Shown: positions 1-64,000 of the stretch, in pieces
Layout: every line of letters begins with the position of its first letter
Numbering within the stretch: the first letter of the stretch is position 1
Origin: Gammaproteobacteria bacterium
GTDB taxonomy: Bacteria > Pseudomonadota > Gammaproteobacteria > Tenderiales > Tenderiaceae
Reading direction: 5' to 3'
Assembly: GCA_016200485.1 (NCBI GenBank)
Contig: JACQEP010000007.1
Location: 48,653 to 112,652, forward strand
Length of the DNA: 64,000 bases
Position numbers and translations under genes: made by a program
The notes under the pieces: generated by a model
The model's database searches: none
What the model was told of the DNA's origin: nothing
What the model saw: the letters and a program-made list of their open reading frames with translations, nothing else

Positions 1-1
1 C

Positions 2-1402
2 GAAAATCATCGCATCGAATACAAGCGCGAACTGACGGACGACCTGGAAAAACAAGTCGTCGCTTTTCTCAATGCACGTGACGGTGGCGTCATTTACCTT
101 GGCATTGACGATGAAGGCAACGCGACGGGGGTAGACGAGTGCGATCAGCTCCAATTGGTAATCAAAGACCGGCTCAAAAACAACATCCAGCCCTCCATCA
201 TGGGGTTGTTTGAAATCATCCACGAACAAATGCAGGGTAAGGATGTCATTCGCCTCACCCTGGCAGGCGGATTGGAAAAGCCCTACTACCTGAAAAAATA
301 CGGCATGACCGAAAAAGGGTGCTATCTGCGCGTCGGCAGTGCCGCAGAACCCATGCCTCAGGCGATGATTGAAACACTTTTCAGCAAGCGGGTGCGTAAC
401 ACCATTGGCCGCATGGAATCACCACGTCGCGATCTTAGCTTTGAACAGCTCAACATTTACTATCAGGCCCGCGGCCTCCACCTCAATGACGCATTCATGA
501 AAAGCCTGGAGCTGCTCACGCCCGATGAAAAGCCCAACTATGCTGCCTATTTGCTGGCCGATGAAAACGGCGTCTCTTTACAGATAGCCAAATACGCAGG
601 CACTGACCGGGTCGATCTGATCGAAAACCGCGACTATGGCCGCTGCTCACTGGTCAAGGCGCTCAAAGCGGTGCTGGAACGTATCGAAGTGGAGAACACT
701 GTCTACACCAAAATCGGCTACCCCTTACGGCAGGAGCGGGCGATGATCGACGCCATCGCCATGCGCGAGGCCGTGATCAATGCCGTGGTCCACAACGATT
801 ACTCCTATGGCGCCAGCCCCAAAGTGGAGTTTTTCTCCGACCGGGTCGAGATCACCTCCATGGGCGGTCTGCCTTATGGTGTGACCGAAGAGGACTTTTT
901 CAGCGGTTGCTCCATTCCCCGCAACAAAGAGATCATGCGCGTGTTTCGTGACCTGGAGATTGTCGAGCACCTCGGCTCCGGCATACCGCGCATTCTGGAA
1001 AAATACGCACGCAACGCCTTTGAGATCCGCAGCAGCTTTGTGCGGGTGATATTCCCCTACAACAAACCCTTTGAAGAAACCGCCCCCGGAACCGAGGCCC
1101 AGGCAGGGGTAGAGTCAGGGGTAGAGTCAGGGGTAGAGTCAGGGGTAGAGTCAGGGGTAGAGTCAGAAATGGCTTTGCAGATCATGACATTGCTTATGTC
1201 TGCCGCGCTATCCAAAACCGAAATAGCCAACGCCCTTGGTAAACAAAAACCAACCCGCTATCTCAATGATTTGATGAAAAAACTACTGGAAGCGGGCCAA
1301 GTGGCCTACACCCTGCCCGGCAAACCCAACAGCCGCCTGCAAAAATACCGGCTGACCGATGCAGGCCATGCCCTGCTGAAAACATTAAAAGACGAGAAAT
1401 AA
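2..1402 (+). CDS. AlbA_2 ('divergent AAA'/Schlafen-like) + HATPase_c_4 domain DNA-binding ATPase-like protein with C-terminal winged-helix; 5' end lies outside the window (frame open from position 2).
   Basis: ORF 155..1402 has no stop upstream in the same frame back to position 2. The upstream residues (ENHRIEYKRELTDDLEKQVVAFLNARDGGVIYLGIDDEGNATG) match the AlbA_2 N-terminal domain. The HLGSGIPRI motif is typical of HATPase_c_4. The C-terminal MTLLMS..KTEIANALG segment reads as a winged HTH. The stop lies 2 nt before the hsdM ATG. Confidence 0.75.
   Translation, partial: ENHRIEYKRELTDDLEKQVVAFLNARDGGVIYLGIDDEGNATGVDECDQLQLVIKDRLKNNIQPSIMGLFEIIHEQMQGKDVIRLTLAGGLEKPYYLKKYGMTEKGCYLRVGSAAEPMPQAMIETLFSKRVRNTIGRMESPRRDLSFEQLNIYYQARGLHLNDAFMKSLELLTPDEKPNYAAYLLADENGVSLQIAKYAGTDRVDLIENRDYGRCSLVKALKAVLERIEVENTVYTKIGYPLRQERAMIDAIAMREAVINAVVHNDYSYGASPKVEFFSDRVEITSMGGLPYGVTEEDFFSGCSIPRNKEIMRVFRDLEIVEHLGSGIPRILEKYARNAFEIRSSFVRVIFPYNKPFEETAPGTEAQAGVESGVESGVESGVESGVESEMALQIMTLLMSAALSKTEIANALGKQKPTRYLNDLMKKLLEAGQVAYTLPGKPNSRLQKYRLTDAGHALLKTLKDEK
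1104..1163 (+). repeat. Perfect 12-bp tandem repeat (caggggtagagt) x5, in frame, encoding (GVES)5 in the linker of the AlbA_2/HATPase_c_4 protein.
   Basis: Direct reading of the sequence gives five identical contiguous 12-mers followed by a partial 'cag'. Confidence 0.95.
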
Positions 1403-1404
1403 CC

Positions 1405-3066
1405 ATGCTGCAAAATAACCCCGAACTAAAAGCAAAAATCGACCAGCTCTGGAATAAATTCTGGAGCGGCGGTATCTCCAATCCACTCACCGCCATCGAG
1501 CAGATTACCTACCTATTGTTCATGAAGCGGCTCGATGAAATCGACCAAAAAAAACAGGCCGATGCCGAATGGACAGGTGAGTTATATCTTTCCAAATTCG
1601 AAGGAACCTGGATGCCGCCGCAATATCGCGGGCAAAAGGATGAGAAAAAATACGCCATTGAAAAATACAAACTTCGCTGGGGTGAATTCAAAAACTATCA
1701 TGCCGAAGAGATGCTGGCTCATGTACAAACCAATGTCTTTCCTTTCCTGAAAGACCTTAACGGTGGCGAGTCAAAATTCACGCACCACATGAAAAATGCC
1801 GTCTTCATCATCCCCAAACCAGCGCTACTGGTAGAGGCAGTGAAGACCATCGACGAAATCTTCGGCATCATGGAGAAAGACTCCCAGGAAACCGGCTGCG
1901 CCTTTCAGGATATCCAGGGGGACGTCTATGAATTCCTGCTCTCTGAGATCGCCAGTGCCGGAAAAAATGGCCAATTCCGCACCCCGCGCCATATCATCAA
2001 GATGATGACTGAACTGGTGCAACCGCAACTGGGCCAGAACATCATCGACCCAGCCTGTGGTTCCGGCGGATTTTTATTGGGGGCCTATCAATACATCATC
2101 ACCCAATTAGCCATTAACGCCGGAGCTACCATCAAAATAACGCCCGACGAAGATGGCTTTAGGCGTACCTCCATCGCCGCAGGGAACACTGAAAATGCCC
2201 AAAGCATCCTGCAACGCACACTGCATGGCTATGACATCGACAGTACCATGGTACGCCTTGGTCTCATGAACCTGATGATGCACGGCATCAACGATCCGCA
2301 GATCGACTACAAAGACACCCTCAGCAAGAGCTTTAACGCCGAAGGCGAATATAACATTGTCATGGCCAACCCGCCCTTCACCGGCAGCATCGACAAGGGC
2401 GATATCAACGAACACTTGCAACTGGCCACCACCAAAACCGAACTGCTGTTTGTCGAGAACATCTACCGCCTGCTGAAAAAAGGCGGCACCGGCTGTGTCA
2501 TCGTGCTGCAAGGCGTGTTGTTCGGTTCCGGCAAGGCCTTCAAGGATCTACGCGAAACCCTGGTGACGCGCTGCGACCTCAAGGCCGTTATCACCATGCC
2601 CAGCGGCGTCTTCAAACCCTATGCCGGGGTCAGTACCGCGATTCTCCTCTTCACCAAGGTGTGGGGACCAAAAGAGAATGTCATCAAACCAGCCACCGAA
2701 CACGTCTGGTTCTACGAAATGGCCGCCGATGGTTATTCGCTGGACGACAAACGCACGAAGCTCGAAGGCCATGGCGACTTGCAGGACATCATCGCCAAAT
2801 ATCACGCACGTAATGCAGAGACAGACACCGACCGTACCCAGAAATATTTCATGGTGCCGCGCACTGACATCGAGGCCGAAGGTTATGACCTGAGCTTAAG
2901 TCGTTACAAGGAAGATGTATTTGAAGAGGTGGAGTACGAAGCCCCGGCGGTAATACTGGATAAGTTGCTCAAGGCGGAAGTGGGTAATGCCAGTGACAAG
3001 GAGCTGACCAAGGTACAGAGTGGCATTGTGCGCGAGTTGTTGGAGTTACGGGAGATGATTGGATGA
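1405..3066 (+). CDS. hsdM: Type I restriction-modification system, DNA methyltransferase subunit M (N6-adenine).
   Basis: HsdM N-terminal signature (LWNKFWSGGISNPLTAIEQITYLLFMKRLD), GQFRTPRHII, AdoMet motif I (DPACGSGGFL) and catalytic motif IV (NPPF). Stop overlaps the hsdS start (ATGA). Confidence 0.93.
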   Translation: MLQNNPELKAKIDQLWNKFWSGGISNPLTAIEQITYLLFMKRLDEIDQKKQADAEWTGELYLSKFEGTWMPPQYRGQKDEKKYAIEKYKLRWGEFKNYHAEEMLAHVQTNVFPFLKDLNGGESKFTHHMKNAVFIIPKPALLVEAVKTIDEIFGIMEKDSQETGCAFQDIQGDVYEFLLSEIASAGKNGQFRTPRHIIKMMTELVQPQLGQNIIDPACGSGGFLLGAYQYIITQLAINAGATIKITPDEDGFRRTSIAAGNTENAQSILQRTLHGYDIDSTMVRLGLMNLMMHGINDPQIDYKDTLSKSFNAEGEYNIVMANPPFTGSIDKGDINEHLQLATTKTELLFVENIYRLLKKGGTGCVIVLQGVLFGSGKAFKDLRETLVTRCDLKAVITMPSGVFKPYAGVSTAILLFTKVWGPKENVIKPATEHVWFYEMAADGYSLDDKRTKLEGHGDLQDIIAKYHARNAETDTDRTQKYFMVPRTDIEAEGYDLSLSRYKEDVFEEVEYEAPAVILDKLLKAEVGNASDKELTKVQSGIVRELLELREMIG

Positions 3067-4643
3067 GAACCGTTGCTCTCGGTGAAATTTGCAAAATTGT
3101 ATCGGGCTCAACCCCTAAAAGGAATAAACCAGAATATTGGGGAGGAGAAATCCCATGGGTTACGCCTAAAGAACTTAGCAAGATGGGATCTCCATATTTG
3201 GAAGATTCCATGGAAAAAATTACTGAACTTGGCTTCAAGTCATGTTCAACAACAATGTTGCCACCTAGGTCATTGCTGCTTAGCTCTAGAGCTCCTATTG
3301 GTTTACTGGCTATAAACAAAAAGAGTGTTTGCACGAATCAAGGTTTCAAAAGCTTGGTGCCATCAGAAGAGGCTCATGTTGAATATCTCTACTACTTCTT
3401 GAAAAACAATATTGGGGCATTACAAGCAAAGGGTAACGGCGCAACTTTTAAAGAATTATCAAGGTCTTCTGTAGAAGAGTTCAAAATCCGCCTCCCACCA
3501 CTTGACGACCAAATCCGCATTGCCCATCTGCTCGGCAAAGTGGAAGGGCTGATCGCCCAGCGCAAACAACACCTGCAACAACTCGACGACCTGCTCAAAA
3601 GCGTCTTTCTGGAGATGTTTGGCGATCCGGTGCGGAATGAGAAGGGGTGGGACATTCAACCTTGCCAAAAAGCCGTATTGGATATTTCTTCAGGCACAAG
3701 TTACGGCGGTGAAGACAGGGCGTTTGTAGGTTCTGACGAAGTTGGAGTGCTGAAGATAAGTGCAGTAACAAAAGGCACATTTGATCCAGCAGAGTTTAAG
3801 GTTGTTAATCCAGCGCAGATAACGAAGACACTTCGCTTTGTTAAGCGTGGCGATTTTCTGTTTAGTCGTGCAAATACGGTCGAGCTTGTTGCTGCATGCT
3901 GCGTTGTTCCACAGGACTACGCACGGTTATTTCTGCCCGATAAGTTATGGGTTTTGACTCTCAATGCTGAGTTAGTAAATTCGCAATTCTTCAATCGCTT
4001 GCTGAAGAATGAACGCTTTCGAGATGTCGTAAGAAGCCTGGCGAGCGGCGGCCACGATTCGATGCTGAATATTTCGATGAAGAAATTTATGACTCTCGAT
4101 ATTCCATGCCCGCCGATCAATCTCCAAAATCAATTCGCCGCAATCGTTGAAAAGATCGAAGGTATCAAATCCCACTACCAACAAAGCCTCACAGAACTAG
4201 AAAACCTCTATGGTGCATTAAGCCAAAAGGCCTTCAAAGGGGAGCTAGATTTGTCGCGTGCCCCTCTGTTAGTGAAGCTGGATGTCGCCGACAACCTAAC
4301 AATGCAACTGGAAGAGAAGGCGGGCCAGAGACATGTAACTACATCCATTGATGTGGTTGATGAGTACCCCATGTCAAACCCGGCTGCCCGCGAGAGGCTG
4401 CTTCGTAGGCTGTTTGATGAGTTTATACAAGACCTGAAAAAAGGTGCCGTCTTGTCGTTAGATTACTTCTGGCAATCAGTGCACTGGAAAGCCGTGGATT
4501 TTACGCACGAAGGGGAGCAGCCCTTTGGCTCGGCGGAGTATGAGCTGGTAAAACGCTGGTTGTTTGAATCTATTAAGTCGGGGCAGTTGGAACAGGCTTT
4601 TGATGAGGATAACAACAAAATTGCGCTGAAGTTGACAGGCTGA
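3063..4643 (+). CDS. hsdS: Type I RM specificity subunit S with two target-recognition domains plus an unusual ~128-aa C-terminal extension.
   Basis: TRD1 start (GEICKIVSGSTPKRNKPEYWGGEIPWVTPKEL). Central conserved region (LPPLDDQIRIAHLLGKVEGLIAQRKQHLQQLDDLLKSVFLEMFGDP). Second conserved region (NLQNQFAAIVEKIEGIKSHYQQSLTELENLYGALSQKAFKGEL). Coding continues ~128 aa past the usual HsdS end. TRD1 (3063-3480) is visibly AT-rich relative to the conserved spacers. Confidence 0.9.
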   Translation: MRTVALGEICKIVSGSTPKRNKPEYWGGEIPWVTPKELSKMGSPYLEDSMEKITELGFKSCSTTMLPPRSLLLSSRAPIGLLAINKKSVCTNQGFKSLVPSEEAHVEYLYYFLKNNIGALQAKGNGATFKELSRSSVEEFKIRLPPLDDQIRIAHLLGKVEGLIAQRKQHLQQLDDLLKSVFLEMFGDPVRNEKGWDIQPCQKAVLDISSGTSYGGEDRAFVGSDEVGVLKISAVTKGTFDPAEFKVVNPAQITKTLRFVKRGDFLFSRANTVELVAACCVVPQDYARLFLPDKLWVLTLNAELVNSQFFNRLLKNERFRDVVRSLASGGHDSMLNISMKKFMTLDIPCPPINLQNQFAAIVEKIEGIKSHYQQSLTELENLYGALSQKAFKGELDLSRAPLLVKLDVADNLTMQLEEKAGQRHVTTSIDVVDEYPMSNPAARERLLRRLFDEFIQDLKKGAVLSLDYFWQSVHWKAVDFTHEGEQPFGSAEYELVKRWLFESIKSGQLEQAFDEDNNKIALKLTG

Positions 4644-4648
4644 TCCTG

Positions 4649-6454
4649 GTGAAACTGTTGCGGCTAAAGATCACCGATCCTGCTGGTTTCCGCAGCCTGC
4701 AGCCGGGTTTCGAGTATCTCTTCCGTACGCCCTGGGAAATCGAAAGCGAGTTGCAGGAGGGGCAGGGCTTTGCGCCTTTTGTTTGTGCTGGACCAAATGG
4801 CAGCGGTAAGTCCAATCTGCTCGAAGTTCTGGCGGCAATATTTTTTAGCATTGAAAGCCGTTATTTGGATTTTTTACCAGATCAATTTGCCGAAAACGGT
4901 GAGGAAGTCGATGTATTTACATCGACAAATACCAAGCCCGACAGCTTCGAGCTGGAATACTTGATACCTCATGAGACTAATACCAGTCCCGTCGAATTTA
5001 AGGACGCTCATGTTGTCATATCAAAAACAGCGGGAAATAGTCCAGAATTGAATTGTTTAAATAAAAGCGAGTTCGGCATTGATGAAAAGGACTCTATTTC
5101 TCGACAACAAGCCAAAAAACTATTACCGCAGTATGTTCTTGGTTGCTCTTCGGGGGAAAACGAGATATTGAGCCTGCCTTTTTTCAAGCTGCGTTTTGTC
5201 CAGTTCGATGAATATTGGAATGCGCTAAGCAACCAATTGCCTTATCCAGGTAGACCAGAAACTAGGCTTGCCTATCTCGATAGTTCCTTTAGTCAGGCGA
5301 TTTTGCTCTGCAATCTGCTCTTTCAGGATGCAGAAACGCTAATGCCATTTCGCGAAGACGTTGGCGTGGAGGAACTGAGAGAGTTTCGTATTATTATCAA
5401 GCGCAGCATCGATGTTTCCGCTGAGATTGCTGCGAAATTTGAAAGAGGAGGTTTTGCTGAAGAGGGTTATGCGCAGGGTGGATATTATGCCAGTAATCCA
5501 GCGCTTACCTTGGACGGCGAGACCGGTCGTCACACCATTAATCTCATGCGCCTGCTTGAGGCCGGTAAAGATTCCGCAGAGAATTTTGATCCAATCGTTA
5601 CACGTCTAAAACGATGTGCGACTTGCTCCTTCGTGGATGAAACAACCGATACGCTTTATCTCGATTATTACGTCAATGAAGCAACTAAAGAGGCGTTCAA
5701 AGAAAATTTCGATTATTCGCCAATAGCATTGTTTCAGGCGTTTCAGGTCTTGCTCTCACTTAATCTCTATTCCGTTAGCGATACATTGAAAAGTAACCTG
5801 TACAAATCCGATAGCCTTTATGTTGGGGAAACCGTGCCAATCTTAGCCTCTGATGAGCGCATTATGAGATTTAAGCATTTTCTGTTAAAGAAAAGGGGCG
5901 CTGAAGAATCTGTGCTTCTTAAAAGCCTATCTGATGGCGAGCATCAGCTTTTGCACATCCTTGGCCTATGTTTGTTGTTCAGAAATACCAACAGTCTATT
6001 TCTGCTCGATGAGCCGGAAACCCACTTCAACCCGGACTGGCGTTCGAACTTTATCACGCGCCTGCGCCAGTGTTTTCGCGAGTCCACAGATACCCATGAA
6101 ATGCTTGTTACGACCCATGCCCCCTTCTTAATCTCCGACAGTAAACCAGAAAAGGTACTGGTCTTTAAGAAAGACGAGGGGCTCGGAACGGTCAACATCA
6201 GCAAACCGGATTACAACACCCTGGGCGCATCGATTAACAAGATCACTATGAATACCTTCGGCAAACGGGAAACTATTGGCGGCTATGCACAGTCGATTCT
6301 TGAGGGTCTGCGTAACCGGTTTGAAGGTGGCGAGGACAAGGATCAGCTCATTAATGAGATTAATCAGCAACTGGGCGACTCGGTTGAAAAGGTACTGCTG
6401 ATCAAGACTATCCTTGATGGCATGGAGGGTGAGGGTAATGCTGTTCCCGTATAA
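4649..6454 (+). CDS. ABC/SMC-type (AAA_21/AAA_15-like) ATPase, GTG start; candidate PtuA-like defence ATPase.
   Basis: Walker A (GPNGSGKSN), ABC signature-like (LSDGEHQLLHILG), Walker B/D-loop (LFLLDEPETHFNP) and H-loop (TTHAPF). GTG at 4649 lies 5 nt after the hsdS stop. An insertion between Walker A and the signature is typical of SMC/OLD/PtuA-like ATPases. Confidence 0.85.
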   Translation: MKLLRLKITDPAGFRSLQPGFEYLFRTPWEIESELQEGQGFAPFVCAGPNGSGKSNLLEVLAAIFFSIESRYLDFLPDQFAENGEEVDVFTSTNTKPDSFELEYLIPHETNTSPVEFKDAHVVISKTAGNSPELNCLNKSEFGIDEKDSISRQQAKKLLPQYVLGCSSGENEILSLPFFKLRFVQFDEYWNALSNQLPYPGRPETRLAYLDSSFSQAILLCNLLFQDAETLMPFREDVGVEELREFRIIIKRSIDVSAEIAAKFERGGFAEEGYAQGGYYASNPALTLDGETGRHTINLMRLLEAGKDSAENFDPIVTRLKRCATCSFVDETTDTLYLDYYVNEATKEAFKENFDYSPIALFQAFQVLLSLNLYSVSDTLKSNLYKSDSLYVGETVPILASDERIMRFKHFLLKKRGAEESVLLKSLSDGEHQLLHILGLCLLFRNTNSLFLLDEPETHFNPDWRSNFITRLRQCFRESTDTHEMLVTTHAPFLISDSKPEKVLVFKKDEGLGTVNISKPDYNTLGASINKITMNTFGKRETIGGYAQSILEGLRNRFEGGEDKDQLINEINQQLGDSVEKVLLIKTILDGMEGEGNAVPV

Positions 6455-7526
6455 ATACGTTCCGCACCAGATGGAGAAGATGCAAGAGTTTATCGACTTT
6501 ATCTTTTTTGAGGTGTGGTGCAAGGCTCTTTGGGAAGAGTACGATATTTCCCTCTTCAACAGTTGCCCAGAGCTGAAAACCATGATCGAAGGTCTGTACC
6601 ACACGGAGCCCAAGGGGGCAGATTTTTTCATAAAAGGCATTCAACAGATTTTCGATCAATTCAAAGTTCTGAATTATTTTGACTTGATGCGAATGCAAAG
6701 GTGGTACGAGGCAAATAACAATATAGAAGCAGCTTGTAGTCGAAAAGGAAAGGTTAATCCTGTTAGGTATGGCTCTTTAGGAAAAAGCTTCAATGAGCGG
6801 TACCAAGGGCTGAGTAAATCGCTTCACGCGTTCTTCAAGGACCTCTATTCACCAAACTTCTTAACGCTGAAAATTATTGAAAATGCGATTGGTAATATCG
6901 ACGACCATTATCAGCACTTCGTGCAGGTAAACACTGCGGGAAAATGCCCGTTTTGCGGAATCGGTGACGTGAAGGGCGTGCATCACACCAAGCGCGAAGC
7001 CTACGACCACTATCTCCCCAAGGCGCTCTACCCGTTTAGCTCAATCAATTTCCGCAACCTTGCTCCGGCCTGCCACGAGTGCAACAGCACCTATAAGCTC
7101 AGCAAGGACCCGGTGAATACTGCCGCAGGTCGTCGCAAGGCCTTTTACCCCTACGCTGATCCTGGTTCCAATATCGAAGTGACGATTGAACTCAGCAAGC
7201 CGGATGTTGATGATCTCACTCCTGCTGATATTCAGCTTGCCTTCGGTCCGTCGGAGTTAAATGAAGAAATTGAAACATGGAAAGATGTATACGGTATCGA
7301 GGAGCGGTATCGAGGAAAGTTGTTGGAAGGAGATGGAAAAGCGTGGCTCACAGAAATTTTGGACGAATGGAAATGGAAGGAAGTGAGCAATGGCAACGAA
7401 GGGCGCTCTCCCGCTGAATACCTTCGGGCCCTAAACCGTCACGTAACAAATTCACCATTTACAGGGGCTAATTTTCTCAAAAAGGCATTTCTTGAAGCAT
7501 GTGAAAGACAAAAATTGTTTGGCTAA
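6438..7526 (+). CDS. HNH-family endonuclease with an N-terminal ~170-aa domain of unknown function; candidate PtuB-like nuclease partner of the upstream ATPase (alternative start at 6414).
   Basis: HNH zinc/catalytic motif (CPFCG...HHTKREAYDHYLPK...FRNLAPACHECN). ATG at 6438 is preceded by GGAGGGTGAGGG and overlaps the ATPase stop at 6454. The N-terminal half is AT-rich. Confidence 0.8.
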   Translation: MLFPYKYVPHQMEKMQEFIDFIFFEVWCKALWEEYDISLFNSCPELKTMIEGLYHTEPKGADFFIKGIQQIFDQFKVLNYFDLMRMQRWYEANNNIEAACSRKGKVNPVRYGSLGKSFNERYQGLSKSLHAFFKDLYSPNFLTLKIIENAIGNIDDHYQHFVQVNTAGKCPFCGIGDVKGVHHTKREAYDHYLPKALYPFSSINFRNLAPACHECNSTYKLSKDPVNTAAGRRKAFYPYADPGSNIEVTIELSKPDVDDLTPADIQLAFGPSELNEEIETWKDVYGIEERYRGKLLEGDGKAWLTEILDEWKWKEVSNGNEGRSPAEYLRALNRHVTNSPFTGANFLKKAFLEACERQKLFG

Positions 7527-7842
7527 GAAATGATTAAATGAGCCGGGCTCGATTTGGTCATTTGCCCATTATGCAAAATCAAAGATCATTGGTGAAGAAT
7601 GGCGCTCAGACAATCAATTTTTGAGGTGATCAATTAGCCTGCTTAAGAGGCGCGTTGTGGGTAAGCGCCGTTATGAATTAGACTAAGCAAAGATTCAGAG
7701 ATTTTTCAGGGGTGGGATCAGGAAGACCCGTGCTACAAACCCTGACTCAGGTTTCGCGACCTATCGTCTCAAGGTCTATCCCATTAGGCTGGGGTCCACC
7801 CTTTTCAACTTTATAATTGTACAGCTGATGGGGGTGGGTCAG

Positions 7843-8115
7843 ATGAGCAGAGAAAATAGAATCCGTTGCAACAACATTGACTACCGGAAAGGCTTTGTCG
7901 AAGTTGAGTCTGGTGTCCACGTGGGTTGCATAACCTTAGAAACATGGAATGTTAAAATGGACCTGGATATTTCGAATCTAGACCTTTCGGATGAAGCCAT
8001 ACCAGAAGATAGCGTTACAGGAAACACAGAAATAGAAATGAGTGTTACTGAAGCCGAACAGCTAATTCAATTACTACAAAACGCAATTGATCTGGTCAGA
8101 AAAGGAAACGTATAG
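7843..8115 (+). CDS. Hypothetical small acidic protein (90 aa) in an AT-rich spacer.
   Basis: Open frame with a purine-rich stretch before the ATG. No recognisable motif. Confidence 0.25.
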   Translation: MSRENRIRCNNIDYRKGFVEVESGVHVGCITLETWNVKMDLDISNLDLSDEAIPEDSVTGNTEIEMSVTEAEQLIQLLQNAIDLVRKGNV

Positions 8116-8266
8116 CCACGTCCAGTGGATTGCTCTACGAAGTGGGTGCTTCAAATCCAGTGGTTCGGGCTTGATCTGATTGGCTCATATCATTTTATCG
8201 AATGGCCGGGTTCGGCCTAGAGCTGTAGTTCATAGTTTGTTAGCTGAACGTCTGCTTTAATGGTAA

Positions 8267-8928
8267 GTGCTTGTTATAGCATGCTTTGGATTTCCTTTGA
8301 TTGAATGGAGGATTCGGTGCGCAAACTTCATGCCTTCACTACATAGTGCCTGGAATAAAGGAAGACTAGTTGGGCAAAAGCTACCGCTGATGCAGCTATC
8401 TGAGAATATCAGGGATCTAGCGCTCTTCAATCTAGCCATCGATAGCACAAGCTTAGAGGTTGTGACTTAGTGAGGCTAATAGTCAGTGACCTCACACATG
8501 GCTCATCAATACTTAAGTGCGCAATGATCATGCAACAGAAAACCAAGCAACCTGTTCAGTTCGAGATTACAGATCAAATCAGGAAGGCCGTATTAGGCTT
8601 GATAGCCCTTCAGTATCTGAAATACAATGACACTCTCTTCCAAAGTCGTTTTCATCAATCACCTCATATCTATACCCGACAATCCGCCAGGATGGTCGGG
8701 TAATGGGTAAATGATATCGGACTAGACCCTGCGGATTACGGCGCTCACTCTATAAGAAGAACCAAGGTCTCGTTGATCTATCGGCAAACCCACAACTTGA
8801 GAGCATCCAGCTACTCCTCGGTCACACCAGATTGGAAAGTACTGTTAGGTATCTTTAGATATCTTGGTATAGAGGTAGATGATACCCTGGAAATATCAGA
8901 ACGGATGGAAATATAGCCATCCATCCCC
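8267..8928 (+). pseudogene. Tyrosine recombinase/phage-type integrase remnant (catalytic domain only), disrupted by frameshifts, an in-frame stop and a ~10-bp duplication.
   Basis: Integrase-like peptides in three frames: AWNKGRLVGQKLPLMQLSENIRDLALFNLAIDSTSLEVV | LIVSDLTHG...QPVQFEITDQIRKAVLGLIAL..FQSRFHQSPHIYTRQSARMVG stop(TAA 8701) | DIGLDPADYGAHSIRRTKVSLIYRQTHNLRA | IQLLLGHTRLESTVRYL stop | GIEVDDTLEISERMEI. The N-terminal arm/core-binding domains are absent. Confidence 0.8.
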
Positions 8929-8960
8929 CACACCTAGAAGCATTTTACACTTAAAAGTAA

Positions 8961-8988
8961 GGGAGCAGGACAGCCTGCTCCCTTTTAT
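8961..8988. terminator. Bidirectional rho-independent terminator (GGGAGCAGG-acagc-CTGCTCCC flanked by A-run/T-run).
   Basis: Perfect 9-bp stem with AAAAG upstream and TTTTAT downstream. Lies between the integrase remnant (+) and the 3' end of the minus-strand gene 8990..9334. Confidence 0.7.
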
Positions 8989-8989
8989 A

Positions 8990-9334
8990 CTATTCGCCAG
9001 TGTAATTGGCAGCGATGTAGTTGCCATCCGGAGTATAGAATAGATATAAAGTTTGCTTGGAGGCGTCACTCACTTTCTCATTCTTGAATATCACCACCCA
9101 TTCAGGGCCGTCTGCAAAGGTCTTTTGTTCTACCGAAGCGGGTTGAATTCCAGACCAGGACGCATCAATTTTTCCGGCCGTTGCCAGTTGTTCAACTTTT
9201 TGCATTGCCTTGCCAGAGGTCACATCCGCAGAAACGGGCCCATGAGAATGGCCGTGATCGTGCCCTGATCCTGCATATATTGGGTTTGCAAAAAACAAGA
9301 ACAGTGAAACTAGTGTAGAAATTAGATAACGCAT
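8990..9334 (-). CDS. Secreted His-rich putative metal-binding periplasmic protein (114 aa).
   Basis: Start MRYLISTLVSLFLFFANPIYA (signal peptide) preceded by GGAGGA. GSGHDHGHSHGP His-rich motif. The longer ORF-track start (9409) is upstream of the RBS and is rejected. Confidence 0.6.
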   Translation of the reverse strand: MRYLISTLVSLFLFFANPIYAGSGHDHGHSHGPVSADVTSGKAMQKVEQLATAGKIDASWSGIQPASVEQKTFADGPEWVVIFKNEKVSDASKQTLYLFYTPDGNYIAANYTGE

Positions 9335-9350
9335 AAATCCTCCAGGTCTA

Positions 9351-9485
9351 TTAATTGATGGTGTCATGTTGATTTGTTTGATCATGTGAGTGCCCATTAC
9401 CATGGGCATGGCCGTCTTCTGATGAGCATGCAGAAAATAGCGTTAAACTTGAACAGGTGAATATTATCAAAACTAACTTGTGCAT
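9351..9485 (-). CDS. 44-aa His-rich lipoprotein-like peptide (MHKLVLIIFTCSSLTLFSACSSEDGHAHGNGHSHDQTNQHDTIN), absent from the ORF track.
   Basis: GGAGGT RBS 6 nt upstream of the ATG. Lipobox-like LFSAC. Same GHxHGxGHSH motif as the downstream gene, and tandem with it. Confidence 0.45.
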   Translation of the reverse strand: MHKLVLIIFTCSSLTLFSACSSEDGHAHGNGHSHDQTNQHDTIN

Positions 9486-9501
9486 TATTTACCTCCTATC
9501 G

Positions 9502-10692
9502 TTAATCAATGCTTTCATGTCTTGCCTGGAGTTTTGGAGCTGGTTCGTTAATTACCTTATTTTTATCCACTAGCTGATATTCGCCATTTACTTTTAGCGA
9601 AATGGTGATAGGTGTGTGGGTGTTGTTTTTCCAATACCAACCATGTGTACCTGCAAATGTAGAGGTTAAAGAGCCGCTTGACTGGCTTTCCGTACTCTTG
9701 TGGAAGCTTTTGAAATAGCCGGTGGTATCGCCTGCGGGTTCACCATGAAAATCATAAAACAGTGGCTCGCCATCTGTTCGCCATGAATAGTTAAACGTCG
9801 CACCTTTGGCTAGAAAGAGTTTGTACTCCTTATCACCTCTGGCAGGTATCGTGACAGCGATGGAATCTTTCCACTCTGTAGACTCCATGCTTGCAAGGCC
9901 TCCTTGCACGGCAGTAGATTGCGCGGAGGCTTCTTTACTTGCGCCTAGCTCTTTATTGATGGTGTGCTCATAACCATGCATTTGCATGAAAAATAGGTAA
10001 ATTCCCATGGCTATCAAGGCATAGTTTGCAATCAGGCTGAACGCTTTGAAACCATGGGTTTTACGCCATGCCGCAATCAGCAATAACATCAGGAACAGCG
10101 CGCTGATTTGTCCCAGTTCGATGCCTATGTTGAACGAAATAATATTCAGTAACAGTCCGTCTTCGCTTAGCGGCAGTTCCTGCAAACGCGTGGATAAGCC
10201 AAAACCATGGATCAGCCCAAGCCCAATGATCATCAGCATCATGTTAGGTGGGTTAATACCAAGATATTTACGAAAGCCGTCAATGTTAGCGAAAGCGATA
10301 TAACACACACTGAGCGCAATCACTGCATCAATGAGGAAGTAGTTAAGCTGAATCGCGTTAAATGTGGCGAAAATCAGCGTGACACTGTGCCCCAGTGTAA
10401 ACGCGGTCACGTATTTGGCAATATCCCGAAAGGTGGTTAGGAAGAAGATGATCCCGAAGACAAACGCAAGATGGTCGTAGCCGGAAAGCATGTGTGTAGC
10501 GCCTAGCCACAAATACTGCACGTTACCACCGTCGATGATTGCCTGTTTTTCCGCTCCAGACATACCATGAGCAAAGGCAAGATTGGAAAACAATGCAAAC
10601 AGCACGAGCCCGGTGATTAGAATAAACAGATTTCGTTTGACTAACATGGCTTGATTATTCTGGGGTAATGAGATTGCTTTGCTGCTAATCAC
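9502..10692 (-). CDS. HupE/UreJ-family (Ni/Co) membrane transporter fused to a ~140-aa C-terminal soluble domain.
   Basis: HupE/UreJ signature HMLSGYDHLAFVFGIIFF. Multiple TM segments over ~250 aa, followed by a hydrophilic tail (KELGASKEASAQ...WKNNTHTPITISLKVNGEYQLV). Confidence 0.7.
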   Translation of the reverse strand: MISSKAISLPQNNQAMLVKRNLFILITGLVLFALFSNLAFAHGMSGAEKQAIIDGGNVQYLWLGATHMLSGYDHLAFVFGIIFFLTTFRDIAKYVTAFTLGHSVTLIFATFNAIQLNYFLIDAVIALSVCYIAFANIDGFRKYLGINPPNMMLMIIGLGLIHGFGLSTRLQELPLSEDGLLLNIISFNIGIELGQISALFLMLLLIAAWRKTHGFKAFSLIANYALIAMGIYLFFMQMHGYEHTINKELGASKEASAQSTAVQGGLASMESTEWKDSIAVTIPARGDKEYKLFLAKGATFNYSWRTDGEPLFYDFHGEPAGDTTGYFKSFHKSTESQSSGSLTSTFAGTHGWYWKNNTHTPITISLKVNGEYQLVDKNKVINEPAPKLQARHESID

Positions 10693-10997
10693 AGGCGACC
10701 TCCTTTTTCGGCAGCTGTTACCCAGTAAACGCCATGTCCCGTGAGATTGGCTTGCGCCTCACTAAGCTTTGCCAATACAGCATTTACATCAGTATCCTCA
10801 AGTAAAATATCTGTCCGTATACGTGGGGCATAGCCAACCACGTTATCGTGTGCAGTTATAAAAGGGTCGCTTTCCACTTCTACACCATGACCTTCGACGT
10901 GGCTAAAGGTAAAGCCTGAGACCTGATCAATAGTGCGTAATAAATCAGCCAGTTGTTGCTGAACGTTCGTATGAACAATAAGCGTTAATACTTTCAT
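10689..10997 (-). CDS. Small P-II-fold/DUF3240-like protein of the kind found beside cation-efflux genes.
   Basis: 102 aa. MKVLTLIVHTNVQQQLADLL...GHGV pattern. 4-nt overlap with the HupE/UreJ gene. The family assignment is from memory. Confidence 0.5.
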   Translation of the reverse strand: MKVLTLIVHTNVQQQLADLLRTIDQVSGFTFSHVEGHGVEVESDPFITAHDNVVGYAPRIRTDILLEDTDVNAVLAKLSEAQANLTGHGVYWVTAAEKGGRL

Positions 10998-11141
10998 GCG
11001 TATTCCTCTGCAATGAATCGAATCTTTAGGGTTGCCAGTGCACCAGAAATCGGCTGCATTACTGGCTTAAATTTATGTCGCATGGATACGGTCGGCTCGA
11101 GTCTAAGTCGAGCGAGCATCAATACATTGATAGAGAAACGC

Positions 11142-11558
11142 TTAAAGTGGTGGTGCGCGAAGCGGTGGGATTAGATGAAATCGACGGGGAAGGCTAACGT
11201 TGCCACGATTTATAGGAAATTTATTTCGATATAGCCCAGGTACGGGCAGGAACAGCACGATGCCTATTAAGGCTGCCATCAGTAGATTGCTAGCTACCTG
11301 TTTTAAGCAGTCCGGGCATGCATCAATCACTGTTGTTGTTTCATCATGGTGATCCTGATGGGAGCTGTCTAAAGAAAGGTGAGCCCCACCAATGTGAGAG
11401 TGTCCATTGATATTGTCGATTGAGTGATGACCTTGATGCGAGTCATGATCAAAGCTGTGGACATGTAGAGTTACGCCTTGAGCTGACAGCATTAGCAATG
11501 AAAGCAATACTGTCCACGCAATCAATATTCTCTTATCTATTTTACGAAAAAAATCCAT
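11142..11558 (-). CDS. His-rich secreted/membrane-anchored putative metal-binding protein (DUF2946-like?).
   Basis: N-terminal signal/TM. HVHSFDHDSHQGHHSIDNINGHSHIGGAH...HQDHHDE. CPDC motif. C-terminal hydrophobic segment. Confidence 0.5.
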   Translation of the reverse strand: MDFFRKIDKRILIAWTVLLSLLMLSAQGVTLHVHSFDHDSHQGHHSIDNINGHSHIGGAHLSLDSSHQDHHDETTTVIDACPDCLKQVASNLLMAALIGIVLFLPVPGLYRNKFPINRGNVSLPRRFHLIPPLRAPPL

Positions 11559-11665
11559 CGTGGCAGTCTAGCAACTTAAGTGTCCAAGTGTAAATCGGAT
11601 ATTATTTGATCCAATTCGACAATAAGGAAAAATTCTTTATTTTGACAAGCCTTATTCATGTGTAC

Positions 11666-11941
11666 TTATTTGAGATAGGAGCGTAACACTGCCACAACCT
11701 GCTCCAGATCCTCATTGCGCTGCTGAGGCGTCACACCCTCAGCGCCTAGATGCTCCCTGAGATGCCCCTCCAGCACTTCAGTCATGAGGCCATTTACCGC
11801 ACCACGAATCGCCGCAATCTGCTGAAGAATCGCCACACATTCTTTATCTTGTTCCAGGGCCTTTTCTAAGGCCTCTGTCTGCCCTTTGATGCGGCGTAAT
11901 CGGGTCAGCAGTTGTTTCTTACCTTCAATCGTATGCGACAT
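11666..11941 (-). CDS. RcnR/FrmR/CsoR-family metal-sensing transcriptional repressor (DmeR-like), 91 aa.
   Basis: N-terminus MSHTIEGKKQLLTRLRRIKGQTEALEKAL matches the RcnR/FrmR family. Divergent to a CDF transporter. The longer ORF-track start is rejected. Confidence 0.8.
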   Translation of the reverse strand: MSHTIEGKKQLLTRLRRIKGQTEALEKALEQDKECVAILQQIAAIRGAVNGLMTEVLEGHLREHLGAEGVTPQQRNEDLEQVVAVLRSYLK

Positions 11942-11962
11942 GGTTTCTCTTTCTAAGAGAGG

Positions 11963-11981
11963 TATACTGAGGTATAGTATA
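11963..11981. promoter_or_regulatory. Candidate RcnR/DmeR operator: inverted repeat TATACT-N7-AGTATA in the divergent intergenic region.
   Basis: tatactgaggtatagtata contains TACT-N7-AGTA, resembling the E. coli RcnR site consensus TACT-G6-N-AGTA. An adjacent direct repeat GAGGTATA x2 is present. Confidence 0.5.
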
Positions 11982-12011
11982 TGCCAATATGAATCAAGTA
12001 GACAAATTTCG

Positions 12012-12974
12012 ATGATCCCCCCCAAAACAGACAACGACTGGAATCACTCTCACGTATTTGATGAGGGCAATCCACTGGCGGAAAGAAATACCCGCTGGGC
12101 GGTGATTCTGACGGCAATCATGATGGTGGTCGAAATCGCTGGCGGCTGGGTATTTAACTCAATGGCATTATTGGCCGACGGTTGGCACATGAGTTCACAC
12201 GCTCTGGCACTGGGTCTCTCTGTGGCAGCCTATGTCGCCGCCCGGCGCTTTGCCCATGATGGCCGATTTGCGTTTGGCACCTGGAAAATTGAGGTTCTGG
12301 GCAGCTATACCAGCGCAATCCTGCTCATTGGTGTTGCCGGACTGATGCTTTACCAGTCGGTAGAACGACTCATGGCGCCGTCCCCTATCCACTACGATCA
12401 AGCGATTTTCGTTGCCATCCTAGGCTTATTGGTCAATCTCGCCTGTGCTTGGCTACTCAATGACGGACATGCGCATCATGATCATGACCTTGATCACGGA
12501 CACCATCATGACCTGAACCTGCGCGCTGCCTATCTCCACGTACTTGCCGATGCAGCAACCTCCGTCCTGGCTATTTTGGCGTTGATCGGTGGTAAATTAT
12601 GGGGAGCTAGCTGGCTTGATCCCGCAATGGGCATCGTTGGTGCGGTGTTGGTTACGGTATGGGCTTATGGGCTGTTACACGACGCAGGGCGAGTGCTGCT
12701 CGATGCAGAAATGAATGCCCCCGTGGTCAATGAAATTCGTGACGTGATCGACGCCTGCCCCTCCGATGCACATATCTGCGACCTTCATGTGTGGCGTGTC
12801 GGCAAGGGTAAATACGCCTGCATCCTATCGCTTATCGTTAATGCCGATTCTAACGATGATGCGGAATATTACCAAAAGCAGTTGGGCATTCACGAGGAGC
12901 TTGTTCATATCACTGTGGAAATAAAGAACCAACAAAAACCTGTTGATCTTGAAGCTGAAATTGCACCAGCTTAA
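12012..12974 (+). CDS. Cation diffusion facilitator (CDF) family Co/Ni/Zn efflux transporter (DmeF/CzcD-like).
   Basis: MIPPKTDNDWNHSHVF...WAVILTAIMMVVEIAGG. His-rich cytoplasmic loop (HAHHDHDLDHGHHHDLN) followed by LRAAYLHVLADAATSV. Start chosen at 12012 rather than the ORF-track 11886. Confidence 0.85.
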   Translation: MIPPKTDNDWNHSHVFDEGNPLAERNTRWAVILTAIMMVVEIAGGWVFNSMALLADGWHMSSHALALGLSVAAYVAARRFAHDGRFAFGTWKIEVLGSYTSAILLIGVAGLMLYQSVERLMAPSPIHYDQAIFVAILGLLVNLACAWLLNDGHAHHDHDLDHGHHHDLNLRAAYLHVLADAATSVLAILALIGGKLWGASWLDPAMGIVGAVLVTVWAYGLLHDAGRVLLDAEMNAPVVNEIRDVIDACPSDAHICDLHVWRVGKGKYACILSLIVNADSNDDAEYYQKQLGIHEELVHITVEIKNQQKPVDLEAEIAPA

Positions 12975-13203
12975 ACACATAAGTGGCGCAATATAGCTTG
13001 GACAAGAGCCCGAAGAGGAATAAGGGAATGTCTGCTATCGCGATTCCTGCCGTTCGCTCCATAGTAGACATTCGCTAACTCCACTTTCAAAGGCAGCAAA
13101 GGGTCGTTCTGAGTCATTAAAAATTCAAGCGAATCCGACGTTCTCTGTTATATCAAGCACCATATCTTCCTGTCACCAAATGCGGATACCTGGGGAAGGG
13201 TGA

Positions 13204-13263
13204 ATTACGCAAAATTACCTGTGTCATGCGTAATTATGCAAATCGCGCGTAATTATGCGTAAT
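13204..13263. repeat. Iteron-like array of the 7-mer GCGTAAT (one inverted ATTACGC copy plus three direct copies, two of them as GCGTAATTATGC).
   Basis: Direct reading: gaATTACGCaaaattacctgtgtcatGCGTAATTATGCaaatcgcGCGTAATTATGCGTAATctgg. Confidence 0.6.
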
Positions 13264-13352
13264 CTGGCGGGGCAACTTATTGGCGTAGGGACTATTTAGG
13301 GGCGTGATCTCCACGGTCAACGAAGAGACAATGTATCCTGAGATCGCTTTTA

Positions 13353-13568
13353 TCAAGCCACAAACCGCACCTTATGCCTCGCCAACGCAATCGTTACCGT
13401 CGCCCCGACATTAAATTCCAGATAATCGCCTTCAATCCCGTCGCTGAAAATCACACCATTGCCCGTCATCTGTGAGTGAATAATGAGTGGCAGTTCGTTG
13501 GTGACCACGCCGAAGATGTGTGAGGTCTGCGTGGGCTTGCTCGGAAACGGTTCCCGTACCGCAAACAT
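13353..13568 (-). CDS. Hypothetical small protein, possibly a gene fragment.
   Basis: Open frame only. No motif recognised. Start uncertain. Confidence 0.2.
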   Translation of the reverse strand: MFAVREPFPSKPTQTSHIFGVVTNELPLIIHSQMTGNGVIFSDGIEGDYLEFNVGATVTIALARHKVRFVA

Positions 13569-13641
13569 GTACCCTTATGGAAGAGGGGTTAGCGGTGACG
13601 CCCCCTCGCCCATAAGCCGACGAGGGGTAATGTCAGCGATT

Positions 13642-13881
13642 TTAGTGTTTCCGATCCATTGGAGGACTTGGATCTTTACCGTAGCTGTCGCTGTCGCGTA
13701 TCTGGCCATTTTGGCGATGAATGACAACTTCTGCGTGCTCCCGTTTAGCCTGATCACGGGCGCGATCAATAGCTTCGCGCTGCGTATCGTGCTTTGACCC
13801 AGCCCGGTCGGCCCCTTCTTTTTTGGTCGCCCATCCGCCGTCTTTATGCGGTACAACATGTATGTCACGTTTCTTGCTCAT
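13642..13881 (-). CDS. DUF2188 domain-containing small protein.
   Basis: HVVPHKDGGWATKKEGADRAGSKHDTQREAIDRARDQAKREHAEVVIHRQNGQIRDSDSYGKDPSPP matches the DUF2188 pattern, recognised from memory. Confidence 0.7.
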   Translation of the reverse strand: MSKKRDIHVVPHKDGGWATKKEGADRAGSKHDTQREAIDRARDQAKREHAEVVIHRQNGQIRDSDSYGKDPSPPMDRKH

Positions 13882-13898
13882 ATCAGACCTCTTTTCAT

Positions 13899-14162
13899 TT
13901 AGCAGTTAGCCAAGTCATCCAGATTGTTGCGGGACGTGTTGTCCTTGTCCGTGCGCAGATATTTCCCCCTTGGTCCGTTAACCACGCGGATCGGAGTCTT
14001 TGTGCCATCGCTCCATGGGACATGGTACTGATGTGCCCTGGTTTCAATATCCCGGATCGCATCCGCCTTGTCACGGGGAGACCAAAATTCGCCGTGATTA
14101 CACAGACCGGTAATGTCGCCATCGCGATCCTTCCTGCTTCGGGTTACAGCTCTTATTGCCAT
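13899..14162 (-). CDS. DUF3892 domain-containing small protein.
   Basis: ITGLCNHGEFWSPRDKADAIRDIETRAHQYHV...RVVNGPRGKYLRTDKDNTSRNNLDDL matches the DUF3892 pattern, recognised from memory. Confidence 0.65.
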   Translation of the reverse strand: MAIRAVTRSRKDRDGDITGLCNHGEFWSPRDKADAIRDIETRAHQYHVPWSDGTKTPIRVVNGPRGKYLRTDKDNTSRNNLDDLANC

Positions 14163-14305
14163 GTGAGCACCTCATTTCAGTTGATTAAAAATAAATGTAA
14201 TGTAAAATACTACGATTCCGTATAGACCATGGGTCTAAAAAACGCCTAGCGCGTATATACGAAGGCGTATTTTATTAATATACTCTAACGTATAGAGGTT
14301 GTGCA

Positions 14306-14641
14306 ATGGTAAATGATGATGTTTTTCCGCAAAGACTCGTGGCTGCCCGCAAGAAGCGGGAACTCAGCCAGGATGATCTGGCCCAGAGGTCAGGGCTACA
14401 ACCCGCTGCGGTATCTCACTTTGAAACGGGAGCACGCAAGCCCTCTTTTGATAATCTGCGTCGGTTGGCAGATGCACTCAACGTAACCGCCGATTACTTA
14501 CTCGGCCGTACAGACGATCCCGAAGGGTTTGCCGAAGCGGACGTGGCTTTTCGGCACGGCTTTGAAAAGCTATCTTCAGACCAGAGGGAGATAGCTCTGG
14601 ACTTTATTCAGGTGTTGGCCAAGAGAAACAAGAAAGAATAG
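14306..14641 (+). CDS. XRE-family helix-turn-helix transcriptional regulator.
   Basis: LVAARKKRELSQDDLAQRSGLQPAAVSHFETGARKPSFDNLRRLADALNVTADYLLG is a Cro/C1-type HTH. Confidence 0.85.
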   Translation: MVNDDVFPQRLVAARKKRELSQDDLAQRSGLQPAAVSHFETGARKPSFDNLRRLADALNVTADYLLGRTDDPEGFAEADVAFRHGFEKLSSDQREIALDFIQVLAKRNKKE

Positions 14642-14653
14642 GAGCCACCTGAG

Positions 14654-15511
14654 ATGGATCCCTTTGCCACGAGAGAAGCTGAGCGGCTCCTGAAGGAGTG
14701 GGGAGTTACATCTCTTCCGGTCAATCCGGTTGCCATTGCTGTGCAGCATGACATTGTTTGTCAGGCCATGCCATCGCAGAATGGCGGGGTGTCGGGAATG
14801 TTGATAAAAAACAAGCGGGCGTTTGGTATTCTTTACGCCACCCATATAGAAAACGAGGGCTTCCAGCGTTTCAGTGTCGCGCACGAGCTGGGGCATTATT
14901 TTTTACCCGGCCATCCCGAAGCGGTGTTCGCAGGCGGCGTTATCCACGAATCACGGGCTGGATTTGTCTCTGACGATACATATGAAAGTGAGGCTGATCA
15001 TTTTGCCAGCGGCTTGCTTATGCCGAATTTTTTGTTCGATCCCGTATTAGATCGTGCCGGGGAAGGGATGGAAGTGGTTAAAACGCTGAAGCAGCTCTGT
15101 GGTACGTCTCTGGTGGCCACGGCTATCCGTTATGCTCAGAGAACGCCGGCGCCCGCCGCGATTGTAGTGAGCATAGGTGATAAGGTGGATTACTGCTTCA
15201 TGTCGGATGATCTGAAGGAATATCCGGGACTGGCCTGGCTCAAAAAAGGGATGGGCGTTCCGCGCGGCACAAAAACGCACACTTTCAACAGAGATGTGGA
15301 TAATGTGCGTCTTGCCAGAGAAGATGCAGATTCCATCAGCTTGGCGACATGGTTTGGTAGTAGAATAAAAGGTGAGCTGTATGAAGAAGTCATCGGTCTT
15401 GGCAGATATGGCAAGACATTGACTGTACTTTCCGCATCCGATCTGCCTGATCTTGAGGAGATCGAAGAGGATGAAGAACTTGAGGATTCATGGGCGATTC
15501 GCTTCAGATAA
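14654..15511 (+). CDS. ImmA/IrrE-family (DUF955) zinc metallopeptidase with an acidic C-terminal tail.
   Basis: HEXXH motif in FSVAHELGHYFLPGH. Immediately downstream of the XRE gene with a 12-nt gap. Tail DLPDLEEIEEDEELEDS. Confidence 0.8.
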   Translation: MDPFATREAERLLKEWGVTSLPVNPVAIAVQHDIVCQAMPSQNGGVSGMLIKNKRAFGILYATHIENEGFQRFSVAHELGHYFLPGHPEAVFAGGVIHESRAGFVSDDTYESEADHFASGLLMPNFLFDPVLDRAGEGMEVVKTLKQLCGTSLVATAIRYAQRTPAPAAIVVSIGDKVDYCFMSDDLKEYPGLAWLKKGMGVPRGTKTHTFNRDVDNVRLAREDADSISLATWFGSRIKGELYEEVIGLGRYGKTLTVLSASDLPDLEEIEEDEELEDSWAIRFR

Positions 15512-15640
15512 TGCCGATTTTTTGAATGTGGTAAATAAGTTAATTCCATTGATGCTGGTAATGCGGACAAGCTATTGTTTAATGCGTATGGAGACGTGGA
15601 AGCCGCACAAAATAACTTCATTCATATGATAAGGATCTCT

Positions 15641-15673
15641 AATTACAAACTTTATATCTTAATTACAAACTTT
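15641..15673. repeat. 13-bp direct repeat AATTACAAACTTT x2 spaced 20 bp apart in an AT-rich convergent intergenic region.
   Basis: Direct reading: ctctAATTACAAACTTTatatcttAATTACAAACTTTtttatc. Confidence 0.6.
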
Positions 15674-15742
15674 TTTATCAATGTACAAATGAAATATCGC
15701 TATTCTCTCTGATACAAGCGGCGACTAATTTCCTGAGCTGTA

Positions 15743-17314
15743 TTATGCCTGTAAGCGCGCCACCAGTTGACGCAACTCCTTTGCCTGCTGGTTGAGATGG
15801 CCGCTTATTTCGGCGGTGGACTGAGCATTATCCCTGCTGTTGCTGGCACCTGAGCTGATGGCAGTGATACTTCGATTGATTTCTTCGGCTACCGCGGTTT
15901 GCTCCTCGGTGGCTGTGGCAATCTGGGTGTTTATATCGGTGATGGAAGCGATGGCATTGTCGATGGCATCCAGCGCTTCGTTGGACTTATGTGACTGATT
16001 GATTGTGCTGTCACTCTCGTTCTTTGCACGTTCCATTTCCTTGGCGGCTGCATTGGTGCCGGATTGCAGGCGTTCGATCAGGCCGCGTATTTCCTGGGTT
16101 GCTTTTTGTGTGCGCATGGCCAGAGTTCTGACTTCATCGGCGACGACGGCAAAACCCCTGCCCTGTTCGCCGGCGCGTGCAGCCTCAATGGCGGCATTTA
16201 GGGCAAGCAGGTTGGTCTGTTCGGCGATTTCCTGAATCAACTGTACGACGGCATTGATATTGCGACTTTCATTTTCCAGAGCTTTGATAGTTTCTGCGAC
16301 GCGCCCAACTTCAGCAACAAAGCGCACCATGGATTCCATGTTGTTCTGGATCAGTCGTTTACTCGTCCCTACTTCCTGGCGGGTTTCGCTGGCTGAGCGC
16401 GCGCCGTGATTGGCATTCCGAGCGACCTCTTGAAAGCTGGCTACCATTTCATTCATGGCGGTGGCGAGTTGCTCAAGCTCGGCCTGTAGAGTTTGTGCGC
16501 CTTGATTTGCATTTTCTGAATTGGCGGCAACGTTCTGAGCGGAAGATACAATTGTATTTGATACATCGGCGACACGCCCCATCGAAGATCTGATTTGTGC
16601 CCTGAGTATCTGCAAGGCAACCCGAAGTTGACCGATCTCATCATTCCTGCCGGTATACATGAACTGGGTAAGCGGATTGTCGATAATAGATTTGGTTTCG
16701 GCAACGAAGGTGCTTAACGGACTGAGACACCACTTCACCATCCCATAAGCAAGTGCCGAGACGATGGCTGCGGTAATGAATGTCGATGTCCAGCTAATGA
16801 CATCAAAAAATTTTGCTGACCACAGCATGGCGACAAACAAAAACATAAAACCAGTATAAACACGGCTCACTAGGCCGAAACTAGAACTCCACGAGGTAAA
16901 CGCTTTGCCAGAATTGATCGCTTTATACATAGTATCGGCACGTTCAACCAAGTCACGGTTTGGTTTGACGCGTACCGACTCATAACCGATGACATCTTTG
17001 CCCTCGATGATGGGGCTGACGTAGGCATCGACCCAATAGAAATCGCCATTTTTACAGCGATTTTTGACAATCCCCATCCATGCTTTGCCGGACTTAAGTG
17101 AGTTCCATAAATCGGCAAAAGCAGCGGGGGGTACGTCAGGATGCCGCACCATGTTGTGATTTTTGCCGATGATTTCATCAAGGCTAAAGCCGGCCACATC
17201 ACAAAAATCTTTGTTTGCGCTGGTGAGGGCGCCCTTCTTGTCGGTAGTGGAAACGATCTGGATGCTGGCATCGTAACTGCGTTCATTATTGGTAACAGGT
17301 AGATTAGACTTCAC
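15743..17314 (-). CDS. Methyl-accepting chemotaxis protein with an N-terminal PAS domain (Aer-like aerotaxis receptor).
   Basis: PAS region ([39 protein letters not shown]). Two TM segments. MCP signalling-domain hallmarks ([32 protein letters not shown]). Confidence 0.88.
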
Positions 17315-17529
17315 AAATACCTCGTATCGCTGAATGTAATAGTTATAATTAAATGCTAAAGCGCAATCATGTATCGGTAATGGTGCATATAACTTTACCC
17401 TGATAAGTCTATTTAAAAGGGAGGCTTTCTATATGATTTCTAAAATAATTTTGAGCGCACTTATGACTACGCTTGGTTTTAAGTGTAAATTCATATTAGA
17501 ATTTATAACGTTAATTTCGCCGGTGTTTC

Positions 17530-18099
17530 ATGCGCATAATTCACGGAACTGAAATAAAGAACCATATCGAAACACTCGGCAGATTCCGCATCGAAATTTT
17601 CAGGGAGTACCCATATCTCTATGAAGGAAGTCTGGAATATGAACGAAAGTATTTGAGCCGTTATTCCAGAAATCCAAACAGTATTCTGGTTATGATTCCT
17701 GATGAGAAAGGGTTGGTCGGTGCTTGCACTGGCGTGCCCTTGCTGGAGGAGAGCCAGGAATTCAAGGCGCTATTTGCCGGGGAATCGCTTCACGAAATCT
17801 ACTACATCGGTGAAGTGATGGTGCGGGCAAATGCTCGTGGCAAGGGCATCGGCACAAAACTGCTGGCAACGGCTTTGTCGGCGATTGATCCTGAAAAGTA
17901 TAAAACGATATGCCTCGCCGCAGTGGATCGCGGCAACAATCATCCTTCGTGCCCTAAGCAATATGCCGCGCCCGATTCATTGTGGCGTAAATTCGGCTTT
18001 GAGAAACATGAACATCTTGTGGTGACGTTTACGTGGAAGGATGTCGGCGACGTGGTGGAAACCGAGAAGCCGATGCAGGTATGGGTTAAAAAATTTTGA
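17530..18099 (+). CDS. GNAT-family N-acetyltransferase.
   Basis: Acetyl-CoA binding motif (RGKGIGTKLLATAL). Confidence 0.75.
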   Translation: MRIIHGTEIKNHIETLGRFRIEIFREYPYLYEGSLEYERKYLSRYSRNPNSILVMIPDEKGLVGACTGVPLLEESQEFKALFAGESLHEIYYIGEVMVRANARGKGIGTKLLATALSAIDPEKYKTICLAAVDRGNNHPSCPKQYAAPDSLWRKFGFEKHEHLVVTFTWKDVGDVVETEKPMQVWVKKF

Positions 18100-18121
18100 A
18101 ATGGGAATACTTTTAACTCGG

Positions 18122-20668
18122 TCAGCGAGTAAATGCCTTGCCATGCTGGCAATAAAACCAGCGCTTAACAACTTCGACGGCTATCAGATAACACACTACC
18201 ATGGCAATAAGGAAGGCAAAAAACTCGAGTGGTAGCGGTACAAAACCAAACCAATGGCCGAGCGGTAAATAGGGGAGTATGATTGCGCACGCGATAACAG
18301 CGAGCGATGCGAGAATCAGGAGTCGGCTGGGTTGGCTCTGCAATGGGTTGTGGCGGGTACGGATGATGAAGATCACCAGCACCTGTGAGGCGATGGATTC
18401 GATAAACCATCCGGTACGAAATAGTGCTTCGCCTGCGCTGAATACGCTGAGCATAATGTAGAACGTTAGGAAGTCGAATACGGAACTCACTGGGCCGATG
18501 GTGAGCATGAAGTTGCGGATGAAATTCATGTTCCATTGCCGCGGCGTGGCAAGATAGTCGTCATCGACCTTATCCATGGGAATCGCCACTTCCGAGAGAT
18601 CATACATAAGATTATTGAGCAGAATTTGCACTGGCAACATGGGCAGGAATGGTAGTAGCACGGTAGCGCCGGCCATGCTGAACATGTTACCGAAACTGGA
18701 GCTGGTGCCCATCATGATGTATTTCATGATGTTGCCGAAAGTGCGGCGGCCTTCGCGTACGCCGTCGTGCAATACCTGGAGATCGGATTTGAGCATGATC
18801 ATGTCGGCGGCGTCTTTGGCCACATCCACTGCGCTGTCAACTGAGATGCCGATGTCGGCGGATTTCAGTGCCGGCGCGTCATTGATGCCGTCGCCGAGGT
18901 AGCCCACGACATGGCGGCGCGCCTGTAATGCCTGAATGATCCGATTTTTCTGCGCCGGGTTGACACGGCAGAAGAGATTCACATTATCCAATTTTGCCCA
19001 CAGTGCCTCATCGTTTAGCAGCTGTAGGTCGTTTCCGGTAAGTACGCCCGTGATCTCTACACCTAGCTGAGTGCAAATATGGCGCGTGACCAGTTCATTG
19101 TCACCGGTAACGATCTTGACTGCGATGCCGCTGGCCGTCAGTGCTTGTAATGCTGGCCCGGCGCTGGCTTTGGGTGGATCGAGAAAGGCGGCGAAGCCAG
19201 CAAACACCAGTTCAGTTTCGTCATCTACCACGGCATGCGGATGGTCAGCCGCTACCTTGCGCCACGCAATCCCAAGCACGCGAAAGCCTTCGCGGGCGAG
19301 GTCGTCGTTGAGGGTTTGTACGCGGGTGAGCGCGTCGCCATCAAGCGGGCGTAGATCTTCGGCGGAGTCGCCTTCGTAGTGTGTCGACAACCGCAGAATA
19401 TCTTCTGGTGCTCCTTTGACCACTAACAGTCGTTGCCCATCACTCTCTACAAGCACAGAGATCCTGCGCCGCTCAAAATCGAATTGAACTTCATCGATCT
19501 TATGCCACGCACTGATATCGATTTCCTGATGCGCGAGAATGGCATCATCCAGCGGACTGCGCAGGCCCGATTCGAAAAAACTGTTCAGATAGGCGAGCTG
19601 CAGCACACGCTCACTTTCAACACCGGAAGGATTGACATGGCGTTCGAGACGGATGCGCGCCTCTGTCAGCGTGCCGGTCTTGTCGGTACACAACACGTCC
19701 ATGCTGCCCAGATCTTGAATGGAGGACAGGCGTTTGACGATGACCTGCTGTCGTGACATGCGTATCGCGCCTCGCGACAGCGTGACCGAGACCACCATCG
19801 GCAAAAGTTCTGGCGTCAGCCCGACGGCGAGTGCGACAGCGAACAAGAAAGTCTCCAGCCAGGGGCGATGAAACAGCGAGTTGACCAGTAGCACGAACAA
19901 CACCAGCAAGATAGTCAAACGCATAATGAGCAAGCCGAATTGCCGAGTGCCGCGTTCAAATGAGGTCGGTGTACCGTTGGTAGTGAGACTGTCGGCAATT
20001 TCCCCCAGGGCGGTGGCCGGGCCCGTTCGGCAAACCAGTACTCGCGCATTGCCACTGATGACCGAGGTGCCCATGAATACGGCGTGAGTGGCTGAACTCA
20101 TATCACTCGCCGGTACAACGCCAGTGCGCTTTTCCACAGGATAAGGTTCGCCAGTCAACAACGCTTGATTGATGAAAAAATCTTTGGCCTCCAGCACTAC
20201 GCAGTCGGCAGGCACTAGATCGCCGGCGACCAGCGCCACGACATCTCCTGGCACAATTTTGGCAACGGGAGTTTCTTGAGGTTTTCCGTCGCGCAACACG
20301 CTTGCATGCACGGCGACGGATGCCTTTAAACCTTCAGCCGCCTTGCCCGCGCGGTGCTCCTGGATAAAATCGAGCGTTACACTCATCAACACCATAAAGG
20401 TGATGATAAAAAAGCTGGTTTGGTCGCCAGTCACCGCCGAAACGGCGCTGGCGGCCAACAGTAACAATACCAGCGGATTGCGAAAGCGTGATAGAAACTG
20501 AAGAATCAGCGCTCGCTCATGATGCAGACTGGGTGTGTTGGGGCCATATTGCGCAAAGCGCATATCAGCCTGCGCTGTCGTTAGGCCCGCGGGGGAAGCG
20601 TCAAGCGAGCGATATAATTCGCTGATTGATGCTTGCCAAAATGCAGAGGTTGAAGTGGGTTGTGTCAT
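18122..20668 (-). CDS. mgtA: Magnesium-translocating P-type ATPase.
   Basis: 848 aa. Phosphorylation motif CTDKTGTLT. GDGINDAPALKSADIGISV hinge. MgtA-type N-terminus and 10 TM layout. Confidence 0.88.
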   Translation of the reverse strand: MTQPTSTSAFWQASISELYRSLDASPAGLTTAQADMRFAQYGPNTPSLHHERALILQFLSRFRNPLVLLLLAASAVSAVTGDQTSFFIITFMVLMSVTLDFIQEHRAGKAAEGLKASVAVHASVLRDGKPQETPVAKIVPGDVVALVAGDLVPADCVVLEAKDFFINQALLTGEPYPVEKRTGVVPASDMSSATHAVFMGTSVISGNARVLVCRTGPATALGEIADSLTTNGTPTSFERGTRQFGLLIMRLTILLVLFVLLVNSLFHRPWLETFLFAVALAVGLTPELLPMVVSVTLSRGAIRMSRQQVIVKRLSSIQDLGSMDVLCTDKTGTLTEARIRLERHVNPSGVESERVLQLAYLNSFFESGLRSPLDDAILAHQEIDISAWHKIDEVQFDFERRRISVLVESDGQRLLVVKGAPEDILRLSTHYEGDSAEDLRPLDGDALTRVQTLNDDLAREGFRVLGIAWRKVAADHPHAVVDDETELVFAGFAAFLDPPKASAGPALQALTASGIAVKIVTGDNELVTRHICTQLGVEITGVLTGNDLQLLNDEALWAKLDNVNLFCRVNPAQKNRIIQALQARRHVVGYLGDGINDAPALKSADIGISVDSAVDVAKDAADMIMLKSDLQVLHDGVREGRRTFGNIMKYIMMGTSSSFGNMFSMAGATVLLPFLPMLPVQILLNNLMYDLSEVAIPMDKVDDDYLATPRQWNMNFIRNFMLTIGPVSSVFDFLTFYIMLSVFSAGEALFRTGWFIESIASQVLVIFIIRTRHNPLQSQPSRLLILASLAVIACAIILPYLPLGHWFGFVPLPLEFFAFLIAMVVCYLIAVEVVKRWFYCQHGKAFTR

Positions 20669-20882
20669 GTGGGCAATCGAATATTTAGGAATTACGTTAC
20701 CCTTTTGTTAAATCACTCTCCAAAGTCTAGCCCCATCATTTCACGATCTATAGAACTATCTTAATCGCAAATGCAATGAGTATCGAGCGAATACTAAATA
20801 TACGAATAAAACTTGATTAACCCCCTGCAGCCATCTAGATATTGTTATCCCCGCTCCGTGAATGACGAAAAGGAAATCCACT

Positions 20883-22193
20883 ATGAGACTCATGCAAACT
20901 TTCTACTGGGATTGCCCTCAGGCTGAGAATAAAGCTAGCGAGTGGTGGCAGTATGTGCAAACCAAGATCGCTGATCTGGCTCAGATTGGCATTACAGGGC
21001 TGTGGTTGCCGCCGTCGGCTAAATCAAGCCATATCGATAGCATGGGATATGCGCCTTATGACTATTATGATCACGGCGAGTTTGATCAAAAGGGGGGTGT
21101 CAAAACCTGGTTCGGCTCCAAAGATGAACTTCGCGCACTTATTCAAGCAGCGCACGACGAGGGAATGTCGGTGATTGCCGATGCAGTGCTTAATCACTGT
21201 GATGTTGGTGATGCAAAAGAGCTGAATCCGATCACTGGCAAGGAGATGAAGACAAAATTTTCTCCCAAGTCGGGAAAGTTTGCGCGTGACTTTAGTAATT
21301 TTCATCCCTGCGAGTATTCGTCACGCGACGCGGGTTCTTTTTATGGTGATCTGGAAGGATATGATCTGCCGGATCTTTGTCACGATAATCCTTATACCTA
21401 TCTTGGTGTGATGGAGTACATCCGCTTCCTGCACGATAGACAAACCGGAATTGGTTATGATGGCTTTCGTTATGATGCTGTTAAATATTACGATTCCTGG
21501 ATTGTGCAGAGTATTCAGGAATGGCAAAAATGTTTCGGTGTGGTTGAGTATTGGGATGGTGACAAAGGTGCGGTGAAAGCGTATCTCGATTATGTCAACT
21601 GGTCTTGTTCTGCTTTTGATTTTCCACTGTTTTATGCGTTGCGTGAAATGTGCAACAACCAATCTTATGACATGCGCGGCCTATGGGGCAGTGGTCTGAT
21701 ATTCGATGTGCCGCTGAATGCCGTTACCTTTTGTGATAACCATGATACTGATCGCAGTCAGCCGATAGTTAGCGATAAATTACTCGCCTACGCCTTTATC
21801 CTGACGCATGAGGGTGTGCCCTGTATTTTCTGGAAAGATTACTACAACTATGGATTGGCATTGCCCGGCAGCGCTAACGGCATCGATAAGCTTAGCCAGA
21901 TTCATCGTGACTATGCGGGTGGTGGCACAACGCTGCTTTATTGTGATGATCATCTCTATATCGCACAGCGGCACGGTTATCAGGGGCAGAAAGGGCTGAT
22001 TGTGGTGATCAATACCGATGCAAATGCATGGCGCGGAACCTGGGTGCAGACACAGTGGTCCAATAATCAACTCGATTGTGCCGCGTGGTGGGGCCATGAT
22101 CAGAGTAAACCCCTTGATCAGCGCGCAGATGGTGGTGGCTGGACGCAGTTATATGCGGCACCAAGGGGTTATGCGATCTATGTGCCTGCATGA
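20883..22193 (+). CDS. Cytoplasmic alpha-amylase (GH13), no signal peptide.
   Basis: GH13 regions DAVLNHC, GFRYDAVKYY, EYWD and FCDNHDT. Start chosen at MRLMQTFYWD after the AAGGAAA RBS (the ORF track starts at 20862). Confidence 0.85.
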   Translation: MRLMQTFYWDCPQAENKASEWWQYVQTKIADLAQIGITGLWLPPSAKSSHIDSMGYAPYDYYDHGEFDQKGGVKTWFGSKDELRALIQAAHDEGMSVIADAVLNHCDVGDAKELNPITGKEMKTKFSPKSGKFARDFSNFHPCEYSSRDAGSFYGDLEGYDLPDLCHDNPYTYLGVMEYIRFLHDRQTGIGYDGFRYDAVKYYDSWIVQSIQEWQKCFGVVEYWDGDKGAVKAYLDYVNWSCSAFDFPLFYALREMCNNQSYDMRGLWGSGLIFDVPLNAVTFCDNHDTDRSQPIVSDKLLAYAFILTHEGVPCIFWKDYYNYGLALPGSANGIDKLSQIHRDYAGGGTTLLYCDDHLYIAQRHGYQGQKGLIVVINTDANAWRGTWVQTQWSNNQLDCAAWWGHDQSKPLDQRADGGGWTQLYAAPRGYAIYVPA

Positions 22194-22268
22194 TTAAAAT
22201 CATGCTTATGAAGTAGAAGTAGCGGTAGTCTAAAATAAAAATGACACCCTCATTGTAAGAGGTGACGT

Positions 22269-22817
22269 ATGCAATGGAAGCGCTGGGTGTGTTTTTTGCT
22301 AATCGCCGGTCTGCTAGGGGCTTGCGCCAGTAATGTCCCGAATGAAATCCGGCAGGCGCCAACAGGTAGTCCGTCGGAGTCGGCCGTGCGTGAGCAATTG
22401 CAGCAATACGTGGGCAGCCGGGTGCGATGGGGTGGCACGATTGTCGGTGTTGAAAATCGTGCTAATGAGAGTTGGATCGAAATCGTTTCTCGTCCTCTGC
22501 AATCCAATGGCCGGCCTGATGAAGAGCTAGCAGGCAGTGGGCGTTTTCTCGCGCGATATGCCGGTTTTCTGGACCCCGTTGTTCTTGCCGCAGGCCAAGC
22601 GGTCACTGTTACAGGTATTGTTGAAGGTGATGAAGAACGAGCGATTGGTGAATATCGCTATAAATTTCCAATCGTGAAGATTGAGGCCTATTATCTGTGG
22701 CCACCTGAACCCTTGCCTGTATACCCGCCGCCCTATTGGTATGACCCCTATTGGCGTGATCCCTGGTGGTACGACCCGTGGTGGCCCTACCCCCATCAAC
22801 GTCATCCGTTAAGATGA
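22269..22817 (+). CDS. Slp-family outer-membrane lipoprotein with a Trp/Tyr/Pro-rich C-terminal tail.
   Basis: Lipobox LLGAC. Slp core (VGSRVRWGGTIVGVEN...). Tail YWYDPYWRDPWWYDPWWPYP. Confidence 0.75.
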   Translation: MQWKRWVCFLLIAGLLGACASNVPNEIRQAPTGSPSESAVREQLQQYVGSRVRWGGTIVGVENRANESWIEIVSRPLQSNGRPDEELAGSGRFLARYAGFLDPVVLAAGQAVTVTGIVEGDEERAIGEYRYKFPIVKIEAYYLWPPEPLPVYPPPYWYDPYWRDPWWYDPWWPYPHQRHPLR

Positions 22818-22827
22818 GAGGATTGTC

Positions 22828-23334
22828 ATGTCGGCGTTGTTATCGAGACTGATTTCCAGGTGGGCTGCAATAGCATTGCTCATCATTTTGACTGGTTGTG
22901 CTGCCGGGCCAAAGTTTGAAACGCAGGGCGTTGATCCGGCGATTACTCCACAATATGCTGCTGCTCATATCGATACCGTTCGTGATCATAATGTGATCTG
23001 GGGCGGAATTATCCTGAGCTGCATCAATCTTAAGGATCGCACTGAAATCGAAGTGTTGAGTTATCCGCTAGATTCAGCGCAGCGCCCCGATGTTAATGCC
23101 CAGGCGAACGGGCGCTTCCTCATCATCAAGGAGGAATATCTAGAAGCGGCAGACTATGCTCCGGGAAGAATCATCAGTGTCAGCGGTGCTTTACAAAATA
23201 CGCGTGTTGGCCAAGTCGGCGAAATATCGTACACGTACCCTGTGATTCAGCCGCAAGCCATTTATCTATGGCGACGAGACGGCTTGCCAGCGTCAAGTGT
23301 TCATTTTGGGATTGGGGTGAGTATCAGCCGATAA
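22828..23334 (+). CDS. Slp-family outer-membrane lipoprotein (tandem paralogue).
   Basis: Lipobox ILTGCAA. DHNVIWGGIILSCIN Slp core. Confidence 0.75.
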   Translation: MSALLSRLISRWAAIALLIILTGCAAGPKFETQGVDPAITPQYAAAHIDTVRDHNVIWGGIILSCINLKDRTEIEVLSYPLDSAQRPDVNAQANGRFLIIKEEYLEAADYAPGRIISVSGALQNTRVGQVGEISYTYPVIQPQAIYLWRRDGLPASSVHFGIGVSISR

Positions 23335-23547
23335 CGCGGCTGAATGGAATTGTAAAGCTCCCCGGATTAGTTGCACGCCTATTTGAAGCCGTATACCTTA
23401 ACCCATTTTTCCGTCAGTAACCGGACCTCGGAGGGCATTCTTTCTGGCGAAATCGGTGATCGAGAAGCCAATGGATCGGCATTTTTGTGTTGATAGTAAC
23501 AGTCGTTTTGCCGAAGCGTGAGCGGGAGCCTGTGGCCAGGTGTATAA

Positions 23548-24234
23548 CTAAAAGCTTAACTCTAGCGCTTTGCAAAGAAAACACATGTAAGGTGTGGCCT
23601 GTTCGAAATGTTCGGTCACAGTGGAGTTGAAATTATCAGACGTGACACTCTTTCCGCCGATTTTAGCGATGGCGATGAAATCCTTGCGTTTCAGATCTTC
23701 GATCAGGGGGTGATCTTTGGCATAGCCGCGCGGCGGGTTGGCAAGAACCTCGCCGTCGAGAGTAAAATATTTTCTGAAGGTTTTGTCATCGCGCGCCGTC
23801 AGCCAGGCGTTGCTCTTTGCGATGATGGAGCCTCTGATCTTGCCGAGAGCAGCAGCATCCGGCCGCCAGACACCCACGCCGATGAAACAGCCGCCAGGCT
23901 CAATATGAACATAGTAGCCGGGAGCGTGAACATCTTTGCCCACTTCATGACGAAACTGAATGCCGATGTTGGTTTTGTAAGGGCGTTTGTCTTTGCCAAA
24001 ACGAGTATCACGATGAATCCGCATCAACGAGCCCCCCACTTTTCTGGGTAGCGCCAGAAAGCAGGGGGAGATCATCGCCAGTTCAGTGGCCAGATCGGTA
24101 ATGAACGCCAGTGCAGGTGTACGAACCGCTGCCTCATACGCTTGCTTGTTTTGTTCGAACCACTCGCGGTTGTTGTTGGCCGCCAGGGCGGAAAGAAAAG
24201 CGAACGTTTCATGTGTGAAGTAACGGCTTGTCAT
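23548..24234 (-). CDS. DUF2461/TIGR02453-family protein.
   Basis: N-terminus FTHETFAFLSALAANNNREWFEQNKQAYE and RIHRDTRFGKDKRPYKT are characteristic. Confidence 0.7.
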   Translation of the reverse strand: MTSRYFTHETFAFLSALAANNNREWFEQNKQAYEAAVRTPALAFITDLATELAMISPCFLALPRKVGGSLMRIHRDTRFGKDKRPYKTNIGIQFRHEVGKDVHAPGYYVHIEPGGCFIGVGVWRPDAAALGKIRGSIIAKSNAWLTARDDKTFRKYFTLDGEVLANPPRGYAKDHPLIEDLKRKDFIAIAKIGGKSVTSDNFNSTVTEHFEQATPYMCFLCKALELSF

Positions 24235-24239
24235 TGTAA

Positions 24240-24638
24240 CTACATTGTCTCAAGCGAGGTATAAGTGATCAGCGACAACACTGCTCCTTGCGGGTCCTGA
24301 ATTACCATAAAACGGCCCAGCCCCGGAATCTCCATCGGTGGAGCACAGATCTTGCCGCCCAGTTTTTCCACTCGTGGGATCAGCGCATCCACATTATCTA
24401 CCGTGACATAGGCGCCCCAGGCCGGCGGCATGCCCTTGGCCTGGGTCGGGATGGCCATGATGCCGCCGACTTGTGTTTCGCCAGCCTTGGCAATGGTGTA
24501 ATCCATGCCGTTCGACTTGATGTCTTCGAGGGTCCAGCCCAACAGTTCACCATAAAACGCCTTGGCGCGTGTCACGTCCGTGGTCAACAGTTCGTTCCAG
24601 CTGAATGCACCGTGTTGTTTCATTGCTTCTTTACTCAT
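24240..24638 (-). CDS. VOC-family (glyoxalase/bleomycin-resistance fold) protein.
   Basis: FSWNELLTTDVTRAKAFYGELLGWTLED...RFMVIQDPQGAVLSL. Start chosen at MSKEAM. Confidence 0.7.
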   Translation of the reverse strand: MSKEAMKQHGAFSWNELLTTDVTRAKAFYGELLGWTLEDIKSNGMDYTIAKAGETQVGGIMAIPTQAKGMPPAWGAYVTVDNVDALIPRVEKLGGKICAPPMEIPGLGRFMVIQDPQGAVLSLITYTSLETM

Positions 24639-24788
24639 CGTGGTCTCCTTCTGCGATATTGTTAGGACAAACATAGGACTCGTAAGGGATTCCTGGCAGC
24701 GTTATGTCAGGAAGGTTTGTGTGGACGGCGATTTTGGCGAGTCCATGCTCAAAACATGGAACGATTGATTTTTGAAGCGCCCTTAAAG

Positions 24789-25283
24789 TTATAGCACGAT
24801 TGGCTGATCTGGCAATTCATTTACGTTGCCGCCGCCCGTTGGGAAGTGGCGGCTCAGTAATTCGCTAATTGCGCGGATGCCATGGAGTACGCCCGCTTCA
24901 AAATGTTGTTGGCGGAATTCCCGTTCCATTTGTTGGCAGATCGTTTCCCAGGCTGCATTGCCAACGCGGTGATGGATACCGCGGTCGGCGATAATTTCCA
25001 CGTCACGGTCGGCGAGCAGTAAATAGATCAGCACGCCGCTGTTGTGCTCGGTATCCCAGATCCGCAATTGTGAGAAAAGTTCGATGGCACGGTCACGGGC
25101 GGTGATGCCGCGAAGTAGCTCGGAAAGGCTCAAATCCGCTTCCACCACAAAACGGATCTCGCCAAAGTGATGCGTTTCGCTGTCACGGATAGCCTTTTCT
25201 ATGTTGCGCATAACTGCCCGTGGAAACGCGCGGCGGTACCACCAGGCAGGCGTTAACAAGTGTTTAAATATCCGGCTTACCAT
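24789..25283 (-). CDS. TPM-domain protein (second TPM gene of a LemA-TPM-TPM operon).
   Basis: VLIYLLLADRDVEIIADRGIH TPM pattern. Start at MVSRIF overlaps the upstream TPM gene by 7 nt. The ORF-track N-terminal extension is the alternate frame of the Gly repeats. Confidence 0.7.
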   Translation of the reverse strand: MVSRIFKHLLTPAWWYRRAFPRAVMRNIEKAIRDSETHHFGEIRFVVEADLSLSELLRGITARDRAIELFSQLRIWDTEHNSGVLIYLLLADRDVEIIADRGIHHRVGNAAWETICQQMEREFRQQHFEAGVLHGIRAISELLSRHFPTGGGNVNELPDQPIVL

Positions 25284-26128
25284 CGTCCTGATGCCCCGCC
25301 ACCACCAAAGCCGCCACCGCCGCCACGGAATGTTCCACCGCCAAAACCACCGCCGCCGCCATTGATGCCGCCGTAACGTGAGCCTCGTCCACCGCCGCCG
25401 AAAAGCGTAATGATGAAGGCGAAGATGGCGGCGAGCAGCGTAAACGTCATTGAGCCAAACAACCACCACACCGCAATGCCGATTACGGTACTGACCACTG
25501 AGGCGCCGAGCAGTTGGCCGAAAATCGCGCGCAGGAATCCACCCAGCGCAATCACGGCGAAGAACAATAAGGGCAAGCTATTTCCCCCGGACCATTCACT
25601 GTCCTGTTGGCTTGGAGCAGGTAATGGCTCGCCATCAATCAAGCGCGACAAACGATCCACGCCTGCTACCAGTCCGCCGTAATAGTCACCCTGGCGAAAA
25701 TACGGCACCATAATTTCGCTAATAATACGCTTGGCGATGGCATCGGGGACCACGCCTTCGAGGCCGTAGCCTACTTCCAGTCGCAGCGTGTGATCTTGCA
25801 ACGCAGCGAGAATCAACAAGCCGTCATCGACGCCCTTGCGACCAAGTTTCCAGTTTTCGGCTACGCGTAGCGCGTATTGTTCGATGGTCTCAGGCTCTGT
25901 GCTGGGCACCAGCAGAATCGCGATCTGACTGCCTTTTCGGTTTTCAAGACTGCGCAGTTCTTCTTCAAGCTGCGTGCGTTGTTGCGCGGTGAGTGTGCCG
26001 GTGAGGTCGGTGATGCGTGCTTCAAGTGGCGGTACGGCGAGTTCTGCCTGAGCGAAGGTGCTCGCTAGTAACGCCAGACACAACAACACCCAGCGCCAGG
26101 GCGATATCACCGTCTGAAAATAGTTCAT
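25277..26128 (-). CDS. TPM-domain (YgcG-like) membrane protein with a Gly-rich C-terminal tail.
   Basis: Signal peptide. TPM domain (GSQIAILLVPSTEPETIEQYALRVAENWKLG). TM segments. GGGGFGGG tail. Confidence 0.75.
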   Translation of the reverse strand: MNYFQTVISPWRWVLLCLALLASTFAQAELAVPPLEARITDLTGTLTAQQRTQLEEELRSLENRKGSQIAILLVPSTEPETIEQYALRVAENWKLGRKGVDDGLLILAALQDHTLRLEVGYGLEGVVPDAIAKRIISEIMVPYFRQGDYYGGLVAGVDRLSRLIDGEPLPAPSQQDSEWSGGNSLPLLFFAVIALGGFLRAIFGQLLGASVVSTVIGIAVWWLFGSMTFTLLAAIFAFIITLFGGGGRGSRYGGINGGGGGFGGGTFRGGGGGFGGGGASGRW

Positions 26129-26145
26129 GCCGGCAAGAGGCTGGG

Positions 26146-26757
26146 CTACTTGGCCGGCACTGTGCCGAAATCAACCTTGGGCGCAGTTGAGATCGCTTTT
26201 TCATTTTCCACCGTGAAATTAGGTTTCACCTTAAAGCTGAACAACATGGCCGTGAGATTGCTGGGAAATGATCGTACGGTAACGTTGTACTCTTCTACCG
26301 CCTTGATATAACGATTACGGGCAACGGTGATACGGTTTTCCGTGCCCTCCAATTGCGCCTGCAAATCGCGGAACAAACCATCCGCCTTCAATTGCGGATA
26401 GTTCTCCGCCACCACTAGCAGCCGCGAAAGTGCGGAAGAGAGTTCACCCTGTGCTGCCTGGAATTGGGCAAAGGCCTGCTGATTGTTGATCAGCTCCGGC
26501 GTCACTTGCATCGATCCCACTTTGGCGCGAGCTTCCGTTACTTTGGTCAGCACTTCTTCTTCATGTGCCGCATATCCCTTCACCACATTGACCAGATTCG
26601 GCACCAGATCGGCACGGCGTTGATATTGATTGATGACCTCCGACCATGAAGCTTTAATTTGTTCATCCGTGGCTTGCAAGGTGTTATAGCCACAGCCGCT
26701 CAGGAACAGGCTGATGATCAGGGTCAAGCTAGCTGCCAGATAGCGCATGATGTTCAT
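26146..26757 (-). CDS. LemA-family protein.
   Basis: YNTLQATDEQIKASWSEVINQYQRRADLVPNLVN...NRYIKAVEEYNVTVRSFPSNL is the LemA signature. Confidence 0.8.
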   Translation of the reverse strand: MNIMRYLAASLTLIISLFLSGCGYNTLQATDEQIKASWSEVINQYQRRADLVPNLVNVVKGYAAHEEEVLTKVTEARAKVGSMQVTPELINNQQAFAQFQAAQGELSSALSRLLVVAENYPQLKADGLFRDLQAQLEGTENRITVARNRYIKAVEEYNVTVRSFPSNLTAMLFSFKVKPNFTVENEKAISTAPKVDFGTVPAK

Positions 26758-27048
26758 CTCCTTAGGGGTGCTATGGATAAAGTATAGGACTCTCTGAGGC
26801 GCCTGGATAGCGCGTCGTCAACTGACGACATATTACACAAAGGCCCCTGCGATGGCTTGTAGTCATTGCCAGCATCGGCTAATTTCTAACACAAATACAG
26901 GGAAGAAGTTAATAAGCCCTGGTAAAGTGCAGGAAGAGAGACGAAAGCAGCAAAATAGGGTTTAAGCCCAAACTTCGCCTCACAGGGCCCGCCTCGAGCG
27001 GGCCTTGTTTTTGGTATGTGCCGGCATTGACTGGTAAACTCCCGCCCC

Positions 27049-28929
27049 ATGCTGGTTTTCAATGATGTCACCCTGCGCCGTGGCGGCCGCGTGCTGTTTG
27101 CGGGCGCAACTTTTAAAATCCATCCCGGTCAGCGTGTCGGTCTGACGGGCGCCAATGGTACCGGTAAATCCAGTCTCTTTGCCTTGCTGCGTGGGCAGCT
27201 GCATCACGACCAGGGGGATGTTGCGATTCCTAAGCAGTGGGTGATCGCGCATGTGGCGCAAGAGACGCCGGCGGTTGAGCACAGTGCCATTGACTATGTG
27301 ATGGATGGCGATAGCGAGTTGCGACAGATCGCGCTAGCGCTGGAACAGGCAGAGGCTGCGCATGATGGCAACGCAATCGCGCATCTCCACACCCGGCTCG
27401 AAAACATCGATGGCTACAATGCTCGCGTCCGCGCTGCGAAACTGATGAGCGGTTTGGGCTTCATGCCGGACCAGGAACAGACGCCGGTGTGCGCTTTTTC
27501 CGGCGGCTGGCGGATGCGGCTGAATCTGGCACAAGCCTTGATGTGCCGTTCCGATTTATTGTTGCTCGATGAGCCGACCAATCATCTCGATCTGGATGCG
27601 GTGCTGTGGCTGGAAGACTGGCTGCGCAATTATCCCGGCACTTTGATCCTGATTTCGCACGATCGCGAATTTCTCGATCAGGTGGTGAATCATATTGCGC
27701 ATCTCGAACATGAACAAATAACGCTCTATAGCGGTAATTACACCGCCTTTGAGGTGCGGCGTGCGGAGCGGTTGGCGCAACAGCAGTCGGCCTATGAGCA
27801 GCAGCAGCGCAAAATCGCGCATATGCACAGTTTTGTCGAACGCTTCCGGGCCAAGGCAAGCAAGGCGCGGCAGGCGCAGAGTCGCTTAAAGGCGCTGCAA
27901 CGCATGGAGTTGATCACGGCGGCGCATGTCGATTCCCCCTTTCATTTCAGCTTTCGCCCGCCGCTGAAAATACCACATCCGTTGTTGAGCCTGGAAAAGA
28001 TTGCGCTGGGTTATGGCGGCAATGTCATTCTGGACAATATCGGCCTGAGTCTGGTACCCGGCGATCGGATTGGCTTGCTGGGACCGAACGGTGCGGGCAA
28101 GTCCACATTCATCAAAATGCTCGCGGGTGAGCTGGCGCCGTTGCAAGGCAAGCAAACGCTCGCGCCAGAGTTACGGATTGGTTATTTTGCGCAGCATCAA
28201 CTTGAGCAATTGCACGCACAAGAGAGTGCGCTGTTGCATTTGCAGCGACTTGATTCCAAGGCGATGGAACAATCGTTACGCGATTTTCTCGGTGGTTTTG
28301 GGTTTCAGGGGGATCGCGTAACCGATGCGATCGCCCCCTTCTCTGGCGGTGAAAAGGCGCGGCTGGTGCTGGCGATGCTGGTGTATCAGCGACCGAATTT
28401 ATTGTTGCTCGATGAGCCGACCAATCATCTCGACCTCGATATGCGCGATGCGCTGAGTGTGGCATTGCAGGGATTTGAAGGCGCGATGGTGATCGTGTCG
28501 CATGATCGCAGTCTGCTCAGCAGTGTGACCGATAAATGGTTGCTGGTGGCCGATGGCCGTGTCAGCGAATTCGATGGCGACATGGATGATTATGCGCGCT
28601 GGTTATCGCAACGCCGGAATGCGATAGGTAATACCAATGCAGAGCGTGCGCCCAGCCGCAAGGATCAGCGCCGCAACGAGGCCGAACAGCGGCAGAAACT
28701 TCAGCCGCTGAAAAAAGAGCTGCAAAAAATCGAGGTGCGAATGGAAAAGCTTGGCCAGGAAAAGGCCGGTTTACAGCAGCAACTTGCCGATTCTGGGATC
28801 TATGAGGCTACCAAAAAGGATCAACTCAAAACCCTGCTCCAGCGTCAGGCCGAGGTGGAGAAAATGCTGGCAGAGACAGAAGCCGTCTGGTTGGAAATTA
28901 GCGAGCAATTAGAGCGCGTCCAAGGCTGA
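27049..28929 (+). CDS. ABC-F family ATPase (two ABC cassettes plus a C-terminal coiled-coil; Uup/YheS-like).
   Basis: Two Walker A motifs (GANGTGKSS, GPNGAGKST). Two signature motifs (FSGGWRMRL, FSGGEKARL). No TM domain. Confidence 0.85.
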   Translation: MLVFNDVTLRRGGRVLFAGATFKIHPGQRVGLTGANGTGKSSLFALLRGQLHHDQGDVAIPKQWVIAHVAQETPAVEHSAIDYVMDGDSELRQIALALEQAEAAHDGNAIAHLHTRLENIDGYNARVRAAKLMSGLGFMPDQEQTPVCAFSGGWRMRLNLAQALMCRSDLLLLDEPTNHLDLDAVLWLEDWLRNYPGTLILISHDREFLDQVVNHIAHLEHEQITLYSGNYTAFEVRRAERLAQQQSAYEQQQRKIAHMHSFVERFRAKASKARQAQSRLKALQRMELITAAHVDSPFHFSFRPPLKIPHPLLSLEKIALGYGGNVILDNIGLSLVPGDRIGLLGPNGAGKSTFIKMLAGELAPLQGKQTLAPELRIGYFAQHQLEQLHAQESALLHLQRLDSKAMEQSLRDFLGGFGFQGDRVTDAIAPFSGGEKARLVLAMLVYQRPNLLLLDEPTNHLDLDMRDALSVALQGFEGAMVIVSHDRSLLSSVTDKWLLVADGRVSEFDGDMDDYARWLSQRRNAIGNTNAERAPSRKDQRRNEAEQRQKLQPLKKELQKIEVRMEKLGQEKAGLQQQLADSGIYEATKKDQLKTLLQRQAEVEKMLAETEAVWLEISEQLERVQG

Positions 28930-29112
28930 ATGTATCTACCGTATTATCTGGCCACGCGTTTATCAACAGCGGGTGAAAAATGAGTCCAGAGGAAAGATAC
29001 ATCCTTAGATGCAGGCGGAGAAGATGTAACAAAATTTTACAATTTAAAGTTATTTTGGGGCTGTTATCACGCTACTTGTGTTCCCTTTTGCGGGTATGTC
29101 GCTATATTTGAG

Positions 29113-30402
29113 GTGCTTAGTTCACAAAGGGTTGGCGGTATGAAATGCATTCCCTATTTCAACGTTGTTACGGAGCTTCGCCGATATCATTTTTATTCAG
29201 GTGCGCGGTTTGGCTCAATTCTGGGTTTTGTGTTCAGTTTCTGTATCCTGCCCCAAGCGTATGCAAGCATGGAAAAGCTCGTCTTGACTGAGCAACAGAT
29301 TGATGTTGCAGGCGAGCATCTGAAAGTAAATGTGCCCAAAGGTTATCGCCTCGAGCTGCTCACGGCTGCGCTGGATGGGCCGCGCTTGATGACTTTTGCC
29401 GCCAACGGCGATCTTTTGATTGGTTCTAAATCCGGTAAGGTCTATCGGTTGCCGCCACCCTATGTTCGTCCTGAAGTGTTGTTAACCGTCGGCGGTTATC
29501 CGCACAGTGTTGCGTTGCGCAACGACGAGATCTTGATTGCGAAGACAAGTGGCTTGTACCGCGCGTCGTATCGACCCGGTCAGGCACGCATTGTGCCGGA
29601 TTCAGTTTCTCTGCTCGCAGCGTTGCCGGGCGGTGGCGGGCACAATAGTCGCACAGTTGCCATCGGTCCCGATGGACGCATTTATCTGAGTCTAGGTATC
29701 AGTAGTAATTGCAGCGATCAATATCTGGGTGCAGGGTATCCATTCGACGATCAACGCGGCGGCGTGATGGTATTGCGCGAAGACGGTGACAAACCAAGGT
29801 GGAAACCCTTCGCTTCCGGTCTGCGTAACCCAGTCGGTTTTGCCTGGCATCCAAAAACGGGGGATATGTATGCCAGCAACAATGGCCCCGATCATCATGG
29901 CTACGAGCAGCCGCCGGAATACTTCAGTCGCCTGACTGCGGGATCATTTCACGGCATGCCATGGTTTCAATACGATGGTGCGCACATTCGGCGTGACGAC
30001 TGTATCAAGCGCCCACCGCCCCACCCAATCGCTGAAGTTCAACCACCGGCCGTGACCTTCCCTGCCCGCAGCGCGCCAATGGGCGTGGCATTTGTACCGC
30101 AAGGGGCGATGGACCCAAATCTGGAGTTTAATGCCATTGTCGCGTTGCGAGGTTCTTGGGGGACCAAGCCGAGCGGCGGCTTTTTTGGTGATGAGGCATC
30201 GCGCCGGCCGCCGATGCTGGTGGCGGTACGCTTTGATCAGGGCACGGCGAAGCGGGTCGATGAGCTGGTCACCGGTTTTCAACTGTCCAATGGGGATCGC
30301 TGGGCGCGGCCGGTCGGGGTCGCCGTCGGCCCGGATGGCGCGCTCTATTTTACCAGCGACAGCGGAACCGAAGGCTTGTTTCGCCTGCGGCGTGAGGAGT
30401 AG
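29113..30402 (+). CDS. PQQ-dependent sugar (glucose/sorbosone) dehydrogenase-like beta-propeller protein. Start uncertain (29113 or 29140).
   Basis: LRNPVGFAWHPKTGDMYASNNGPDHHG and GDLLIG motifs typical of the soluble GDH/SGDH family. N-terminal hydrophobic signal-like region. Confidence 0.65.
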   Translation: MLSSQRVGGMKCIPYFNVVTELRRYHFYSGARFGSILGFVFSFCILPQAYASMEKLVLTEQQIDVAGEHLKVNVPKGYRLELLTAALDGPRLMTFAANGDLLIGSKSGKVYRLPPPYVRPEVLLTVGGYPHSVALRNDEILIAKTSGLYRASYRPGQARIVPDSVSLLAALPGGGGHNSRTVAIGPDGRIYLSLGISSNCSDQYLGAGYPFDDQRGGVMVLREDGDKPRWKPFASGLRNPVGFAWHPKTGDMYASNNGPDHHGYEQPPEYFSRLTAGSFHGMPWFQYDGAHIRRDDCIKRPPPHPIAEVQPPAVTFPARSAPMGVAFVPQGAMDPNLEFNAIVALRGSWGTKPSGGFFGDEASRRPPMLVAVRFDQGTAKRVDELVTGFQLSNGDRWARPVGVAVGPDGALYFTSDSGTEGLFRLRREE

Positions 30403-30470
30403 AACGCCAGTTTCGAGTACAATCACCCGTTAAGTGTGACCGGTTTTCTCTTTCATGATGAGGCGGCGAT

Positions 30471-30965
30471 ATGGTGATTGGTAAAGACAAGGTGGTGGCC
30501 ATCCATTACAAGCTCAGTGAGCAAGGACATGAAGTGCTGGAGGATTCACATGAAGATGGCCCCATGGTCTATCTGCATGGTCATGGCCAGTTGATCAAGG
30601 GCCTGGAACAGGCGCTGGAAGGCAAGCAGGCCGGTGAACGGCTGTCAGTTACATTCTCCCCCGACGATGCCTTTGGTCAGCGTACGGAAAATGCACTGCA
30701 ACGGGTGTCGATCAATCATGTCATCAATCCTTCCAAAGCAAAAATCAAATTTAAACCGGGAATGATCGTGCAGCTGAATACCAAGGCGGGCGCAGTTCCG
30801 GCGACCATCATCAAAGTGGGATTAAAGACGTTGGATGTGGATGCCAATCACCCTTATGCGGGCAAAACTGTGACCTTCGATGTGGAAGTAATCAATGTGC
30901 GTGAGGCTGAGGAAGAAGAGCTTGCGCATGGCCATGTGCATGGTGATGGTGGCGTTCACCACTGA
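30471..30965 (+). CDS. slyD: FKBP-type peptidyl-prolyl isomerase SlyD with a His-rich metal-binding tail.
   Basis: VVAIHYKLSEQGHEVLEDS...MVYLHGHGQLIKGLEQALEGK and REAEEEELAHGHVHGDGGVHH align closely with E. coli SlyD. Confidence 0.88.
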   Translation: MVIGKDKVVAIHYKLSEQGHEVLEDSHEDGPMVYLHGHGQLIKGLEQALEGKQAGERLSVTFSPDDAFGQRTENALQRVSINHVINPSKAKIKFKPGMIVQLNTKAGAVPATIIKVGLKTLDVDANHPYAGKTVTFDVEVINVREAEEEELAHGHVHGDGGVHH

Positions 30966-31015
30966 TTACAGAGGCTCCGTCGGCACGCCCGCACAAGGAA
31001 TGTGATGACGCGCGA

Positions 31016-31894
31016 CTACTCCGTTGCACAGCGACCCTCACCGCTGTCCTGGTAGTTACCGCCTTCTATGGGGACAAACTCCCAGCGGTAACGGCCGGGG
31101 AAGAGTGTCAGTTTCAGCGCGCCCCAGGTGTTGCCATTCCAGGCTTCACTAATCGACGAACGCATGCTGAAATTGTAGAGCCTGGCACCGCCAGTGCCGA
31201 CAACAAACGACCGTATGCCGTGCGGCACATCAATCTGGCCGGCACCATCCATCGGCGCCAAGCGTTCATAGTCGTGGTCGTGGCCGGAAATGACGATACT
31301 GGCGTGATGTTGTGCCAGTATTTCCCAAATCGCCGCCATATGGTTGTTGTTGCCATGGGGTCCGGAGCTATAACGGGGATGGTGCCAAAAGGCGAGAATG
31401 CACGATGCCTGGGTAGTGGCAAGATCGTGTTGTAACCATGCCACCTGCTCGGAGTCGGCGCGCGCGTCTATGTTGCTGTTGAGCGCAACGATGTGCCAGC
31501 CCGGACGATCAACGCTGTAATAGCCCTTGCCAATTTCACCGGCTTGAGTGCCAAAATAGCCAAAATATCCCGCTGCGTCTCGAGTTCCATAGTCATGATT
31601 ACCAGGGGTAGGTAAGGTGCGTGCCTTGAATCGGCCCCAGGTCGGTTCATAGCATTTAATGTAGTCCTTGGGCGCGCCTTCGGGGTAAACCAAATCGCCG
31701 ACCGCCAGGATATCACCTTCCATTTTCTCAATCAGATTCGCGGTAAGACTCGCGCCTGGAAGTCTGCACTCGCCGATGTCGCCGGCGGCGATGACCGTGA
31801 CCGGAGAGTCATCGCCGTAGACGGATAAGCAATGCAACCCTAGTACCGCAAAACCGAAATGGAACAATAATCTAACAAGTGCAGATTTTCGCAT
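31016..31894 (-). CDS. Secreted metallophosphoesterase (calcineurin-like).
   Basis: Signal peptide. GD..Y (AVGDLVYPEG), GNHD (TPGNHDYG) and GH (ISGHDHDYE) phosphoesterase motifs. Confidence 0.8.
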   Translation of the reverse strand: MRKSALVRLLFHFGFAVLGLHCLSVYGDDSPVTVIAAGDIGECRLPGASLTANLIEKMEGDILAVGDLVYPEGAPKDYIKCYEPTWGRFKARTLPTPGNHDYGTRDAAGYFGYFGTQAGEIGKGYYSVDRPGWHIVALNSNIDARADSEQVAWLQHDLATTQASCILAFWHHPRYSSGPHGNNNHMAAIWEILAQHHASIVISGHDHDYERLAPMDGAGQIDVPHGIRSFVVGTGGARLYNFSMRSSISEAWNGNTWGALKLTLFPGRYRWEFVPIEGGNYQDSGEGRCATE

Positions 31895-32042
31895 TGGATA
31901 TCCAGGTTCAGTCTGTGTGCCCAGGTTTATTAGACCTTAGAATAGGAGGTGCCTACGGATGCAGTAATCTCTATAATATAATTAAAATGTGTATGTCATG
32001 TAATATAGGGTAATCGCTGTTGATTAACTGAGGAGACTTGTT

Positions 32043-33119
32043 ATGTCACGGGTGTTTTCTGAATATCGTCTTGGAGCTATTACATTAAAAAATCGCCTGG
32101 TAATGTCCCCAATGACGCGCAACCGGGCCATCAACAATATTCCCAATGAATTGATGGTGCGTTATTACCAACAACGTGCCAGCGCAGGATTGATTATTAC
32201 AGAGGGCGTGTCACCCTCCCCTAACGGTTTGGGTTATGCGCGGATTCCGGGGATTTTTTCTGACGCTCAAATAGAAGGCTGGAAAAAAATTACCGACGCT
32301 GTTCATAAGCAGGGTGGCCATATGTTTATGCAATTGATGCATACCGGCAGGATCTCGCACCCATTAAATATGCCTGCGGGTGCCCGAGTGCTGGCGCCGT
32401 CAGCGGTCCCCGCCGCCGGTGAGATGTATACCGATGCCGAGGGCATGAAGCCGTTACCGATCCCGGAGGCCATGACCGAGGCAGATATTCGCAACGCCAT
32501 AAATGAATACGCGCGGGCGGCGCGGAATGCAGTCGCAGCTGGATTTGATGGCGTGGAGCTCCATGCTGCCAATGGTTATTTGTTGGAGCAGTTCATTCGT
32601 CCCAATTCGAATCAACGACAAGACAAGTATGGCGGCACGATAGAAAATCGTGCGCGGTTTCTGCGGGAGGTGGTTGAGGCAACCACTGATGCGATAGGGC
32701 ATCAGCGAGTGGGGGTCCGTTTATCACCCTATGGTGTGTTCAACGATATGCCGCTCTATGATGCGATGGAGAAAGATTATTCATATCTCGCAGACCTGCT
32801 GGATGTTTTGAATGTAATGTATGTGCACTTGGTGGATCATTCTCCCATGGGTGCACCAGCTGTGCCTGTCTCGATCAAAGAAGTTTTTCGTGATCAATTC
32901 TGCGATACGTTGATACTGTCAGGCGGCTACGATGCAGAGCGGGCAGAAAAAGACCTGGCCGCAGGCCGGGCTGATTTGATTGCAGTGGGCCGACTGTTTC
33001 TCGCCAATCCGGATTTGCCAGAGCGCTGGAAGAAAAATGCACCGCTGAATACGCCGGACCCGAATACTTTTTATAGCACCGGTGAGAAGGGCTATACCGA
33101 TTATCCGGCGCTCACGTAA
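32043..33119 (+). CDS. Old Yellow Enzyme-family NADH:flavin oxidoreductase / alkene reductase.
   Basis: LKNRLVMSPMTRNRA, HAANGYLLEQF and TIENRARF motifs. Confidence 0.85.
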   Translation: MSRVFSEYRLGAITLKNRLVMSPMTRNRAINNIPNELMVRYYQQRASAGLIITEGVSPSPNGLGYARIPGIFSDAQIEGWKKITDAVHKQGGHMFMQLMHTGRISHPLNMPAGARVLAPSAVPAAGEMYTDAEGMKPLPIPEAMTEADIRNAINEYARAARNAVAAGFDGVELHAANGYLLEQFIRPNSNQRQDKYGGTIENRARFLREVVEATTDAIGHQRVGVRLSPYGVFNDMPLYDAMEKDYSYLADLLDVLNVMYVHLVDHSPMGAPAVPVSIKEVFRDQFCDTLILSGGYDAERAEKDLAAGRADLIAVGRLFLANPDLPERWKKNAPLNTPDPNTFYSTGEKGYTDYPALT

Positions 33120-33537
33120 ATAACATGACGATACCCACGAGCGCGGCTAGCAGCCCCAATGCCAAAATCAACCAGTCACCCGCCACGCTCGGTTCGAGCG
33201 TGGCGATCTGTGGCGTAGTTGGGTTATAAAAGACGTGTACCTTGCTGCCGGAGCGATATTTATTTAAATAACTCGTACTTAGTTCAGGTGTCGGTGTGGT
33301 GCCGCCGGGAAATTCATAATGACACCGATAGGAATTATTGCCGACTTGGTAACTAAACACGATCTCCGGCAATAAATCATCACTGTCCGAGGCGCGCTTT
33401 GCGCTTTCAATAATCCCTTCCGTCTGCGGCCAGCGACGTCGTTGCCGGGCCTTGGCGAGAATCGTCCAGCCCCAAATTGTGGTGGCGGCTCCTCCAAGGA
33501 TAAATAGTACGATGATGATGGCGTAGGCATTGGGCAT
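33112..33537 (-). CDS. DUF3592-like membrane protein.
   Basis: TM, a central beta-rich region (GIIESAKRASDSDDLLPEIVFSYQVGNNSYRC), then a TM. Start chosen at MPNAY. Confidence 0.55.
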   Translation of the reverse strand: MPNAYAIIIVLFILGGAATTIWGWTILAKARQRRRWPQTEGIIESAKRASDSDDLLPEIVFSYQVGNNSYRCHYEFPGGTTPTPELSTSYLNKYRSGSKVHVFYNPTTPQIATLEPSVAGDWLILALGLLAALVGIVMLFT

Positions 33538-33670
33538 AAAGCCATTTTCGAAGATTCTGCGCGTGCATGCTAGTGCCGAGACAGAAAAGTTAACAATTGG
33601 CTTGGGATGGTTGGGATGGGGTGCTGATAACCTGCTACCATCGGTCTCGACCAAATTCCAGGGAATCTAA

Positions 33671-34132
33671 ATGGCCATGGGAGGTGCTATGGCGGAGCTG
33701 GGGCATGTGGTGCTGTATGTGCGCAATCTCGAGAAGTCGGTGAGTTTTTATCACCGGGTGGTCGGCTTGCAGGTCACCGGCAAGATCTTTGGTGGCCGAG
33801 CAGCGATTTTGACTGGCGGCCGCACCCACCATGAGTTGTTGCTGATCGAGGTCGGCGAGGCGCCTGGCCCACTGACCGGGCGGCGACTAGGTTTGTACCA
33901 CATCGGCTGGAAAGTGGGTGATTCCATTGAAGCGCTCAAGGCAGCACGGCAGCGCGCGCAGGAGGCTGGTTATCAGATCGATGGCGCGGCTGATCATACG
34001 ATTAGCAAAAGTCTGTACTTGCGCGATCCCGATGGCAACGAAGCAGAACTCTACATCGATAACCCGGAGATTGACTGGCGGCAGGATGATCGCTGGATGG
34101 AAGCCCCGGTAAAGCCGTTGCCGGAACTGTAA
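33671..34132 (+). CDS. VOC-family (glyoxalase/dioxygenase fold) protein.
   Basis: LGHVVLYVRNLEKSVSFYHRVVGLQV...HIGWKV. Confidence 0.7.
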   Translation: MAMGGAMAELGHVVLYVRNLEKSVSFYHRVVGLQVTGKIFGGRAAILTGGRTHHELLLIEVGEAPGPLTGRRLGLYHIGWKVGDSIEALKAARQRAQEAGYQIDGAADHTISKSLYLRDPDGNEAELYIDNPEIDWRQDDRWMEAPVKPLPEL

Positions 34133-34147
34133 TGTTAAAATGGAGCA

Positions 34148-35053
34148 ATGATATATAACCCCCCTCGCCCCTGGGTTGCTGATCTTGCGCGTCGCTCCCC
34201 GCTGTATGCTCCGGTGTCACCTTTGCTGGCGCGATTCGAACATTTCACTGCCTGGCCGACGTTGGCCGATTATCAACGGCTGCTGGACGAATGGCCGCAA
34301 GCGGTGCGCACGCTGGCCGGCAAGCAATTAAAGATCGTCGCTCAGAATGGCAAGCCCGATTGTTTTGAAGCTCACTATGCACCGCGCATTTATCAAACCG
34401 GAGAGATACAGACCCGCGCCGAAAACTGGCACGACTTCTTTCAATTTCTGACTTGGCTTGTCTTCCCCAAGACCAAGGCTCTGATCAATTCATTGCACTT
34501 GCCTTCCGCCAAAATGCGATTTGAGTACGGCGAGCATGGCCGCCGCTCGCCGCTGGAGAATATGCTGTCTTTATTCGATGAGGGTGGCGTGGTGATTATT
34601 TCCTGTGATGAATCACTGCTGCAATTGATTCGCGATTTTCAGTGGCAGGAATTATTCTGGCAGCGACGCGTAGAGCTGGAAACCAAATTGCGCTGCGTAG
34701 TGTTTGGCCACGCCTTGTATGAGAAGGGATTGGCGCCTTATATCGGAATGACAGCTAACTGCATTTTACTGCCAGTGGTGAAAGATTTTTTTGTCTTGTC
34801 TCAGGACGCGCAACGGCAATGGTTGGACGAACAGTTGATGCAAACGCTTGCTTGCGGTGAGTTATTGCAGCCGCGAGATTTGGCGCCCTTCCCTATTCTG
34901 GGCTTGCCTGGGTACGATGTGGCCAATGAATGCGCCGAATACTACGCCAATACCCGCTATTTTCGGCCAGGACGTAGCCGTAACGAGGTTCAGGATCGCG
35001 GCAATTCGTGCGGCCTCAGATCAAACACCAGTACCTCGGCATTTTCACCTTGA
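34148..35053 (+). CDS. DUF3025 domain-containing protein. 3' end overlaps the convergent pirin gene by 64 nt.
   Basis: Sequence pattern recognised as DUF3025 from memory. No earlier in-frame stop. Confidence 0.55.
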   Translation: MIYNPPRPWVADLARRSPLYAPVSPLLARFEHFTAWPTLADYQRLLDEWPQAVRTLAGKQLKIVAQNGKPDCFEAHYAPRIYQTGEIQTRAENWHDFFQFLTWLVFPKTKALINSLHLPSAKMRFEYGEHGRRSPLENMLSLFDEGGVVIISCDESLLQLIRDFQWQELFWQRRVELETKLRCVVFGHALYEKGLAPYIGMTANCILLPVVKDFFVLSQDAQRQWLDEQLMQTLACGELLQPRDLAPFPILGLPGYDVANECAEYYANTRYFRPGRSRNEVQDRGNSCGLRSNTSTSAFSP

Positions 35054-35760
35054 GCCAGACTCAAGCGTCGTGCATGACGTGCCCGCGCGCCATCACCTGC
35101 ATGCAGCTTGACGCCATTGAGTGAGATGCTGCCGCGCGCCACATGTACATAGGCATTGCGACCTGAACCGAGCAACAAATCGGCCGATTCATCGCCATCA
35201 AAACAACCGGCATAAACTCTTACGTCCTGATAGACGCTAAGAGAGCCATGTTCGCCATTCGGCGAAATGATTAATTTTAATCGCCCGCGTTTATCGGGTA
35301 CGGAAAAATACCGTTGCTGATAACGTGGCTCGACATTCTTGCGATCAGGGACGACCCAGATTTGCAGGAAATGGACTTCCTCATCGACAGAGTGATTAAA
35401 CTCGCTGTGAGTAATGCCCGTCCCGGCGCTCATTATTTGCACATCACCGGGGCGAATGACAGAACCATTGCCCATGGAATCTTTATGTTCCAGCGCCCCT
35501 TCCAGCACATAGGAAAAAATTTCCATGTCACGGTGCGGGTGTGGGCTGAAACCACGGCCGGGTTTTACACGGTCATCGTTGATCACTAACAGATCAGAAA
35601 ATCCAATTTGTAATGGATCGTGATAATGGCCAAAGGAAAACGTGTGGCGCGAATCAAGCCAGTCAAAATTGGCGATACCGCGTTCGGTCGCAGGGCGAAG
35701 CTCTAGTGTGTCGTTGCTCATGGCATGATCCTGGGTGGAATATGTATTATCGGTAGCCAA
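34990..35760 (-). CDS. Pirin-family (cupin) protein.
   Basis: FDWLDSRHTFSFGHYHDP, GFSPHPHRDMEIFSYVLEG and GTGITHSEFN are pirin hallmarks. Confidence 0.85.
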   Translation of the reverse strand: MATDNTYSTQDHAMSNDTLELRPATERGIANFDWLDSRHTFSFGHYHDPLQIGFSDLLVINDDRVKPGRGFSPHPHRDMEIFSYVLEGALEHKDSMGNGSVIRPGDVQIMSAGTGITHSEFNHSVDEEVHFLQIWVVPDRKNVEPRYQQRYFSVPDKRGRLKLIISPNGEHGSLSVYQDVRVYAGCFDGDESADLLLGSGRNAYVHVARGSISLNGVKLHAGDGARARHARRLSLAQGENAEVLVFDLRPHELPRS

Positions 35761-35902
35761 CGCTAAAAAACGTGTTCACGTAATATAAGCTAAACGATCA
35801 AGCTTTTGGTCGGCCTGGAAGCATCGTCAGCAAGGTGAGGCGCTGAAGTAGTGGTGCAAGCGGCTGGATAGGTAATTATTGCCAGCATTGTTGGGGCAAT
35901 GA

Positions 35903-37105
35903 TCAATCGCCGACTTGTTGCATGATCTGATCGGTCCAGCTAACGGCATCCAGATAGGCCTTGCTGATGTCGCTGGAATCAAGTTTGGCAAACGTTACCT
36001 CATCCCAGTTGCCGCGCTCGTAGTTGATGGTGCATTGCAGCGCATCTCGTTCCTGGCAGGGCTGGCCAAGTAATGCGTGTTTGATTTCCTGAATCAATGG
36101 CAGTGTCGACAGGGCTTCGCCCATCGGCATGTCCATCAAGGCATCAAGGGCGGAAAATAAACCGATGGTGAAATAAGTTTCACGCGATCCGCCACTCATG
36201 GCGCCGAGCTGCTCGCACATCTTGGCGCGAATAATGGCGGTGGCAATCAATTCACTGGGTTTGTCATCAATCTTCGACATCGCAATCAACGACGCCAGAT
36301 TAGTCACATTTTTGATGCCAAGATAAATAACCGCTTGATGAATGGATTCGATTTTTTTCGGCAAGCCAACGGCGGCGGAATTGATAAACCTCAGGATTTT
36401 ATAGCTGATGGCAACATCATTGCTGACCAGCTCGGCGATTTTCTTCAGATCGGCGTTGGGAGTATGCAGTTGCGCCAACAGGTTCATGATCACCAATCGA
36501 TTGGTCGGAACCGAGGTTTTTTGCAGGATGTTCGGGCGGCAGAAAAAATAGCCCTGAAAATAATCGAAGCCCAATTGTTTGGTAAATTCGAATTCCTCCT
36601 GCGTCTCAACCTTTTCTGCCAGCAACTTTACGCCAAAGGACCGTAGTTTGTCGTAATTGTATTTAATGGTGTCGCGATCCATGCCCAGAATGTCGACCTT
36701 GACGATCTTGGCCAAGGCAATCAGCGGCTTTAATTCATCGTGGTAACGAAAATCATCGAGGGCGATGGTAAAGCCATCGTCACCGAGTTTTTTAACGGCC
36801 GCCAGCACCTGATCGTCGACAGCGATATCTTCCAGTACTTCGAGTACGGATTGGGTTTTCGATAACGGAATCGGATAGTCGCCGACAATAAAGCTCCTGG
36901 GCAGATTAATGAAGGCCAAGGTGTCGCCAATCAGTTTTTCGAGGCCAAACTCGGTCAATGTGTTCATGATAACGTGCGAAGTGGCATGATCGTCGTCCAC
37001 GACGTTGGCGTCATCGCCGATGTTGGCGCGATATAAAAGTTCATACGCGTAAACGACCAGATCGCGGTCATAAATGGGTTGGCGCCCGATGAAGATTTCG
37101 CTCAT
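35903..37105 (-). CDS. EAL + HDOD domain protein (EAL signature reads YELLYR).
   Basis: EAL-domain N-terminus (GRQPIYDRDLVVYAYELLYR) and EAL loop region. C-terminal HDOD (LPKKIESIHQAVIYLGIKNVTNLA). Confidence 0.8.
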   Translation of the reverse strand: MSEIFIGRQPIYDRDLVVYAYELLYRANIGDDANVVDDDHATSHVIMNTLTEFGLEKLIGDTLAFINLPRSFIVGDYPIPLSKTQSVLEVLEDIAVDDQVLAAVKKLGDDGFTIALDDFRYHDELKPLIALAKIVKVDILGMDRDTIKYNYDKLRSFGVKLLAEKVETQEEFEFTKQLGFDYFQGYFFCRPNILQKTSVPTNRLVIMNLLAQLHTPNADLKKIAELVSNDVAISYKILRFINSAAVGLPKKIESIHQAVIYLGIKNVTNLASLIAMSKIDDKPSELIATAIIRAKMCEQLGAMSGGSRETYFTIGLFSALDALMDMPMGEALSTLPLIQEIKHALLGQPCQERDALQCTINYERGNWDEVTFAKLDSSDISKAYLDAVSWTDQIMQQVGD

Positions 37106-37108
37106 GGG

Positions 37109-37366
37109 CTAGTGGAGATGCGAGGGCACCGCCGGTGTGCGCAAGGGCTGAAGCAGGTATTCCAGCCCATTGAGTTTGATTTCATAGAGCATGCCCAGCA
37201 TGCGGCCGAGTTCGCCCGGGGGGAGGCCTTTGCGGGCAAACCAGGTGACATAGGTGTCCGGCAGGTCAATCAACAGTCGATCTTTGTATTTGCCAAAAGG
37301 CATGCGATAGCGGGCCAGTTTGAGCAGTTCGGCGGGGTCGGCATACAGCGAGGTCTGGTCGGCCAT
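37109..37366 (-). CDS. DUF3820-family protein.
   Basis: MPFGKYKDRLLIDLPDTYVTWFARKGLPPGELGRMLGMLYEIK. Confidence 0.7.
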   Translation of the reverse strand: MADQTSLYADPAELLKLARYRMPFGKYKDRLLIDLPDTYVTWFARKGLPPGELGRMLGMLYEIKLNGLEYLLQPLRTPAVPSHLH

Positions 37367-37474
37367 GGGTGTTACTATAGCCCGTTTCCTCGCGATTTCC
37401 CAAGAGGCAAACTATCTGGCGCGGGGATTTTGGTGTATTTTGCCGCATTACCTGCCACGAACCCCCAAGGATAA

Positions 37475-38029
37475 ATGATGACGACCACGGCCAATCCCCC
37501 GCTTTCCGATGACGAGCTGCAAGTGCTTGATGCCTTTTTGCTGGGCGAGACTGAAGCAGGCGAACGGTTGCCCTTGGAAGAGGTGCATGGTTATTTAACG
37601 GCCTTGATCGTGAGCCAAACCCTGTTGCCGGTGGAGGATTGGCTGACAGCGGTGTGGGGCGCGCCCCGCTTTGCCGATGCCGCTGAAGAGCAGTATCTGA
37701 CCGGTCTGATGCAACGATTGCGGCAGAATATTGAGGCGGGTTTGGCGGCAGGCCAGCGCTTTGAACCCCTGGTGATCGAGGAAGAGGAGGATGGCGAGAT
37801 CTTTGATTCCTACGAGGGCTGGTGTGTGGGCTTCATGCTGGCGGTGGCCGAACACTCTGAGGTGTGGGAAAAATTGCCTAAGCCTATGCGCGAATTGTTG
37901 CAGCCGATCGCCGCCCTGACTTTGACGGGCAGCGAGGAAGAGGCGGATCTTGATGAAGAAGAATACACACTCTGTGTCGAACTGTTGCCAGGGTCAGTGG
38001 CGGGGTTGTACGACTATTTTCGTCAGTAA
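37475..38029 (+). CDS. UPF0149 (YgfB/YecA-like) family protein.
   Basis: LSDDELQVLDAFLL...HGYLTALIVSQ...YEGWCVGFMLAV are UPF0149 hallmarks. Confidence 0.75.
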   Translation: MMTTTANPPLSDDELQVLDAFLLGETEAGERLPLEEVHGYLTALIVSQTLLPVEDWLTAVWGAPRFADAAEEQYLTGLMQRLRQNIEAGLAAGQRFEPLVIEEEEDGEIFDSYEGWCVGFMLAVAEHSEVWEKLPKPMRELLQPIAALTLTGSEEEADLDEEEYTLCVELLPGSVAGLYDYFRQ

Positions 38030-38048
38030 TTAAAATTACTTTATCAGA

Positions 38049-38360
38049 TTGATTTCAGAAGAGTTATTCTTGCTGCTTGCGCTCGTCGCCGCAGTTGCCC
38101 TGTGGTGGGACGGGCAGCGTGCGCGGGAACGGGCCAGTGATTACGCCCGTCGGCGTTGCCAAGAGGTGGGCGTGATTTTTCTTGATGATACGGTAGCGCT
38201 TACCCGCTTCCGAACGCGGCGCAGCACCGATGGCCGGGTCAGGCTTTATCGCGAATACCGCTTCGAGTTTAGTGGCGATGGCAATCGGCGAGCACATGGC
38301 GTGGTGACGGTTTTTGGCGGACGGGTGACCCATTGTGAGATGGATGCCTACCCGGTTTAG
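38049..38360 (+). CDS. DUF3301 domain protein (N-terminal TM).
   Basis: TM, then RRRCQEVGVIFLDDTVALTRFRTRRSTDGRVRLYREYRFEFSGDGNRRAHGVVTVFGGRV. Confidence 0.65.
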   Translation: MISEELFLLLALVAAVALWWDGQRARERASDYARRRCQEVGVIFLDDTVALTRFRTRRSTDGRVRLYREYRFEFSGDGNRRAHGVVTVFGGRVTHCEMDAYPV

Positions 38361-38763
38361 TCGCCCATTCCCTGTCTCTAGGGGTGGTGCAGCATTTTCA
38401 CTTCATTATTACCCTCAAGCTCGCCGCCACCACCGAGGGTGGCACACCCGAGGCGAAGAGCAGGGGACCCGATGAATATCGGGGATGCGACCGCCGGTGG
38501 GGGTGCGATCCCCACTGACGTGGGGCCCCTCCTCCGCCTCTCGGAGCGGCTAGTTGTTTGATTTTAGGTAAAAAGTTATAATGTACAGTCTGTTTTATCC
38601 CTTCCTTCCCTGTTGGGGGCGGGAACTTACAACGTCGAATTGTTGTTGTGCCGTGGTTGGATTGATTCGGTCGGGGCTGAATGCATACATTGAAGGGCGA
38701 GCGCCCATAGCAGTGCAAGGCATCGTACATAGTGGTGATGCTGAAAATCAATCGAGGGCAATT

Positions 38764-38994
38764 ATGGATAAGAATCGGATCTTCTACTGCCAACCGCAGC
38801 GGGCGTACATGAGCGTCGGCAATTGCAACGAATTGCGGAGTCGCCCTACTGGTAAAGCGGCCATTGGTGCGCAACCGCGGTTGATGGCGTGTGAACGCTG
38901 CTCCATGTATCCGATGGTGGACAAGAACAAAGTGCCTACCGTTACGCTGACAGAATATCTGGGCGGCGCCAAGCCGGCCGGTCTCAGCGGGTAA
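38764..38994 (+). CDS. Hypothetical 76-aa Cys-containing (CxxC plus two further Cys) small protein upstream of rep.
   Basis: GAGGG 8 nt before the ATG. Four Cys residues arranged as a possible zinc ribbon. No family recognised. Confidence 0.25.
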   Translation: MDKNRIFYCQPQRAYMSVGNCNELRSRPTGKAAIGAQPRLMACERCSMYPMVDKNKVPTVTLTEYLGGAKPAGLSG

Positions 38995-39168
38995 CCGAAG
39001 AATTCTGCTCGAACCGCCAAGGACGCCAAGGCGTTCGAGCACTAAAATTTTCTTTGCTGCGTCTGACGAATGAGCGAGTTACTTCCGTTAGCTACAAAAA
39101 TTAATTTCGCGTTTATTTGCGTTTTTTGCGGATAATCACCGTTTTTAGGTTAAGGGTCGCAGTTCCTC

Positions 39169-41181
39169 ATGTCTCAACTCAATCCCCGTCAGCGCCAGGC
39201 CGTGCGACACTTGGATGGCCCGTTGTTGGTGCTGGCCGGTGCCGGCAGCGGTAAAACGCGCGTCATCACCCAAAAGATCGCCCACCTGATTAAGGAATGT
39301 GGCATCCCACCGAAAAATATTGCGGCCGTCACCTTTACCAACAAGGCGGCGCGCGAGATGAAGAGCCGTGTCGGCGAATTGCTCAAGGGCAAAGAGGCGC
39401 ATGGCTTGCAGGTGTCGACGTTTCATACGCTGGGGCTGAACATTATCCGCGCCGAGTTAAAGGCGCTGGGCTATAAACCAGGCTTTACCATTTTTGATTC
39501 GCAGGATAGCGCGACATTAATTAAAGAAATGCTGCGTCGCGACTATGGTGAAGACGGCGGTGTGGTGGATCAAACGCGGTGGCAGATCTCGCGCTGGAAA
39601 AGCAATCTGTTGATGCCGGAAGAAGCGCTGGTTGAGGCCAATAACGATGCGGCATTGAACGGTATGGCGCAGCTCTACGCCCAGTATCAACGGTCATTGA
39701 AGGCTTACAATGCCGTCGATTTCGATGACTTGATTCTGTTGCCGGTGCGACTGTTTCAGCAGGATGCGGCGGCCAAAGAGCGCTGGCAAAACAAGATCCG
39801 TTATTTGCTGGTCGATGAATATCAGGATACCAATTCCACGCAATATCAATTGGTGAGGCTGCTCACGGGCGTGCGTGGCGCACTCACTGTGGTCGGCGAT
39901 GACGATCAATCGATTTATGCCTGGCGTGGCGCGCAGCCGGAGAATCTGTTGCTGCTGAAAAACGATTTTCCGAATCTGGAAGTGATCAAGCTGGAACAGA
40001 ATTACCGCTCTACCGGCCGTATCCTCAAGGCTGCCAACCAGTTGATCAGCAACAATCAACATGTGTTTGAAAAAACGCTGTGGAGCGAGTTGGGATATGG
40101 CGATCCCATTCGCGTGATTACCTTGCGCAACGATGAACATGAATCGGAGCAGGTAGTGTCTGAAATCATCAGCCACAAATTCAAGCATCGCACCGAATAT
40201 CGCGACTATGCGATTCTTTATCGCGGCAACCATCAATCGCGCTTGTTTGAACGTGCCTTGCGTGAACAGAAAATTCCGTATTACCTAAGCGGCGGCGCAT
40301 CGTTTTTTAGTCAACCCGAAGTCAAGGATATCCTTTCCTATTTGCGTTTGTTGGTGAATCCCGATGACGACGCCGCGTTTCTGCGGGTGGTGAATACGCC
40401 GCGGCGTGAGATCGGTACCACGACCTTGGAAAAATTGGGCACCTATGCCTCGGAACGAGGCAATAGTCTGTTTGCGGCCAGCTTCGAATTGGGAGTCGAG
40501 CAGCATTTGAGTGAGCGCGCGCTGCAGCGCTTGCGGCAGTTCACGCAATGGCTGGTAGAGGTGAGCGATCGCGCCGAGCGCGGCGATCCCATCGCTACGG
40601 TTAAAGACATGTTGCGTGAAATCAATTACGAGGCCTGGCTCAATGACACCTGCAAGGATCTGAAGCAGGCCGAGAAAAAAATGGCCAATGTTTACGAATT
40701 GGTCGCCTGGATGCAGCGCTTATACGAACAGGATACTGAGGAAAAAACCATTGCTGATCTGGTGGCACATATGAGCCTGATGGATATCCTGGAGCGGCAA
40801 GAGGATGACAAGTCCGGCGATCAGGTGCACCTGATGACCCTGCACGCCGCCAAAGGCTTGGAGTTTCCTCATGTTTACCTGGTGGGCATGGAGGAAGAGC
40901 TGCTGCCGCATCGTACCAGTATCGTGGAAAACAGCCTCGAAGAAGAGCGGCGACTGGCCTACGTCGGCATCACCCGCGCCCAGAAGACACTTACCTTTAC
41001 TCTTTGCGCCCGCCGCAAACGTGGCGGTGAGCTGGCTGCCGTCGAGCCGAGCCGGTTTTTACAGGAGCTGCCCGAAGACGATCTCGAGTGGCGGGGTATC
41101 GGGCAAGTGGTAAGTGTCGAAGAGCGGCAAGAGCGCGGTCAGGCGCATCTGGCCAATTTGCGGGGCATGCTCAAAATCTAG
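39169..41181 (+). CDS. rep: ATP-dependent DNA helicase Rep (UvrD/Rep superfamily 1).
   Basis: N-terminus MSQLNPRQRQAVRHLDGPLLVLAGAGSGKTRVITQKIAHLI. 670 aa, matching Rep length rather than UvrD. Confidence 0.88.
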   Translation: MSQLNPRQRQAVRHLDGPLLVLAGAGSGKTRVITQKIAHLIKECGIPPKNIAAVTFTNKAAREMKSRVGELLKGKEAHGLQVSTFHTLGLNIIRAELKALGYKPGFTIFDSQDSATLIKEMLRRDYGEDGGVVDQTRWQISRWKSNLLMPEEALVEANNDAALNGMAQLYAQYQRSLKAYNAVDFDDLILLPVRLFQQDAAAKERWQNKIRYLLVDEYQDTNSTQYQLVRLLTGVRGALTVVGDDDQSIYAWRGAQPENLLLLKNDFPNLEVIKLEQNYRSTGRILKAANQLISNNQHVFEKTLWSELGYGDPIRVITLRNDEHESEQVVSEIISHKFKHRTEYRDYAILYRGNHQSRLFERALREQKIPYYLSGGASFFSQPEVKDILSYLRLLVNPDDDAAFLRVVNTPRREIGTTTLEKLGTYASERGNSLFAASFELGVEQHLSERALQRLRQFTQWLVEVSDRAERGDPIATVKDMLREINYEAWLNDTCKDLKQAEKKMANVYELVAWMQRLYEQDTEEKTIADLVAHMSLMDILERQEDDKSGDQVHLMTLHAAKGLEFPHVYLVGMEEELLPHRTSIVENSLEEERRLAYVGITRAQKTLTFTLCARRKRGGELAAVEPSRFLQELPEDDLEWRGIGQVVSVEERQERGQAHLANLRGMLKI

Positions 41182-41292
41182 CCGATAGACCTTTTATCAG
41201 CAAACCGGTATCCTAGCCGGCCATTCTGGGGAGGGCTCCCCGTAAATGGGTTGCTGAAGGCAGCCATCAAAAATGTCATAATGTCACATCAC

Positions 41293-41369
41293 GCGCCCGT
41301 AGCTCAGCTGGATAGAGCGCAGCCCTCCGGAGGCTGAGGTCAGGGGTTCGAATCCCTTCGGGCGCGCCA
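41293..41369 (+). tRNA. tRNA-Arg (anticodon CCG).
   Basis: GCGCCCGTAGCTCAGCTGGATAGAGCGCAGCCCTCCGGAGGCTGAGGTCAGGGGTTCGAATCCCTTCGGGCGCGCCA is near-identical to E. coli tRNA-Arg(CCG). Cloverleaf intact. CCA encoded. Confidence 0.93.
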
Positions 41370-41533
41370 TCTCTTTAAAATTCCAGCTACTTATATCCCT
41401 CTTCCACTTGTCGCCAATCATGGCAAATAAAGCAGCAGCGTTGCTGCGTATAAATTGATCGCCAAGACAAATTAGTCTGCGTGTTGTTGAAAAGCAAAAG
41501 ATATAAACAGCATAATCGATTCAGTTAATCATT

Positions 41534-44440
41534 ATGGATGGCACATGGCACATGGCACCTGCGCGTACACCAATGGGATTTTGGCGTTATCTGGCGATCA
41601 CGGCAGTGCCGATGAGCATTTTGTTGGCAATGGGGTTTCATAGTGTTGCCAATCTTCGCGATGCTATCGACGAGACCAAACGGGAGCTTGAGGGGGTGCA
41701 TCAGGAAGGAGCTCTCTTTGATGTCGCCATTTTATTACAGCAAATACGAATTCAATGGGCGTTACCGCAGGCAGAGTCTGAGCGCACAAAAAAAGTTAAT
41801 GAACTTATGCGGCAGACGCTTGCCATTATCGATGCAGCTGTTGCTGAGGGGCATTCTGAAAAGCTACGCGTGCGCGATGGCCAGGAGATGATAAAGAAAA
41901 AGGCATTTGAATTGGCGCAAAATTCTGAAGGGGCGGCGGGTGCGAAAGAAAAACTAGACGCATATTCCGAGCTTATTGTTGAGTTGCATTTGTTGATGCG
42001 TGAGGTGGCAAACGGCTCGCAGCTAGTGTTGGATCCCGAAATGAAAAGCCATTACCTGATGGATTTGGTGGTGGTGCGTTTCCCGGGATTGGTGGAGTCT
42101 CTCGAAAGATTGCAGATATTACATGTGCGCGCACATCAAATTTCAGGAGAGGATCAAGAAATATTAGGTCGCAAGTTGTATGGTGTGATTAAGGAGTATG
42201 AGAGACAAGCGAGAGTGATCAGAAGTAATTTACAAATTCTTGACGATCGGGGGGTTGGTGGGTGGGGCAGTGAGCTCAAATCATTGCGCCAGATGTTAAC
42301 GACCACAGACAAATATGTTGCCATGATCGGCAAGGGGGTTGACAAGACGCGGCACGAAACCATTTTTAAGATGGGCGAAGATGCGATCAGTGGTGCAAGA
42401 AAAGCTTATCGAGAAGTAGCGCAGGATCTCAACATTTCATTGCAGTCCAGGGTTTCGGATCAGAATGAAGAATTGATATTGATTCTGGTGGGAGCTGGGA
42501 TCGCATTTCCTTTGCTATTGGTGGGGGCGGTAAGCATGTACCGGCGCACCGGAAATGAGTTTGAGGCCGCTGAACAGGCATTGCAGCGATTAAAAAGCTC
42601 AGAGACGAGGCAGCGGATCGTGGTTGAAAACATGGTTGATGGTTTGATTGCCATTGATGAGTATGGCTTGATACAGGAATTTAATCCGGCTGCAGAGCGC
42701 ATATTTGGCTATAAGTCGGATGAAGTGATCGGGAAGAATGTCAATATGCTGATGCCGGAGCCATATACGGCGGAGCATGATCAATATCTGGATAATTATC
42801 AACAAACAGGCAAAGCGAAAATCATTGGTATTGGGCGTGAGGTTGAGGGGAAGCGTAAGGATGGTAGTACCTTTCCTATCGATCTGGCGGTCAGCGCCAT
42901 GAATCTTGATGGCAAGAAATTCTATAGTGGCATTGTGCGCGACATTACTGAACGCAAGCGCATCGATAAGATGAAAAATGAATTCGTATCAACAGTGAGC
43001 CATGAGTTGCGCACGCCATTAACCTCCATACGTGGCGCTTTGGGTTTGATGGCGGGTGGGGCCGCTGGCGAAATTCCGCCTAAAATGAATGAGATGCTTA
43101 AGATTGCCACAAGTAATACGGAGCGCCTGTTGCTACTGATTAACGACATCCTCGATTTGCAGAAAATTGAATCGGGAAAAATGGCGTTTAAATTCGATGA
43201 AATCGAGTTGGCAACATTGCTCAAACAAGCCGTGGAGGAGCATCAGGCCTATGCTACGCAGCGTGGAGTGAGTTTTGTGATTACACGTATGATAGAAGGC
43301 GCTCACCTTTACGCGGATCGCAATCGTATGATGCAGGTGATGGGGAATCTGATGTCCAATGCCGCCAAGTTCTCAGAAGAAGGCGCAAAGATAGAGATTA
43401 GCGCGGTAAGACAGGGTAAAGATGCAGCGCGGATAACGGTTACCGATTATGGGACTGGTATTCCGGATGAATTCCAGGGCCAGGTGTTTGAGCGCTTCAC
43501 GCAGTCTGATTCGTCGGATACTCGCAAAAAAGGCGGGACAGGCCTGGGGTTGGCGATCGCTAAAGTGATTGTTGAAAAGCATGGCGGCCGTATCAGTTTC
43601 ATCAGTCGTGTTGGTGTGGGGACGAGTTTTATGATTGATTTGCCGGTCATGTTGGGGGCGAGTAAATCAATTAAAACAAAGAATCTGGAAGAGATATGGA
43701 ACGAGAAAACGCCGCGAGTCTTGATTGTTGAAGATGATCCGGATGTGGCGGTATTGATTCAAAGAATGCTGGCTGAGGCAGGCTACGATAGCGATATTGC
43801 TTATGATGCAGTGCAGGCGCGGGAGTTGATTCGCAAGCGAGGGCATGCCTACAGGCTGATAACATTGGATATCATGCTGCCAGGTGAGGATGGGGTGTCA
43901 TTTCTGGTGAGTTTGCGGAATGATGCTTCGGCGCGTGACATCCCTGTGGTCGTGGTGTCGGCAAAAGCGGATGAGGCGAAGCGCGAGCTCAACGGTGGGG
44001 CCATTGGCGTATTGGACTGGATGGATAAGCCCTTCGATCAGCAGCGTCTGATCGCTGTGGTCAGGCAGGCCTCAAAAAATGGGCGGCGGCCACGTGTGCT
44101 GCATGTGGAAGATGAGCTGGATATTTTCAGGATTGTGAGTAACGTCCTGGGGGATAGTTGTGAGCTGGTGAGTGCCCCGACCTTGGAGGAGGGAAGGAAA
44201 CTGCTTGAGTCTGAGCGTTTTGATCTTGTGTTGCTGGATGTGGGGCTGCCGGACGGTTCGGGATTGGATCTGCTTGACATCATCGAGCGCCGGGTTGTGC
44301 CGCCACGGGTGATCATATTTTCAGCGCACGATGTCAGTCATGAATACGCAGCGAAGGTGGCCGGGGTGTTGGTGAAGTCGAAAACAACCAATAGCGAGTT
44401 GCGTGATTTGATTGCAGCGACAATTGAAGCGCAACAATGA
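41534..44440 (+). CDS. Hybrid sensor histidine kinase/response regulator: periplasmic sensor, PAS, HisKA, HATPase and two receiver domains.
   Basis: Two TM segments flanking a ~280-aa sensor region. PAS region (LIAIDEYGLIQEFNPAAERIFGYKSDEVIGKNVNMLMP). H-box STVSHELRTPLTSI. G-boxes. Two REC domains each with a conserved Asp (LDIMLPGEDG, LDVGLPDGSG). Confidence 0.88.
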   Translation: MDGTWHMAPARTPMGFWRYLAITAVPMSILLAMGFHSVANLRDAIDETKRELEGVHQEGALFDVAILLQQIRIQWALPQAESERTKKVNELMRQTLAIIDAAVAEGHSEKLRVRDGQEMIKKKAFELAQNSEGAAGAKEKLDAYSELIVELHLLMREVANGSQLVLDPEMKSHYLMDLVVVRFPGLVESLERLQILHVRAHQISGEDQEILGRKLYGVIKEYERQARVIRSNLQILDDRGVGGWGSELKSLRQMLTTTDKYVAMIGKGVDKTRHETIFKMGEDAISGARKAYREVAQDLNISLQSRVSDQNEELILILVGAGIAFPLLLVGAVSMYRRTGNEFEAAEQALQRLKSSETRQRIVVENMVDGLIAIDEYGLIQEFNPAAERIFGYKSDEVIGKNVNMLMPEPYTAEHDQYLDNYQQTGKAKIIGIGREVEGKRKDGSTFPIDLAVSAMNLDGKKFYSGIVRDITERKRIDKMKNEFVSTVSHELRTPLTSIRGALGLMAGGAAGEIPPKMNEMLKIATSNTERLLLLINDILDLQKIESGKMAFKFDEIELATLLKQAVEEHQAYATQRGVSFVITRMIEGAHLYADRNRMMQVMGNLMSNAAKFSEEGAKIEISAVRQGKDAARITVTDYGTGIPDEFQGQVFERFTQSDSSDTRKKGGTGLGLAIAKVIVEKHGGRISFISRVGVGTSFMIDLPVMLGASKSIKTKNLEEIWNEKTPRVLIVEDDPDVAVLIQRMLAEAGYDSDIAYDAVQARELIRKRGHAYRLITLDIMLPGEDGVSFLVSLRNDASARDIPVVVVSAKADEAKRELNGGAIGVLDWMDKPFDQQRLIAVVRQASKNGRRPRVLHVEDELDIFRIVSNVLGDSCELVSAPTLEEGRKLLESERFDLVLLDVGLPDGSGLDLLDIIERRVVPPRVIIFSAHDVSHEYAAKVAGVLVKSKTTNSELRDLIAATIEAQQ

Positions 44441-44444
44441 AGAA

Positions 44445-44903
44445 TTAAATATTGCTGTTCCAGAGAATCTGTTTCAGGAGGTTGTCGGATTCATTGAGGC
44501 GGCTGGCGATCTGGCGTGCAATGCGGCGCATGATGCGGAAACCTTCTGGTTTGCGCTCCAGAAACGACATAAAACGCGGGCCATTGACGCGGATAACTTC
44601 GACTTCGCCCACTGCTTTTACAGTAGCCGTCCGGCGGACATTGAGCAGCCAGCTGACTTCCCCTAATAACTCCTTATCTTCTCGCGATAAAACGGCCTCG
44701 CCACTCGCTAAAGGAGTGGTGTTGGAAGTGATTTCAACATTGCCACGGATCAGAAAAAAAAGATCGAAGGACTCGTTCACCTTCTCCGCGATGATGGTTT
44801 CTCCATTTTCTAGGACAATGGATTGACACAGCAGGGATATATCGACCAGGACAGCGTGATCCAGTCCCTTGAAAATAGAAACCTTTTCTAATTTATCGAT
44901 CAT
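44445..44903 (-). CDS. Cyclic nucleotide-binding domain protein.
   Basis: cNMP-binding fold (IFKGLDHAVLVDISLLCQSIVLENGETIIAEKVNESFDLFFLIRGNVEI). Start chosen at MIDKLEK. Confidence 0.7.
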   Translation of the reverse strand: MIDKLEKVSIFKGLDHAVLVDISLLCQSIVLENGETIIAEKVNESFDLFFLIRGNVEITSNTTPLASGEAVLSREDKELLGEVSWLLNVRRTATVKAVGEVEVIRVNGPRFMSFLERKPEGFRIMRRIARQIASRLNESDNLLKQILWNSNI

Positions 44904-45008
44904 GTAGGCAGGTTTTAAGCGGCACGCCCAGGCGGCGATTATTTTTGTTATCGGCTCAGCGGCGGCAGTCTTAAGGACAGCCGCCGCCAAAAGTGGTGGG
45001 GTTGCGGG

Positions 45009-45566
45009 TTACCAGGTCCAGCGGCCGTGACCGGGGACATCGACAGTGTCGTCGTCAAAATTGCCCTTGGCGGCTTCGGTGTGGCACTTGTCGCAGAAGC
45101 TGAGTGATTTGACCTTGGGACCTTTGATCAGATTCTCAGGAATATCATGGTGTTTACGCTTGATGTAAGGCGTTTCGATAATGCGTAGCGGGGCATCGCC
45201 GTCCTTGAGCGAGGCCATGATCTTCTTGGAACGTTTGTAAGCAGATTTTTCTGCTGAACCTGCGACCAAGAGGTTGAGTAGTTTTGTGCGAGTGTCTTCA
45301 GGAAGTTCGGCATTCTCGCCGAAGTGATCTGAAAGCGCATCTGCGGCCATTAATTTGCGCCAGGATTGCTCAGGTAACAGGCCGGGCTGATAGGCAAAGT
45401 GACAGGAACCACATTCTTCGTTGTAAGTGGCGTCAGTGATGGGGGCAACTTCCTTTTTGCGCGACAGCGAAAGAAAATCAGACCAGGAACCTTCCGCCAG
45501 GGCAGTGCCAGTGCTGCTGATCAGTAATGCCGCAGTGACTGCCAGAATAGTCGATTTGCTTTTCAT
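45009..45566 (-). CDS. Periplasmic dihaem cytochrome c.
   Basis: Signal peptide. Two CxxCH motifs (CGSCH, CDKCH). Confidence 0.8.
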   Translation of the reverse strand: MKSKSTILAVTAALLISSTGTALAEGSWSDFLSLSRKKEVAPITDATYNEECGSCHFAYQPGLLPEQSWRKLMAADALSDHFGENAELPEDTRTKLLNLLVAGSAEKSAYKRSKKIMASLKDGDAPLRIIETPYIKRKHHDIPENLIKGPKVKSLSFCDKCHTEAAKGNFDDDTVDVPGHGRWTW

Positions 45567-45583
45567 AGGTCCTCAATCCTTGG

Positions 45584-45979
45584 TTAGAAACTGGAGAGAT
45601 AAGTGAGAAGATCACCTTTCTCCTGGTTGGTGCATTCCTGACCGTACGTCCATTTGCAATTGCGGGTAAACCACTTTTCAATCTTTTTGGGATCGTTGAA
45701 GCGATCTTTGTTGACGGTCATCGCCATCGGGTCAATTACCTTGCCGCTCTTGGCATGTTTGCCGGATTTGGTCATGTCCTTGTTGTGGCAGGTGGTGCAT
45801 TCACGCTCTTTGCCATCTTCGCTGCTGACTGTTTTTTTGGTCCACAACTCTTTACCTCTGTCGGCGCTAAATGTCAGCTTGCCGCCGGGATTGTAGTTTT
45901 GGATCATATCATTGATGCCAGCCTGACCAGCAAAAGGGAACAACAAACATAATGCAACAGCCCACATCTTGATCTTCAT
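45584..45979 (-). CDS. DUF1924-type monohaem cytochrome c.
   Basis: Signal peptide. CTTCH haem motif. AGAGGA RBS before MKIKMW. Confidence 0.7.
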   Translation of the reverse strand: MKIKMWAVALCLLFPFAGQAGINDMIQNYNPGGKLTFSADRGKELWTKKTVSSEDGKERECTTCHNKDMTKSGKHAKSGKVIDPMAMTVNKDRFNDPKKIEKWFTRNCKWTYGQECTNQEKGDLLTYLSSF

Positions 45980-45999
45980 AAAATCCTCTGCTCGTTGTG

Positions 46000-46560
46000 T
46001 TACCACGTCATCTTGATGCCGATCGCCATGCTTATCGCACCACCTGCCCCCAGGCCGGCATGGCCGCTGGCGGGAGCCTCACTCACTGCCCCGAGAAAAC
46101 CCAAAGTACCGAGGGTGGTCAACAGGGCATGAAGATTGTCGGGATTGTCGAAACCTTGGTTGAGTTCGATGTCATCCCAATGAAACACTAAACCAGTGAT
46201 AACTGCGCCCACGCCGAGTGCGGCTGCACCTTTAGCTAAATATTCGTGTGCACCGTCTTCCTCTTTCGGGGCTAACAAGGTTAGACCGGCCAAGCCAAGA
46301 GAACCGATACCCAGGTATTTGTGGATCTTGCTGGCGGTGACCAGATGCTCCTTGAATTTTGGTTTTGTGACAGCGGTATTCACACCAGCATGTTCAGTCG
46401 CCTCATCTTCGTTGGCTTCATCAGCGCTGGCCAGCTGCAGCCATTCGGCGCGGGGCGAGGTGTCCAGCGTCCAGCGAACGGGTTGTTCCAGTGCTTCTTC
46501 TGCAAGCACCGGCAGGCAACTGAGTACTAGTGCGCCTCCTAGTAGCCAATGTTTGTACAT
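46000..46560 (-). CDS. Hypothetical secreted/membrane protein in the cytochrome operon.
   Basis: N-terminal signal peptide. Gly/Ala-rich hydrophobic C-terminal half. Co-directional and tightly spaced with the neighbouring genes. Confidence 0.5.
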   Translation of the reverse strand: MYKHWLLGGALVLSCLPVLAEEALEQPVRWTLDTSPRAEWLQLASADEANEDEATEHAGVNTAVTKPKFKEHLVTASKIHKYLGIGSLGLAGLTLLAPKEEDGAHEYLAKGAAALGVGAVITGLVFHWDDIELNQGFDNPDNLHALLTTLGTLGFLGAVSEAPASGHAGLGAGGAISMAIGIKMTW

Positions 46561-46584
46561 GTTTGGTCTCCCTTAAAATAATTT

Positions 46585-47172
46585 TTAGTGCCCAAAATGT
46601 TGTTTGTAGCCGGTCAGCATTGCTTTGACCAGATTTTCTTTGTGTTGCACGCTGGCGAGTATCACGCCAACCACATGAAATGCTATTAGTGCCAACATCA
46701 CATTGACACAGACCTCATGAATTTCGCGGAAGGCGTATACAGTTTCATCACCAAGGTTATGTAATACACCCACCAGCGGGCCATCGAATTCAATGGTGCC
46801 GAGGATGACCAGGCCCGAAACAGTAATGATCGTTAATGCGGTGAGCAAGGCGAGTACCATCATACCGCCTGCCGGGTTGTGGCCAAGATAATGCGCAGGC
46901 TGTCCGGAGTAGATGGATTTGATGTAGTCGATTACCGTTTTTGGGCGGTAAATAAAATTGCTGAAGCGGGCGTATTGGGAACCGGCAAAGCCCCAGATGA
47001 TTCGAAATATGATGAGGCCAGTGATGAAGTAACCGAGGATGGCATGGGTTTCTTGCATCCCGAACTGAAAGGTCAAATAGGCGGCAATGAACGAGAGCAC
47101 CAGGCTCCAGTGAAAGAAGCGGACAAAGCCATCCCACACTTTTACTTGTTGGCCGGTAGCTTGTAGTGACAT
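46585..47172 (-). CDS. Cytochrome b561 / Ni-Fe hydrogenase b-type cytochrome family membrane protein.
   Basis: VKVWDGFVRFFHWSLVLSFIAAYLT..HAILGY and a second His-pair region (EIHEVCVNVMLALIAFHVVGV). Four TM segments. Confidence 0.8.
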   Translation of the reverse strand: MSLQATGQQVKVWDGFVRFFHWSLVLSFIAAYLTFQFGMQETHAILGYFITGLIIFRIIWGFAGSQYARFSNFIYRPKTVIDYIKSIYSGQPAHYLGHNPAGGMMVLALLTALTIITVSGLVILGTIEFDGPLVGVLHNLGDETVYAFREIHEVCVNVMLALIAFHVVGVILASVQHKENLVKAMLTGYKQHFGH

Positions 47173-47362
47173 AGTGCTAGCCCCTTTCGTGCGACGGCGT
47201 CGCCGTGATCTTAGATACCATTAGATATAAGCAGAATTAATTAGAGCTTAAAAAATTACAAACTAAGACCCAGTCTGTTAAATTAAGTTCACAATAACTG
47301 ACTGAATTAAAAGTTAATTTGACTATACTAACGACCGCCAGGTTGGAAAAATTGAGGGGATA

Positions 47363-47515
47363 ATGACACCAGTTTTGATAGAAGTAGGCATTTTGCTCGC
47401 CGTGCTTGGATTTTTAGGGTTTTTGGCGATGGATGATATTCGCAACCGGCGTCGGCGTGCCGAGGAAGATCGGGCCAAGGCGGAACAAGAGAGCGAAGAC
47501 GAGCGCCAGGATTAA
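47363..47515 (+). CDS. Hypothetical 50-aa single-TM peptide (MTPVLIEVGILLAVLGFLGFLAMDDIRNRRRRAEEDRAKAEQESEDERQD).
   Basis: GAGGGG 4 nt before the ATG. Hydrophobic helix followed by a charged tail. Below the ORF-track cutoff. Confidence 0.3.
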   Translation: MTPVLIEVGILLAVLGFLGFLAMDDIRNRRRRAEEDRAKAEQESEDERQD

Positions 47516-47522
47516 CAGACTG

Positions 47523-48356
47523 TTAGGCGGTCAGATGCACTTCTGCGGGCAGAGTCAGTTCCATCGCGATCGGGAGATGATCCGAAAGCGCATGATTGAC
47601 GACGTGCACGTTGTTGACCTTGACACTGCTCGAGGTCAGGATGTGATCGATGTTGCGCCATGGCCGCCAGCTGGGGAAGGTATGCAGTTCTTCTTCCGGT
47701 AAAACTAAATGGGTGTTGCGAAACAGGCGTTGCATCTCCGGACTGTCGGGTGGACAGTTGAAATCCCCCATCACACAAATATGCCGGTGTTCATTCACCA
47801 GCTCGCTGATAAAGTCGAGTTGGTTTTGGCGCGCGCGCTTGCCCAGGGCCAGATGCACTAACAGCAAGTTAAATGCGCTGTCATGGCGGCCATAACGCAC
47901 CAGTAGTGCACCGCGCCCCGGAATTAATCCCGGCAAGCGATATTCAATCGCGCCCGTCGGTTTAAAGCGGCTGAGCAGGCCATTACTGTGTTGGGCAAAT
48001 CGGCCGAGGTTGCGATTGGTCTGGCAATGCCAGAACGGAAAGCGGCCACGCTCGGCGAGATATTCGATCTGATTGACGAAATGGCTGCGCAGACTGCCGG
48101 CATCAACCTCTTGCAAGCCAACGATGTCATAGTCGCTGATCAAGTGGCCGATACGGTCGAGATTTTCAAAGGCCTTGGAATGAGGCAGCAGGTGTTTCCA
48201 GCTATGGGTCAGATAATGACGGGTGCGGGTCGAGGCCATGCCGATCTGAATATTGAAACTCAGCAGCCGCAGTTTGCTACCGGTAGCCGGGACGATAGAT
48301 TCGGCGACTGGAGCATGTTTAACATGGGTGTTATGCGTGTTCACTTGTTCCATCAC
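47523..48356 (-). CDS. Endonuclease/exonuclease/phosphatase (EEP) family protein.
   Basis: LRLLSFNIQ, IVGLQEV, VMGDFN and SDHLPI are EEP catalytic motifs. Confidence 0.8.
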   Translation of the reverse strand: MMEQVNTHNTHVKHAPVAESIVPATGSKLRLLSFNIQIGMASTRTRHYLTHSWKHLLPHSKAFENLDRIGHLISDYDIVGLQEVDAGSLRSHFVNQIEYLAERGRFPFWHCQTNRNLGRFAQHSNGLLSRFKPTGAIEYRLPGLIPGRGALLVRYGRHDSAFNLLLVHLALGKRARQNQLDFISELVNEHRHICVMGDFNCPPDSPEMQRLFRNTHLVLPEEELHTFPSWRPWRNIDHILTSSSVKVNNVHVVNHALSDHLPIAMELTLPAEVHLTA

Positions 48357-49990
48357 AATTGAAAGACCATCTCTCCCAGTTTAGACGTAAGTTTCAGGTT
48401 TTCCGAATAATCTACGGGGCAATCGATGATGCTGACGGTGTTATCGGCCAGCGCCTTATTTAGTATCGGCAGCAAGTCGCCAGTTCTTTCGACCCGGTAG
48501 CCTTTGGCGCCAAAGGCCGCGGCGTATTTGACGAAGTCCGGGTTGCCGAAACTGACATGGCTGGGGCGGCCATAGGCCTTCATCTGTTTCCATTCGATCA
48601 AGCCATAACCCCCATCGTTCCAGATCAGGATCACCAGCGGCAGCTTGAGCCGCATCGCAGTCTCGATCTCCTGGCTATTCATTAAAAACCCCGCATCGCC
48701 GGTCACGGCCACGATATTGCGATCGGGATAGGCGAGCTTGGCAGCGATAGCGCCCGGGACGGCAATGCCCATGCTGGCAAAGCCGTTGGAAATGATGCAG
48801 GTGTTGGGATGTTCGCAGCGGAACATGCGTGCCATCCACATTTTGTGCGCACCCACGTCGCAGATGGCAATGTCTTCCAGTGCCATCGCCGTGCGCAAAT
48901 CCCAGATCAGTTTTTGCGGTTTTACCGGCCAGGCATCGCTCTGCGCATGCTCGTTCATGTCCTTGATCAGCGCATCGCGCAGCGGGCGCAGTGCAGTGCC
49001 TTGATGTGGCGTCGCGGTTTCGGCGATGCGTTGCAGGCTCTGTTTGATATCGCCGACCACGCCGACCCTCACGCCGTAGTGAGAATCCACTTCCGCGGGC
49101 TGAAAGTCGATGTGAATAATGAAGCGGTCGCGCGTCGGATGCCAAAGATAAGGGTGATATTCTACCAGATCATAACCCACGCAGATAATGACATCGGCCT
49201 TATCAAAGCCAAAACCGACATGATCTTTCGCCTGCAACCCGGCGCTGCCCAGCGCCAACGGATGCTTGAATGGCAGCACACCCTTGGCCATGAAAGTGTT
49301 GGCGACAGGGATGTTGAGTTTGGTGGCGAACTCGGCCAATTGGTGTGCTGCATTGGCGCGAACCACGCCGTGTCCCGCGAGTACGATCGGATTTTTAGCG
49401 GCAGAAATCGCTGCGGCGGCAGCCTCGATACGATCTTGCGCCGGCGCTGGAATCACGGCTTGGCGTGACCACAAGGGTTCGGTGTGACCGGTCATTTCCA
49501 TGTCGGCGATGTTTTCCGGAAACTCGATAAACGCCGCGCCGGTTTTTTCGGTTTGCGCCAGTTTGAAGGCCTTGCGCACGACTTCGGGAATGATGTCCGG
49601 CATCAGCAGGCGTGCCGAGTATTTAGTGATCGGCCGGAACATTTCCTCCAGATCGAGCACCTGATGTGATTCTTTGTGTAAGCGTGCGGTAGAGGCCTGA
49701 CCGGCAATCGCCACTAATGGCGCATGATCCATATTGGCGTCGGCCACGCCGGTAATGAGATTGGTGGCACCCGGGCCGAGGGTGGAAAGACACACCCCCG
49801 CCCGGCCCGTCAGTCTGCCATAGACATCGGCCATAAAGGCCGCGCCTTGTTCATGACGGACGGTGACGAACTTGATCGATGAATCAAGCAGCGCATCCAT
49901 CATCGCCAGGTTTTCTTCGCCCGGAATACCGAAGATGTATTCCACACCTTCGTTCTCCAAACATTTGACGAATACCTGTGCCGCTTTCAT
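48353..49990 (-). CDS. Thiamine-pyrophosphate-dependent enzyme, acetolactate synthase-like.
   Basis: N-terminal TPP-Pyr domain (VEYIFGIPGEENLAMMDAL...VRHEQGAAFMAD). C-terminal TPP-binding region (GDAGFLMNSQEIETAMRLKLPLVILIWNDGGYG). Confidence 0.8.
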   Translation of the reverse strand: MKAAQVFVKCLENEGVEYIFGIPGEENLAMMDALLDSSIKFVTVRHEQGAAFMADVYGRLTGRAGVCLSTLGPGATNLITGVADANMDHAPLVAIAGQASTARLHKESHQVLDLEEMFRPITKYSARLLMPDIIPEVVRKAFKLAQTEKTGAAFIEFPENIADMEMTGHTEPLWSRQAVIPAPAQDRIEAAAAAISAAKNPIVLAGHGVVRANAAHQLAEFATKLNIPVANTFMAKGVLPFKHPLALGSAGLQAKDHVGFGFDKADVIICVGYDLVEYHPYLWHPTRDRFIIHIDFQPAEVDSHYGVRVGVVGDIKQSLQRIAETATPHQGTALRPLRDALIKDMNEHAQSDAWPVKPQKLIWDLRTAMALEDIAICDVGAHKMWMARMFRCEHPNTCIISNGFASMGIAVPGAIAAKLAYPDRNIVAVTGDAGFLMNSQEIETAMRLKLPLVILIWNDGGYGLIEWKQMKAYGRPSHVSFGNPDFVKYAAAFGAKGYRVERTGDLLPILNKALADNTVSIIDCPVDYSENLKLTSKLGEMVFQL

Positions 49991-50005
49991 GGGCGGAGTT
50001 AGGGC

Positions 50006-50638
50006 CTATTTACCTTTTGTTTCTTTAGCGACGAGATAATCGACCACGTTCATCATGCCATTGGCGCCAACGTTGTTCATGCCGGGATCAAGGCGGTATT
50101 TGCCGTTAACCACCATGCTCGGTGTTGCTTGAATACCATACCGTTTGCCCAATTCAGAAGCACGGCGCACCTTGGCATCGACGCTGAACGAGCGGAATGC
50201 CTTGTTGAAATCGGCGCGACTGACACCATTTTTCTCGAACAGATCGGCAATCGCCGCTTCATCATTCAGCGGCAGTTTTTGCAGGTGGATGGCATCAAAA
50301 AATGGTTTATGGATTTTATCGATAGCACCCAAAACCTCTGCGGCATAGAAGGCGCGGGCATAAAGTTCAAGCTGGGTATTGAAAATTGCCGGGATGCGTA
50401 TGAATTCAACATTTTTGGGTTTCGCTTTTAGCCAGCGTTCGAGGGTCGGTTCAAAGCGATAGCAATGTGAACAGCCGTAAGAAAATATTTCCGCGACTTC
50501 AATCTTGCCCTCGGTAGTGGTGGGTTGTGCCGGCACGATCAATTGATAGGCAACACCTTCCTGGTATTCAACCGCGGTTGCTGCTGTGGCGACGAATAGT
50601 GATGCCAGTAGATATAATGCAAGTTTGAGGGATTTCAT
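50006..50638 (-). CDS. dsbA: Periplasmic thiol:disulfide oxidoreductase DsbA.
   Basis: Signal peptide. Active site FSYGCSHCYRFEP (CxxC). ~210 aa. Confidence 0.85.
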   Translation of the reverse strand: MKSLKLALYLLASLFVATAATAVEYQEGVAYQLIVPAQPTTTEGKIEVAEIFSYGCSHCYRFEPTLERWLKAKPKNVEFIRIPAIFNTQLELYARAFYAAEVLGAIDKIHKPFFDAIHLQKLPLNDEAAIADLFEKNGVSRADFNKAFRSFSVDAKVRRASELGKRYGIQATPSMVVNGKYRLDPGMNNVGANGMMNVVDYLVAKETKGK

Positions 50639-50763
50639 GGTGGTTATCCTCGTGAGCTGTGAATCAAGAATTTCATTATTTGTCCCCTGCGATGAAGCAG
50701 GGCTGAATGTGGGCTGACGCCGGTGGCCCGATTGTCAACCACTTTGGCGGGAGAAACAAGAGC

Positions 50764-50885
50764 AGAGGAAAGGGAAAAGGGAAAAGATAAAAGGGGTTGT
50801 GTGCGCCTTTGGCGCACATTTAAAATCAATGCCGGCCTATGGCTGGTACATTCCCTTTACCCTTTTATCTTTTTCCTTTTCTCTC
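50764..50885. repeat. ~120-bp imperfect palindrome: purine-only tract (agaggaaagggaaaagggaaaagataaaagggg), then a perfect hairpin TGTGCGCC-ttt-GGCGCACA, then the complementary pyrimidine tract (ccctttacccttttatctttttccttttctct).
   Basis: Direct reading. Located in the divergent region between dsbA (-) and the cNMP-binding gene (+). Confidence 0.6.
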
Positions 50886-50941
50886 GTGCCCAATGTAATT
50901 TGCTATGATGGCGCCATCACCAGCTTAATGAGGAATGAACC

Positions 50942-51433
50942 ATGTCTGCCGCCAAAGGAATTGATCTCAAGGCCTTCATGAACCAGCAATATTTGTGTGA
51001 GTCATTGACCCTGAAAGAGGTCGAGACTTTGCTGGATTATACCGAACTGGTTACCTACAAGCAGCGTGACATTATCGCCAAGCGTGGCGAGGTCGGCGAG
51101 GCGCTCTATTTTGTGGTCAAGGGCGAAGCGGCGTTGATCTATGACGACAATGGCCGCGAGATGGAGGTTGGCAGGATGAAGGAAGGCGAGCTGATGGGCG
51201 AGATGTCGTTTTTCGACCGCGAACCACGGATGCTGGAAATGCGCTCGATCAGCCCTGAGACCCAGTTGTTGCGATTGCCTCGCGCTAAGTATAAGCGGTT
51301 GCGGGTTGAGCACCCTTATATTGCGGTAAATCTGCTTGAGCATGCGATTATCAGTCTCGATCATCTGGTGCGGCGATTGAGCGCCGAGGAAGTGAGCCTG
51401 TCGCGTTATATCTTCGGCCCTGGCAAGCGGTGA
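50942..51433 (+). CDS. Cyclic nucleotide-binding domain protein.
   Basis: cNMP-binding fold (ELVTYKQRDIIAKRGEVGEALYFVVKGEAALIYDDNGREMEVGRMKEGELMGEMSFF). Confidence 0.75.
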   Translation: MSAAKGIDLKAFMNQQYLCESLTLKEVETLLDYTELVTYKQRDIIAKRGEVGEALYFVVKGEAALIYDDNGREMEVGRMKEGELMGEMSFFDREPRMLEMRSISPETQLLRLPRAKYKRLRVEHPYIAVNLLEHAIISLDHLVRRLSAEEVSLSRYIFGPGKR

Positions 51434-52044
51434 ACCATCTCTATCGCAAGGCTACGTTCCTCAAGGGGGTGGCTGAACTTTCGCAGCTGCCGCCAGACAC
51501 AGGGATGGAGGTGGCCTTTGCCGGTCGTTCCAACGCCGGTAAATCTTCCGCCCTCAATTGCATCACCGATCAAAAATCGCTGGCGCGCACCAGTAAAACT
51601 CCGGGTCGCACCCAGCAGATCAATTTTTTCCGCCTCGATTTGCAGCGTGCCCTGGTCGATCTGCCGGGTTACGGCTACGCCAAAGTTGCAATAAATGTCA
51701 AACGCCATTGGCAACAGACGCTGGAAGGATACATTCGTCAGCGTCATGCGTTGGTGGGCGTGGTGGTGGTGATGGACATTCGCCATCCGCTCACTGATTT
51801 CGATCGCGAGATGGTGGGCTGGTGTCAGCACCTGGGGCGTCCGGTGCATATCCTGCTGACCAAGGCCGACAAGCTGAGTCGCAGCGCAGGCATGAACGTT
51901 CTCCAGCAAGTTGGGCGTGATCTGGAGCGGGAATATCGTGGTGGCCCGGGGGTGACGGTGCAACTTTTTTCTGCGCACGATAAAAGCGGTGTCGATGAAG
52001 TGCGGGCGGTGCTCGACGGCTGGCTGGACGTGGCGGCTGGTTAG
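51430..52044 (+). CDS. engB: Ribosome-biogenesis GTPase YihA/EngB.
   Basis: G1 (AFAGRSNAGKSSALN), G2/G3 (TPGRTQQINFF...VDLPGYGYA), G4 (TKADK). ~204 aa. Confidence 0.88.
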   Translation: MNHLYRKATFLKGVAELSQLPPDTGMEVAFAGRSNAGKSSALNCITDQKSLARTSKTPGRTQQINFFRLDLQRALVDLPGYGYAKVAINVKRHWQQTLEGYIRQRHALVGVVVVMDIRHPLTDFDREMVGWCQHLGRPVHILLTKADKLSRSAGMNVLQQVGRDLEREYRGGPGVTVQLFSAHDKSGVDEVRAVLDGWLDVAAG

Positions 52045-52084
52045 CTGTTAGCGATAACCGTTATTTACCTTTTGATTTTTAATA

Positions 52085-52567
52085 AAAAAGAAGCCCCGAG
52101 TTTCTTTAGGGAGAAAATCGGGGCTCAACAAACCACCAGGGGAATGGTGGGTGTCCCGCGTGAGGGAGGAGATGCGGGACTGAACTGTCACGTTCATATC
52201 TATTGACAGGCCTCTGAGAAAAAAGTTCAATGCAGGTACGCCTTGTTGTGGGTATGGCAGACCAGGGGGAATGTCAGTGCCGCAGCATCCCTCCGCAGGG
52301 CGGGTGGTAGAGAGGGAAACTCAAGTACCAATAGCAGGATCGTTGCCGTTCTATCGTTAGGAAATGGACAAAAAAAAGCCCCGGATTTCATTGGAGGGAA
52401 CCGGGGCCAAGAACCTATCCCGGCTTGGGGTTACCGGGTAGAGGGGTTCCGCTCAGGGAGGGAGAGCGGAACTGAGCACATTGGGGTGTACTCACATACA
52501 TAGATCGGCACAAACTGGAAAAGTTCAAGGGCCAAAGTGAAATATTTTCACTTTGGCTTATTTTTTA
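52085..52567 (+). ncRNA. Candidate Csr/Rsm-family (CsrB/CsrC/RsmZ-like) regulatory sRNA locus, either one ~480-nt RNA or two tandem units.
   Basis: About 18 GGA motifs on the + strand versus about 5 on the - strand. Several sit in hairpin loops: GCCCCGAgtttctttaGGGAGaaaaTCGGGGC, CACCAggggaaTGGTG, CCCGCgtgaGGGAGGAGatGCGGG, GCCCCGGatttcattGGAGGGAaCCGGGGC and gctcaGGGAGGGAGagc. Internal TTGACA-17-TTCAAT at 52203-52231. Ends with an intrinsic terminator. Lies directly after engB, the position csrC occupies in E. coli. Confidence 0.45.
52531..52567 (+). terminator. Rho-independent terminator GCCAAAGTGAAA-tatt-TTCACTTTGGC followed by TTATTTTTT.
   Basis: Perfect 12-bp stem followed by a T-run, read directly from the sequence. 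Confidence 0.75.
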
Positions 52568-52667
52568 ATGACTTACGGGATGTTAAAGAAAGGGCTGGGT
52601 TTCAGTCTCTTCTGCAAAAACCAAGCGGCAAGGATACCCCCTAACGAAAAGCAATGCCGGTAGCGAT

Positions 52668-52815
52668 CTAAGAGCCTGTTCACGATCTCGCTGAAGGGCG
52701 CATCGCGGCGTTGGAAACGGGCTCAAAATGCTCATGTACTGCGTGTACACTCCGCTTTTTCGCCCCTTTCCGCCTTGCGCTGCATCCCTTGATCGAGATC
52801 GTGAACAGGCTCTAA
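52668..52815. repeat. 148-bp element bounded by 23-bp terminal inverted repeats (CTAAGAGCCTGTTCACGATCTCG / CGAGATCGTGAACAGGCTCTAAG; 20-bp core perfect, 1 mismatch), 45 bp upstream of the SulP start. Candidate MITE or large leader structure.
   Basis: Direct reading. The arms extend imperfectly inward (gaagggcgcatcgcg / cgccttgcgctgcatccctt). Contains an inner GTAC-tgcgt-GTAC palindrome. Confidence 0.6.
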
Positions 52816-52859
52816 GTATTGGGTTATGATGGACTGCTAATCCCCGTAGACCTTTTTCG

Positions 52860-54527
52860 ATGATCGCAATCCATGAAGCATGGCGGGCCGGGCTGCTCAA
52901 ACGCGAGCATTGGGCCTCGAATATCATTTCCGGCATTATCGTCGGCGTGGTGGCGTTGCCGCTGGCAATGGCCTTTGCCATTGCTTCCGGCGCCAAACCC
53001 GAGCAGGGGCTGTATACCGCCATCATTGCCGGGCTGTTCGTGTCCGCCTTTGGCGGCAGCCGACTGCAGATCGCAGGGCCGACGGGCGCTTTTATTGTGA
53101 TCCTCGCCAGCATTACAGCCCACTACGGTATTGATGGCCTGCAAATAGCGACGCTGATGGCCGGTATCATGCTGGTGTTGCTGGGTGTGGCGCGCCTGGG
53201 CGCCATCATCAAGTTTATTCCCCATCCCGTTATCGTCGGGTTCACCGCCGGCATCGGTGTCATTATCTGGGTGGGGCAGTGGCAAGCCTTCTTTGGCTTG
53301 AACGTCAGTCCTGACGGCCATTTTCACGAAAAGGTCTGGCGTCTGTTTCAGGCCTTGCCGGATTTTCATCTGGCGACGACCGCGCTGGCGTTAGGCAGTT
53401 TGGCGTTGCTGATTTTTACATCGCATATACCACTGTTGCGGCGGGTGCCGGGGCCGCTGGTGGCGATGGTGGTGGCGACGGCGCTCCAGGCCGTGTTTCA
53501 CTTCGAGGGTGTGGTCACCATCGGCAGCGCCTTTGGCGGTATTCCGCAAGGACTACCGAGTTTCGGTCTGCCCGAGATTACGTTGCCACGCATTATTGAG
53601 TTGATTGGTCCTGCGTTCACCATCGCCATGCTTGGTGCTATTGAGTCGTTGCTCTCGGCAGTGGTGGCTGATGGCATGGCGGGTACCAAGCACGACTCCA
53701 ATCAGGAGCTGATCGGTCAGGGTCTGGCCAATATCGCGGCGCCGATGTTCGGCGGTTTTGCCGCCACCGGCGCGATTGCCCGCACCGCCACCAACGTACG
53801 CAATGGTGGCACCAGCCCGCTGGCGGGCATCACTCACGCGCTGACGCTGGTGCTTATCATTTTGTTTCTGGCGCCGCTGGCGGCGAGCATACCGCTGTGC
53901 GCCCTGGCGGCAATTTTGTTCGTTGTCGCCTGGAACATGAGCGAGGTTAAACATTTCGTCCGCATGCTGACGCGCGCGCCGCGGGCCGACGTGGTGATCT
54001 TGCTCATCACCTTTATACTTACGGTATTCGCCGATCTGGTAGTGGCCGTCAATATCGGTGTGATTCTGGCCACACTGCACTTCCTGCGCCGCATGGCGTC
54101 GTCGGTCGAGGTGCAGCAACTGACCGAAAAAGAGATAGAGGCGGAGCTGACGTATCGCGGTGGCGTGCAGTTCCCGCATGGCGTGCTGGTTTACGCTATC
54201 GAGGGACCATTTTTCTTCGGCGCGGTGGAAAATTTCGAACGTGCGCTGGCGCAAACAAGTACAGATCCGCGTATTCTTATTCTTCGTCTGCGACGAGTGC
54301 CATTTATGGACATTACCGGTCTCAAGGCGCTGGAGGATGTAATCCGGCAGCTGGAAAGACGTCATATCAGCGTATTGTTAAGTGAGGCCAATCCGCGCGT
54401 CAGGGCGAAGATGGAGCGGGCCGGCATCATTGAACAGATCGGTGTCGAACATTACTTCGACGATTTTTCCGCCGCGCTGGCATATTGCGATGCCGTGACA
54501 GGCGTGAGTGAAATCAATCAATCGTAG
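52860..54527 (+). CDS. SulP-family anion (sulfate/bicarbonate) permease with a C-terminal STAS domain.
   Basis: SulP signature region (IISGIIVGVVALPLAMAFAIASGAKPEQGLYTAIIAGL). 10-12 TM segments. C-terminal STAS domain (VLVYAIEGPFFFGAVENF...ILILRLRRVPFMDITGLKALED). Confidence 0.88.
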   Translation: MIAIHEAWRAGLLKREHWASNIISGIIVGVVALPLAMAFAIASGAKPEQGLYTAIIAGLFVSAFGGSRLQIAGPTGAFIVILASITAHYGIDGLQIATLMAGIMLVLLGVARLGAIIKFIPHPVIVGFTAGIGVIIWVGQWQAFFGLNVSPDGHFHEKVWRLFQALPDFHLATTALALGSLALLIFTSHIPLLRRVPGPLVAMVVATALQAVFHFEGVVTIGSAFGGIPQGLPSFGLPEITLPRIIELIGPAFTIAMLGAIESLLSAVVADGMAGTKHDSNQELIGQGLANIAAPMFGGFAATGAIARTATNVRNGGTSPLAGITHALTLVLIILFLAPLAASIPLCALAAILFVVAWNMSEVKHFVRMLTRAPRADVVILLITFILTVFADLVVAVNIGVILATLHFLRRMASSVEVQQLTEKEIEAELTYRGGVQFPHGVLVYAIEGPFFFGAVENFERALAQTSTDPRILILRLRRVPFMDITGLKALEDVIRQLERRHISVLLSEANPRVRAKMERAGIIEQIGVEHYFDDFSAALAYCDAVTGVSEINQS

Positions 54528-54557
54528 GGGCGATTCATGAATCGCCCCGTGGCTTGG

Positions 54558-57281
54558 TTAATGCGCCTGATCCCAGTTATCCCCTACCCCGGCATCCACC
54601 ACCAACGGCACTGAGAGCTCAGCCGCCTGACTCATGAGGTGTGGCAGTTGTTGTCGGCATTCGTCTAAACAATCCTGGTGGATTTCAAACACCAATTCAT
54701 CGTGGACTTGCATGATCATGCGGGCCTCGACCTTGGTTTGCTGTAGCCAATGATCAGTAGTAATCATCGCCAGTTTGATAATGTCGGCGGCGGTGCCTTG
54801 CATCGGCGCGTTGATGGCGGCGCGCTCGGCATATTGGCGGCGCTGGCCGTTGCGTGAGTTGATTTCGGGCAGATATAAACGACGACCCAATAAGGTTTCG
54901 ACATAACCGCGATCATGGGCCTCGCTGCGCATTCGGTCCATGAAATCTTTGACGCCGGGATAACGCGAGAAATAAAGATCGATATATTGTTGCGCCGCGT
55001 AGCGGTCGACATCGAGTTGCTTGGCGAGGCCAAAGGCAGACATGCCGTAAATTAAGCCGAAGTTGATGGCCTTGGCGCTGCGGCGTTGGTTGGCATCGAC
55101 TTGATCGAGCGGCACGCCAAAGACCTCGGCTGCTGTGGCGGAGTGAATATCCAGGCCCTGCTGAAATGCACGTTTCAGGCTGTTGTCATTCGACAAATGC
55201 GCCATGATGCGCAATTCGATTTGCGAATAATCCGCTGCCAGCAGTTGATAACCCGGCGCGGCGATAAATGCCTGGCGGATACGTCTGCCCTCCTCGCTGC
55301 GAATCGGAATGTTTTGCAGATTCGGATCACTCGATGACAAGCGGCCGGTGGCGGTGACGGCTTGATGATATGACGTATGCACCCGGCCGGTGCGCGGATT
55401 GATCTGTTCCGGCAGTTTGTCGGTGTAGGTCGATTTCAATTTGCTCAGGCTGCGGTGTTCGAGCAGCAAGCGCGGCAATTCGTATTCGAGCGCCAATTCC
55501 TGTAACACGGATTCGGCGGTAGATGGTTGGCCAGTGGGTGTCTTTTCCAACACCGGCAGGCCCTGCTTATCGAATAGGATTGCCTGAATTTGTTTCGGCG
55601 ACGCGAGATTGAAGGGTTCGCCTGCCGCATCATGGGCTTGTTGTTCGAGCTCGATCATCCGTTCGGCCAGCAGCTTGCTTTGGCGCTTGAGCATGTCACT
55701 GTCGATCAATACGCCATTGCGTTCCATGCGTGACAACACCGGTACCAGCGGCATCTCAACTTCGCTGAACACGCGCTTGAGACTGGGTTCTGCTGCAACC
55801 TTGGGCCACAAGTGCTGATGCAGGCGCAGCGTGACGTCGGCATCTTCGGCAGCGTAAGGCGCGGCGATCTCAATGGCAATTTGATTGAAGGTAATCTGCT
55901 TGCTGCCCTTGCCGGCGATGTCCTCGAAGTGAATGGTTTCGTGTTGCAGGTAAGCCAGTGCCAGCGAATCCATGTCGTGGCGCGAGGCAGTGCTGTTGAG
56001 GACGTAGGATTCAAGCATGGTGTCGTAGGCGATGCCGTCGAGCGTGATACCGTGATTGGCAAGCACGCTCATGTCGTATTTAAGATTCTGGCCGATCTTG
56101 GCGCGGCGCGGATCTTCCAATAATGGTTTAAGTTGCGCCAGAACCTGTTCACGATTGAGTTGTGCAGGTGCGCCGGGATAATCGTGGGCCAACGGTACAT
56201 AAGCCGCCTTGTTTGCTTCAATCGCGAATGAAACACCAACAATCTCGGCCTGAATGTAATCCAGGCTGGTGGTTTCGGTATCAAAGGCAAAGGCTTCGGC
56301 GGATTGTAGTTGTTGTAACCAATGTTGAAACTGTTCTGCGCTGAGTATGGTTTCATAATCAGCGGCGGTTTTTTCTGTGGCGGGCTTTTCTGCTGCGGCA
56401 AATGACTTTTCTTCATCAGCCGTTTCATTCAATTGCGCCAGCCAGGTCTTGAATTCAAGTTGCTGATACAGACCGCGTAGCGCGGCGGTGTCCGGCGCCT
56501 GTAAATGCAGCTCATCAGGGGCTAACGCCAAATCAACATCGCACTTGATGGTGGCCAGCCGCCGCGACAACTCCAGTTGCGCCAGATTCTCACGCAGGCT
56601 GTCGCCCACCTTGCCGCTGATTTCATCAGCGCGGGCGATGATCTGATCGAGGCTGCCATATTCCTGTAACCATTTGACGGCAGTTTTGGGGCCGACCTTG
56701 GGCACGCCGGGGATGTTGTCGGAGGTGTCGCCGACCAGTGCCAGGTAATCGACGATGCGTTCCGGCGGGATGCCGAATTTTTCGATCACACCCTCACGGT
56801 TGAGGCGCGAGTCGGTCATGGTGTTGACCAGGGTGATATGATCGTCCACCAGTTGCGCCATGTCCTTGTCACCGGTGGAGATCACAGTATTGAGTTTCTG
56901 ACGGCGGGCCTGAACGGCCAGCGTGCCGATCACGTCATCGGCCTCGACGCCTTCAATCACCAACAGCGGAATGCCCATCGCCTTGACCAGCGCGTGCAGC
57001 GGTTCGATCTGAGTGCGAAGATCGTCAGGCATCGGCGGCCGGTGCGCCTTGTACTGGGCGAACAGCTCATCGCGGAAGGTTTTGCCCTTGGCGTCGAAGA
57101 CCACCACTATCAATGTTGGCTGGTAATCCTTGATCAGGCGCCGCAGCATATTGGCGACGCCGTAGACCGCGCCGGTTGGCTGGCCTTTAGAGTTAGTCAG
57201 CGGCGGCAGGGCGTAAAAGGCCCGATACAGGTAAGATGAGCCATCGACCAGAATAAGCGGTGTTTTTGCAGTAGTAGACAT
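54558..57281 (-). CDS. polA: DNA polymerase I.
   Basis: 907 aa. 5'-3' exonuclease N-terminus ([33 protein letters not shown]). 3'-5' exo motifs. Polymerase motifs A ([18 protein letters not shown]) and C (QVHDELVFE). Confidence 0.93.
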
Positions 57282-57408
57282 GGATTATTGAGTGTGGGCA
57301 CGAAGAATCGATTATTATGCAACACTTTGCACGACTGGTGCCGAGACAACTTATGCCGATATAAGAAATATTAAGCTCAGGCATACTCATAGAAGGATCT
57401 TAAATCTT

Positions 57409-58134
57409 ATGAACGATCAGCAAAAATCCAGTCATCCCAGCATGTGGCCAGTCAACGACTCCACCCTGACGCGCGAGTCATGGAAAATCTTCCAGATCAT
57501 GGCCGAATTCGTCGAAGGCTTTGAGCGCCTGGCGCAGATCAAGCCCTCGGTCAGCATCTTTGGTTCGGCGCGGACGCCGGAAAATCACCCCTATTACAAG
57601 CTGACCGAAGAGATCGCCCTGTTATTGTCAGACGCCGGCTTTTCCGTAGTCAGCGGCGGCGGACCGGGCATTATGGAGGCAGCCAACCGCGGCGCCTTTG
57701 CCGGTAAATCACCGAGCATTGGCCTGAATATTTCGCTGCCGCATGAGCAAAACACCAATCCGTATCAGGACATCTCGCTGCATTTCCGCCATTTCTTCTC
57801 GCGCAAGGTGATGTTTGTGAAATACGCCTCGGCCTATGTCGTATTACCGGGTGGTTTCGGTACCCTGGACGAACTGGCCGAGATTCTGACCCTGGTGCAG
57901 ACCCAAAAGACGCGGCGGATTCCCATTATTTTGGTACACAAGCCTTTCTGGGACGGTTTGTTAAAATGGTTTGAAGAAACCCTGGTCATGGAAAAGACCA
58001 TCGACCCTGACGACATGCAATTGATGCAGGTCGTCGACACACCCAAGGAAGTGGTAGATGCTATCTTTAGTCATTATGAGAAACGTGGCTTTGAACCGTC
58101 GGCAGAAGAACGTGAGATCCTCATGGATCTGTAA
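57409..58134 (+). CDS. LOG-family (TIGR00730) cytokinin riboside 5'-monophosphate phosphoribohydrolase-like protein.
   Basis: SVVSGGGPGIMEAANRGA and VLPGGFGTLDELAEILTLVQT are LOG motifs. Start chosen at MNDQQK after AGAAGGA (the ORF-track start 57292 would collide with the polA start). Confidence 0.8.
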   Translation: MNDQQKSSHPSMWPVNDSTLTRESWKIFQIMAEFVEGFERLAQIKPSVSIFGSARTPENHPYYKLTEEIALLLSDAGFSVVSGGGPGIMEAANRGAFAGKSPSIGLNISLPHEQNTNPYQDISLHFRHFFSRKVMFVKYASAYVVLPGGFGTLDELAEILTLVQTQKTRRIPIILVHKPFWDGLLKWFEETLVMEKTIDPDDMQLMQVVDTPKEVVDAIFSHYEKRGFEPSAEEREILMDL

Positions 58135-58138
58135 CCGG

Positions 58139-58459
58139 ATGGCCGGGGCGGCGCTGTGCGCTGCCCTGCTGCCGTCGTTCGTTGCGGCTGAAGGAAACAA
58201 CAATGAGCCCCTGCCGCCGCCAGCCTTGGTCAATAGTGACCAGGTTCAGGAGGAAGAGGTCGTGATCACGCCGCGCTCGAATGAGCGGGTGCGTGAGTAC
58301 CGCATGCACGGCCAGCTATTCATGATCGAAATCATCCCTACCAAGGGGCCGCGCTACTACCTGCTGGATACCGATGGCGACGGGGTGTTAGAGACGCGGC
58401 GTTATAATGTCGAGCCCGATGTCACGATTCCACGCTGGGTGATACTGCGCTGGAAGTAA
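58139..58459 (+). CDS. DUF2782-family secreted protein.
   Basis: Signal peptide (MAGAALCAALLPSFVAA), then EEVVITPRSNERVREYRMHGQLFMIEIIPTKGPRYYLLDTDGDG. Confidence 0.6.
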   Translation: MAGAALCAALLPSFVAAEGNNNEPLPPPALVNSDQVQEEEVVITPRSNERVREYRMHGQLFMIEIIPTKGPRYYLLDTDGDGVLETRRYNVEPDVTIPRWVILRWK

Positions 58460-58798
58460 AGGCAAGTTTCAAACCCGCCCCATGGTTATCAATAACGATT
58501 ATCAACAAAAACTGTGGATAACTCTGTGCACAGTCTGCGCGTGGCTGACGCCAGGGCCAACATCAGTACATTGGGTAAAATCTGGTTTAAAAAGTAACCA
58601 GGCGAATCGGCCAATAATAATCAATAGGTTACAAGATAATCTTGCGTGAAACTTCAAAACATTGGTCTAACCCTGTTATTCTGTTATAAGAAAATCTTGG
58701 TGTGAATAACTTCCCGAGCTACAGTTCGGGGTAGAATAGGCCGTTATTGCGTTAAGATTCCAGGGAAGAAACAAAGACATGAGGCATCAGCAGCGGGC

Positions 58799-59683
58799 GT
58801 GATGAATCCAGCGGGATTGAAAAACGCGCTACACCTCCTGTATTCCCCTCCGTCGCGGTTGGTGACGGGGGTGAATCTTCTGTTTTTATTAATGTTGACC
58901 TATGCCCTGGCGCAGCTGACGTGGCGGTTGTTGCCTGCGCCGGAACCGATGCCGTTCCCCCCCGTTTCGGTGCAAGCCGTGGCGGCGCCGACCTCGGGTT
59001 TGATTGCCGCTGCGGCGGAAGTGGCGAACTGGCATTTGTTTGGACGCAAGGATCCGACAGCTGCCGGCCCAGTGCCGGATGCGTTGCCGGATACCCGTCT
59101 CGGCTTGATGTTGCGGGGATTGCTCGCCTCAACCGAGCCCAAGTATTCGCTGGCGATTGTGGCGGATCCGGCGGGTCAGGAGAACTATTACAAGGTAGGC
59201 GATAGCCTGCCGGGTGGGGCCGAACTCCACGAAATCCATGCCGATCGCATAGTATTGCGCCGTGCGGGCCAGTATGAGACTCTGCGGCTGCCCAAAGAGG
59301 GAGTGGACTTGCAATCGAATTCAGCCGGGGGGATCTCACCTCCGACATCGTCTTCGGCACTGCCAGCAAGCACTGCGCCGCTGGCGAGTTATCGTCAGGC
59401 ATTGGTCAATAATCCGCAGCAAGTCGCCGATTTAATTCATATTGAAGCGGCGCAGGATGGCAATCGCTTCCGCGGCTATCGTCTGCAACCGGGGCGCGAT
59501 CCGAGTTTTCTGGCACGATATGGCTTGCGGCCAGGGGATGTCGTAACCCGGATCAACGGCGTGACGCTGGATAATCCCGCCAAGGGTGTCGAGGCGATGC
59601 GTCAATTGTCGGAGGCGCCGATGATCGATCTGGAAGTCGAGCGCAATGGGGTGCGGGAACAATTTATGTTGCCGGTGGAATAA
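58799..59683 (+). CDS. gspC: Type II secretion system protein GspC (N-terminal TM, C-terminal PDZ).
   Basis: TM (LLFLLMLTYALAQLTWRLL). PDZ-like C-terminus (FRGYRLQPGRDPSFLARYGLRPGDVVTRINGVTLDNPAKGVEAMRQL). Immediately upstream of gspD. Confidence 0.75.
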   Translation: MMNPAGLKNALHLLYSPPSRLVTGVNLLFLLMLTYALAQLTWRLLPAPEPMPFPPVSVQAVAAPTSGLIAAAAEVANWHLFGRKDPTAAGPVPDALPDTRLGLMLRGLLASTEPKYSLAIVADPAGQENYYKVGDSLPGGAELHEIHADRIVLRRAGQYETLRLPKEGVDLQSNSAGGISPPTSSSALPASTAPLASYRQALVNNPQQVADLIHIEAAQDGNRFRGYRLQPGRDPSFLARYGLRPGDVVTRINGVTLDNPAKGVEAMRQLSEAPMIDLEVERNGVREQFMLPVE

Positions 59684-59711
59684 TCAGTTGCAGGAATAGC
59701 ACGGACAAAGA

Positions 59712-61832
59712 ATGAAGTTGGGATGGATGATGTCAGGTTCGGTTCAGCGCCGTTGTTGGGGTGTGGTGTTTGCGCTCGCGTTGGCAGCGCCCGGCCCGGT
59801 GTGGGCCGAGGCCAAAATCACCTTCAATCTGAAAGAGGCCGATATCGGCACAGTCGTGGCGACGGTGTCGGATTTCACGGGCAAGAATTTTATCGTCGAT
59901 CCACGGGTCAAGGGCAAGGTCACTATCATCTCCGCGCGCCCGATGAACAAGGATGAGGTATATCAAACATTCTTGTCGTTATTGGAAGTACACAATTTCG
60001 CTGCGGTACGCACTGGCAATATCATCAAAATCGTGCCCGATGTGAATGCCAAGCAATCGGCGGGCAACGTTTCTGGCGTGGATAATCCTGGCGAGGGCGA
60101 CGAGATTGTGACTCAGGTGATCGAGGTCAAGCACGTTTCGGCCGCGCAGTTGGTGCCGATCCTGCGGCCGCTGGTGCCACAACAAGGCCATATGGCGGCG
60201 TATGCGCCGACTAACGTGTTGATCGTTTCCGATCGGGCGGCGAATCTGAAACGGTTGTTGCAGATCATTGAGCGGATCGACATTGCTTCCGCCACCGATA
60301 TCGAAGTTTACCGGCTCAAATATGCCTCAGCCGCGGAAGTGGTACGAATTATCGAGATGCTGAATCGTCAGGGACAACGCCCTGGTGATCCCGGCGCGCC
60401 GAGCGAAGTGCCGGTGCTGGTGGCGGATGAGCGTACCAACAGTATCCTGATGGGCGGTGATAAATCGTCGCGCCTGTCAGCGCGGGCCTTGATCACTCAC
60501 CTTGATACGCCAATGGAAAGCAGCGGCAATACGCACGTTGTGTATTTACATTACGCCAAGGCCAAGGAACTGACGCCGGTGTTGACAGGATTGGGCGATA
60601 CCTACGAGAAAGAGAAAAAAGGTGGTGCCGTCGGCGCCGCGCCTTCGCCAGGTGCCGGTGCGCCCGGCGCACGGGCGCCGATAACCATTCAACCCCACGA
60701 AGCGACCAATGCCTTGGTGATCACTGCCCCGCCGGATTTGTTCCGCGAGCTTGAGAGTGTCATCAAGAAACTTGATGTGCGGCGGGCGCAGGTGCTGGTC
60801 GAGGCCGTGATCGCTGAGATTTCAAATAATCGTATGAAGGAATTGGGTGTGCAGTGGATTGCCGATGGCACGCCGGGGGGGAACGGGCCAGTGGGCGGCA
60901 CAAACTTCGGTAGCAACAATATCCTCAAGTTGGGGGCGGCGGTGCGTGGCAATACCGTGCCCGAAATCACTCCGGGCGCGCTGTTGGGTATCGGCCGATT
61001 TAACAGCAAGAATGTGAATTTCGGCGTTTTGATTAATGCGCTGGAGAGTGATGGTGATTCAAATGTCTTGTCCAAGCCGACCATCGTCACGCTCGATAAC
61101 GAAGAGGCGGAGATTATCGTTGGTCAGAATGTACCGTTTATAACAGGTTCATATAGCGGTACCGGAAATTCAACAACGCCGCAGAATCCATTTCAGACCA
61201 TCAAGCGTGAAAATGTCGGTATCACGCTCAAGGTCAAGCCGCAGATCAATGAAGGTGATGCCATCAAGCTTGATATCGAGCAAAAGGTCGATGCCCTAGT
61301 GCAAAGTTCTCTGCCAGCTTCCGATTTGATTACCAGTACCCGTTCAATCAAGACTTCGGTTCTGGTCGATGACGGTGGCGCGATTGTGTTGGGTGGCCTG
61401 ACGACCGACGATTTGAAAGAGAGTGTGCAGAAGGTGCCGATCCTGGGTGATATTCCGTTGATTGGCGCGCTGTTTCGCTATAAAAAAACCACCAAGGAAA
61501 AAACCAATCTAATGGTATTTATCCGGCCGGTGATCATGCGTGATGCAGCGGTGACTACGCGCATGACCGCAGGTAAATACAACTATATTCGTGGCCAGCA
61601 GGTCACTGCCCGCGAGCGCGGCGTTGGTTTGATGGATGACAAAGAAGCGCCGGTAATGCCGGAGTTACAGGAGTTTGTCGAACTGCCACCACCCTTTGAG
61701 CTGGTGAATCCGATTCCGCGCCGCAAGCCGCAACCGGAAACCACGCCGGCACCCTTACCAGAACCAGCACCTGCGGGGGATGATTCACCATCCGAACCCG
61801 AAGCGGTATTCCAAGAATTCAATGGACAGTGA
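59712..61832 (+). CDS. gspD: Type II secretion system secretin GspD.
   Basis: Signal peptide. N0/N1 domains. Secretin core (VPILGDIPLIGALFRYKKT). 706 aa. Pro-rich C-terminal tail. Confidence 0.9.
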   Translation: MKLGWMMSGSVQRRCWGVVFALALAAPGPVWAEAKITFNLKEADIGTVVATVSDFTGKNFIVDPRVKGKVTIISARPMNKDEVYQTFLSLLEVHNFAAVRTGNIIKIVPDVNAKQSAGNVSGVDNPGEGDEIVTQVIEVKHVSAAQLVPILRPLVPQQGHMAAYAPTNVLIVSDRAANLKRLLQIIERIDIASATDIEVYRLKYASAAEVVRIIEMLNRQGQRPGDPGAPSEVPVLVADERTNSILMGGDKSSRLSARALITHLDTPMESSGNTHVVYLHYAKAKELTPVLTGLGDTYEKEKKGGAVGAAPSPGAGAPGARAPITIQPHEATNALVITAPPDLFRELESVIKKLDVRRAQVLVEAVIAEISNNRMKELGVQWIADGTPGGNGPVGGTNFGSNNILKLGAAVRGNTVPEITPGALLGIGRFNSKNVNFGVLINALESDGDSNVLSKPTIVTLDNEEAEIIVGQNVPFITGSYSGTGNSTTPQNPFQTIKRENVGITLKVKPQINEGDAIKLDIEQKVDALVQSSLPASDLITSTRSIKTSVLVDDGGAIVLGGLTTDDLKESVQKVPILGDIPLIGALFRYKKTTKEKTNLMVFIRPVIMRDAAVTTRMTAGKYNYIRGQQVTARERGVGLMDDKEAPVMPELQEFVELPPPFELVNPIPRRKPQPETTPAPLPEPAPAGDDSPSEPEAVFQEFNGQ

Positions 61833-63330
61833 GATCTCTGTCAAACCTCCGCTGTTGCGTCTCAAGCGCCTGCCCTTTGGTTTTGCCAAGCGGCATGGTG
61901 TGCTGTTTCAGGAATTTGCTGACGGCCACGTCAAATTAACCTGCCGTCGCGGCGCCAGTGCCCGCAGTCTGGCGGAGGCGCGGCGTCATTTTGGTTTGCC
62001 ATTGCAGCTGGAATGGTTGGATACCGCAGCTTTTGAGCGTCTGCTGCAGCAAAGTTATCAAGGCGATTCCACCGAGGCGATGGAAATGATCGACGGTCTC
62101 GGCGAGGAAAACGATCTGACGCGTATCGCCGCTGAATTGCAGGAACCCGAGGATTTGCTCGAGAGCGAGGATGACGCGCCGATCATTCGCTTGCTTAATG
62201 CCTTGTTGTCGCAGGCGATCAAGGAAAATGCTTCCGATATTCACATCGATGCCTACGAAGGGCGGATGGTGGTGCGCTACCGTGTCGATGGAGTGTTGCG
62301 TGAGGTGCTGGAGCCGAAGCGTGCGCTGGCGCCATTGCTGGTGTCGCGCATCAAGGTGATGGCTAAGCTTGATATCGCTGAAAAACGTTTACCACAGGAT
62401 GGCCGCATCTCATTGCGTATTGCTGGGCGGCCAGTGGATGTGCGTGTTTCGACGCTGCCGGTAGGGCATGGCGGCGAGCGCGTAGTGTTGCGTCTGCTGG
62501 ATAAGCAGGCGGGCAAACTCAATCTTGAACATCTGGGAATGGAGGCGAAGTCGCGGGAGTTGCTTGACCGTCTGATTCATCGTCCGCATGGCATCATTCT
62601 GGTTACAGGCCCGACGGGTTCGGGTAAAACGACGACGCTTTATGCCGCGTTGTCACGGCTCAATGACCACAAACGTAATATCATGACCGTCGAAGATCCG
62701 ATCGAATATTACATCGATGGTATCAGCCAAACAGCGGTCAATACCAAAGTCGAAATGACCTTTGCCCGCGGGCTGCGCGCTATTTTGCGGCAGGATCCGG
62801 ATGTGGTGCTGGTCGGCGAAATCCGCGATCTGGAAACAGCCGAGATTGCGGTGCAGGCTTCGCTCACCGGCCACTTGGTGTTGTCGACCTTGCATACCAA
62901 TACCGCCGTCGGCGCGGTGACGCGCCTGCGTGACATGGGGATTGAGCCGTATTTATTGTCATCGAGTTTGATTGGCGTGCTGGCGCAACGCCTGGTGCGC
63001 TTGTTGTGCCCGCATTGCAAGCAGGCGCAGCCAGCAACCAGTGCTGAATGTGAAGCGTTCGGCTGGGATGCCAAGCAACCACCAACAATTTATTCGCCGA
63101 AGGGCTGTCCGCAATGTAAGCAAAGCGGTTACGTCGGGCGCACCGGTATTTACGAATTGGTGATGCTTGATGAGCATCTTCAGGAAATGGTGCATGTCGG
63201 GCGTAGCGAGCAGGAAATGGAGCATTATGCGCGCGGCATGACGCAGGGCATTCGCGATGACGGCTTGCGACGGGTGTTGCAGGGCGATACTTCGTTGGAA
63301 GAAATTCTACGGGTAACACGCGAGAACTAA
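61822..63330 (+). CDS. gspE: Type II secretion system ATPase GspE.
   Basis: Walker A (GPTGSGKTTT). Asp box. His box. Tetracysteine zinc motif (CPHCK...CPQCK). Start chosen at MDSEIS (11-nt overlap with gspD). Confidence 0.9.
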   Translation: MDSEISVKPPLLRLKRLPFGFAKRHGVLFQEFADGHVKLTCRRGASARSLAEARRHFGLPLQLEWLDTAAFERLLQQSYQGDSTEAMEMIDGLGEENDLTRIAAELQEPEDLLESEDDAPIIRLLNALLSQAIKENASDIHIDAYEGRMVVRYRVDGVLREVLEPKRALAPLLVSRIKVMAKLDIAEKRLPQDGRISLRIAGRPVDVRVSTLPVGHGGERVVLRLLDKQAGKLNLEHLGMEAKSRELLDRLIHRPHGIILVTGPTGSGKTTTLYAALSRLNDHKRNIMTVEDPIEYYIDGISQTAVNTKVEMTFARGLRAILRQDPDVVLVGEIRDLETAEIAVQASLTGHLVLSTLHTNTAVGAVTRLRDMGIEPYLLSSSLIGVLAQRLVRLLCPHCKQAQPATSAECEAFGWDAKQPPTIYSPKGCPQCKQSGYVGRTGIYELVMLDEHLQEMVHVGRSEQEMEHYARGMTQGIRDDGLRRVLQGDTSLEEILRVTREN

Positions 63331-63338
63331 GAATCGTT

Positions 63339-64000
63339 ATGGGTGCCTTTGAATACACCGCACTTGATACCACTGGCCGCCAACGCAAGGGCGTGCTGGA
63401 AGCGGACACCGCGCGCCAGATCCGGCAGCAGTTGCGGGAGCAGGGGCTGGCGCCGCTGACGGTAGTGGAAGTGCAGCAGCGCGAGTCAAAACAAAAAACA
63501 ACGGGGTTCTCCCTGCGGCGCGGTGTCAGTCCGGCGGATATGGCGCTGATGACACGCCAGCTTGCGACATTGGTGCGCGCCGGCACGCCTGTCGACGAGG
63601 CCTTGCAGGCGGTATCGAAGCAAACCGAAAAGCCGCGTGTTGCCAATATCCTGCTCGGAGTGCGCAGCAAAATAAAAGAAGGCCATTCCTTGGCGGCGGC
63701 GATGGCGGATTTTCCGGGAGTGTTTTCCGATCTTTATCGGGCCACGGTGTCTGCCGGCGAACAATCGGGGCATCTTGAAGGTGTATTGGAGCGATTGGCC
63801 GATTACACCGAAACGCGGCATGCCATGCAACAGAAATTTCAGCTGGCATTGATTTATCCCGCCTTGATTGCGTTGGTGTCGGTGGCGGTAGTGATTGGGT
63901 TGCTCGGTTTTGTGGTGCCGAAGGTGGTCGGGGTGTTTGAAAACCTCGGTCAGGAATTGCCACTGTTGACGCGCATGTTGATTGCGCTCAGCGAATTTAT
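63339..64000 (+). CDS. gspF: Type II secretion system inner-membrane protein GspF; 3' end outside the window.
   Basis: Frame open from the ATG at 63339 to the window end. MGAFEYTALDTTGRQRKGVLEADTARQIRQQLREQGLAPLTV...FSDLYRATVSAGEQSG is the GspF N-terminal signature. Confidence 0.85.
   Translation, partial: MGAFEYTALDTTGRQRKGVLEADTARQIRQQLREQGLAPLTVVEVQQRESKQKTTGFSLRRGVSPADMALMTRQLATLVRAGTPVDEALQAVSKQTEKPRVANILLGVRSKIKEGHSLAAAMADFPGVFSDLYRATVSAGEQSGHLEGVLERLADYTETRHAMQQKFQLALIYPALIALVSVAVVIGLLGFVVPKVVGVFENLGQELPLLTRMLIALSEF

What the first reader, a model, noticed from the sequence alone, without database searches (positions are those of the whole stretch)
2..7526. Five-gene translationally coupled locus AlbA_2/HATPase – HsdM – HsdS – ABC ATPase – HNH nuclease, with no HsdR downstream
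- The five genes are separated by 2, -4, 5 and -17 nt. Stop/start overlaps of this kind argue for a single operon and stoichiometric co-production.
- A classical type I system needs HsdR for restriction. Here the M and S genes are followed not by HsdR but by an SMC/ABC-type ATPase plus an HNH endonuclease.
- Either a Septu-like abortive-infection/defence pair has been inserted into a type I locus whose hsdR lies upstream of the window, or the ATPase/HNH pair serves as an alternative effector for an M2S methylation/recognition module. The second reading would be a new RM-defence hybrid architecture.
- The adjacent integrase scar, the AT-rich patches and the in-frame tandem repeat in gene 1 all mark this as horizontally acquired accessory DNA.
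Basis: partly seen in the sequence, partly recalled or inferred. Interest (0 to 1): 0.85.

Follow-up and report, generated by a model that had tools for sequence, protein, structure and literature searches.

The report
Type I restriction operon carrying Septu-like pair
The five genes are real and tightly packed, but they are the right-hand part of a widespread, already-labelled type I restriction operon (its cutting subunit gene almost certainly lies just off the window's left edge) that carries a Septu-like ATPase plus HNH nuclease as an add-on, apparently linked to an extra tail domain on the specificity subunit.

Summary
**Observation confirmed.**
- Five same-strand genes lie at 2-7526 with junctions of +2, -4, +5 and -17 nt.
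- There is no hsdR anywhere in the 64 kb window.
- The GVES repeat and the integrase scar are real.

**Headline interpretation not supported.**
- The ATPase is a full-length member of NCBIfam TIGR04435, 'restriction system-associated AAA family ATPase'.
- In all 56 related loci with enough upstream DNA, an EcoEI-type hsdR sits upstream on the same strand.
- The order is R-[variable gene]-M-S-ATPase-HNH.
- Gene 1 fills the variable slot and lacks only about 3 codons at the window edge, so hsdR is expected immediately upstream.
- E. coli RefSeq genomes already annotate the same cassette.

**What is worth keeping.**
- The ATPase is structurally closest to Septu PtuA.
- The HNH partner has no curated family.
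- HsdS carries a C-terminal linker plus winged-helix domain. That tail occurs with the ATPase-HNH pair (38 loci) and is absent from 14 sister loci that lack the pair.
- Those sister loci have near-identical R and M genes and carry Gabija or other cargo, or nothing, after hsdS.
- I read this as a type I system that has co-opted a Septu-type module. That reading is inference: contiguity of the DNA is the rival explanation.

Interest is moderate.

The parts
2..1402 (+). Gene 1: AlbA_2 (Schlafen-like) + HATPase_c_4 + C-terminal wHTH protein. It lacks about 3 N-terminal codons at the window edge. It occupies the variable cargo slot between hsdR (off-window) and hsdM.
   Evidence: Pfam hits. Alignment with the L063 and L006 homologues, which lie between hsdR and hsdM. 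Other relatives hold KilA-N, RhuM/Fic, Bro-N or YhcG genes in this slot.
1104..1166 (+). Perfect 12-nt x 5.2 in-frame tandem repeat, (GVES)n, in the linker before the C-terminal wHTH of gene 1.
   Evidence: TRF result. Homologues have VTPE x6 or VTAQ x7 at the same place.
1405..3066 (+). hsdM, the type I N6-adenine methyltransferase subunit (553 aa, NPPF motif present).
   Evidence: HsdM_N + N6_Mtase. PADLOC MTase_I at 552 bits. It is 74-81% identical to 80 metagenome relatives.
3063..4643 (+). hsdS, the type I specificity subunit (526 aa): two variable TRDs, conserved regions CR1 (aa ~141-200) and CR2 (aa ~361-400), plus a C-terminal tail.
   Evidence: Methylase_S. PADLOC Specificity_I PDLC03117 covers residues 8-523. 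Conservation profile.
4269..4355 (+). HsdS tail linker (aa ~403-431). It is variable in sequence and length and is predicted disordered.
   Evidence: AF2 pLDDT below 50. Tail length after the CR2 motif runs from about 125 aa up to about 290 aa in relatives, apart from shorter values where the motif matched inside the tail.
4356..4640 (+). HsdS C-terminal winged-helix domain (aa 432-526), the proposed adaptor for the ATPase/HNH pair.
4649..6454 (+). TIGR04435 'restriction system-associated AAA family ATPase': a PtuA-like ABC/SMC-type ATPase of 601 aa with a GTG start. Walker A GPNGSGKS, signature LSDGEHQ, Walker B LLDEPE and the TTH H-loop are intact.
   Evidence: NCBIfam 806 bits against a cut-off of 300. 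PADLOC PtuA at 2e-48. Invariant motif columns. The AF2 model's Foldseek top 47 PDB hits are all PtuA.
6438..7526 (+). HNH nuclease partner (362 aa), with a zinc-ribbon type HNH core at aa ~165-220 and family-specific N- and C-terminal regions.
   Evidence: PADLOC PDC-M01B at 4e-16, PDC-M62B, and PtuB at 3e-8. Invariant C170-x-x-C173, D190-H191, N204, N207 and C212-H-x-C215-N216. No Pfam, NCBIfam or PDB sequence match.
8336..8913 (+). Degraded tyrosine recombinase (integrase) pseudogene split over at least three reading frames. It marks the edge of a mobile element.
   Evidence: Stop-to-stop segments. The stitched sequence hits Phage_integrase PF00589 at 1.5e-14.

Best explanation
**What it is**
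- The window starts about 3 codons inside the second gene of a six-gene type I restriction-modification operon.
- The gene order is hsdR (off-window, EcoEI type), gene 1 (AlbA_2/HATPase_c_4, a swappable cargo gene), hsdM, hsdS, a PtuA-like ABC ATPase (TIGR04435), and an HNH nuclease.
- R, M and S make an ordinary restriction enzyme.
- The last two genes are a Septu-type ATPase-nuclease module that this RM lineage carries as its commonest accessory.

**How it most likely works (inferred)**
- The pair is coupled to the RM complex through the extra C-terminal part of HsdS, a flexible linker ending in a winged-helix domain.
- That tail would tether the ATPase-HNH complex or hold it in check.
- The pair would then act as a second line of defence, either when the RM complex is blocked by an anti-restriction protein or when it engages foreign DNA.
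- This would parallel retron Ec78 sequestering PtuAB and EcoprrI masking PrrC.

**Shown versus inferred**
- Shown: gene content, family memberships, the conserved order with hsdR upstream in relatives, co-inheritance, the fold of the tail, and its co-occurrence with the pair.
- Inferred: the presence of hsdR in this particular genome, physical tethering, the trigger, and the nuclease target (DNA or tRNA).
For: **Family and cassette**
- TIGR04435 full-length hit at 806 bits against a cut-off of 300.
- 80 of 80 closest ATPase relatives, from at least 10 phyla, have M-S immediately upstream and HNH downstream. Three apparent exceptions were ORF-calling artefacts.
- HsdR is upstream in 56 of 56 loci with enough sequence.
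- E. coli RefSeq annotates R-M-S-'restriction system-associated AAA family ATPase'-'HNH endonuclease'.
- L063 and L006 have the same six genes, including the gene 1 homologue.

**Co-inheritance**
- Pairwise distances of ATPase and HsdR correlate at rho 0.68. For R and M the value is 0.80.

**Septu likeness**
- PADLOC PtuA and PtuB hits.
- The closest PDB sequences are PtuA and AriA.
- The Foldseek top 47 hits are PtuA from Septu and from retrons Ec78/Ec83.

**The HsdS tail**
- In 54 loci chosen by HsdM similarity only, HsdS is 498-679 aa in the 37 loci followed by ATPase-HNH, and 384-431 aa in 14 loci not followed by it.
- There are three oddities. L093 has a frameshifted long HsdS with the pair. 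L115 has a long HsdS with no pair. L103 carries a 206-aa HsdS fragment with no pair.
- Fisher p = 4e-11, not corrected for phylogeny. There are at least 12 independent changes on the HsdM tree.
- HsdR at 96% and HsdM at 98% identity work with either form of HsdS, so the tail is dispensable for RM.
- The winged-helix core is nevertheless conserved and folds confidently.
- The domain is found nowhere except HsdS C-termini among 1.84 billion representatives.

**Precedents**
- Retron co-option of PtuAB (PMC12819146).
- PrrC and PARIS as RM guardians (PMC12707154).
Against: - hsdR of this genome could not be read. The upstream DNA was not retrievable.
- No interaction was tested or predicted; only single chains can be modelled here.
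- The tail and the pair are contiguous DNA, so joint gain or loss needs only one event. L119 lost the winged helix, ATPase and HNH through one deletion with its breakpoint in the linker.
- The slot after hsdS is a general cargo site. It holds Gabija, PDC-S06/AAA_13, an LmuB-like ATPase, PDC-M04A, PDC-S11 or Fic in tail-less sisters. This fits independent passengers.
- Septu works as a stand-alone pair.
- One lineage (L115/L103) keeps the tail without the pair.
- Tail-ATPase distance correlation is weak (0.41; 0.22 after controlling for R), and it is nil for tail-HNH.
- The winged-helix fold is generic and could simply bind DNA.
- The ATPase model is of medium quality (pLDDT 70), and TM-scores to PtuA are only 0.3-0.48.
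Confidence: 0.6

Rival explanations
1. Co-located but independent systems. A normal type I RM operon carries a stand-alone Septu-like abortive or nuclease system as a passenger in its 3' cargo slot. The two are co-transcribed but do not interact. The HsdS tail has an unrelated role, or none, and travels with the pair only because it is adjacent DNA.
For: - The same slot holds Gabija, PDC-S06, PDC-M04A, PDC-S11, Fic and an LmuB-like ATPase in sister loci.
- Septu PtuAB is known as a stand-alone pair (PMC12819146).
- The L119 deletion removed the tail domain and the pair together.
- Tail-HNH distances do not correlate.
- 'Guilt by embedding' of one system inside another is common (PMC12255303).
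Against: - None of more than 115 ATPase-bearing loci lacks the tail. None of the loci with other cargo has it.
- The winged-helix core is conserved under selection although near-identical R and M function without it.
- This ATPase family was found only next to hsdS: 80/80 genome loci, 10 E. coli genomes plus one IS3-truncated remnant, and 1/1 viral contig.
- R-ATPase co-divergence is nearly as strong as R-M.
Confidence: 0.3
2. The pair is an auxiliary component of restriction itself rather than a guardian. It would be recruited by HsdS to DNA-bound or stalled RM complexes, where the HNH adds cleavage or nicking, or processes restriction products. It would be an extra nuclease arm working alongside HsdR.
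For: - E. coli Septu PtuAB was reported to act on nicked DNA (cited in PMC11555353).
- The tail would place the pair at HsdS-bound target sites.
- The operon is tightly coupled.
Against: - RM sisters with 96-98% identical R and M lack the pair entirely, so it is not needed for restriction.
- Other PtuAB systems cleave tRNA-Tyr (PMC11555353; PMC13096335).
- There is no direct evidence here.
Confidence: 0.07
3. One reading: an HsdR-less system in which M2S recognises and methylates DNA, and the ATPase/HNH pair replaces HsdR as the restriction effector.
For: No hsdR in the 64 kb window. The M-S-ATPase-HNH genes are tightly coupled.
Against: - Every relative with enough upstream sequence has hsdR on the same strand: 56/56 genome loci, 10 E. 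coli genomes and 1 viral contig.
- The window ends about 3 codons into gene 1. In L063 the homologous gene starts 2 nt after hsdR.
- HsdR is the best-conserved protein of the cassette, at 83% mean identity.
Confidence: 0.03

Closest known systems
Septu (PtuA ABC ATPase + PtuB HNH nuclease), E. coli PtuAB structures 8EE4/8EEA/8SUX
   Same: - A two-gene ATPase + HNH pair with overlapping genes.
- The ATPase matches PADLOC PtuA models (2e-48).
- Its AF2 model's best PDB matches are PtuA.
- The HNH core matches PtuB and PDC-M01B/M62B models. In the Bacillus cereus-group survey, most systems PADLOC called PDC-M01/M62 were the ones DefenseFinder called Septu (PMC11811056).
   Different: - It is not stand-alone. 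It always follows hsdS of one type I lineage.
- The ATPase is a separate curated family, TIGR04435. It scores 37 bits against the NCBIfam PtuA cut-off of 500.
- The HNH protein is about 360 aa, with N- and C-terminal regions that have no Pfam, NCBIfam or PDB sequence match.
- An HsdS tail domain accompanies it.
Retron Ec78/Eco7 and Ec83 (type I-A retrons) that co-opt PtuAB
   Same: A Septu-type pair is attached to a different sensing or recognition machine that sequesters and regulates it. PtuA acquired elements for that partnership (PMC12819146). These PtuA chains are the top structural hits.
   Different: The partner here would be a type I RM complex, through an HsdS winged-helix tail, not a reverse transcriptase and msDNA. 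No interaction has been shown.
PrrC / EcoprrI (and RloC): an anticodon nuclease embedded in a type I RM locus
   Same: An ABC-type ATPase effector is encoded inside or next to hsdS of a type I operon. It is the paradigm of an RM 'guardian' released when restriction is inhibited (PMC12707154). A PrrC-related AAA_13 / PDC-S06 protein occupies the very same slot in sister locus L098.
   Different: The effector here is two proteins, with an HNH nuclease rather than a fused anticodon-nuclease domain. The gene order is R-M-S-X rather than M-S-PrrC-R. The trigger is unknown.
PARIS (AriA ABC ATPase + AriB Toprim nuclease)
   Same: An ABC ATPase plus nuclease pair that senses anti-restriction proteins (PMC12707154). 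AriA is among the weak PDB and PADLOC hits.
   Different: A different nuclease (Toprim versus HNH), only weak similarity, and no obligate link to RM.
TgvAB, the GmrSD-like pair embedded in the Vibrio cholerae VPI-2 type I RM cluster
   Same: A two-gene defence module inside a five-gene type I RM region, co-located with hsdR, hsdS and hsdM (PMC12409362).
   Different: Unrelated proteins (DUF262/DUF1524 type IV restriction). It lies between hsdR and hsdS, acts independently, and no S-subunit adaptor has been described.

Membership tests
NCBIfam TIGR04435, restriction system-associated AAA family ATPase | Full-length HMM score above the curated cut-off of 300 bits | tested here: met
   806.3 bits, residues 1-592 on profile positions 1-567 of 568. 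Sources name the identical protein this way.
NCBIfam TIGR04435, restriction system-associated AAA family ATPase | Encoded next to restriction-system genes | tested here: met
   hsdS ends 5 nt upstream in the window. The same holds in 80/80 genome relatives, in E. coli and in a viral contig.
Type I restriction-modification system | HsdM: N6-adenine methyltransferase with an HsdM_N domain | tested here: met
   PF12161 + PF02384. PADLOC MTase_I at 552 bits.
Type I restriction-modification system | HsdS with two target recognition domains and conserved spacer regions | tested here: met
   PF01420. PADLOC Specificity_I at 385 bits over residues 8-523. Variable TRDs and conserved CR1/CR2.
Type I restriction-modification system | HsdR: a helicase-nuclease subunit encoded in the locus | tested here: inconclusive
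   Absent from the 64 kb window. Present upstream in 56/56 relatives, and 2 nt upstream of the gene 1 homologue in L063. The DNA upstream of the window could not be obtained.
Septu (PtuAB) | PtuA: an ABC/AAA_15-AAA_21 ATPase recognised by PtuA models or by fold | tested here: met
   PADLOC PDLC00293 PtuA at 2.1e-48, plus about 14 further PtuA models among the 25 listed. Foldseek top 47 PDB hits are PtuA, E 4e-11 to 1e-7. It does not reach NCBIfam PtuA NF041760: 37 bits against a cut-off of 500.
Septu (PtuAB) | PtuB: an HNH nuclease encoded immediately downstream | tested here: inconclusive
   Only the HNH core (aa ~162-228) matches PtuB models, at 3e-8 and 1.3e-7. Better hits are the candidate models PDC-M01B (4e-16) and PDC-M62B. 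A profile of 73 homologues finds no PtuB chain in the PDB by sequence. No structure model was possible.
Septu (PtuAB) | Stand-alone two-gene system | tested here: not met
   Always the 3' end of an R-M-S operon in the relatives sampled. The only ATPase-HNH pair without R-M-S is an IS3-truncated remnant.
PrrC/RloC-type RM-linked anticodon nuclease | A single polypeptide with an ABC ATPase N-domain and a C-terminal anticodon-nuclease domain (Pfam AAA_13) | tested here: not met
   No AAA_13 or PrrC hit for the window ATPase among the hits listed. The nuclease is a separate HNH protein.
PrrC/RloC-type RM-linked anticodon nuclease | Kept latent by the RM complex and activated by an anti-restriction factor | not testable with these tools
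   Needs genetics or biochemistry. Only the tail/pair co-occurrence is suggestive.
MADS (methylation-associated defence system) | MAD2 methyltransferase and MAD3 ATPase equivalogs above the NCBIfam cut-offs | tested here: not met
   MADS2 scores 97.6 bits against a cut-off of 720. MADS3 scores 30.6 bits against 420.

The most novel reading that the evidence does not exclude
A lineage of type I restriction enzymes has co-opted a Septu-type ATPase-HNH module through a dedicated adaptor. The adaptor is a flexible linker plus winged-helix domain added to the C-terminus of HsdS, and it docks the ATPase (kleisin-like) or the HNH. The result would be an RM-Septu holoenzyme in which the RM complex senses or licenses and the PtuAB-like pair executes. 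It would be a third mode of PtuAB deployment, beside stand-alone Septu and retron-Septu. The module is exchangeable as an hsdS-3'/ATPase/HNH cassette between otherwise identical R-M backbones.
Probability: 0.4. Interest if true: 0.7.

Novelty: new variant of a known kind. Interest (0 to 1): 0.45.

Why it matters
**How common it is**
- The cassette occurs in at least 10 phyla, including E. coli, Enterobacter, Citrobacter, Serratia, Pseudomonas, Xanthomonas, Shewanella, Nitrosomonas, Chlorobium and cyanobacteria.
- Annotation pipelines already label it.
- I found no paper that describes what the ATPase-HNH pair does there.

**What would follow if the tail is an adaptor**
- It would show how a classical restriction enzyme is wired to a second-line effector.
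- It would give a simple sequence marker, a long HsdS with a winged-helix tail, for that wiring.
- It would extend the principle seen in retron Ec78, where PtuAB is a portable effector that other sensors capture.

**Relevance for screening**
- The case shows that 'no hsdR' calls at a window edge are unsafe.
- The 3' end of hsdS in this lineage is a swap site for defence cargo. Gabija, PDC-S06 and others are found there.

Tried and rejected
**Reading the DNA upstream of the window (failed)**
- Exact-protein look-ups for HsdM and the ATPase returned only short Logan contigs that stop inside gene 1 or start at the ATPase.
- A search with the partial gene 1 protein did not return the window's own protein.
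- An exact 47-nt pattern from the window start found nothing in the metagenome contigs.

**Structure prediction limits**
- The HsdS tail model therefore uses database fragments (A4).
- No usable alignment was available for the HNH protein, so it was not modelled.

**Searches that returned nothing useful**
Stop-to-stop segments were stitched instead.
- The HNH protein, alone and as a 73-sequence profile, found no significant PDB sequence match. It has no Pfam or NCBIfam family.
- Literature searches for TIGR04435, the family name, or Septu/PtuAB together with type I RM found no description of this cassette.
- The ABC-ATPase classification paper PMC7544218 is not held.

**Ideas rejected**
- MADS membership: scores are far below the cut-offs.
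- RptR as a relative of gene 1: it is an unrelated small repressor.
- A distant search for E. coli relatives of the cassette HsdR found only the same 10 genomes plus short, irrelevant helicase matches.
- Three loci that seemed to lack hsdM or hsdS were artefacts of my ORF picking.
- Promoter and terminator scans gave nothing above chance.
- No tRNA gene flanks the island.


Full report
**1. What is in the window**

Five ORFs lie on the + strand:

| Gene | Coordinates | Note |
|---|---|---|
| gene 1 | 2..1402 | open at the window edge |
| hsdM | 1405..3066 | |
| hsdS | 3063..4643 | |
| ATPase | 4649..6454 | GTG start |
| HNH | 6438..7526 | |

- The HNH start at 6438 is correct. The N-terminus MLFPY.YVPHQMEKMQ is conserved in 72 homologues.
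- Pfam gives the following:
  - gene 1: AlbA_2 + HATPase_c_4 + a C-terminal Fic-like_C wHTH;
  - hsdM: HsdM_N + N6_Mtase;
  - hsdS: Methylase_S;
  - ATPase: AAA_21/AAA_15/SMC_N;
  - HNH protein: nothing.
- PADLOC gives MTase_I (552 bits) and Specificity_I (385 bits, covering residues 8-523). For the ATPase it gives PtuA (2.1e-48). For the last protein it gives PDC-M01B (4e-16), PDC-M62B and PtuB (3e-8).
- The catalytic residues are intact. In the ATPase these are Walker A, the signature motif, Walker B and the H-loop. In the HNH protein they are CxxC...DH...N...CHxCN.
- tblastn with a cassette HsdR finds no hsdR anywhere in the 64 kb.
- The 12-nt x 5.2 in-frame repeat (1104-1166) is real.
- The 'integrase scar' is real. 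Stop-to-stop segments between about 8336 and 8913, when stitched, hit Phage_integrase at 1.5e-14.
- hsdS, the ATPase, HNH and the downstream stretch are 0.44-0.46 GC. The rest of the window is 0.524 +/- 0.035. Gene 1 and hsdM are not AT-rich.
- Promoter and terminator scans inside the locus are at chance.

**2. The ATPase is a named family**

- NCBIfam TIGR04435, 'restriction system-associated AAA family ATPase', matches end to end at 806 bits against a cut-off of 300.
- NCBI and JGI give that name to the identical protein and to many homologues at 64-75% identity.
- I found no paper on the family or on a Septu/type I RM cassette.

**3. hsdR is upstream in every relative**

- A scan of one genome per species with an ATPase alignment returned 80 loci. 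They come from Proteobacteria, Desulfobacterota, Chlorobi, Nitrospirota, Cyanobacteria, Planctomycetota, Verrucomicrobiota, Lentisphaerota, Chloroflexota and others.
- ORF maps and clustering show one architecture: a ~932-aa ORF, then 0-2 variable genes, then hsdM, an occasional YhcG-type nuclease gene, hsdS, the ATPase and HNH.
- The ~932-aa protein is HsdR, with ResIII, HSDR_N, Helicase_C and EcoEI_R_C domains.
- All 56 loci with more than 8 kb upstream of the ATPase have it on the same strand.
- Three loci that seemed to lack M or S were artefacts of my ORF picking.
- Junction distances are conserved:
  - M/S overlaps by 4 nt in most loci;
  - S/ATPase is mostly -4 to +6 nt;
  - ATPase/HNH overlaps by 1 nt in 75 of 78 loci.
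- Ten complete E. coli genomes carry the cassette. RefSeq annotates it as DEAD/DEAH helicase (or type I subunit R), subunit M, subunit S, restriction system-associated AAA family ATPase and HNH endonuclease. It sits in an ICE-like island.
- An eleventh E. coli genome keeps only an IS3-truncated ATPase plus HNH.
- The single viral-contig relative also has R-M-S-ATPase-HNH.

**4. Gene 1 fills a variable slot, and the window edge hides hsdR**

- Between hsdR and hsdM, relatives carry KilA-N, RhuM/Fic, Bro-N, YhcG or nothing.
- L063 and L006 carry a homologue of gene 1 there (63% and 53% identity).
- The L063 homologue starts MTESNRIEYKREL, and the window starts ENHRIEYKREL. Only about 3 codons are missing.
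- In L063, hsdR ends 2 nt before that gene.
- The HsdR-less hybrid reading is therefore a window-edge effect. I could not read the upstream DNA directly.
- The homologues have other tetrapeptide repeats (VTPE x6, VTAQ x7) at the same linker. The repeat is a recurrent property of this protein, not a mark of recent transfer.

**5. The cassette is inherited as a unit, but its 3' part is exchangeable**

- Across 50 complete loci, mean pairwise identity is 83% for R, 82% for M, 66% for the ATPase and 55% for HNH.
- Pairwise distances of the ATPase and HsdR correlate at rho 0.68. The R-M value is 0.80.
- A reciprocal scan chosen on HsdM similarity only (74-81% identity) returned 80 metagenome loci.
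- Fifty-four of them have a complete hsdS and at least 1.5 kb downstream:

| Group | Loci | HsdS length |
|---|---|---|
| ATPase-HNH follows hsdS | 37 | 498-679 aa |
| no ATPase-HNH | 14 | 384-431 aa |
| L093: frameshifted long HsdS, pair present | 1 | 442 + 110 aa |
| L115: long HsdS, pair absent | 1 | 531 aa |
| L103: HsdS fragment, pair absent | 1 | 206 aa |

- The tail-less loci are scattered through the HsdM tree, with at least 12 parsimony changes.
- Their nearest neighbours carry the pair. For example, L153 versus L006 shows HsdR 96% and HsdM 98% identity.
- In tail-less loci the position after hsdS holds other defence cargo:
  - Gabija (GajA 1085 bits, GajB 872 bits);
  - an AAA_13 / PDC-S06 protein related to PrrC;
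  - an LmuB-like ATPase;
  - PDC-M04A;
  - PDC-S11;
  - Fic.

**6. The HsdS tail**

- After the conserved CR2 motif (...AFKGELDLSR), short HsdS proteins end within 10-42 residues.
- Long ones continue for about 125-160 residues, and up to about 290.
- The first ~40 residues of the tail are variable.
- The last ~90 residues are conserved. F469, Y493, K497, F501, Q511 and N518 are at least 90% conserved.
- AlphaFold2 on HsdS 355-526, with 67 database fragments, gives three parts:
  - the CR2 helix;
  - a linker with pLDDT below 50 (aa ~403-431);
  - a confident (86-97) a1-b1-a2-a3-b2-b3 winged-helix domain (aa 432-526).
- Pfam has no model for the tail.
- phmmer of the tail against 1.84 billion representatives finds 68 proteins. 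Every full-length one is 500-613 aa, with the match at its extreme C-terminus.
- Tail versus pair gives 38/2/0/14, Fisher p = 4e-11, uncorrected for phylogeny.
- The caveat is that the tail and the pair are contiguous DNA. L119 lost the winged helix, ATPase and HNH in one deletion with its breakpoint in the linker.
- Tail-ATPase distance correlation is weak, and tail-HNH correlation is nil.

**7. Relation to Septu**

- By sequence, the nearest solved chains to the ATPase are PtuA and AriA. The match covers only the C-terminal ~100 residues, at E 5e-6 or weaker.
- The AF2 model (pLDDT 70, pTM 0.72) has PtuA from Septu and from retrons Ec78/Ec83 as its top 47 Foldseek hits. E-values run from 4e-11 to 1e-7, and TM-scores are only 0.3-0.48.
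- In a Bacillus cereus-group survey, most systems that PADLOC called PDC-M01/M62 were the ones DefenseFinder called Septu (PMC11811056).
- Literature on PtuAB:
  - E. coli ATCC25922 Septu PtuAB was reported to act on nicked DNA, while retron-Eco7 PtuAB degrades tRNA-Tyr (PMC11555353);
  - a Septu system that inhibits phage T6 cleaves tRNA-Tyr (PMC13096335);
  - retron Ec78 sequesters and regulates PtuAB through elements that PtuA acquired (PMC12819146).
- RM 'guardians' such as PrrC and PARIS fire when restriction is inhibited (PMC12707154).

**8. Verdict**

- The exciting interpretation, an RM module using ATPase/HNH instead of HsdR, is not supported.
- The locus is one more member of a widespread, database-labelled cassette: R-[cargo]-M-S-ATPase-HNH.
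- What remains of interest is that the cassette is experimentally uncharacterised. The Septu-like pair also comes with a dedicated HsdS winged-helix tail that near-identical RM backbones do without.
- My preferred mechanism, at about 0.4-0.6, is that the tail tethers or restrains the pair so that it acts as a second-line effector of the RM complex.
- The main rival, at about 0.3, is an independent passenger whose linkage to the tail reflects DNA contiguity.
- Interest is 0.45.
- Novelty: a variant of known kinds (Septu; RM-embedded guardians). The locus itself is an ordinary member of that variant.

Noticed in passing
window 1104-1166; L063 and L006 gene 1 homologues: The (GVES)n 12-nt repeat sits in the linker before the C-terminal wHTH of the AlbA_2/HATPase_c_4 protein. 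Homologues carry different tetrapeptide repeats (VTPE x6; GVES x2 + VTAQ x7) at the same position. This suggests a recurrently expanding, length-variable linker.
   Followed up: partly
window ~8336-8913 (+): A tyrosine recombinase pseudogene broken over at least three frames. Stitched, it hits PF00589 at 1.5e-14. No tRNA gene lies in window 1-20000.
   Followed up: yes
window 6430-6454: The ATPase/HNH junction differs from the family norm. In 75 of 78 relatives the genes overlap by 1 nt (the last base of the stop codon is the A of the ATG). The window contains TAATG, but its ATPase frame reads through it for 5 extra codons (…GNAVPV*), giving the 17-nt overlap. A 1-nt indel near the 3' end of the ATPase gene is the likely cause.
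   Followed up: partly
L085 10867-14477; L098 9519-11927; L126 10876-13482; L164 10938-11690; L100 7321-8208; L140 11181-12197: In sister RM loci with a tail-less HsdS, the position right after hsdS carries other defence cargo, often overlapping the hsdS stop. The cargo is Gabija (GajA/GajB), an AAA_13 / PDC-S06 protein with weak PrrC similarity, an LmuB-like SMC ATPase, PDC-M04A (DUF3800), PDC-S11 (DUF4268) or Fic. The 3' end of hsdS in this lineage behaves as a cargo swap site.
   Followed up: partly
L119 2873-4168 versus L114 10704-12473: Two loci share the same HsdS core (77% identity) and 97% identical HsdM. L119 keeps the first ~35 residues of the tail linker, then diverges. It lacks the winged-helix domain, the ATPase and HNH, which looks like a single deletion with its breakpoint in the linker.
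   Followed up: yes
L115 10868-12463 and L103: One lineage keeps a long HsdS with the conserved winged-helix tail but has no ATPase/HNH. A GGDEF gene on the opposite strand follows. It is the only exception to the tail/pair rule, and it is unexplained.
   Followed up: partly
L110, L111, L121, L125 (HsdS 663-679 aa): Some HsdS tails are about 290 residues long. They have a long, apparently helical and repetitive insert between CR2 and the conserved C-terminal winged-helix motif. The tether length is therefore highly variable.
   Followed up: no
L084 (E. coli Br_167_kylling, NZ_CP182378 724271-727059): An IS3 insertion or deletion removed hsdR-hsdM-hsdS and the 5' end of the ATPase gene, leaving an orphan ATPase-HNH next to a CBASS system.
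   Followed up: yes
50 complete cassettes among L003-L082: HsdR and HsdM are 82-83% identical on average across at least 10 phyla, while the ATPase (66%) and HNH (55%) diverge much faster. This points to recent wide horizontal spread of the backbone and faster evolution of the accessory pair.
   Followed up: partly
window 7828-8115 and 8990-13000: A 95-aa ORF with no family follows the HNH gene. Beyond the integrase scar lies a metal-handling cluster: DUF6488, HupE/UreJ_2, P-II/DUF3240, a metal-sensing repressor and a cation efflux protein.
   Followed up: no

What the first reader, a model, noticed from the sequence alone, without database searches (positions are those of the whole stretch)
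4260..4643. HsdS carries a ~128-aa C-terminal extension beyond the second conserved region
- Typical HsdS proteins end shortly after the second conserved coiled-coil region (here ...SQKAFKGEL at ~aa 400).
- This ORF continues for ~128 further residues (SRAPLLVKLDVADNLTMQLEEK...QLEQAFDEDNNKIALKLTG) and stops only 5 nt before the ATPase start.
- A fused extra domain on S could be an interaction surface for the downstream ATPase/HNH module, or a remnant of a fused gene.
Basis: seen in the sequence. Interest (0 to 1): 0.5.

Follow-up and report, generated by a model that had tools for sequence, protein, structure and literature searches.

The report
HsdS tail linked to embedded nuclease
The DNA-recognition subunit of this type I restriction system ends in an extra, flexibly tethered winged-helix domain that occurs only where an ATPase and an HNH nuclease gene follow it, so it is probably the handle that couples that second defence module to the restriction enzyme.

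Summary
hsdS (3063-4643, 526 aa) continues for 127 residues past the normal HsdS end and stops 5 nt before the ATPase GTG.

The tail is not a frameshift or an artefact. It consists of a disordered acidic linker of about 40 aa and a confidently folded acidic winged-helix (wH) domain of about 90 aa (pLDDT about 90). The domain has no Pfam or NCBIfam model and no solved relative.

Among 1.84 billion representative proteins, only 238 carry the domain. In every hit listed it lies at the very C-terminus. Full-length carriers are HsdS-sized; most shorter ones are HsdS fragments.

Its link to the downstream genes was strict in every sample:
- 82 of 82 ATPase-anchored loci, across about 10 phyla, have the tail in frame on the upstream HsdS.
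- 35 of 35 tail-anchored loci have the ATPase directly downstream.
- Six tail-less relatives, with HsdM/HsdR up to 96% identical, lack tail, ATPase and HNH together.
- One locus that lost most of the ATPase has a frameshifted tail.

So tail, TIGR04435 ATPase (distantly PtuA-like) and HNH nuclease are gained and lost as one block.

The best reading is that the tail is a docking adaptor that couples a Septu-like effector to the type I complex, as in the PrrC/EcoprrI or retron-PtuAB logic. Binding itself is inferred, not shown. I rate it a new variant of a known kind, of moderate to high interest.

The parts
1405..3066 (+). hsdM, the type I methyltransferase subunit (553 aa). Its stop overlaps the hsdS ATG by 4 nt.
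   Evidence: Pfam HsdM_N and N6_Mtase, E = 1e-55. PADLOC MTase_I, E = 3e-166.
3063..4259 (+). hsdS core, aa 1-399: two target-recognition domains and two long conserved helices (aa 147-186 and 352-391).
   Evidence: Pfam Methylase_S. NCBIfam PRK09737 covers aa 3-395. The AF2 full-length model has pLDDT mostly above 90 in the core. PDB HsdS matches cover only aa 398 or earlier.
4260..4364 (+). Linker of the HsdS tail, aa 400-434. It varies in sequence and length, is rich in acidic residues and proline across homologues, and is predicted to be disordered.
   Evidence: pLDDT is below 50 for aa 406-431. These columns are poorly conserved and gappy in the alignment of 71 tails.
4365..4640 (+). C-terminal winged-helix domain of HsdS, aa 435-526: helices 440-457, 466-480 and 490-505, then a beta hairpin at 509-524. 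The stop codon is at 4641-4643.
   Evidence: - AF2 mean pLDDT 89.8, pTM 0.78.
- No Pfam, NCBIfam or PHROG model.
- The profile finds only 238 representatives among 1.84e9 proteins; in every listed hit the domain is C-terminal.
- Acidic: median pI 4.6.
4649..6454 (+). ABC-type ATPase (601 aa, GTG start), named 'restriction system-associated AAA family ATPase'.
   Evidence: NCBIfam TIGR04435 scores 806 bits against a cutoff of 300. The nearest solved relatives are PtuA and AriA, matching only the C-terminal ABC part at E about 1e-5. PADLOC PtuA matches are partial.
6438..7526 (+). Zinc-finger HNH nuclease (362 aa from ATG 6438). It overlaps the ATPase 3' end by 17 nt. The ORF listing gives an earlier TTG at 6414.
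   Evidence: The motif CPFCG...HH...DHYLPK...CHECN is present, and homologues start at MLF(P/S)Y. PADLOC PDC-M01B and PtuB match the HNH core. PGAP names the E. coli orthologue 'HNH endonuclease'.

Best explanation
The last 381 nt of hsdS encode a genuine add-on to an otherwise canonical type I specificity subunit. The add-on is a disordered linker of about 40 residues carrying an acidic winged-helix domain of about 90 residues.

This add-on belongs functionally to the two genes that follow hsdS: a TIGR04435 ABC ATPase that is distantly PtuA-like, and a zinc-finger HNH nuclease that is PtuB-like. Tail, ATPase and nuclease are inherited, lost and decay together, inside a type I R-M family (hsdR-x-hsdM-hsdS) that is otherwise nearly unchanged.

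The most likely mechanism is that the tethered winged-helix domain is a protein-protein docking handle. Through it the HsdM2-HsdS complex, with or without HsdR, holds the ATPase-HNH effector, so that the effector's activity depends on the state of the restriction complex. Two versions are possible:
- The effector is kept latent until a phage anti-restriction protein disables or remodels the R-M complex. This is guardian logic, as for PrrC with EcoprrI, or PtuAB sequestered by the retron Eco7 RT-msDNA.
- The effector is brought to DNA that HsdS recognises.

Shown here: the domain exists, is conserved and folds as a winged helix. It is restricted to HsdS C-termini. Its co-occurrence with the ATPase was strict in both directions in the samples examined. 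It is gained and lost as a block with the ATPase and HNH genes.

Inferred: direct binding of the tail to the ATPase, and the regulatory logic.
For: 1. Real domain. The tail matches homologues. AF2 gives pLDDT 89.8 with a helix-helix-helix-hairpin topology. In the full-length model a canonical core and a confident winged-helix domain are joined by a linker with pLDDT below 50.

2. Restricted distribution. There are 238 hits among 1.84e9 representative proteins. In every hit listed the domain is at the extreme C-terminus. Full-length carriers are 500-560 aa, and most shorter ones are HsdS fragments.

3. ATPase to tail. In 80 of 80 genome loci the tail is in the same ORF as the HsdS core and ends -4 to +54 nt from the ATPase, with a 4-nt overlap in 40 of them. 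HNH follows in 78 of 80; the other two are contig ends. The link also holds for a relative with only 42% ATPase identity (L134) and in E. coli.

4. Tail to ATPase. 35 of 35 metagenome loci found with a tail-only probe have the ATPase immediately downstream. So do 3 of 3 look-ups.

5. Block loss. Six tail-less relatives lack tail, ATPase and HNH together, yet their HsdM/HsdR are up to 96% identical to those of tailed loci and are interleaved with them. DNA homology between L131 (tail-less) and L031 (tailed) ends at the junction of the second conserved region and the linker.

6. Decay. In L009 most of the ATPase and all of HNH are deleted, and the tail is frameshifted.

7. Charge. The domain is acidic, with median pI 4.6 and net charge -7. 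That fits a protein-binding winged helix better than a DNA-binding one.

8. Precedents. PrrC is embedded in EcoprrI and released by Stp (PMC12707154; bioRxiv 10.1101/2024.01.29.577857). In retron Eco7 the RT-msDNA holds PtuA-PtuB inactive (PMC12673091).

9. Weak co-evolution signal. The partial rank correlation of pairwise distances is 0.28 for tail versus ATPase controlling for HsdM, and about 0 for tail versus HNH.
Against: - No direct test of binding was possible.
- The co-evolution signal is weak. The tail also correlates with HsdM and HsdR (partial 0.22-0.23).
- Winged-helix domains very often bind DNA, and a few family members have a basic pI (maximum 9.8).
- The ATPase-anchored sample is the best 80 of at least 290 matches. 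The tail-anchored sample covers one tail subfamily only. Exceptions among more distant members cannot be excluded.
- Co-inheritance alone would also follow if the tail were simply a third subunit of the module that happens to be fused to hsdS.
- The data do not distinguish the guardian version from the recruitment version.
Confidence: 0.6

Rival explanations
1. The winged-helix domain is a third subunit of the ATPase-HNH module, for example a sensor or regulator, that became fused to the upstream gene. It acts within the module, and HsdS serves only as a carrier. The fusion ensures co-expression but does not couple the module to R-M function.
For: The strict co-inheritance with ATPase and HNH would arise equally under this reading. 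The long disordered linker would let the domain act independently of the HsdS core. In E. coli the M-S(tail)-ATPase-HNH unit persists without a nearby hsdR.
Against: Apart from two frameshifted or interrupted copies, the domain is in frame with HsdS in all 117 anchored loci. Among the 238 representative clusters, most short hits are N-terminally truncated HsdS fragments, and no clear free-standing family was seen. This suggests that attachment to HsdS itself is selected. Tail-less loci of the same R-M family that carry a different embedded ATPase (AAA_13) show that the slot can be used without any fusion.
Confidence: 0.2
2. The tail is a DNA-binding winged helix. It would either autoregulate the operon, like the C proteins of R-M systems, or give HsdS an extra DNA contact. 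Its link to the ATPase would then be indirect.
For: The fold matches are mostly DNA-binding winged-helix proteins: DpnI wH, E2F/DP, PadR, GntR, Fur and histone H5.
Against: The domain is strongly acidic in most members, with median pI 4.6 and net charge -7. The conserved residues of helix 3 (DYExIKxWVFEAL) are hydrophobic or acidic rather than basic. A generic regulatory or DNA-contact role does not explain why tail-less sister R-M systems with 90-96% identical HsdM/HsdR do without it. It also does not explain why the tail decays once the ATPase is deleted.
Confidence: 0.1
3. The extension is an artefact: a frameshift, a read-through of a lost stop codon, or an assembly error that joins hsdS to a small downstream ORF.
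For: None was found. A few metagenome copies are split by a stop or a frameshift (L098, L123, L009), which shows that such lesions occur.
Against: The in-frame fusion is conserved in 80 of 80 and 33 of 35 independent loci from many phyla. The linker junction follows the motif DLSRVPLP, which is shared with tail-less proteins. The full-length AF2 model is coherent.
Confidence: 0.01

Closest known systems
PrrC anticodon nuclease embedded in the EcoprrI type IC R-M locus (an 'R-M guardian')
   Same: An ABC-ATPase-based effector is encoded inside a type I hsd operon. It is thought to be physically associated with the R-M proteins, which keep it latent, and is unleashed when phage Stp inhibits the R-M enzyme (PMC12707154; bioRxiv 10.1101/2024.01.29.577857). 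Tail-less sister loci of the present R-M family carry an AAA_13 ATPase in exactly this slot. I recall AAA_13 as the Pfam family of the PrrC/RloC ATPase domain; this was not checked here.
   Different: Here the effector is a two-gene ATPase plus HNH nuclease, not a single-chain ATPase-anticodon nuclease. It lies after hsdS rather than between hsdS and hsdR. The R-M side carries a dedicated extra domain on HsdS. No such appendage on an S subunit was found in the papers searched for EcoprrI or any other system. Latency and trigger are untested here.
Septu (PtuA/PtuB), and PtuAB as the effector of retron Eco7 (Ec78)
   Same: Both pair an ABC ATPase with an HNH nuclease from adjacent, overlapping genes. 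The ATPase's nearest solved relatives are PtuA proteins. The HNH protein matches PtuB and PDC-M01B profiles. In retron Eco7 a separate sensor module (RT-msDNA) binds PtuAB and holds it inactive until a phage nuclease cuts the msDNA (PMC12673091). That is the same plug-in logic proposed here, with HsdS-wH as the holder.
   Different: Similarity to PtuA is confined to the C-terminal ABC motifs (E about 1e-5). The NCBIfam PtuA equivalog scores 37 bits against a cutoff of 500. The ATPase belongs to its own family, TIGR04435, with a large and different insert. The HNH protein is about 360 aa with unrelated flanks. This is not a member of Septu by these models.
Canonical HsdS specificity subunits (EcoKI, EcoR124I, M. 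jannaschii S; type IB EcoAI/EcoEI-like operons)
   Same: Residues 1-399 are a standard HsdS with two TRDs and two conserved helices. Related loci have an HsdR carrying the EcoEI_R_C domain.
   Different: The six solved S-subunit chains matched are 398-476 aa, and the best-scoring matched stretch ends by query residue 398, so none aligns to the tail. Only one PADLOC/REBASE-derived profile (PDLC03117, 518 positions) spans the tail, and it carries no separate annotation for it.
Embedded defence candidates of PADLOC (HEC and PDC systems) and PARIS (AriA/AriB)
   Same: These are ABC ATPase plus nuclease pairs nested within other immune systems. Several are triggered by anti-restriction proteins such as Ocr or Stp (bioRxiv 10.1101/2024.01.29.577857).
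   Different: Those systems are described as self-contained cassettes. Here the host system's own subunit has acquired a domain that travels with the cassette. That points to integration of the two systems rather than mere co-location.

Membership tests
Type I R-M specificity subunit (HsdS) | Two Methylase_S target-recognition domains separated and followed by long conserved helices, encoded next to hsdM | tested here: met
   Pfam PF01420, E = 1e-32. PADLOC Specificity_I, E = 2e-115. The AF2 model shows TRD-helix-TRD-helix. hsdM is directly upstream with a 4-nt overlap.
Type I R-M specificity subunit (HsdS) | Protein ends shortly after the second conserved helix | tested here: not met
   127 further residues follow. 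This is the variant feature.
Type IB (EcoAI/EcoEI-like) family | HsdR with the EcoEI_R_C C-terminal domain; family assignment by complementation or cross-hybridisation | tested here: inconclusive
   HsdR in related loci carries PF08463 EcoEI_R_C. There is no hsdR in this window, which starts just upstream of hsdM. Complementation cannot be tested with these tools.
TIGR04435 restriction system-associated AAA family ATPase (downstream gene) | Score above the curated cutoff over the full length | tested here: met
   806 bits against a cutoff of 300; residues 1-592 match profile positions 1-567 of 568.
Septu / PtuA-PtuB | ATPase reaching the PtuA equivalog model, and a PtuB-type HNH partner | tested here: not met
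   NCBIfam PtuA scores 37 bits against a cutoff of 500, covering only aa 448-578. PADLOC PtuA hits are partial. The HNH protein matches PtuB only over the 60-80-aa HNH core. It works like Septu but is not a member.
PrrC-type R-M guardian | Effector gene embedded in a type I hsd operon | tested here: met
   The gene order is hsdR-(x)-hsdM-hsdS-ATPase-HNH. hsdR was found upstream in 63 of 80 anchored loci; the other 17 reach a contig or record end within or at most about 1.1 kb upstream of hsdM.
PrrC-type R-M guardian | Effector is an anticodon nuclease held latent by the R-M complex and activated by an anti-restriction factor | not testable with these tools
   The effector here is an HNH nuclease. 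Latency and trigger need experiments.
Winged-helix fold | Three-helix bundle followed by a beta-hairpin wing | tested here: met

The most novel reading that the evidence does not exclude
The HsdS winged-helix tail physically joins a type I restriction enzyme and a Septu-like ATPase-HNH effector into one integrated machine. The state of the M2S (or R2M2S) complex would then license the second nuclease, whether that state is attack by Ocr/Stp/ArdA-type inhibitors or engagement with unmodified target DNA. The wider implication would be a general principle: embedded defence cassettes bring their own adaptor domain and graft it onto a subunit of the host system. That grafting would be recognisable from sequence alone, as a domain on a host subunit that co-segregates with the cassette.
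Probability: 0.35. Interest if true: 0.8.

Novelty: new variant of a known kind. Interest (0 to 1): 0.6.

Why it matters
Many defence systems are found nested inside others. Apart from PrrC/EcoprrI, there is little evidence on whether nested systems talk to their hosts or are merely neighbours.

Here the host system's own DNA-recognition subunit carries a domain that appears and disappears together with the nested ATPase-HNH cassette. That is a sequence-level signature of functional integration, and it gives a precise handle for experiments: delete about 127 residues.

The arrangement is widespread, spanning about 10 phyla. It occurs in 96 of 5426 complete E. coli genomes, where it is annotated only as 'restriction endonuclease subunit S', so a tractable model exists.

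It also defines a domain family with no Pfam or NCBIfam model and no description in the papers searched. It suggests a general search strategy: look for host-subunit appendages that co-segregate with embedded cassettes.

Tried and rejected
- A word-indexed homology search with the tail alone found nothing. The tail is too divergent for 5-residue words. The full-length search and the exhaustive profile search worked.
A narrower subfamily alignment, A4, was used instead, so the tail-to-ATPase test covers one tail subfamily.
- The afdb50 fold library was unavailable.
- Pfam's only tail hit, GldN at E = 0.019 and below cutoff, was rejected as noise.
- The mirror-tree analysis gave only a weak preference for the ATPase and is reported as inconclusive.
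- I considered that HNH might replace a defective HsdR nuclease. This was rejected because HsdR is equally conserved (83-85% identity) in tailed and tail-less loci.
- Plasmid and phage collections: the tail has essentially no plasmid hits, only one weak match. Only 2 full-length ATPase relatives were found in IMG/VR. The system is mainly chromosomal or carried on ICEs.
- Literature searches for TIGR04435, 'restriction system-associated AAA', Septu with HsdS, and HsdS with winged helix found no description of this tail.
Full report
**Observation.** The ORF at 3063..4643 (+) encodes a 526-aa HsdS. Pfam Methylase_S and the NCBIfam HsdS model cover only residues 3-395. The second conserved helix ends in ...SQKAFKGELDLSR. 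Residues 400-526 (nt 4260-4640) lie beyond it. The stop codon is at 4641-4643, five bases follow, and the downstream ATPase starts at GTG 4649. That start is confirmed by invariant MKLLRLK N-termini in homologues. The six solved S-subunit chains matched are 398-476 aa, and the best-scoring matched stretch ends by query residue 398.

**What the tail is.** The tail alone has no Pfam, NCBIfam or PHROG family. It does match about 70 of the 120 closest HsdS homologues, with a best E-value of 8e-43.

The length of sequence beyond KGEL falls mainly into two classes in those 120 proteins. In 44 it is 50 aa or less, and in 70 it is 120-160 aa. Alignment shows a variable, acidic and proline-rich linker followed by a conserved block of about 92 residues, with consensus ...R..LL..WL...L......FS...F..A.....L......G..DYE.IK.WVFEAL..G.L.Q.FDD..N.I.LK.

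AlphaFold2 folds this block with a mean pLDDT of 89.8 into three helices plus a beta hairpin. In the full-length model a canonical HsdS core (aa 1-391) is joined to the domain (aa 440-524, pLDDT about 85-94) by a segment with pLDDT below 50 (aa 406-431).

**Distribution.** A profile of the domain was searched exhaustively against 1.84 billion representative proteins. It finds only 238 proteins at E of 1e-3 or better. In every hit listed the match is at the extreme C-terminus. Full-length carriers are 500-560 aa, which is HsdS-sized, and most shorter ones are N-terminally truncated HsdS fragments. One PADLOC/REBASE-derived Specificity_I profile (PDLC03117, 518 positions) spans the tail. Proteins of this kind are therefore in databases, but the tail is not annotated as a separate entity.

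**Genomic linkage.** The downstream ATPase is a full-length member of TIGR04435, 'restriction system-associated AAA family ATPase', at 806 bits against a cutoff of 300. The next gene is a Cys4 zinc-finger HNH nuclease.

- *ATPase-anchored scan of one genome per species.* This gave 80 loci with 58-75% ATPase identity, from Pseudomonadota, Desulfobacterota, Nitrospirota, Chlorobiota, Cyanobacteriota, Planctomycetota, Verrucomicrobiota, Lentisphaerota, Chloroflexota and Fermentibacterota.
  - In 80 of 80, the ORF ending next to the ATPase contains both an HsdS core and the tail domain.
  - The gap between the HsdS stop and the ATPase is -4 to +54 nt, and 40 of 80 have a 4-nt overlap.
  - HNH follows in 78 of 80; the other two are contig ends.
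  - hsdR was found upstream in 63 of 80. The other 17 loci reach a contig or record end within or at most about 1.1 kb upstream of hsdM.
- *More distant relatives.* A relative with only 42% ATPase identity (L134), and L133, show the same arrangement.
- *Tail-anchored scan of metagenomes.* A probe made from one tail subfamily gave 35 loci. All 35 have the ATPase immediately downstream, and HNH wherever the contig continues.
- *Individual look-ups.* Three tailed homologues gave the same result.

**Block gain and loss.** Six tail-less relatives of the same HsdS subfamily (L007, L011, L128-L131) have no trace of tail, ATPase or HNH. Their HsdM and HsdR are 84-96% identical to those of tailed loci and interleave with them. 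The mean identity is 0.83-0.85 for tail-less versus tailed loci, against 0.82-0.83 among tailed loci.

DNA homology between tail-less L131 and tailed L031 runs through hsdR, hsdM and both conserved regions of hsdS. It stops at the junction of the second conserved region and the linker.

L009 is an intermediate. Homology to L031 continues through the tail and the first roughly 95 nt of the ATPase and then breaks. The remaining ATPase fragment is 43 residues, and the tail is now out of frame with HsdS.

Two tail-less loci instead carry an 801- or 872-aa AAA_13 ATPase overlapping the hsdS stop. I recall AAA_13 as the Pfam family of the PrrC/RloC ATPase domain; this was not checked here. The site after hsdS is thus a slot for alternative embedded effectors, and the winged-helix tail is specific to the TIGR04435/HNH cassette.

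**Mechanism.** The evidence shows that linker, winged-helix domain, ATPase and HNH form one evolutionary unit, grafted onto an otherwise standard type I system. The system is type IB-like, since related HsdR proteins carry EcoEI_R_C.

The ATPase's nearest solved relatives are PtuA (Septu and retron Eco7) and AriA, but only over the C-terminal ABC motifs. The HNH core matches PtuB and PDC-M01B profiles. The NCBIfam PtuA model is far below its cutoff. The pair therefore works like Septu but is not a Septu member.

Two precedents make a tethering role the most economical reading:
- PrrC is encoded within EcoprrI, kept inactive by it, and released when T4 Stp inhibits the R-M enzyme (PMC12707154; bioRxiv 10.1101/2024.01.29.577857).
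- Retron Eco7's RT-msDNA binds two PtuA-PtuB complexes and restrains them until a phage nuclease cleaves the msDNA (PMC12673091).

An acidic winged helix on a flexible leash of about 40 residues, attached to the subunit that nucleates the M2S complex, is well suited to hold the ATPase-HNH complex.

Three things were not tested and remain inference: whether this serves to guard the R-M enzyme against anti-restriction proteins, whether it delivers a second nuclease to recognised DNA, and whether binding occurs at all. A mirror-tree analysis gives only weak support, with a partial rho of 0.28 for tail versus ATPase and about 0 for tail versus HNH.

**Rivals.**
- *Incidental fusion of a module subunit.* Confidence about 0.2. 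It explains the co-inheritance, but it fits less well with the finding that the domain was not seen as a clear free-standing gene family.
- *DNA-binding or regulatory winged helix.* Confidence about 0.1. It is disfavoured by the acidic charge, by near-identical R-M systems that lack the tail, and by decay of the tail after loss of the ATPase.
- *Frameshift or assembly artefact.* Excluded by in-frame conservation in more than 110 independent loci.

**Known or new.**
- NCBI already names the ATPase family 'restriction system-associated', and PGAP annotates the E. coli genes as 'restriction endonuclease subunit S', 'restriction system-associated AAA family ATPase' and 'HNH endonuclease'.
- The searchable literature yielded no paper on TIGR04435, on this operon type or on an HsdS C-terminal domain. 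The library is incomplete, so this is not proof of absence.
- The concept of embedded ABC-ATPase defences is established (bioRxiv 10.1101/2024.01.29.577857).
- What appears new is a dedicated domain on the host system's specificity subunit that co-segregates with the embedded cassette. I classify it as a new variant of a known kind.

**E. coli.** 96 of 5426 complete genomes carry hsdM-hsdS(521 aa; tail E = 4e-33)-ATPase-HNH. In the two genomes inspected the unit lies at the yeeJ-proximal edge of a conjugative element, with no hsdR within 5-6 kb. The uniform match statistics suggest one shared element, so this counts as a single evolutionary case. It does show that the four-gene unit can persist without an adjacent hsdR, and it offers an experimental model.

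**Limits.**
- The window does not include hsdR. It begins at the AlbA_2/HATPase_c_4 gene that occupies the variable slot between hsdR and hsdM.
- The anchored samples are the best-scoring subsets of larger hit lists.
- Metagenomic loci may include close duplicates.
- No complex prediction or contact output was available.

Noticed in passing
window 2..1402 (+): The gene upstream of hsdM encodes an SLFN/AlbA_2 + HATPase_c_4 + Fic-like_C protein and starts at about the window edge. It contains a perfect (GVES)x5 peptide repeat. In related loci the same hsdR-hsdM slot holds KilA-N, Fic/RhuM, Bro-N or PDDEXK_3 genes. This is a second variable slot in this R-M family.
   Followed up: partly
L011:6836-9241 and L128:6037-8655: Tail-less sister loci carry an 801- or 872-aa AAA_13 ATPase overlapping the hsdS stop, in place of the TIGR04435 ATPase and HNH. 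I recall AAA_13 as the PrrC/RloC-type Pfam family; this was not checked. A different embedded effector occupies the same slot, and there is no HsdS appendage.
   Followed up: partly
L009:11299-11750 (also L010): A decaying copy of the module. The winged-helix tail is intact in sequence (E = 1e-35) but frameshifted away from HsdS. Only a 43-residue N-terminal remnant of the ATPase is left, and HNH is gone.
   Followed up: yes
L127 / L132 (E. coli strains 3045 and JS316): 96 of 5426 complete E. coli genomes carry hsdM-hsdS(tail)-ATPase-HNH. In the two genomes inspected it lies next to yeeJ at the edge of a conjugative element with VirB/T4SS, MobC and ArdC genes, and no hsdR lies within 5-6 kb. 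Two HsdS alleles of identical length (521 aa) were seen.
   Followed up: partly
window 6414..6454: The HNH gene most likely starts at ATG 6438 (MLFPYKYVPHQ..., matching homologue N-termini). The TTG at 6414 listed mechanically is less likely. From 6438 the gene overlaps the ATPase 3' end by 17 nt.
   Followed up: yes
L005:6619-10004 and 14519-17806: In Desulforhopalus sp. 52FAK, hsdM is split by an IS (DDE_Tnp_1) insertion. A 1095-aa SNF2-family helicase gene directly follows the HNH gene.
   Followed up: no
window 7527..9000: No tRNA gene lies in window 1-12000. The short ORFs after the HNH gene (7828-8115, 8267-8703) have no Pfam hit. GC content is about 0.44-0.49 across hsdS-ATPase-HNH, against 0.52 for the whole window. 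TRD1 is lowest, at 0.41. This is consistent with a horizontally acquired island whose right-hand border was not identified.
   Followed up: partly

Follow-up and report, generated by a model that had tools for sequence, protein, structure and literature searches.

A catalogued ATPase–HNH pair that closes a type I restriction-modification operon: a probable Septu-like back-up nuclease

A stretch of 64,000 nucleotides from a Tenderiaceae gammaproteobacterium (contig JACQEP010000007.1, positions 48,653 to 112,652; hereafter the window) harbors two overlapping genes for an ABC-type ATPase and a large HNH nuclease, which an earlier note had proposed to be a new Septu subtype or a distinct ATPase-nuclease defence family. 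The question raised by this locus is whether the two genes constitute such a novel and self-contained system, or whether they belong to something larger and already catalogued. The pair and the genes preceding it in the window are as follows:

2–1402, + strand: cargo gene 5′ of hsdM (frame-2 translation open from base 2, 5′ end beyond the window)
1405–3066, + strand: hsdM, type I restriction-modification (R-M) methyltransferase subunit (Pfam N6_Mtase 1.3e-55, HsdM_N 8.6e-19)
3063–4643, + strand: hsdS, specificity subunit (Pfam Methylase_S 1.4e-32)
4649–6454, + strand: ATPase gene (GTG start, 601 aa; stop codon at 6452–6454)
6438–7526, + strand: HNH nuclease gene (362 aa; ATG start at 6438)

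As expected for a type I R-M locus, hsdM and hsdS are both present, adjacent and overlapping (by 4 nt, ATGA), and the hsdS stop is separated from the GTG start of the ATPase gene by a gap of 5 nt. The HsdM of the window is 65–85% identical to the HsdM of related loci, and the hsdS product bears a tail of ~125 aa (aa 401–526) beyond its distal conserved helix. The cargo gene yielded Pfam matches to SLFN AlbA_2 (2.5e-18), HATPase_c_4 (4e-18) and Fic-like_C (1.7e-9), and since the window opens inside this gene, hsdR, if present, must lie upstream of the window. Promoter-like and terminator-like sites were no commoner in the window than expected by chance.

Both genes and all of the motifs quoted for them earlier turned out to be real and in place, and their reading as an ABC-type ATPase and an HNH nuclease encoded by overlapping genes was borne out. 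The ATPase motifs are located as follows:

4790–4816, + strand: Walker A motif (P-loop) GPNGSGKSN, from aa 48
5927–5953, + strand: ABC signature motif LSDGEHQLL, from aa 427
6002–6034, + strand: Walker B and D-loop LLDEPETHFNP, from aa 452
6113–6127, + strand: H-loop THAPF, from aa 489

Among 42 homologues, the invariant residues comprise G48 and N50 to N56 in the Walker A motif (including the catalytic K54), S428 to H436 in the signature motif, L452, D454, E455, P456, T458, H459, N461 and P462 in the Walker B/D-loop, and T489 and H490 in the H-loop. The GTG start is correct, since aligned homologues start with MKLLRLKI and the identical NCBI protein also counts 601 aa. Next to Pfam matches to AAA_21, SMC_N and AAA_15, the ATPase matched the NCBIfam model TIGR04435 (i.e., “restriction system-associated AAA family ATPase”) with 806.3 bits (E = 1.6e-242; curated cutoff of 300 bits) and over its full length, with aa 1–592 aligning to profile positions 1–567 of 568. 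Moreover, the restriction system implied by this family name is found directly 5′ of the ATPase gene in the form of hsdM and hsdS. As the ATPase is a full-length TIGR04435 member, and each protein has an annotated NCBI counterpart with 100% identity (a restriction system-associated AAA family ATPase and a protein of 362 aa, respectively), the proposal of a new Septu subtype or new family is not supported.

The HNH protein could be divided into three parts:

6438–6932, + strand: family-specific helical N-terminal domain (aa 1–165)
6945–7085, + strand: catalytic HNH core, zinc-finger arrangement of the type CxxC...DH...N...CxxCN
7158–7526, + strand: C-terminal domain (aa 241–362), a beta-hairpin followed by a helical bundle in the AF2 model

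The core has its motifs CPFCG, HHTKREAYDHYLPK and CHECN at aa 170, 182 and 212, respectively, and C170, C173, D190, H191, N204, N207, C212, C215 and N216 are invariant among 40 homologues; both proteins thus retain all catalytic residues. The N-terminal domain was modelled by AF2 as all-helical (pLDDT ~90 over aa 20–90) and is conserved from residue 1 in >1,600 homologues of 341–377 aa across phyla. When it was used as a query against 1.84 billion representative proteins, all 139 matches were N-terminal and in proteins of ≤390 aa, so that this domain is, by its sequence, confined to one protein architecture. The C-terminal domain (pLDDT 70–91) has conserved residues that include E276, T280, W281, Y285, R290, K294, F346 and L347. 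That the N-terminal region matches nothing recognised, as remarked earlier, still stands and extends to the C-terminal domain, since neither flanking domain resembled a solved fold in a PDB fold search. A search of the HNH family profile against PDB sequences returned a single chance-level match and no solved PtuB. Since Pfam, NCBIfam and PADLOC contain no family model that spans the whole protein, this 362-aa partner deserves one of its own.

The size of the HNH protein might have been the result of a mis-called start, as the earlier note itself had considered. Its longest open reading frame indeed opens at a TTG at 6414 (370 aa), but this differs by only 8 codons from the form starting with ATG 6438, and the N-terminal domain stays either way, so that this explanation was rejected. 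ATG 6438 is the genuine start, since 40 homologues share M1 and L2 without exception, GGAGGGTGAGGG (with a GGAGGG ribosome-binding site) is situated just 5′ of it, and the identical database protein has 362 aa; the HNH gene then overlaps the end of the ATPase gene by 17 nt. The AT-richness noted earlier for the N-terminal region is real (GC of 0.418 vs. 0.460 for the whole gene), but the recent acquisition read from it is contradicted by the conservation of this domain from residue 1, its family-exclusive occurrence and its normal GC3 (0.539 vs. 0.526 for the whole gene and 0.398 for the C-terminal part). The AT-richness can rather be attributed to amino-acid composition, since with a GC3 of 0.54 the bias resides in codon positions 1 and 2. 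Chance similarity is ruled out for both proteins by the E-values of the ATPase family match given above and of the HNH homologues (2.4e-254 to 3.6e-124 among the matches listed).

The genetic context is shared by the relatives. In all 57 related loci with sufficient flank (from Proteobacteria, Desulfobacterota, Chlorobi, Cyanobacteria, Nitrospirae, Lentisphaerae and Negativicutes), the order hsdR-(insert)-hsdM-hsdS-ATPase-HNH was found on one strand, and this includes a gene-sized insert between hsdR and hsdM in 21 of them (e.g., KilA-N in Nitrosomonas and Bro-N in Dickeya). Annotated loci of the same arrangement occur in Nitrosomonas, Dickeya and E. coli, and even branches that are only 28–36% identical (on Priestia, Sphingobium and Hymenobacter plasmids) retain hsdM-hsdS-ATPase-HNH, while a stand-alone ATPase-HNH copy was not seen among close relatives. 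A 4-nt overlap between hsdS and the ATPase gene was counted in 43 of 67 loci, and one of 1 nt between the ATPase and HNH genes in 72 of 79. The earlier view of a self-contained two-gene system could therefore not be upheld: the pair is, by gene order and homology, an ordinary member of a widespread and catalogued family (222 relatives among 185,579 species genomes, and >1,600 protein clusters) situated at the 3′ end of one kind of type I R-M operon.

Divergence within these loci was also correlated, with Mantel r values of 0.87 for ATPase and HsdR, 0.81 for ATPase and HsdM, and 0.68 for ATPase and HNH, compared to 0.90 for HsdR and HsdM. Mean pairwise identity amounted to 64% for the ATPase and 59% for the HNH protein vs. 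82% for HsdR and 81% for HsdM, and this faster change would be expected of components exposed to phage factors. In this clade, HsdR bears an EcoEI_R_C domain and retains full helicase domains, and its PD-(D/E)xK nuclease motif (SDYVL...VEAKK) is invariant in the relatives, so that the idea of the HNH protein as a substitute for a degenerate HsdR nuclease was rejected. A C-terminal HsdS tail was present in all 48 relatives (106–233 aa, and 106–167 aa in 47 of them), in a protein whose conservation profile consists of variable target-recognition domains and conserved central and distal regions.

Signs of mobility were found as well. The operon is flanked by genes of an integrative and conjugative element (ICE) in E. 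coli O111:H11 and by conjugation-gene remnants beside yersiniabactin genes in a second E. coli allele, and it is plasmid-borne in some relatives. A phage origin of the pair was rejected, since none of 50,697 phage records and only one of 2.9 million viral contigs gave a match, the latter carrying the whole five-gene operon. Judged from these comparisons, the pair has spread horizontally and is inherited as one unit with the type I R-M clade marked by the EcoEI_R_C-bearing HsdR, although correlated divergence and fixed order could also be explained by plain physical linkage on a mobile island.

Among characterised systems, the nearest relatives of the ATPase are, remotely and by profile similarity, PtuA of Septu and of the type I-A retrons. 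A PDB profile search ranked the type I-A retron ATPase 9n69 first (1.8e-8), followed by retron PtuA, AriA and Septu PtuA (PtuA matches with E from 1e-8 to 6e-4), and the top Foldseek matches were 9n69, Septu 8eea and the retrons Ec83 and Ec78, a ranking that is indicative only since the structure model was poor (pLDDT 61, TM ~0.2). The PADLOC PtuA1 model PDLC00293 matched the ATPase with 164 bits in two stretches, other PADLOC PtuA models with 45–77 bits in the C-terminal lobe only, and the NCBIfam PtuA model NF041760 with 37 bits against a cutoff of 500. For the HNH protein the similarity is restricted to the core, with 29–32 bits for PADLOC PtuB models over aa 170–236 only (PtuB itself at 31 bits), 57 bits for PDC-M01B and 52 bits for PDC-M62B as its best PADLOC matches, matches to PHROG HNH endonuclease families, and 16.8 bits for the retron-HNH model TIGR02646 (cutoff of 52.15). 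The likeness to Septu that had been proposed extends, for the ATPase, to PtuA as its closest though remote characterised relative; the HNH protein is not a PtuB-type partner.

Septu PtuA/PtuB (cf. the E. coli complex, PDB 8EEA/8EE4) likewise consists of an ABC/SMC-type ATPase followed by an overlapping HNH gene with the CxxC...DH...N...CxxCN arrangement. In contrast, the window pair is fixed behind hsdM-hsdS instead of forming a self-contained two-gene system, its similarity is confined to the C-terminal ABC lobe of the ATPase and the HNH core, and its HNH protein of 362 aa with family-specific N- and C-terminal domains is indeed, as noted earlier, larger than canonical PtuB (~200–250 aa; PADLOC models of 216–250 positions). 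Such a large HNH partner is nevertheless not unique. The unpublished PADLOC candidates PDC-M62 and PDC-M01 have the same gene order and sizes (ATPase of ~600 aa, HNH of 280–400 aa; PDC-M62B models of 328–401 positions), but only the HNH core and the ATPase C-terminal lobe align, and the window proteins score just 49–57 bits in partial matches. A true PDC-M62 pair, standing alone on a Bacillus wiedmannii plasmid with an HNH partner of 378 aa, scores 620 (PDC-M62A) and 472 bits (PDC-M62B) over the full length.

In type I-A retrons (Ec78/Eco7 and Ec83; PDB 9N69, 9KJX, 9NNB and 9E8Z), a PtuAB-like ATPase-HNH effector is placed under an upstream sensing module of the same operon, as here, but the upstream partner in the present family is a type I methyltransferase/specificity pair with HsdR rather than a reverse transcriptase with msDNA, and sequence similarity is remote. 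PrrC-EcoprrI and PARIS (AriA/AriB) likewise comprise an effector controlled by an ABC-type ATPase in, or functionally tied to, a type I R-M locus. However, the window effector is an HNH protein and not an anticodon nuclease domain or TOPRIM protein, and the pair follows hsdS at the end of the operon. Comparison with AriA/AriB and GajA/GajB, as suggested earlier, yielded partial AriA matches to the ATPase (48–70 bits in PADLOC). No TOPRIM match (AriB, DUF4435) was obtained for the HNH partner in Pfam or PADLOC, GajA was absent from the best 25 PADLOC matches of the ATPase, and neither protein contains a TOPRIM or helicase domain (cf. Gabija GajA and the UvrD-like GajB). PrrC and RloC were absent from the best 25 PADLOC matches and from the full NCBIfam list of either protein; compared to these anticodon nucleases, with their fused ABC-ATPase-like N-terminus, the window locus is analogous but has its effector as a separate HNH protein. 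In the literature searched, no experimental study of the TIGR04435 ATPase-HNH family was found, and Gao_RL/MANTIS and Ambrosia, considered as possible matches, do not describe the pair. Krishnan et al. are said to have classified ABC ATPases earlier, in 2020. For OLD-type ABC ATPase and HNH dyads, a role as back-up effectors attached to BREX and RM-like systems has been proposed (PMC12839542). The idea is the same, with a dyad of ABC ATPase and nuclease taken up by a methylation-based defence operon; that survey covers BREX and BREX-related systems, whereas the window pair is linked to type I R-M.

These data suggest that the pair is probably a Septu-like back-up nuclease of type I R-M. On balance we favor, by a modest degree of belief, a reading in which the pair makes up the final two cistrons of a type I operon with five components and encodes a PtuAB-like, ATPase-gated nuclease that is subordinate to the restriction enzyme. 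Alternatively, the pair might be an independent Septu-like two-gene defence that merely travels beside type I R-M in a defence island and senses infection by itself (e.g., via ATP depletion or DNA ends). The Bacillus wiedmannii plasmid shows that an ABC ATPase and a large HNH protein can stand alone as a pair, calls for PDC-M01 and PDC-M62 in Bacillus are redundant with those for Septu (PMC11811056), and many PtuA models match the window ATPase. Nevertheless, the lack of stand-alone copies among close relatives, the gene order without exception, the frequent hsdS/ATPase overlap, the tracking of HsdR by ATPase divergence and the retention of hsdM-hsdS upstream down to 28% identity are at odds with independence, since ordinary island neighbours reshuffle far more, and we therefore deem it unlikely.

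A closer bond than that of a back-up is also conceivable, with the ATPase and HNH protein as integral restriction subunits of a five-subunit complex, in which they would serve as an additional motor or clamp and as a second nuclease cutting unmethylated target DNA. This would agree with their strict membership of the operon and their co-inheritance, and with the family-wide HsdS tail, which could dock extra subunits and whose divergence tracks the ATPase best (r = 0.68). Moreover, in 85 E. coli genomes the genes hsdM-hsdS-ATPase-HNH are annotated as complete but have no cognate hsdR, which would leave the HNH protein as sole nuclease. However, with the intact HsdR described above no activity is missing, the roughly twofold faster divergence of ATPase and HNH compared to HsdR and HsdM is uncommon among core subunits of a single machine, and PtuAB and AriA, the nearest characterised systems, are effector/sensor modules instead of restriction subunits, so that this possibility, too, has little probability. 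An addiction or stabilisation module, in which a toxin-like nuclease curbed by the ATPase or by methylation kills cells that lose the R-M island, would suit the mobile islands and plasmids that carry the operon, and AAA_21 is named after the AbiEii toxin family, but nothing speaks specifically for it and the annotated loci of Nitrosomonas, Dickeya and E. coli share no conserved small gene of antitoxin type. Strong post-segregational killing is not a known trait of type I R-M systems either, and we consider this explanation very improbable.

In the favored reading of a subordinate back-up nuclease, the operon would comprise hsdR (expected just upstream of the window), variable cargo, hsdM, hsdS, the TIGR04435 ATPase and the HNH gene. 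The E. coli genomes lacking hsdR fit this reading as well, with HsdM/HsdS and the pair as a working unit, although their allele may be a single decaying remnant. By analogy with PtuAB, the ATPase would oligomerise and bind its partner via the family-specific helical domains on either side of the HNH core, and ATP binding or hydrolysis would gate the nuclease. With less certainty, the module could act as a second defence layer tied to the restriction enzyme, being released when phage anti-restriction proteins block HsdM/HsdS or when restriction fails (as modelled on PrrC guarding EcoprrI and PARIS sensing Ocr), after which the HNH protein might cut nucleic acid and abort the infection. By the same analogy the pair is possibly a guardian against anti-restriction, a class of which PrrC and PARIS have been reviewed (PMC12707154). 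The more specific version, in which a PtuAB-like complex docks on HsdM/HsdS, perhaps via the HsdS tail, and fires upon a block by Ocr/ArdA-type DNA mimics or upon failed restriction, is tentative and we hold it to be rather doubtful.

If such docking were true, this family would represent a widespread “restriction guardian” that is hard-wired and acts through a nuclease, and PtuAB-type effectors would be interchangeable output modules, placed in retrons in one lineage and in restriction enzymes in another. Functional coupling as such would make these loci a common natural example of layered immunity within a single operon, and would extend the guarding idea of PrrC and PARIS to a Septu-like DNA or RNA nuclease. 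The window copy itself adds nothing beyond family membership. For annotation, “Septu-like” calls beside hsdS should be treated as components of a type I system of five genes. Finally, the pair is carried by 96 of 5,426 complete E. coli genomes (1.8%), and the natural alleles with and without hsdR in this species make the coupling directly testable.

Two overlapping plus-strand ORFs, encoding an ABC ATPase and an HNH nuclease, were found in the window as the earlier note had described them, and every motif quoted for the ATPase and its HNH partner was recovered. The pair and its upstream neighbours comprise the following features:

2-1402, gene with AlbA_2, HATPase_c_4 and Fic-like_C domains, upstream of hsdM and running off the window start
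1405-3066, hsdM, directly upstream of the pair together with hsdS
3063-4643, hsdS, stop codon 5 nt before the ATPase start
4649-6454, plus strand, ATPase ORF, GTG start, 601 aa
6414 (TTG)-7526, plus strand, HNH ORF in its longest form, 370 aa
6438 (ATG)-7526, plus strand, HNH gene with corrected start, 362 aa
ATPase aa 48, Walker A, GPNGSGKSN
ATPase aa 427, signature, LSDGEHQLL
ATPase aa 452, Walker B/D-loop, LLDEPETHFNP
ATPase aa 489, H-loop, THAPF
HNH partner protein, HNH motifs, CPFCG, HHTKREAYDHYLPK and CHECN

The quoted motif residues were invariant in alignments of 42 ATPase homologues and 40 HNH homologues. The GTG start assigned to the ATPase proved right, as homologues start at an aligned MKLLRLKI and the NCBI entry of identical sequence also has 601 aa. 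The large size claimed for the HNH protein also stands (362 aa), but its true start is ATG 6438 rather than TTG 6414: M1 and L2 are invariant in 40 of 40 homologues, GGAGGGTGAGGG is located immediately 5′ of this ATG, and the identical NCBI protein likewise has 362 aa. Because of this relocated start, the overlap of the HNH gene with the ATPase stop codon, which was correctly anticipated, amounts to 17 nt.

The ATPase was matched over its full length by TIGR04435 (i.e., the NCBIfam family "restriction system-associated AAA family ATPase"; 806 bits vs. a cutoff of 300, E = 1.6e-242), and public records already annotate it as a full member. Pfam returned only the generic AAA_21, SMC_N and AAA_15 families, and PADLOC returned many partial matches, headed by the PtuA1 model PDLC00293 (164 bits) and followed at 45-77 bits by other PtuA (Septu) models, the PARIS ATPase AriA, and PDC-M62A and PDC-M01A (ATPase models of two PADLOC candidate ATPase-HNH pairs). 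The NCBIfam PtuA equivalog reached 37 bits vs. a cutoff of 500. Among solved structures, sequence and profile searches retrieved 9n69, an ATPase of a type I-A retron (1.8e-8), along with AriA and the PtuA proteins of retrons and Septu, with the similarity confined to the C-terminal ABC lobe. The AlphaFold model of the ATPase was poor (pLDDT 61), and a Foldseek search with it tentatively placed retron/Septu PtuA-type proteins on top, before Rad50/SMC heads and AriA. From these structure and profile neighbours, the ATPase therefore represents a distinct family, of which the PtuA proteins are the closest characterised relatives.

The HNH protein matched no family in Pfam, none of the NCBIfam models reached cutoff with it, and its PADLOC matches (PDC-M01B, 57 bits; PDC-M62B, 52 bits; PtuB, 31 bits) covered the catalytic core only (ca. 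aa 160-300). Its database homologues number more than 1,682, and the top 120 of them are 341-377 aa long and, its own identical database entry aside, 52-67% identical to the query at 95-98% coverage. In the 40-homologue alignment, the N-terminal 165 residues were among the best conserved parts (family consensus start MLFPYTYVPHQMEKMQxFIDFIFxEVWCKAP). Moreover, this region alone yielded 139 matches among 1.84 billion representative proteins, all 139 of which fall in the N-terminal region of proteins of at most 390 aa. The N-terminal domain is therefore specific to this HNH family and is neither a mobile nor a newly added piece, so that its proposed recent acquisition had to be abandoned: it is conserved family-wide and seen in no other context. 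The AT-richness reported for the region is real (GC 0.418) but carries no acquisition signal; since its GC3 equals that of the whole gene (0.539 vs. 0.526), the AT-richness stems from amino-acid composition. Large HNH partners also occur outside this family, as PDC-M62B models span 328-401 positions. A stand-alone Bacillus wiedmannii pair (627 aa and 378 aa) belongs fully to PDC-M62, and its alignment with the window proteins is limited to the HNH core and the C-terminal lobe of the ATPase.

By analogy, the pair would resemble Septu (PtuAB) in working outline. However, the HNH protein scored below the PtuB family cutoffs, and Septu is a stand-alone two-gene system, whereas the window pair is tied to hsdM-hsdS. 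As the ATPase is an annotated TIGR04435 member, the idea of a new Septu subtype does not hold. The pair also failed the membership tests for PARIS, Gabija, PDC-M62 and PDC-M01, the latter two being unpublished PADLOC candidates overlapping Septu calls (PMC11811056). A literature search, which did not cover a 2020 ABC ATPase classification possibly mentioning the module, found no paper characterising the combination of TIGR04435 and HNH. The family is best described as an ATPase-HNH effector of Septu-like type that is hard-wired to type I restriction-modification (R-M) and has a distinctive HNH partner, and the window copy is an ordinary member of it.

Annotated loci of Nitrosomonas europaea, Dickeya dianthicola and E. 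coli read hsdR-(KilA-N, Bro-N or nothing)-hsdM-hsdS-ATPase-HNH. A survey of 185,579 species, each represented by one genome, revealed 222 relatives, and 80 loci were retrieved from these. Wherever the flank was long enough (57 loci), hsdR-hsdM-hsdS-ATPase-HNH stood in the same order on one strand, and none of these 57 lacked a member of the five-gene set. A 4-nt overlap joined hsdS to the ATPase gene in 43 of 67 loci, and a 1-nt overlap joined the ATPase gene to the HNH gene in 72 of 79. Phyla with relatives include Proteobacteria, Desulfobacterota, Chlorobi, Cyanobacteria, Nitrospirae, Lentisphaerae, Fibrobacteres, Verrucomicrobia and Negativicutes, and plasmid copies that are only 28-36% identical (Priestia, Sphingobium, Hymenobacter) keep hsdM-hsdS-ATPase-HNH. 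The system is essentially missing from phages, with no match in 50,697 phage records and a single one in 2.9 million viral contigs, on a contig bearing the whole five-gene operon. In one relative's locus (L005, 8170-10001) and in 4 of the 80 genome loci, the ATPase frame was broken or shortened and the HNH and R-M genes were apparently intact, which may point to selection against the ATPase or to faulty assemblies.

Since the slot between hsdR and hsdM holds varied fillers, such as the KilA-N and Bro-N genes of other species, and is occupied by a gene-sized insert in 21 of 57 loci, and likewise in the window, it appears to be a cargo site within the operon. The window's own Schlafen AlbA_2/HATPase_c_4/Fic-like_C gene, upstream of which hsdR would be expected, contains a perfect 12-nt tandem repeat, CAGGGGTAGAGT, in 5.2 copies (1104-1166). 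This repeat is translated as (GVES)5, situated between HATPase_c_4 and Fic-like_C, and may form a linker whose length varies.

Pairwise divergence of the ATPase correlated with that of HsdR (Mantel r = 0.87) and HsdM (0.81), vs. 0.90 for HsdR/HsdM, and the operon genes are therefore inherited as a single unit. Mean pairwise identity was 0.82 (HsdR), 0.81 (HsdM), 0.64 (ATPase), 0.59 (HNH protein) and 0.37 (HsdS), so the ATPase and HNH protein evolve ca. twofold faster than the restriction core. HsdR of the linked clade carries HSDR_N, ResIII/DEAD, Helicase_C and EcoEI_R_C domains, and its nuclease motif SDYVL...VEAKK is invariant, leading us to reject the HNH protein as a stand-in for a lost HsdR nuclease. 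Past its distal conserved helix, HsdS has a tail of ca. 125 aa (aa 401-526, about 4263-4643), which is present in 48 of 48 related loci (106-233 aa; 106-167 aa in 47 of them) at a conservation of only 31%. Divergence of this tail tracks the ATPase (r = 0.68) more closely than HsdR (0.57) or HsdM (0.59), and that of the HsdS target-recognition domains tracks nothing (r about 0.1). The tail may serve to dock the ATPase-HNH module, or its correlation could reflect mere linkage to the adjoining gene.

The pair is present in 96 of 5,426 complete E. coli genomes, always on the chromosome and named "restriction system-associated AAA family ATPase" and "HNH endonuclease" by PGAP. A first allele (11 genomes, 90-95% identical to the Citrobacter query) has a full-length cognate hsdR in ten of them; in the one locus examined (L089, E. 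coli O111:H11 strain 8D, NZ_CP077469.1 804485-813387), the five-gene operon lies amid ICE genes. The second allele (85 genomes) has hsdM, hsdS, ATPase and HNH genes all annotated as complete, and its cognate hsdR was absent at the locus and, at the search sensitivity used, genome-wide. In the one locus examined (L090, E. coli SCU-482, NZ_CP053247.1 4236744-4242824), it is situated between ldtA and conjugation-gene remnants that adjoin yersiniabactin genes (fyuA, ybtE).

Alignments and operon comparisons show that an ABC ATPase and a zinc-finger HNH nuclease, both with intact catalytic motifs, are translationally coupled, invariably close a type I R-M operon and are inherited together with it. 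Judging from the PtuA relationship and the Septu and retron literature, the ATPase would be an oligomeric scaffold holding the HNH protein and controlling it through its nucleotide state, and the helical domains peculiar to the HNH family are obvious candidates for ATPase contact. The operon context suggests subordination of the module to the restriction enzyme, and most plausibly it would fire as a back-up once restriction is inhibited or overwhelmed. This reading is supported by the "RM guardian" concept established for PrrC-EcoprrI and PARIS (PMC12707154), and by a recent comparative study proposing the same role for dyads of OLD-type ABC ATPases and HNH proteins on BREX/RM-like systems (PMC12839542). 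Two observations are weakly consistent with it: the ATPase and HNH genes outpace HsdR and HsdM in evolutionary rate, and the hsdR-less allele is retained in 85 E. coli genomes.

Alternatively, the pair could be an independent Septu-like system merely co-travelling with type I R-M, against which the strict synteny counts, or an addiction module. It could also provide integral extra subunits of the restriction complex; that HsdR keeps its nuclease and that the pair evolves faster speak against this, less strongly than synteny does against independence. The operon-level link to type I R-M is real and widespread, and E. coli offers an easy testing ground.

Downstream of the HNH gene, a 95-aa ORF (7828-8115) had no significant family match (best PHROG E = 0.077). 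It is followed by two short adjoining ORFs (8267-8703), the second of which faintly matches an integrase (PHROG 216, E = 0.016) and may be a decayed integrase marking the edge of an island. Further downstream lies a metal-handling cluster unrelated to the pair (8990-12974), encoding a DUF6488 protein, a HupE/UreJ_2 membrane protein, a DUF3240/P-II-like protein, a histidine-rich small protein, a CsoR-type metal-sensing repressor (Trns_repr_metal) and a cation-efflux (CDF) transporter.
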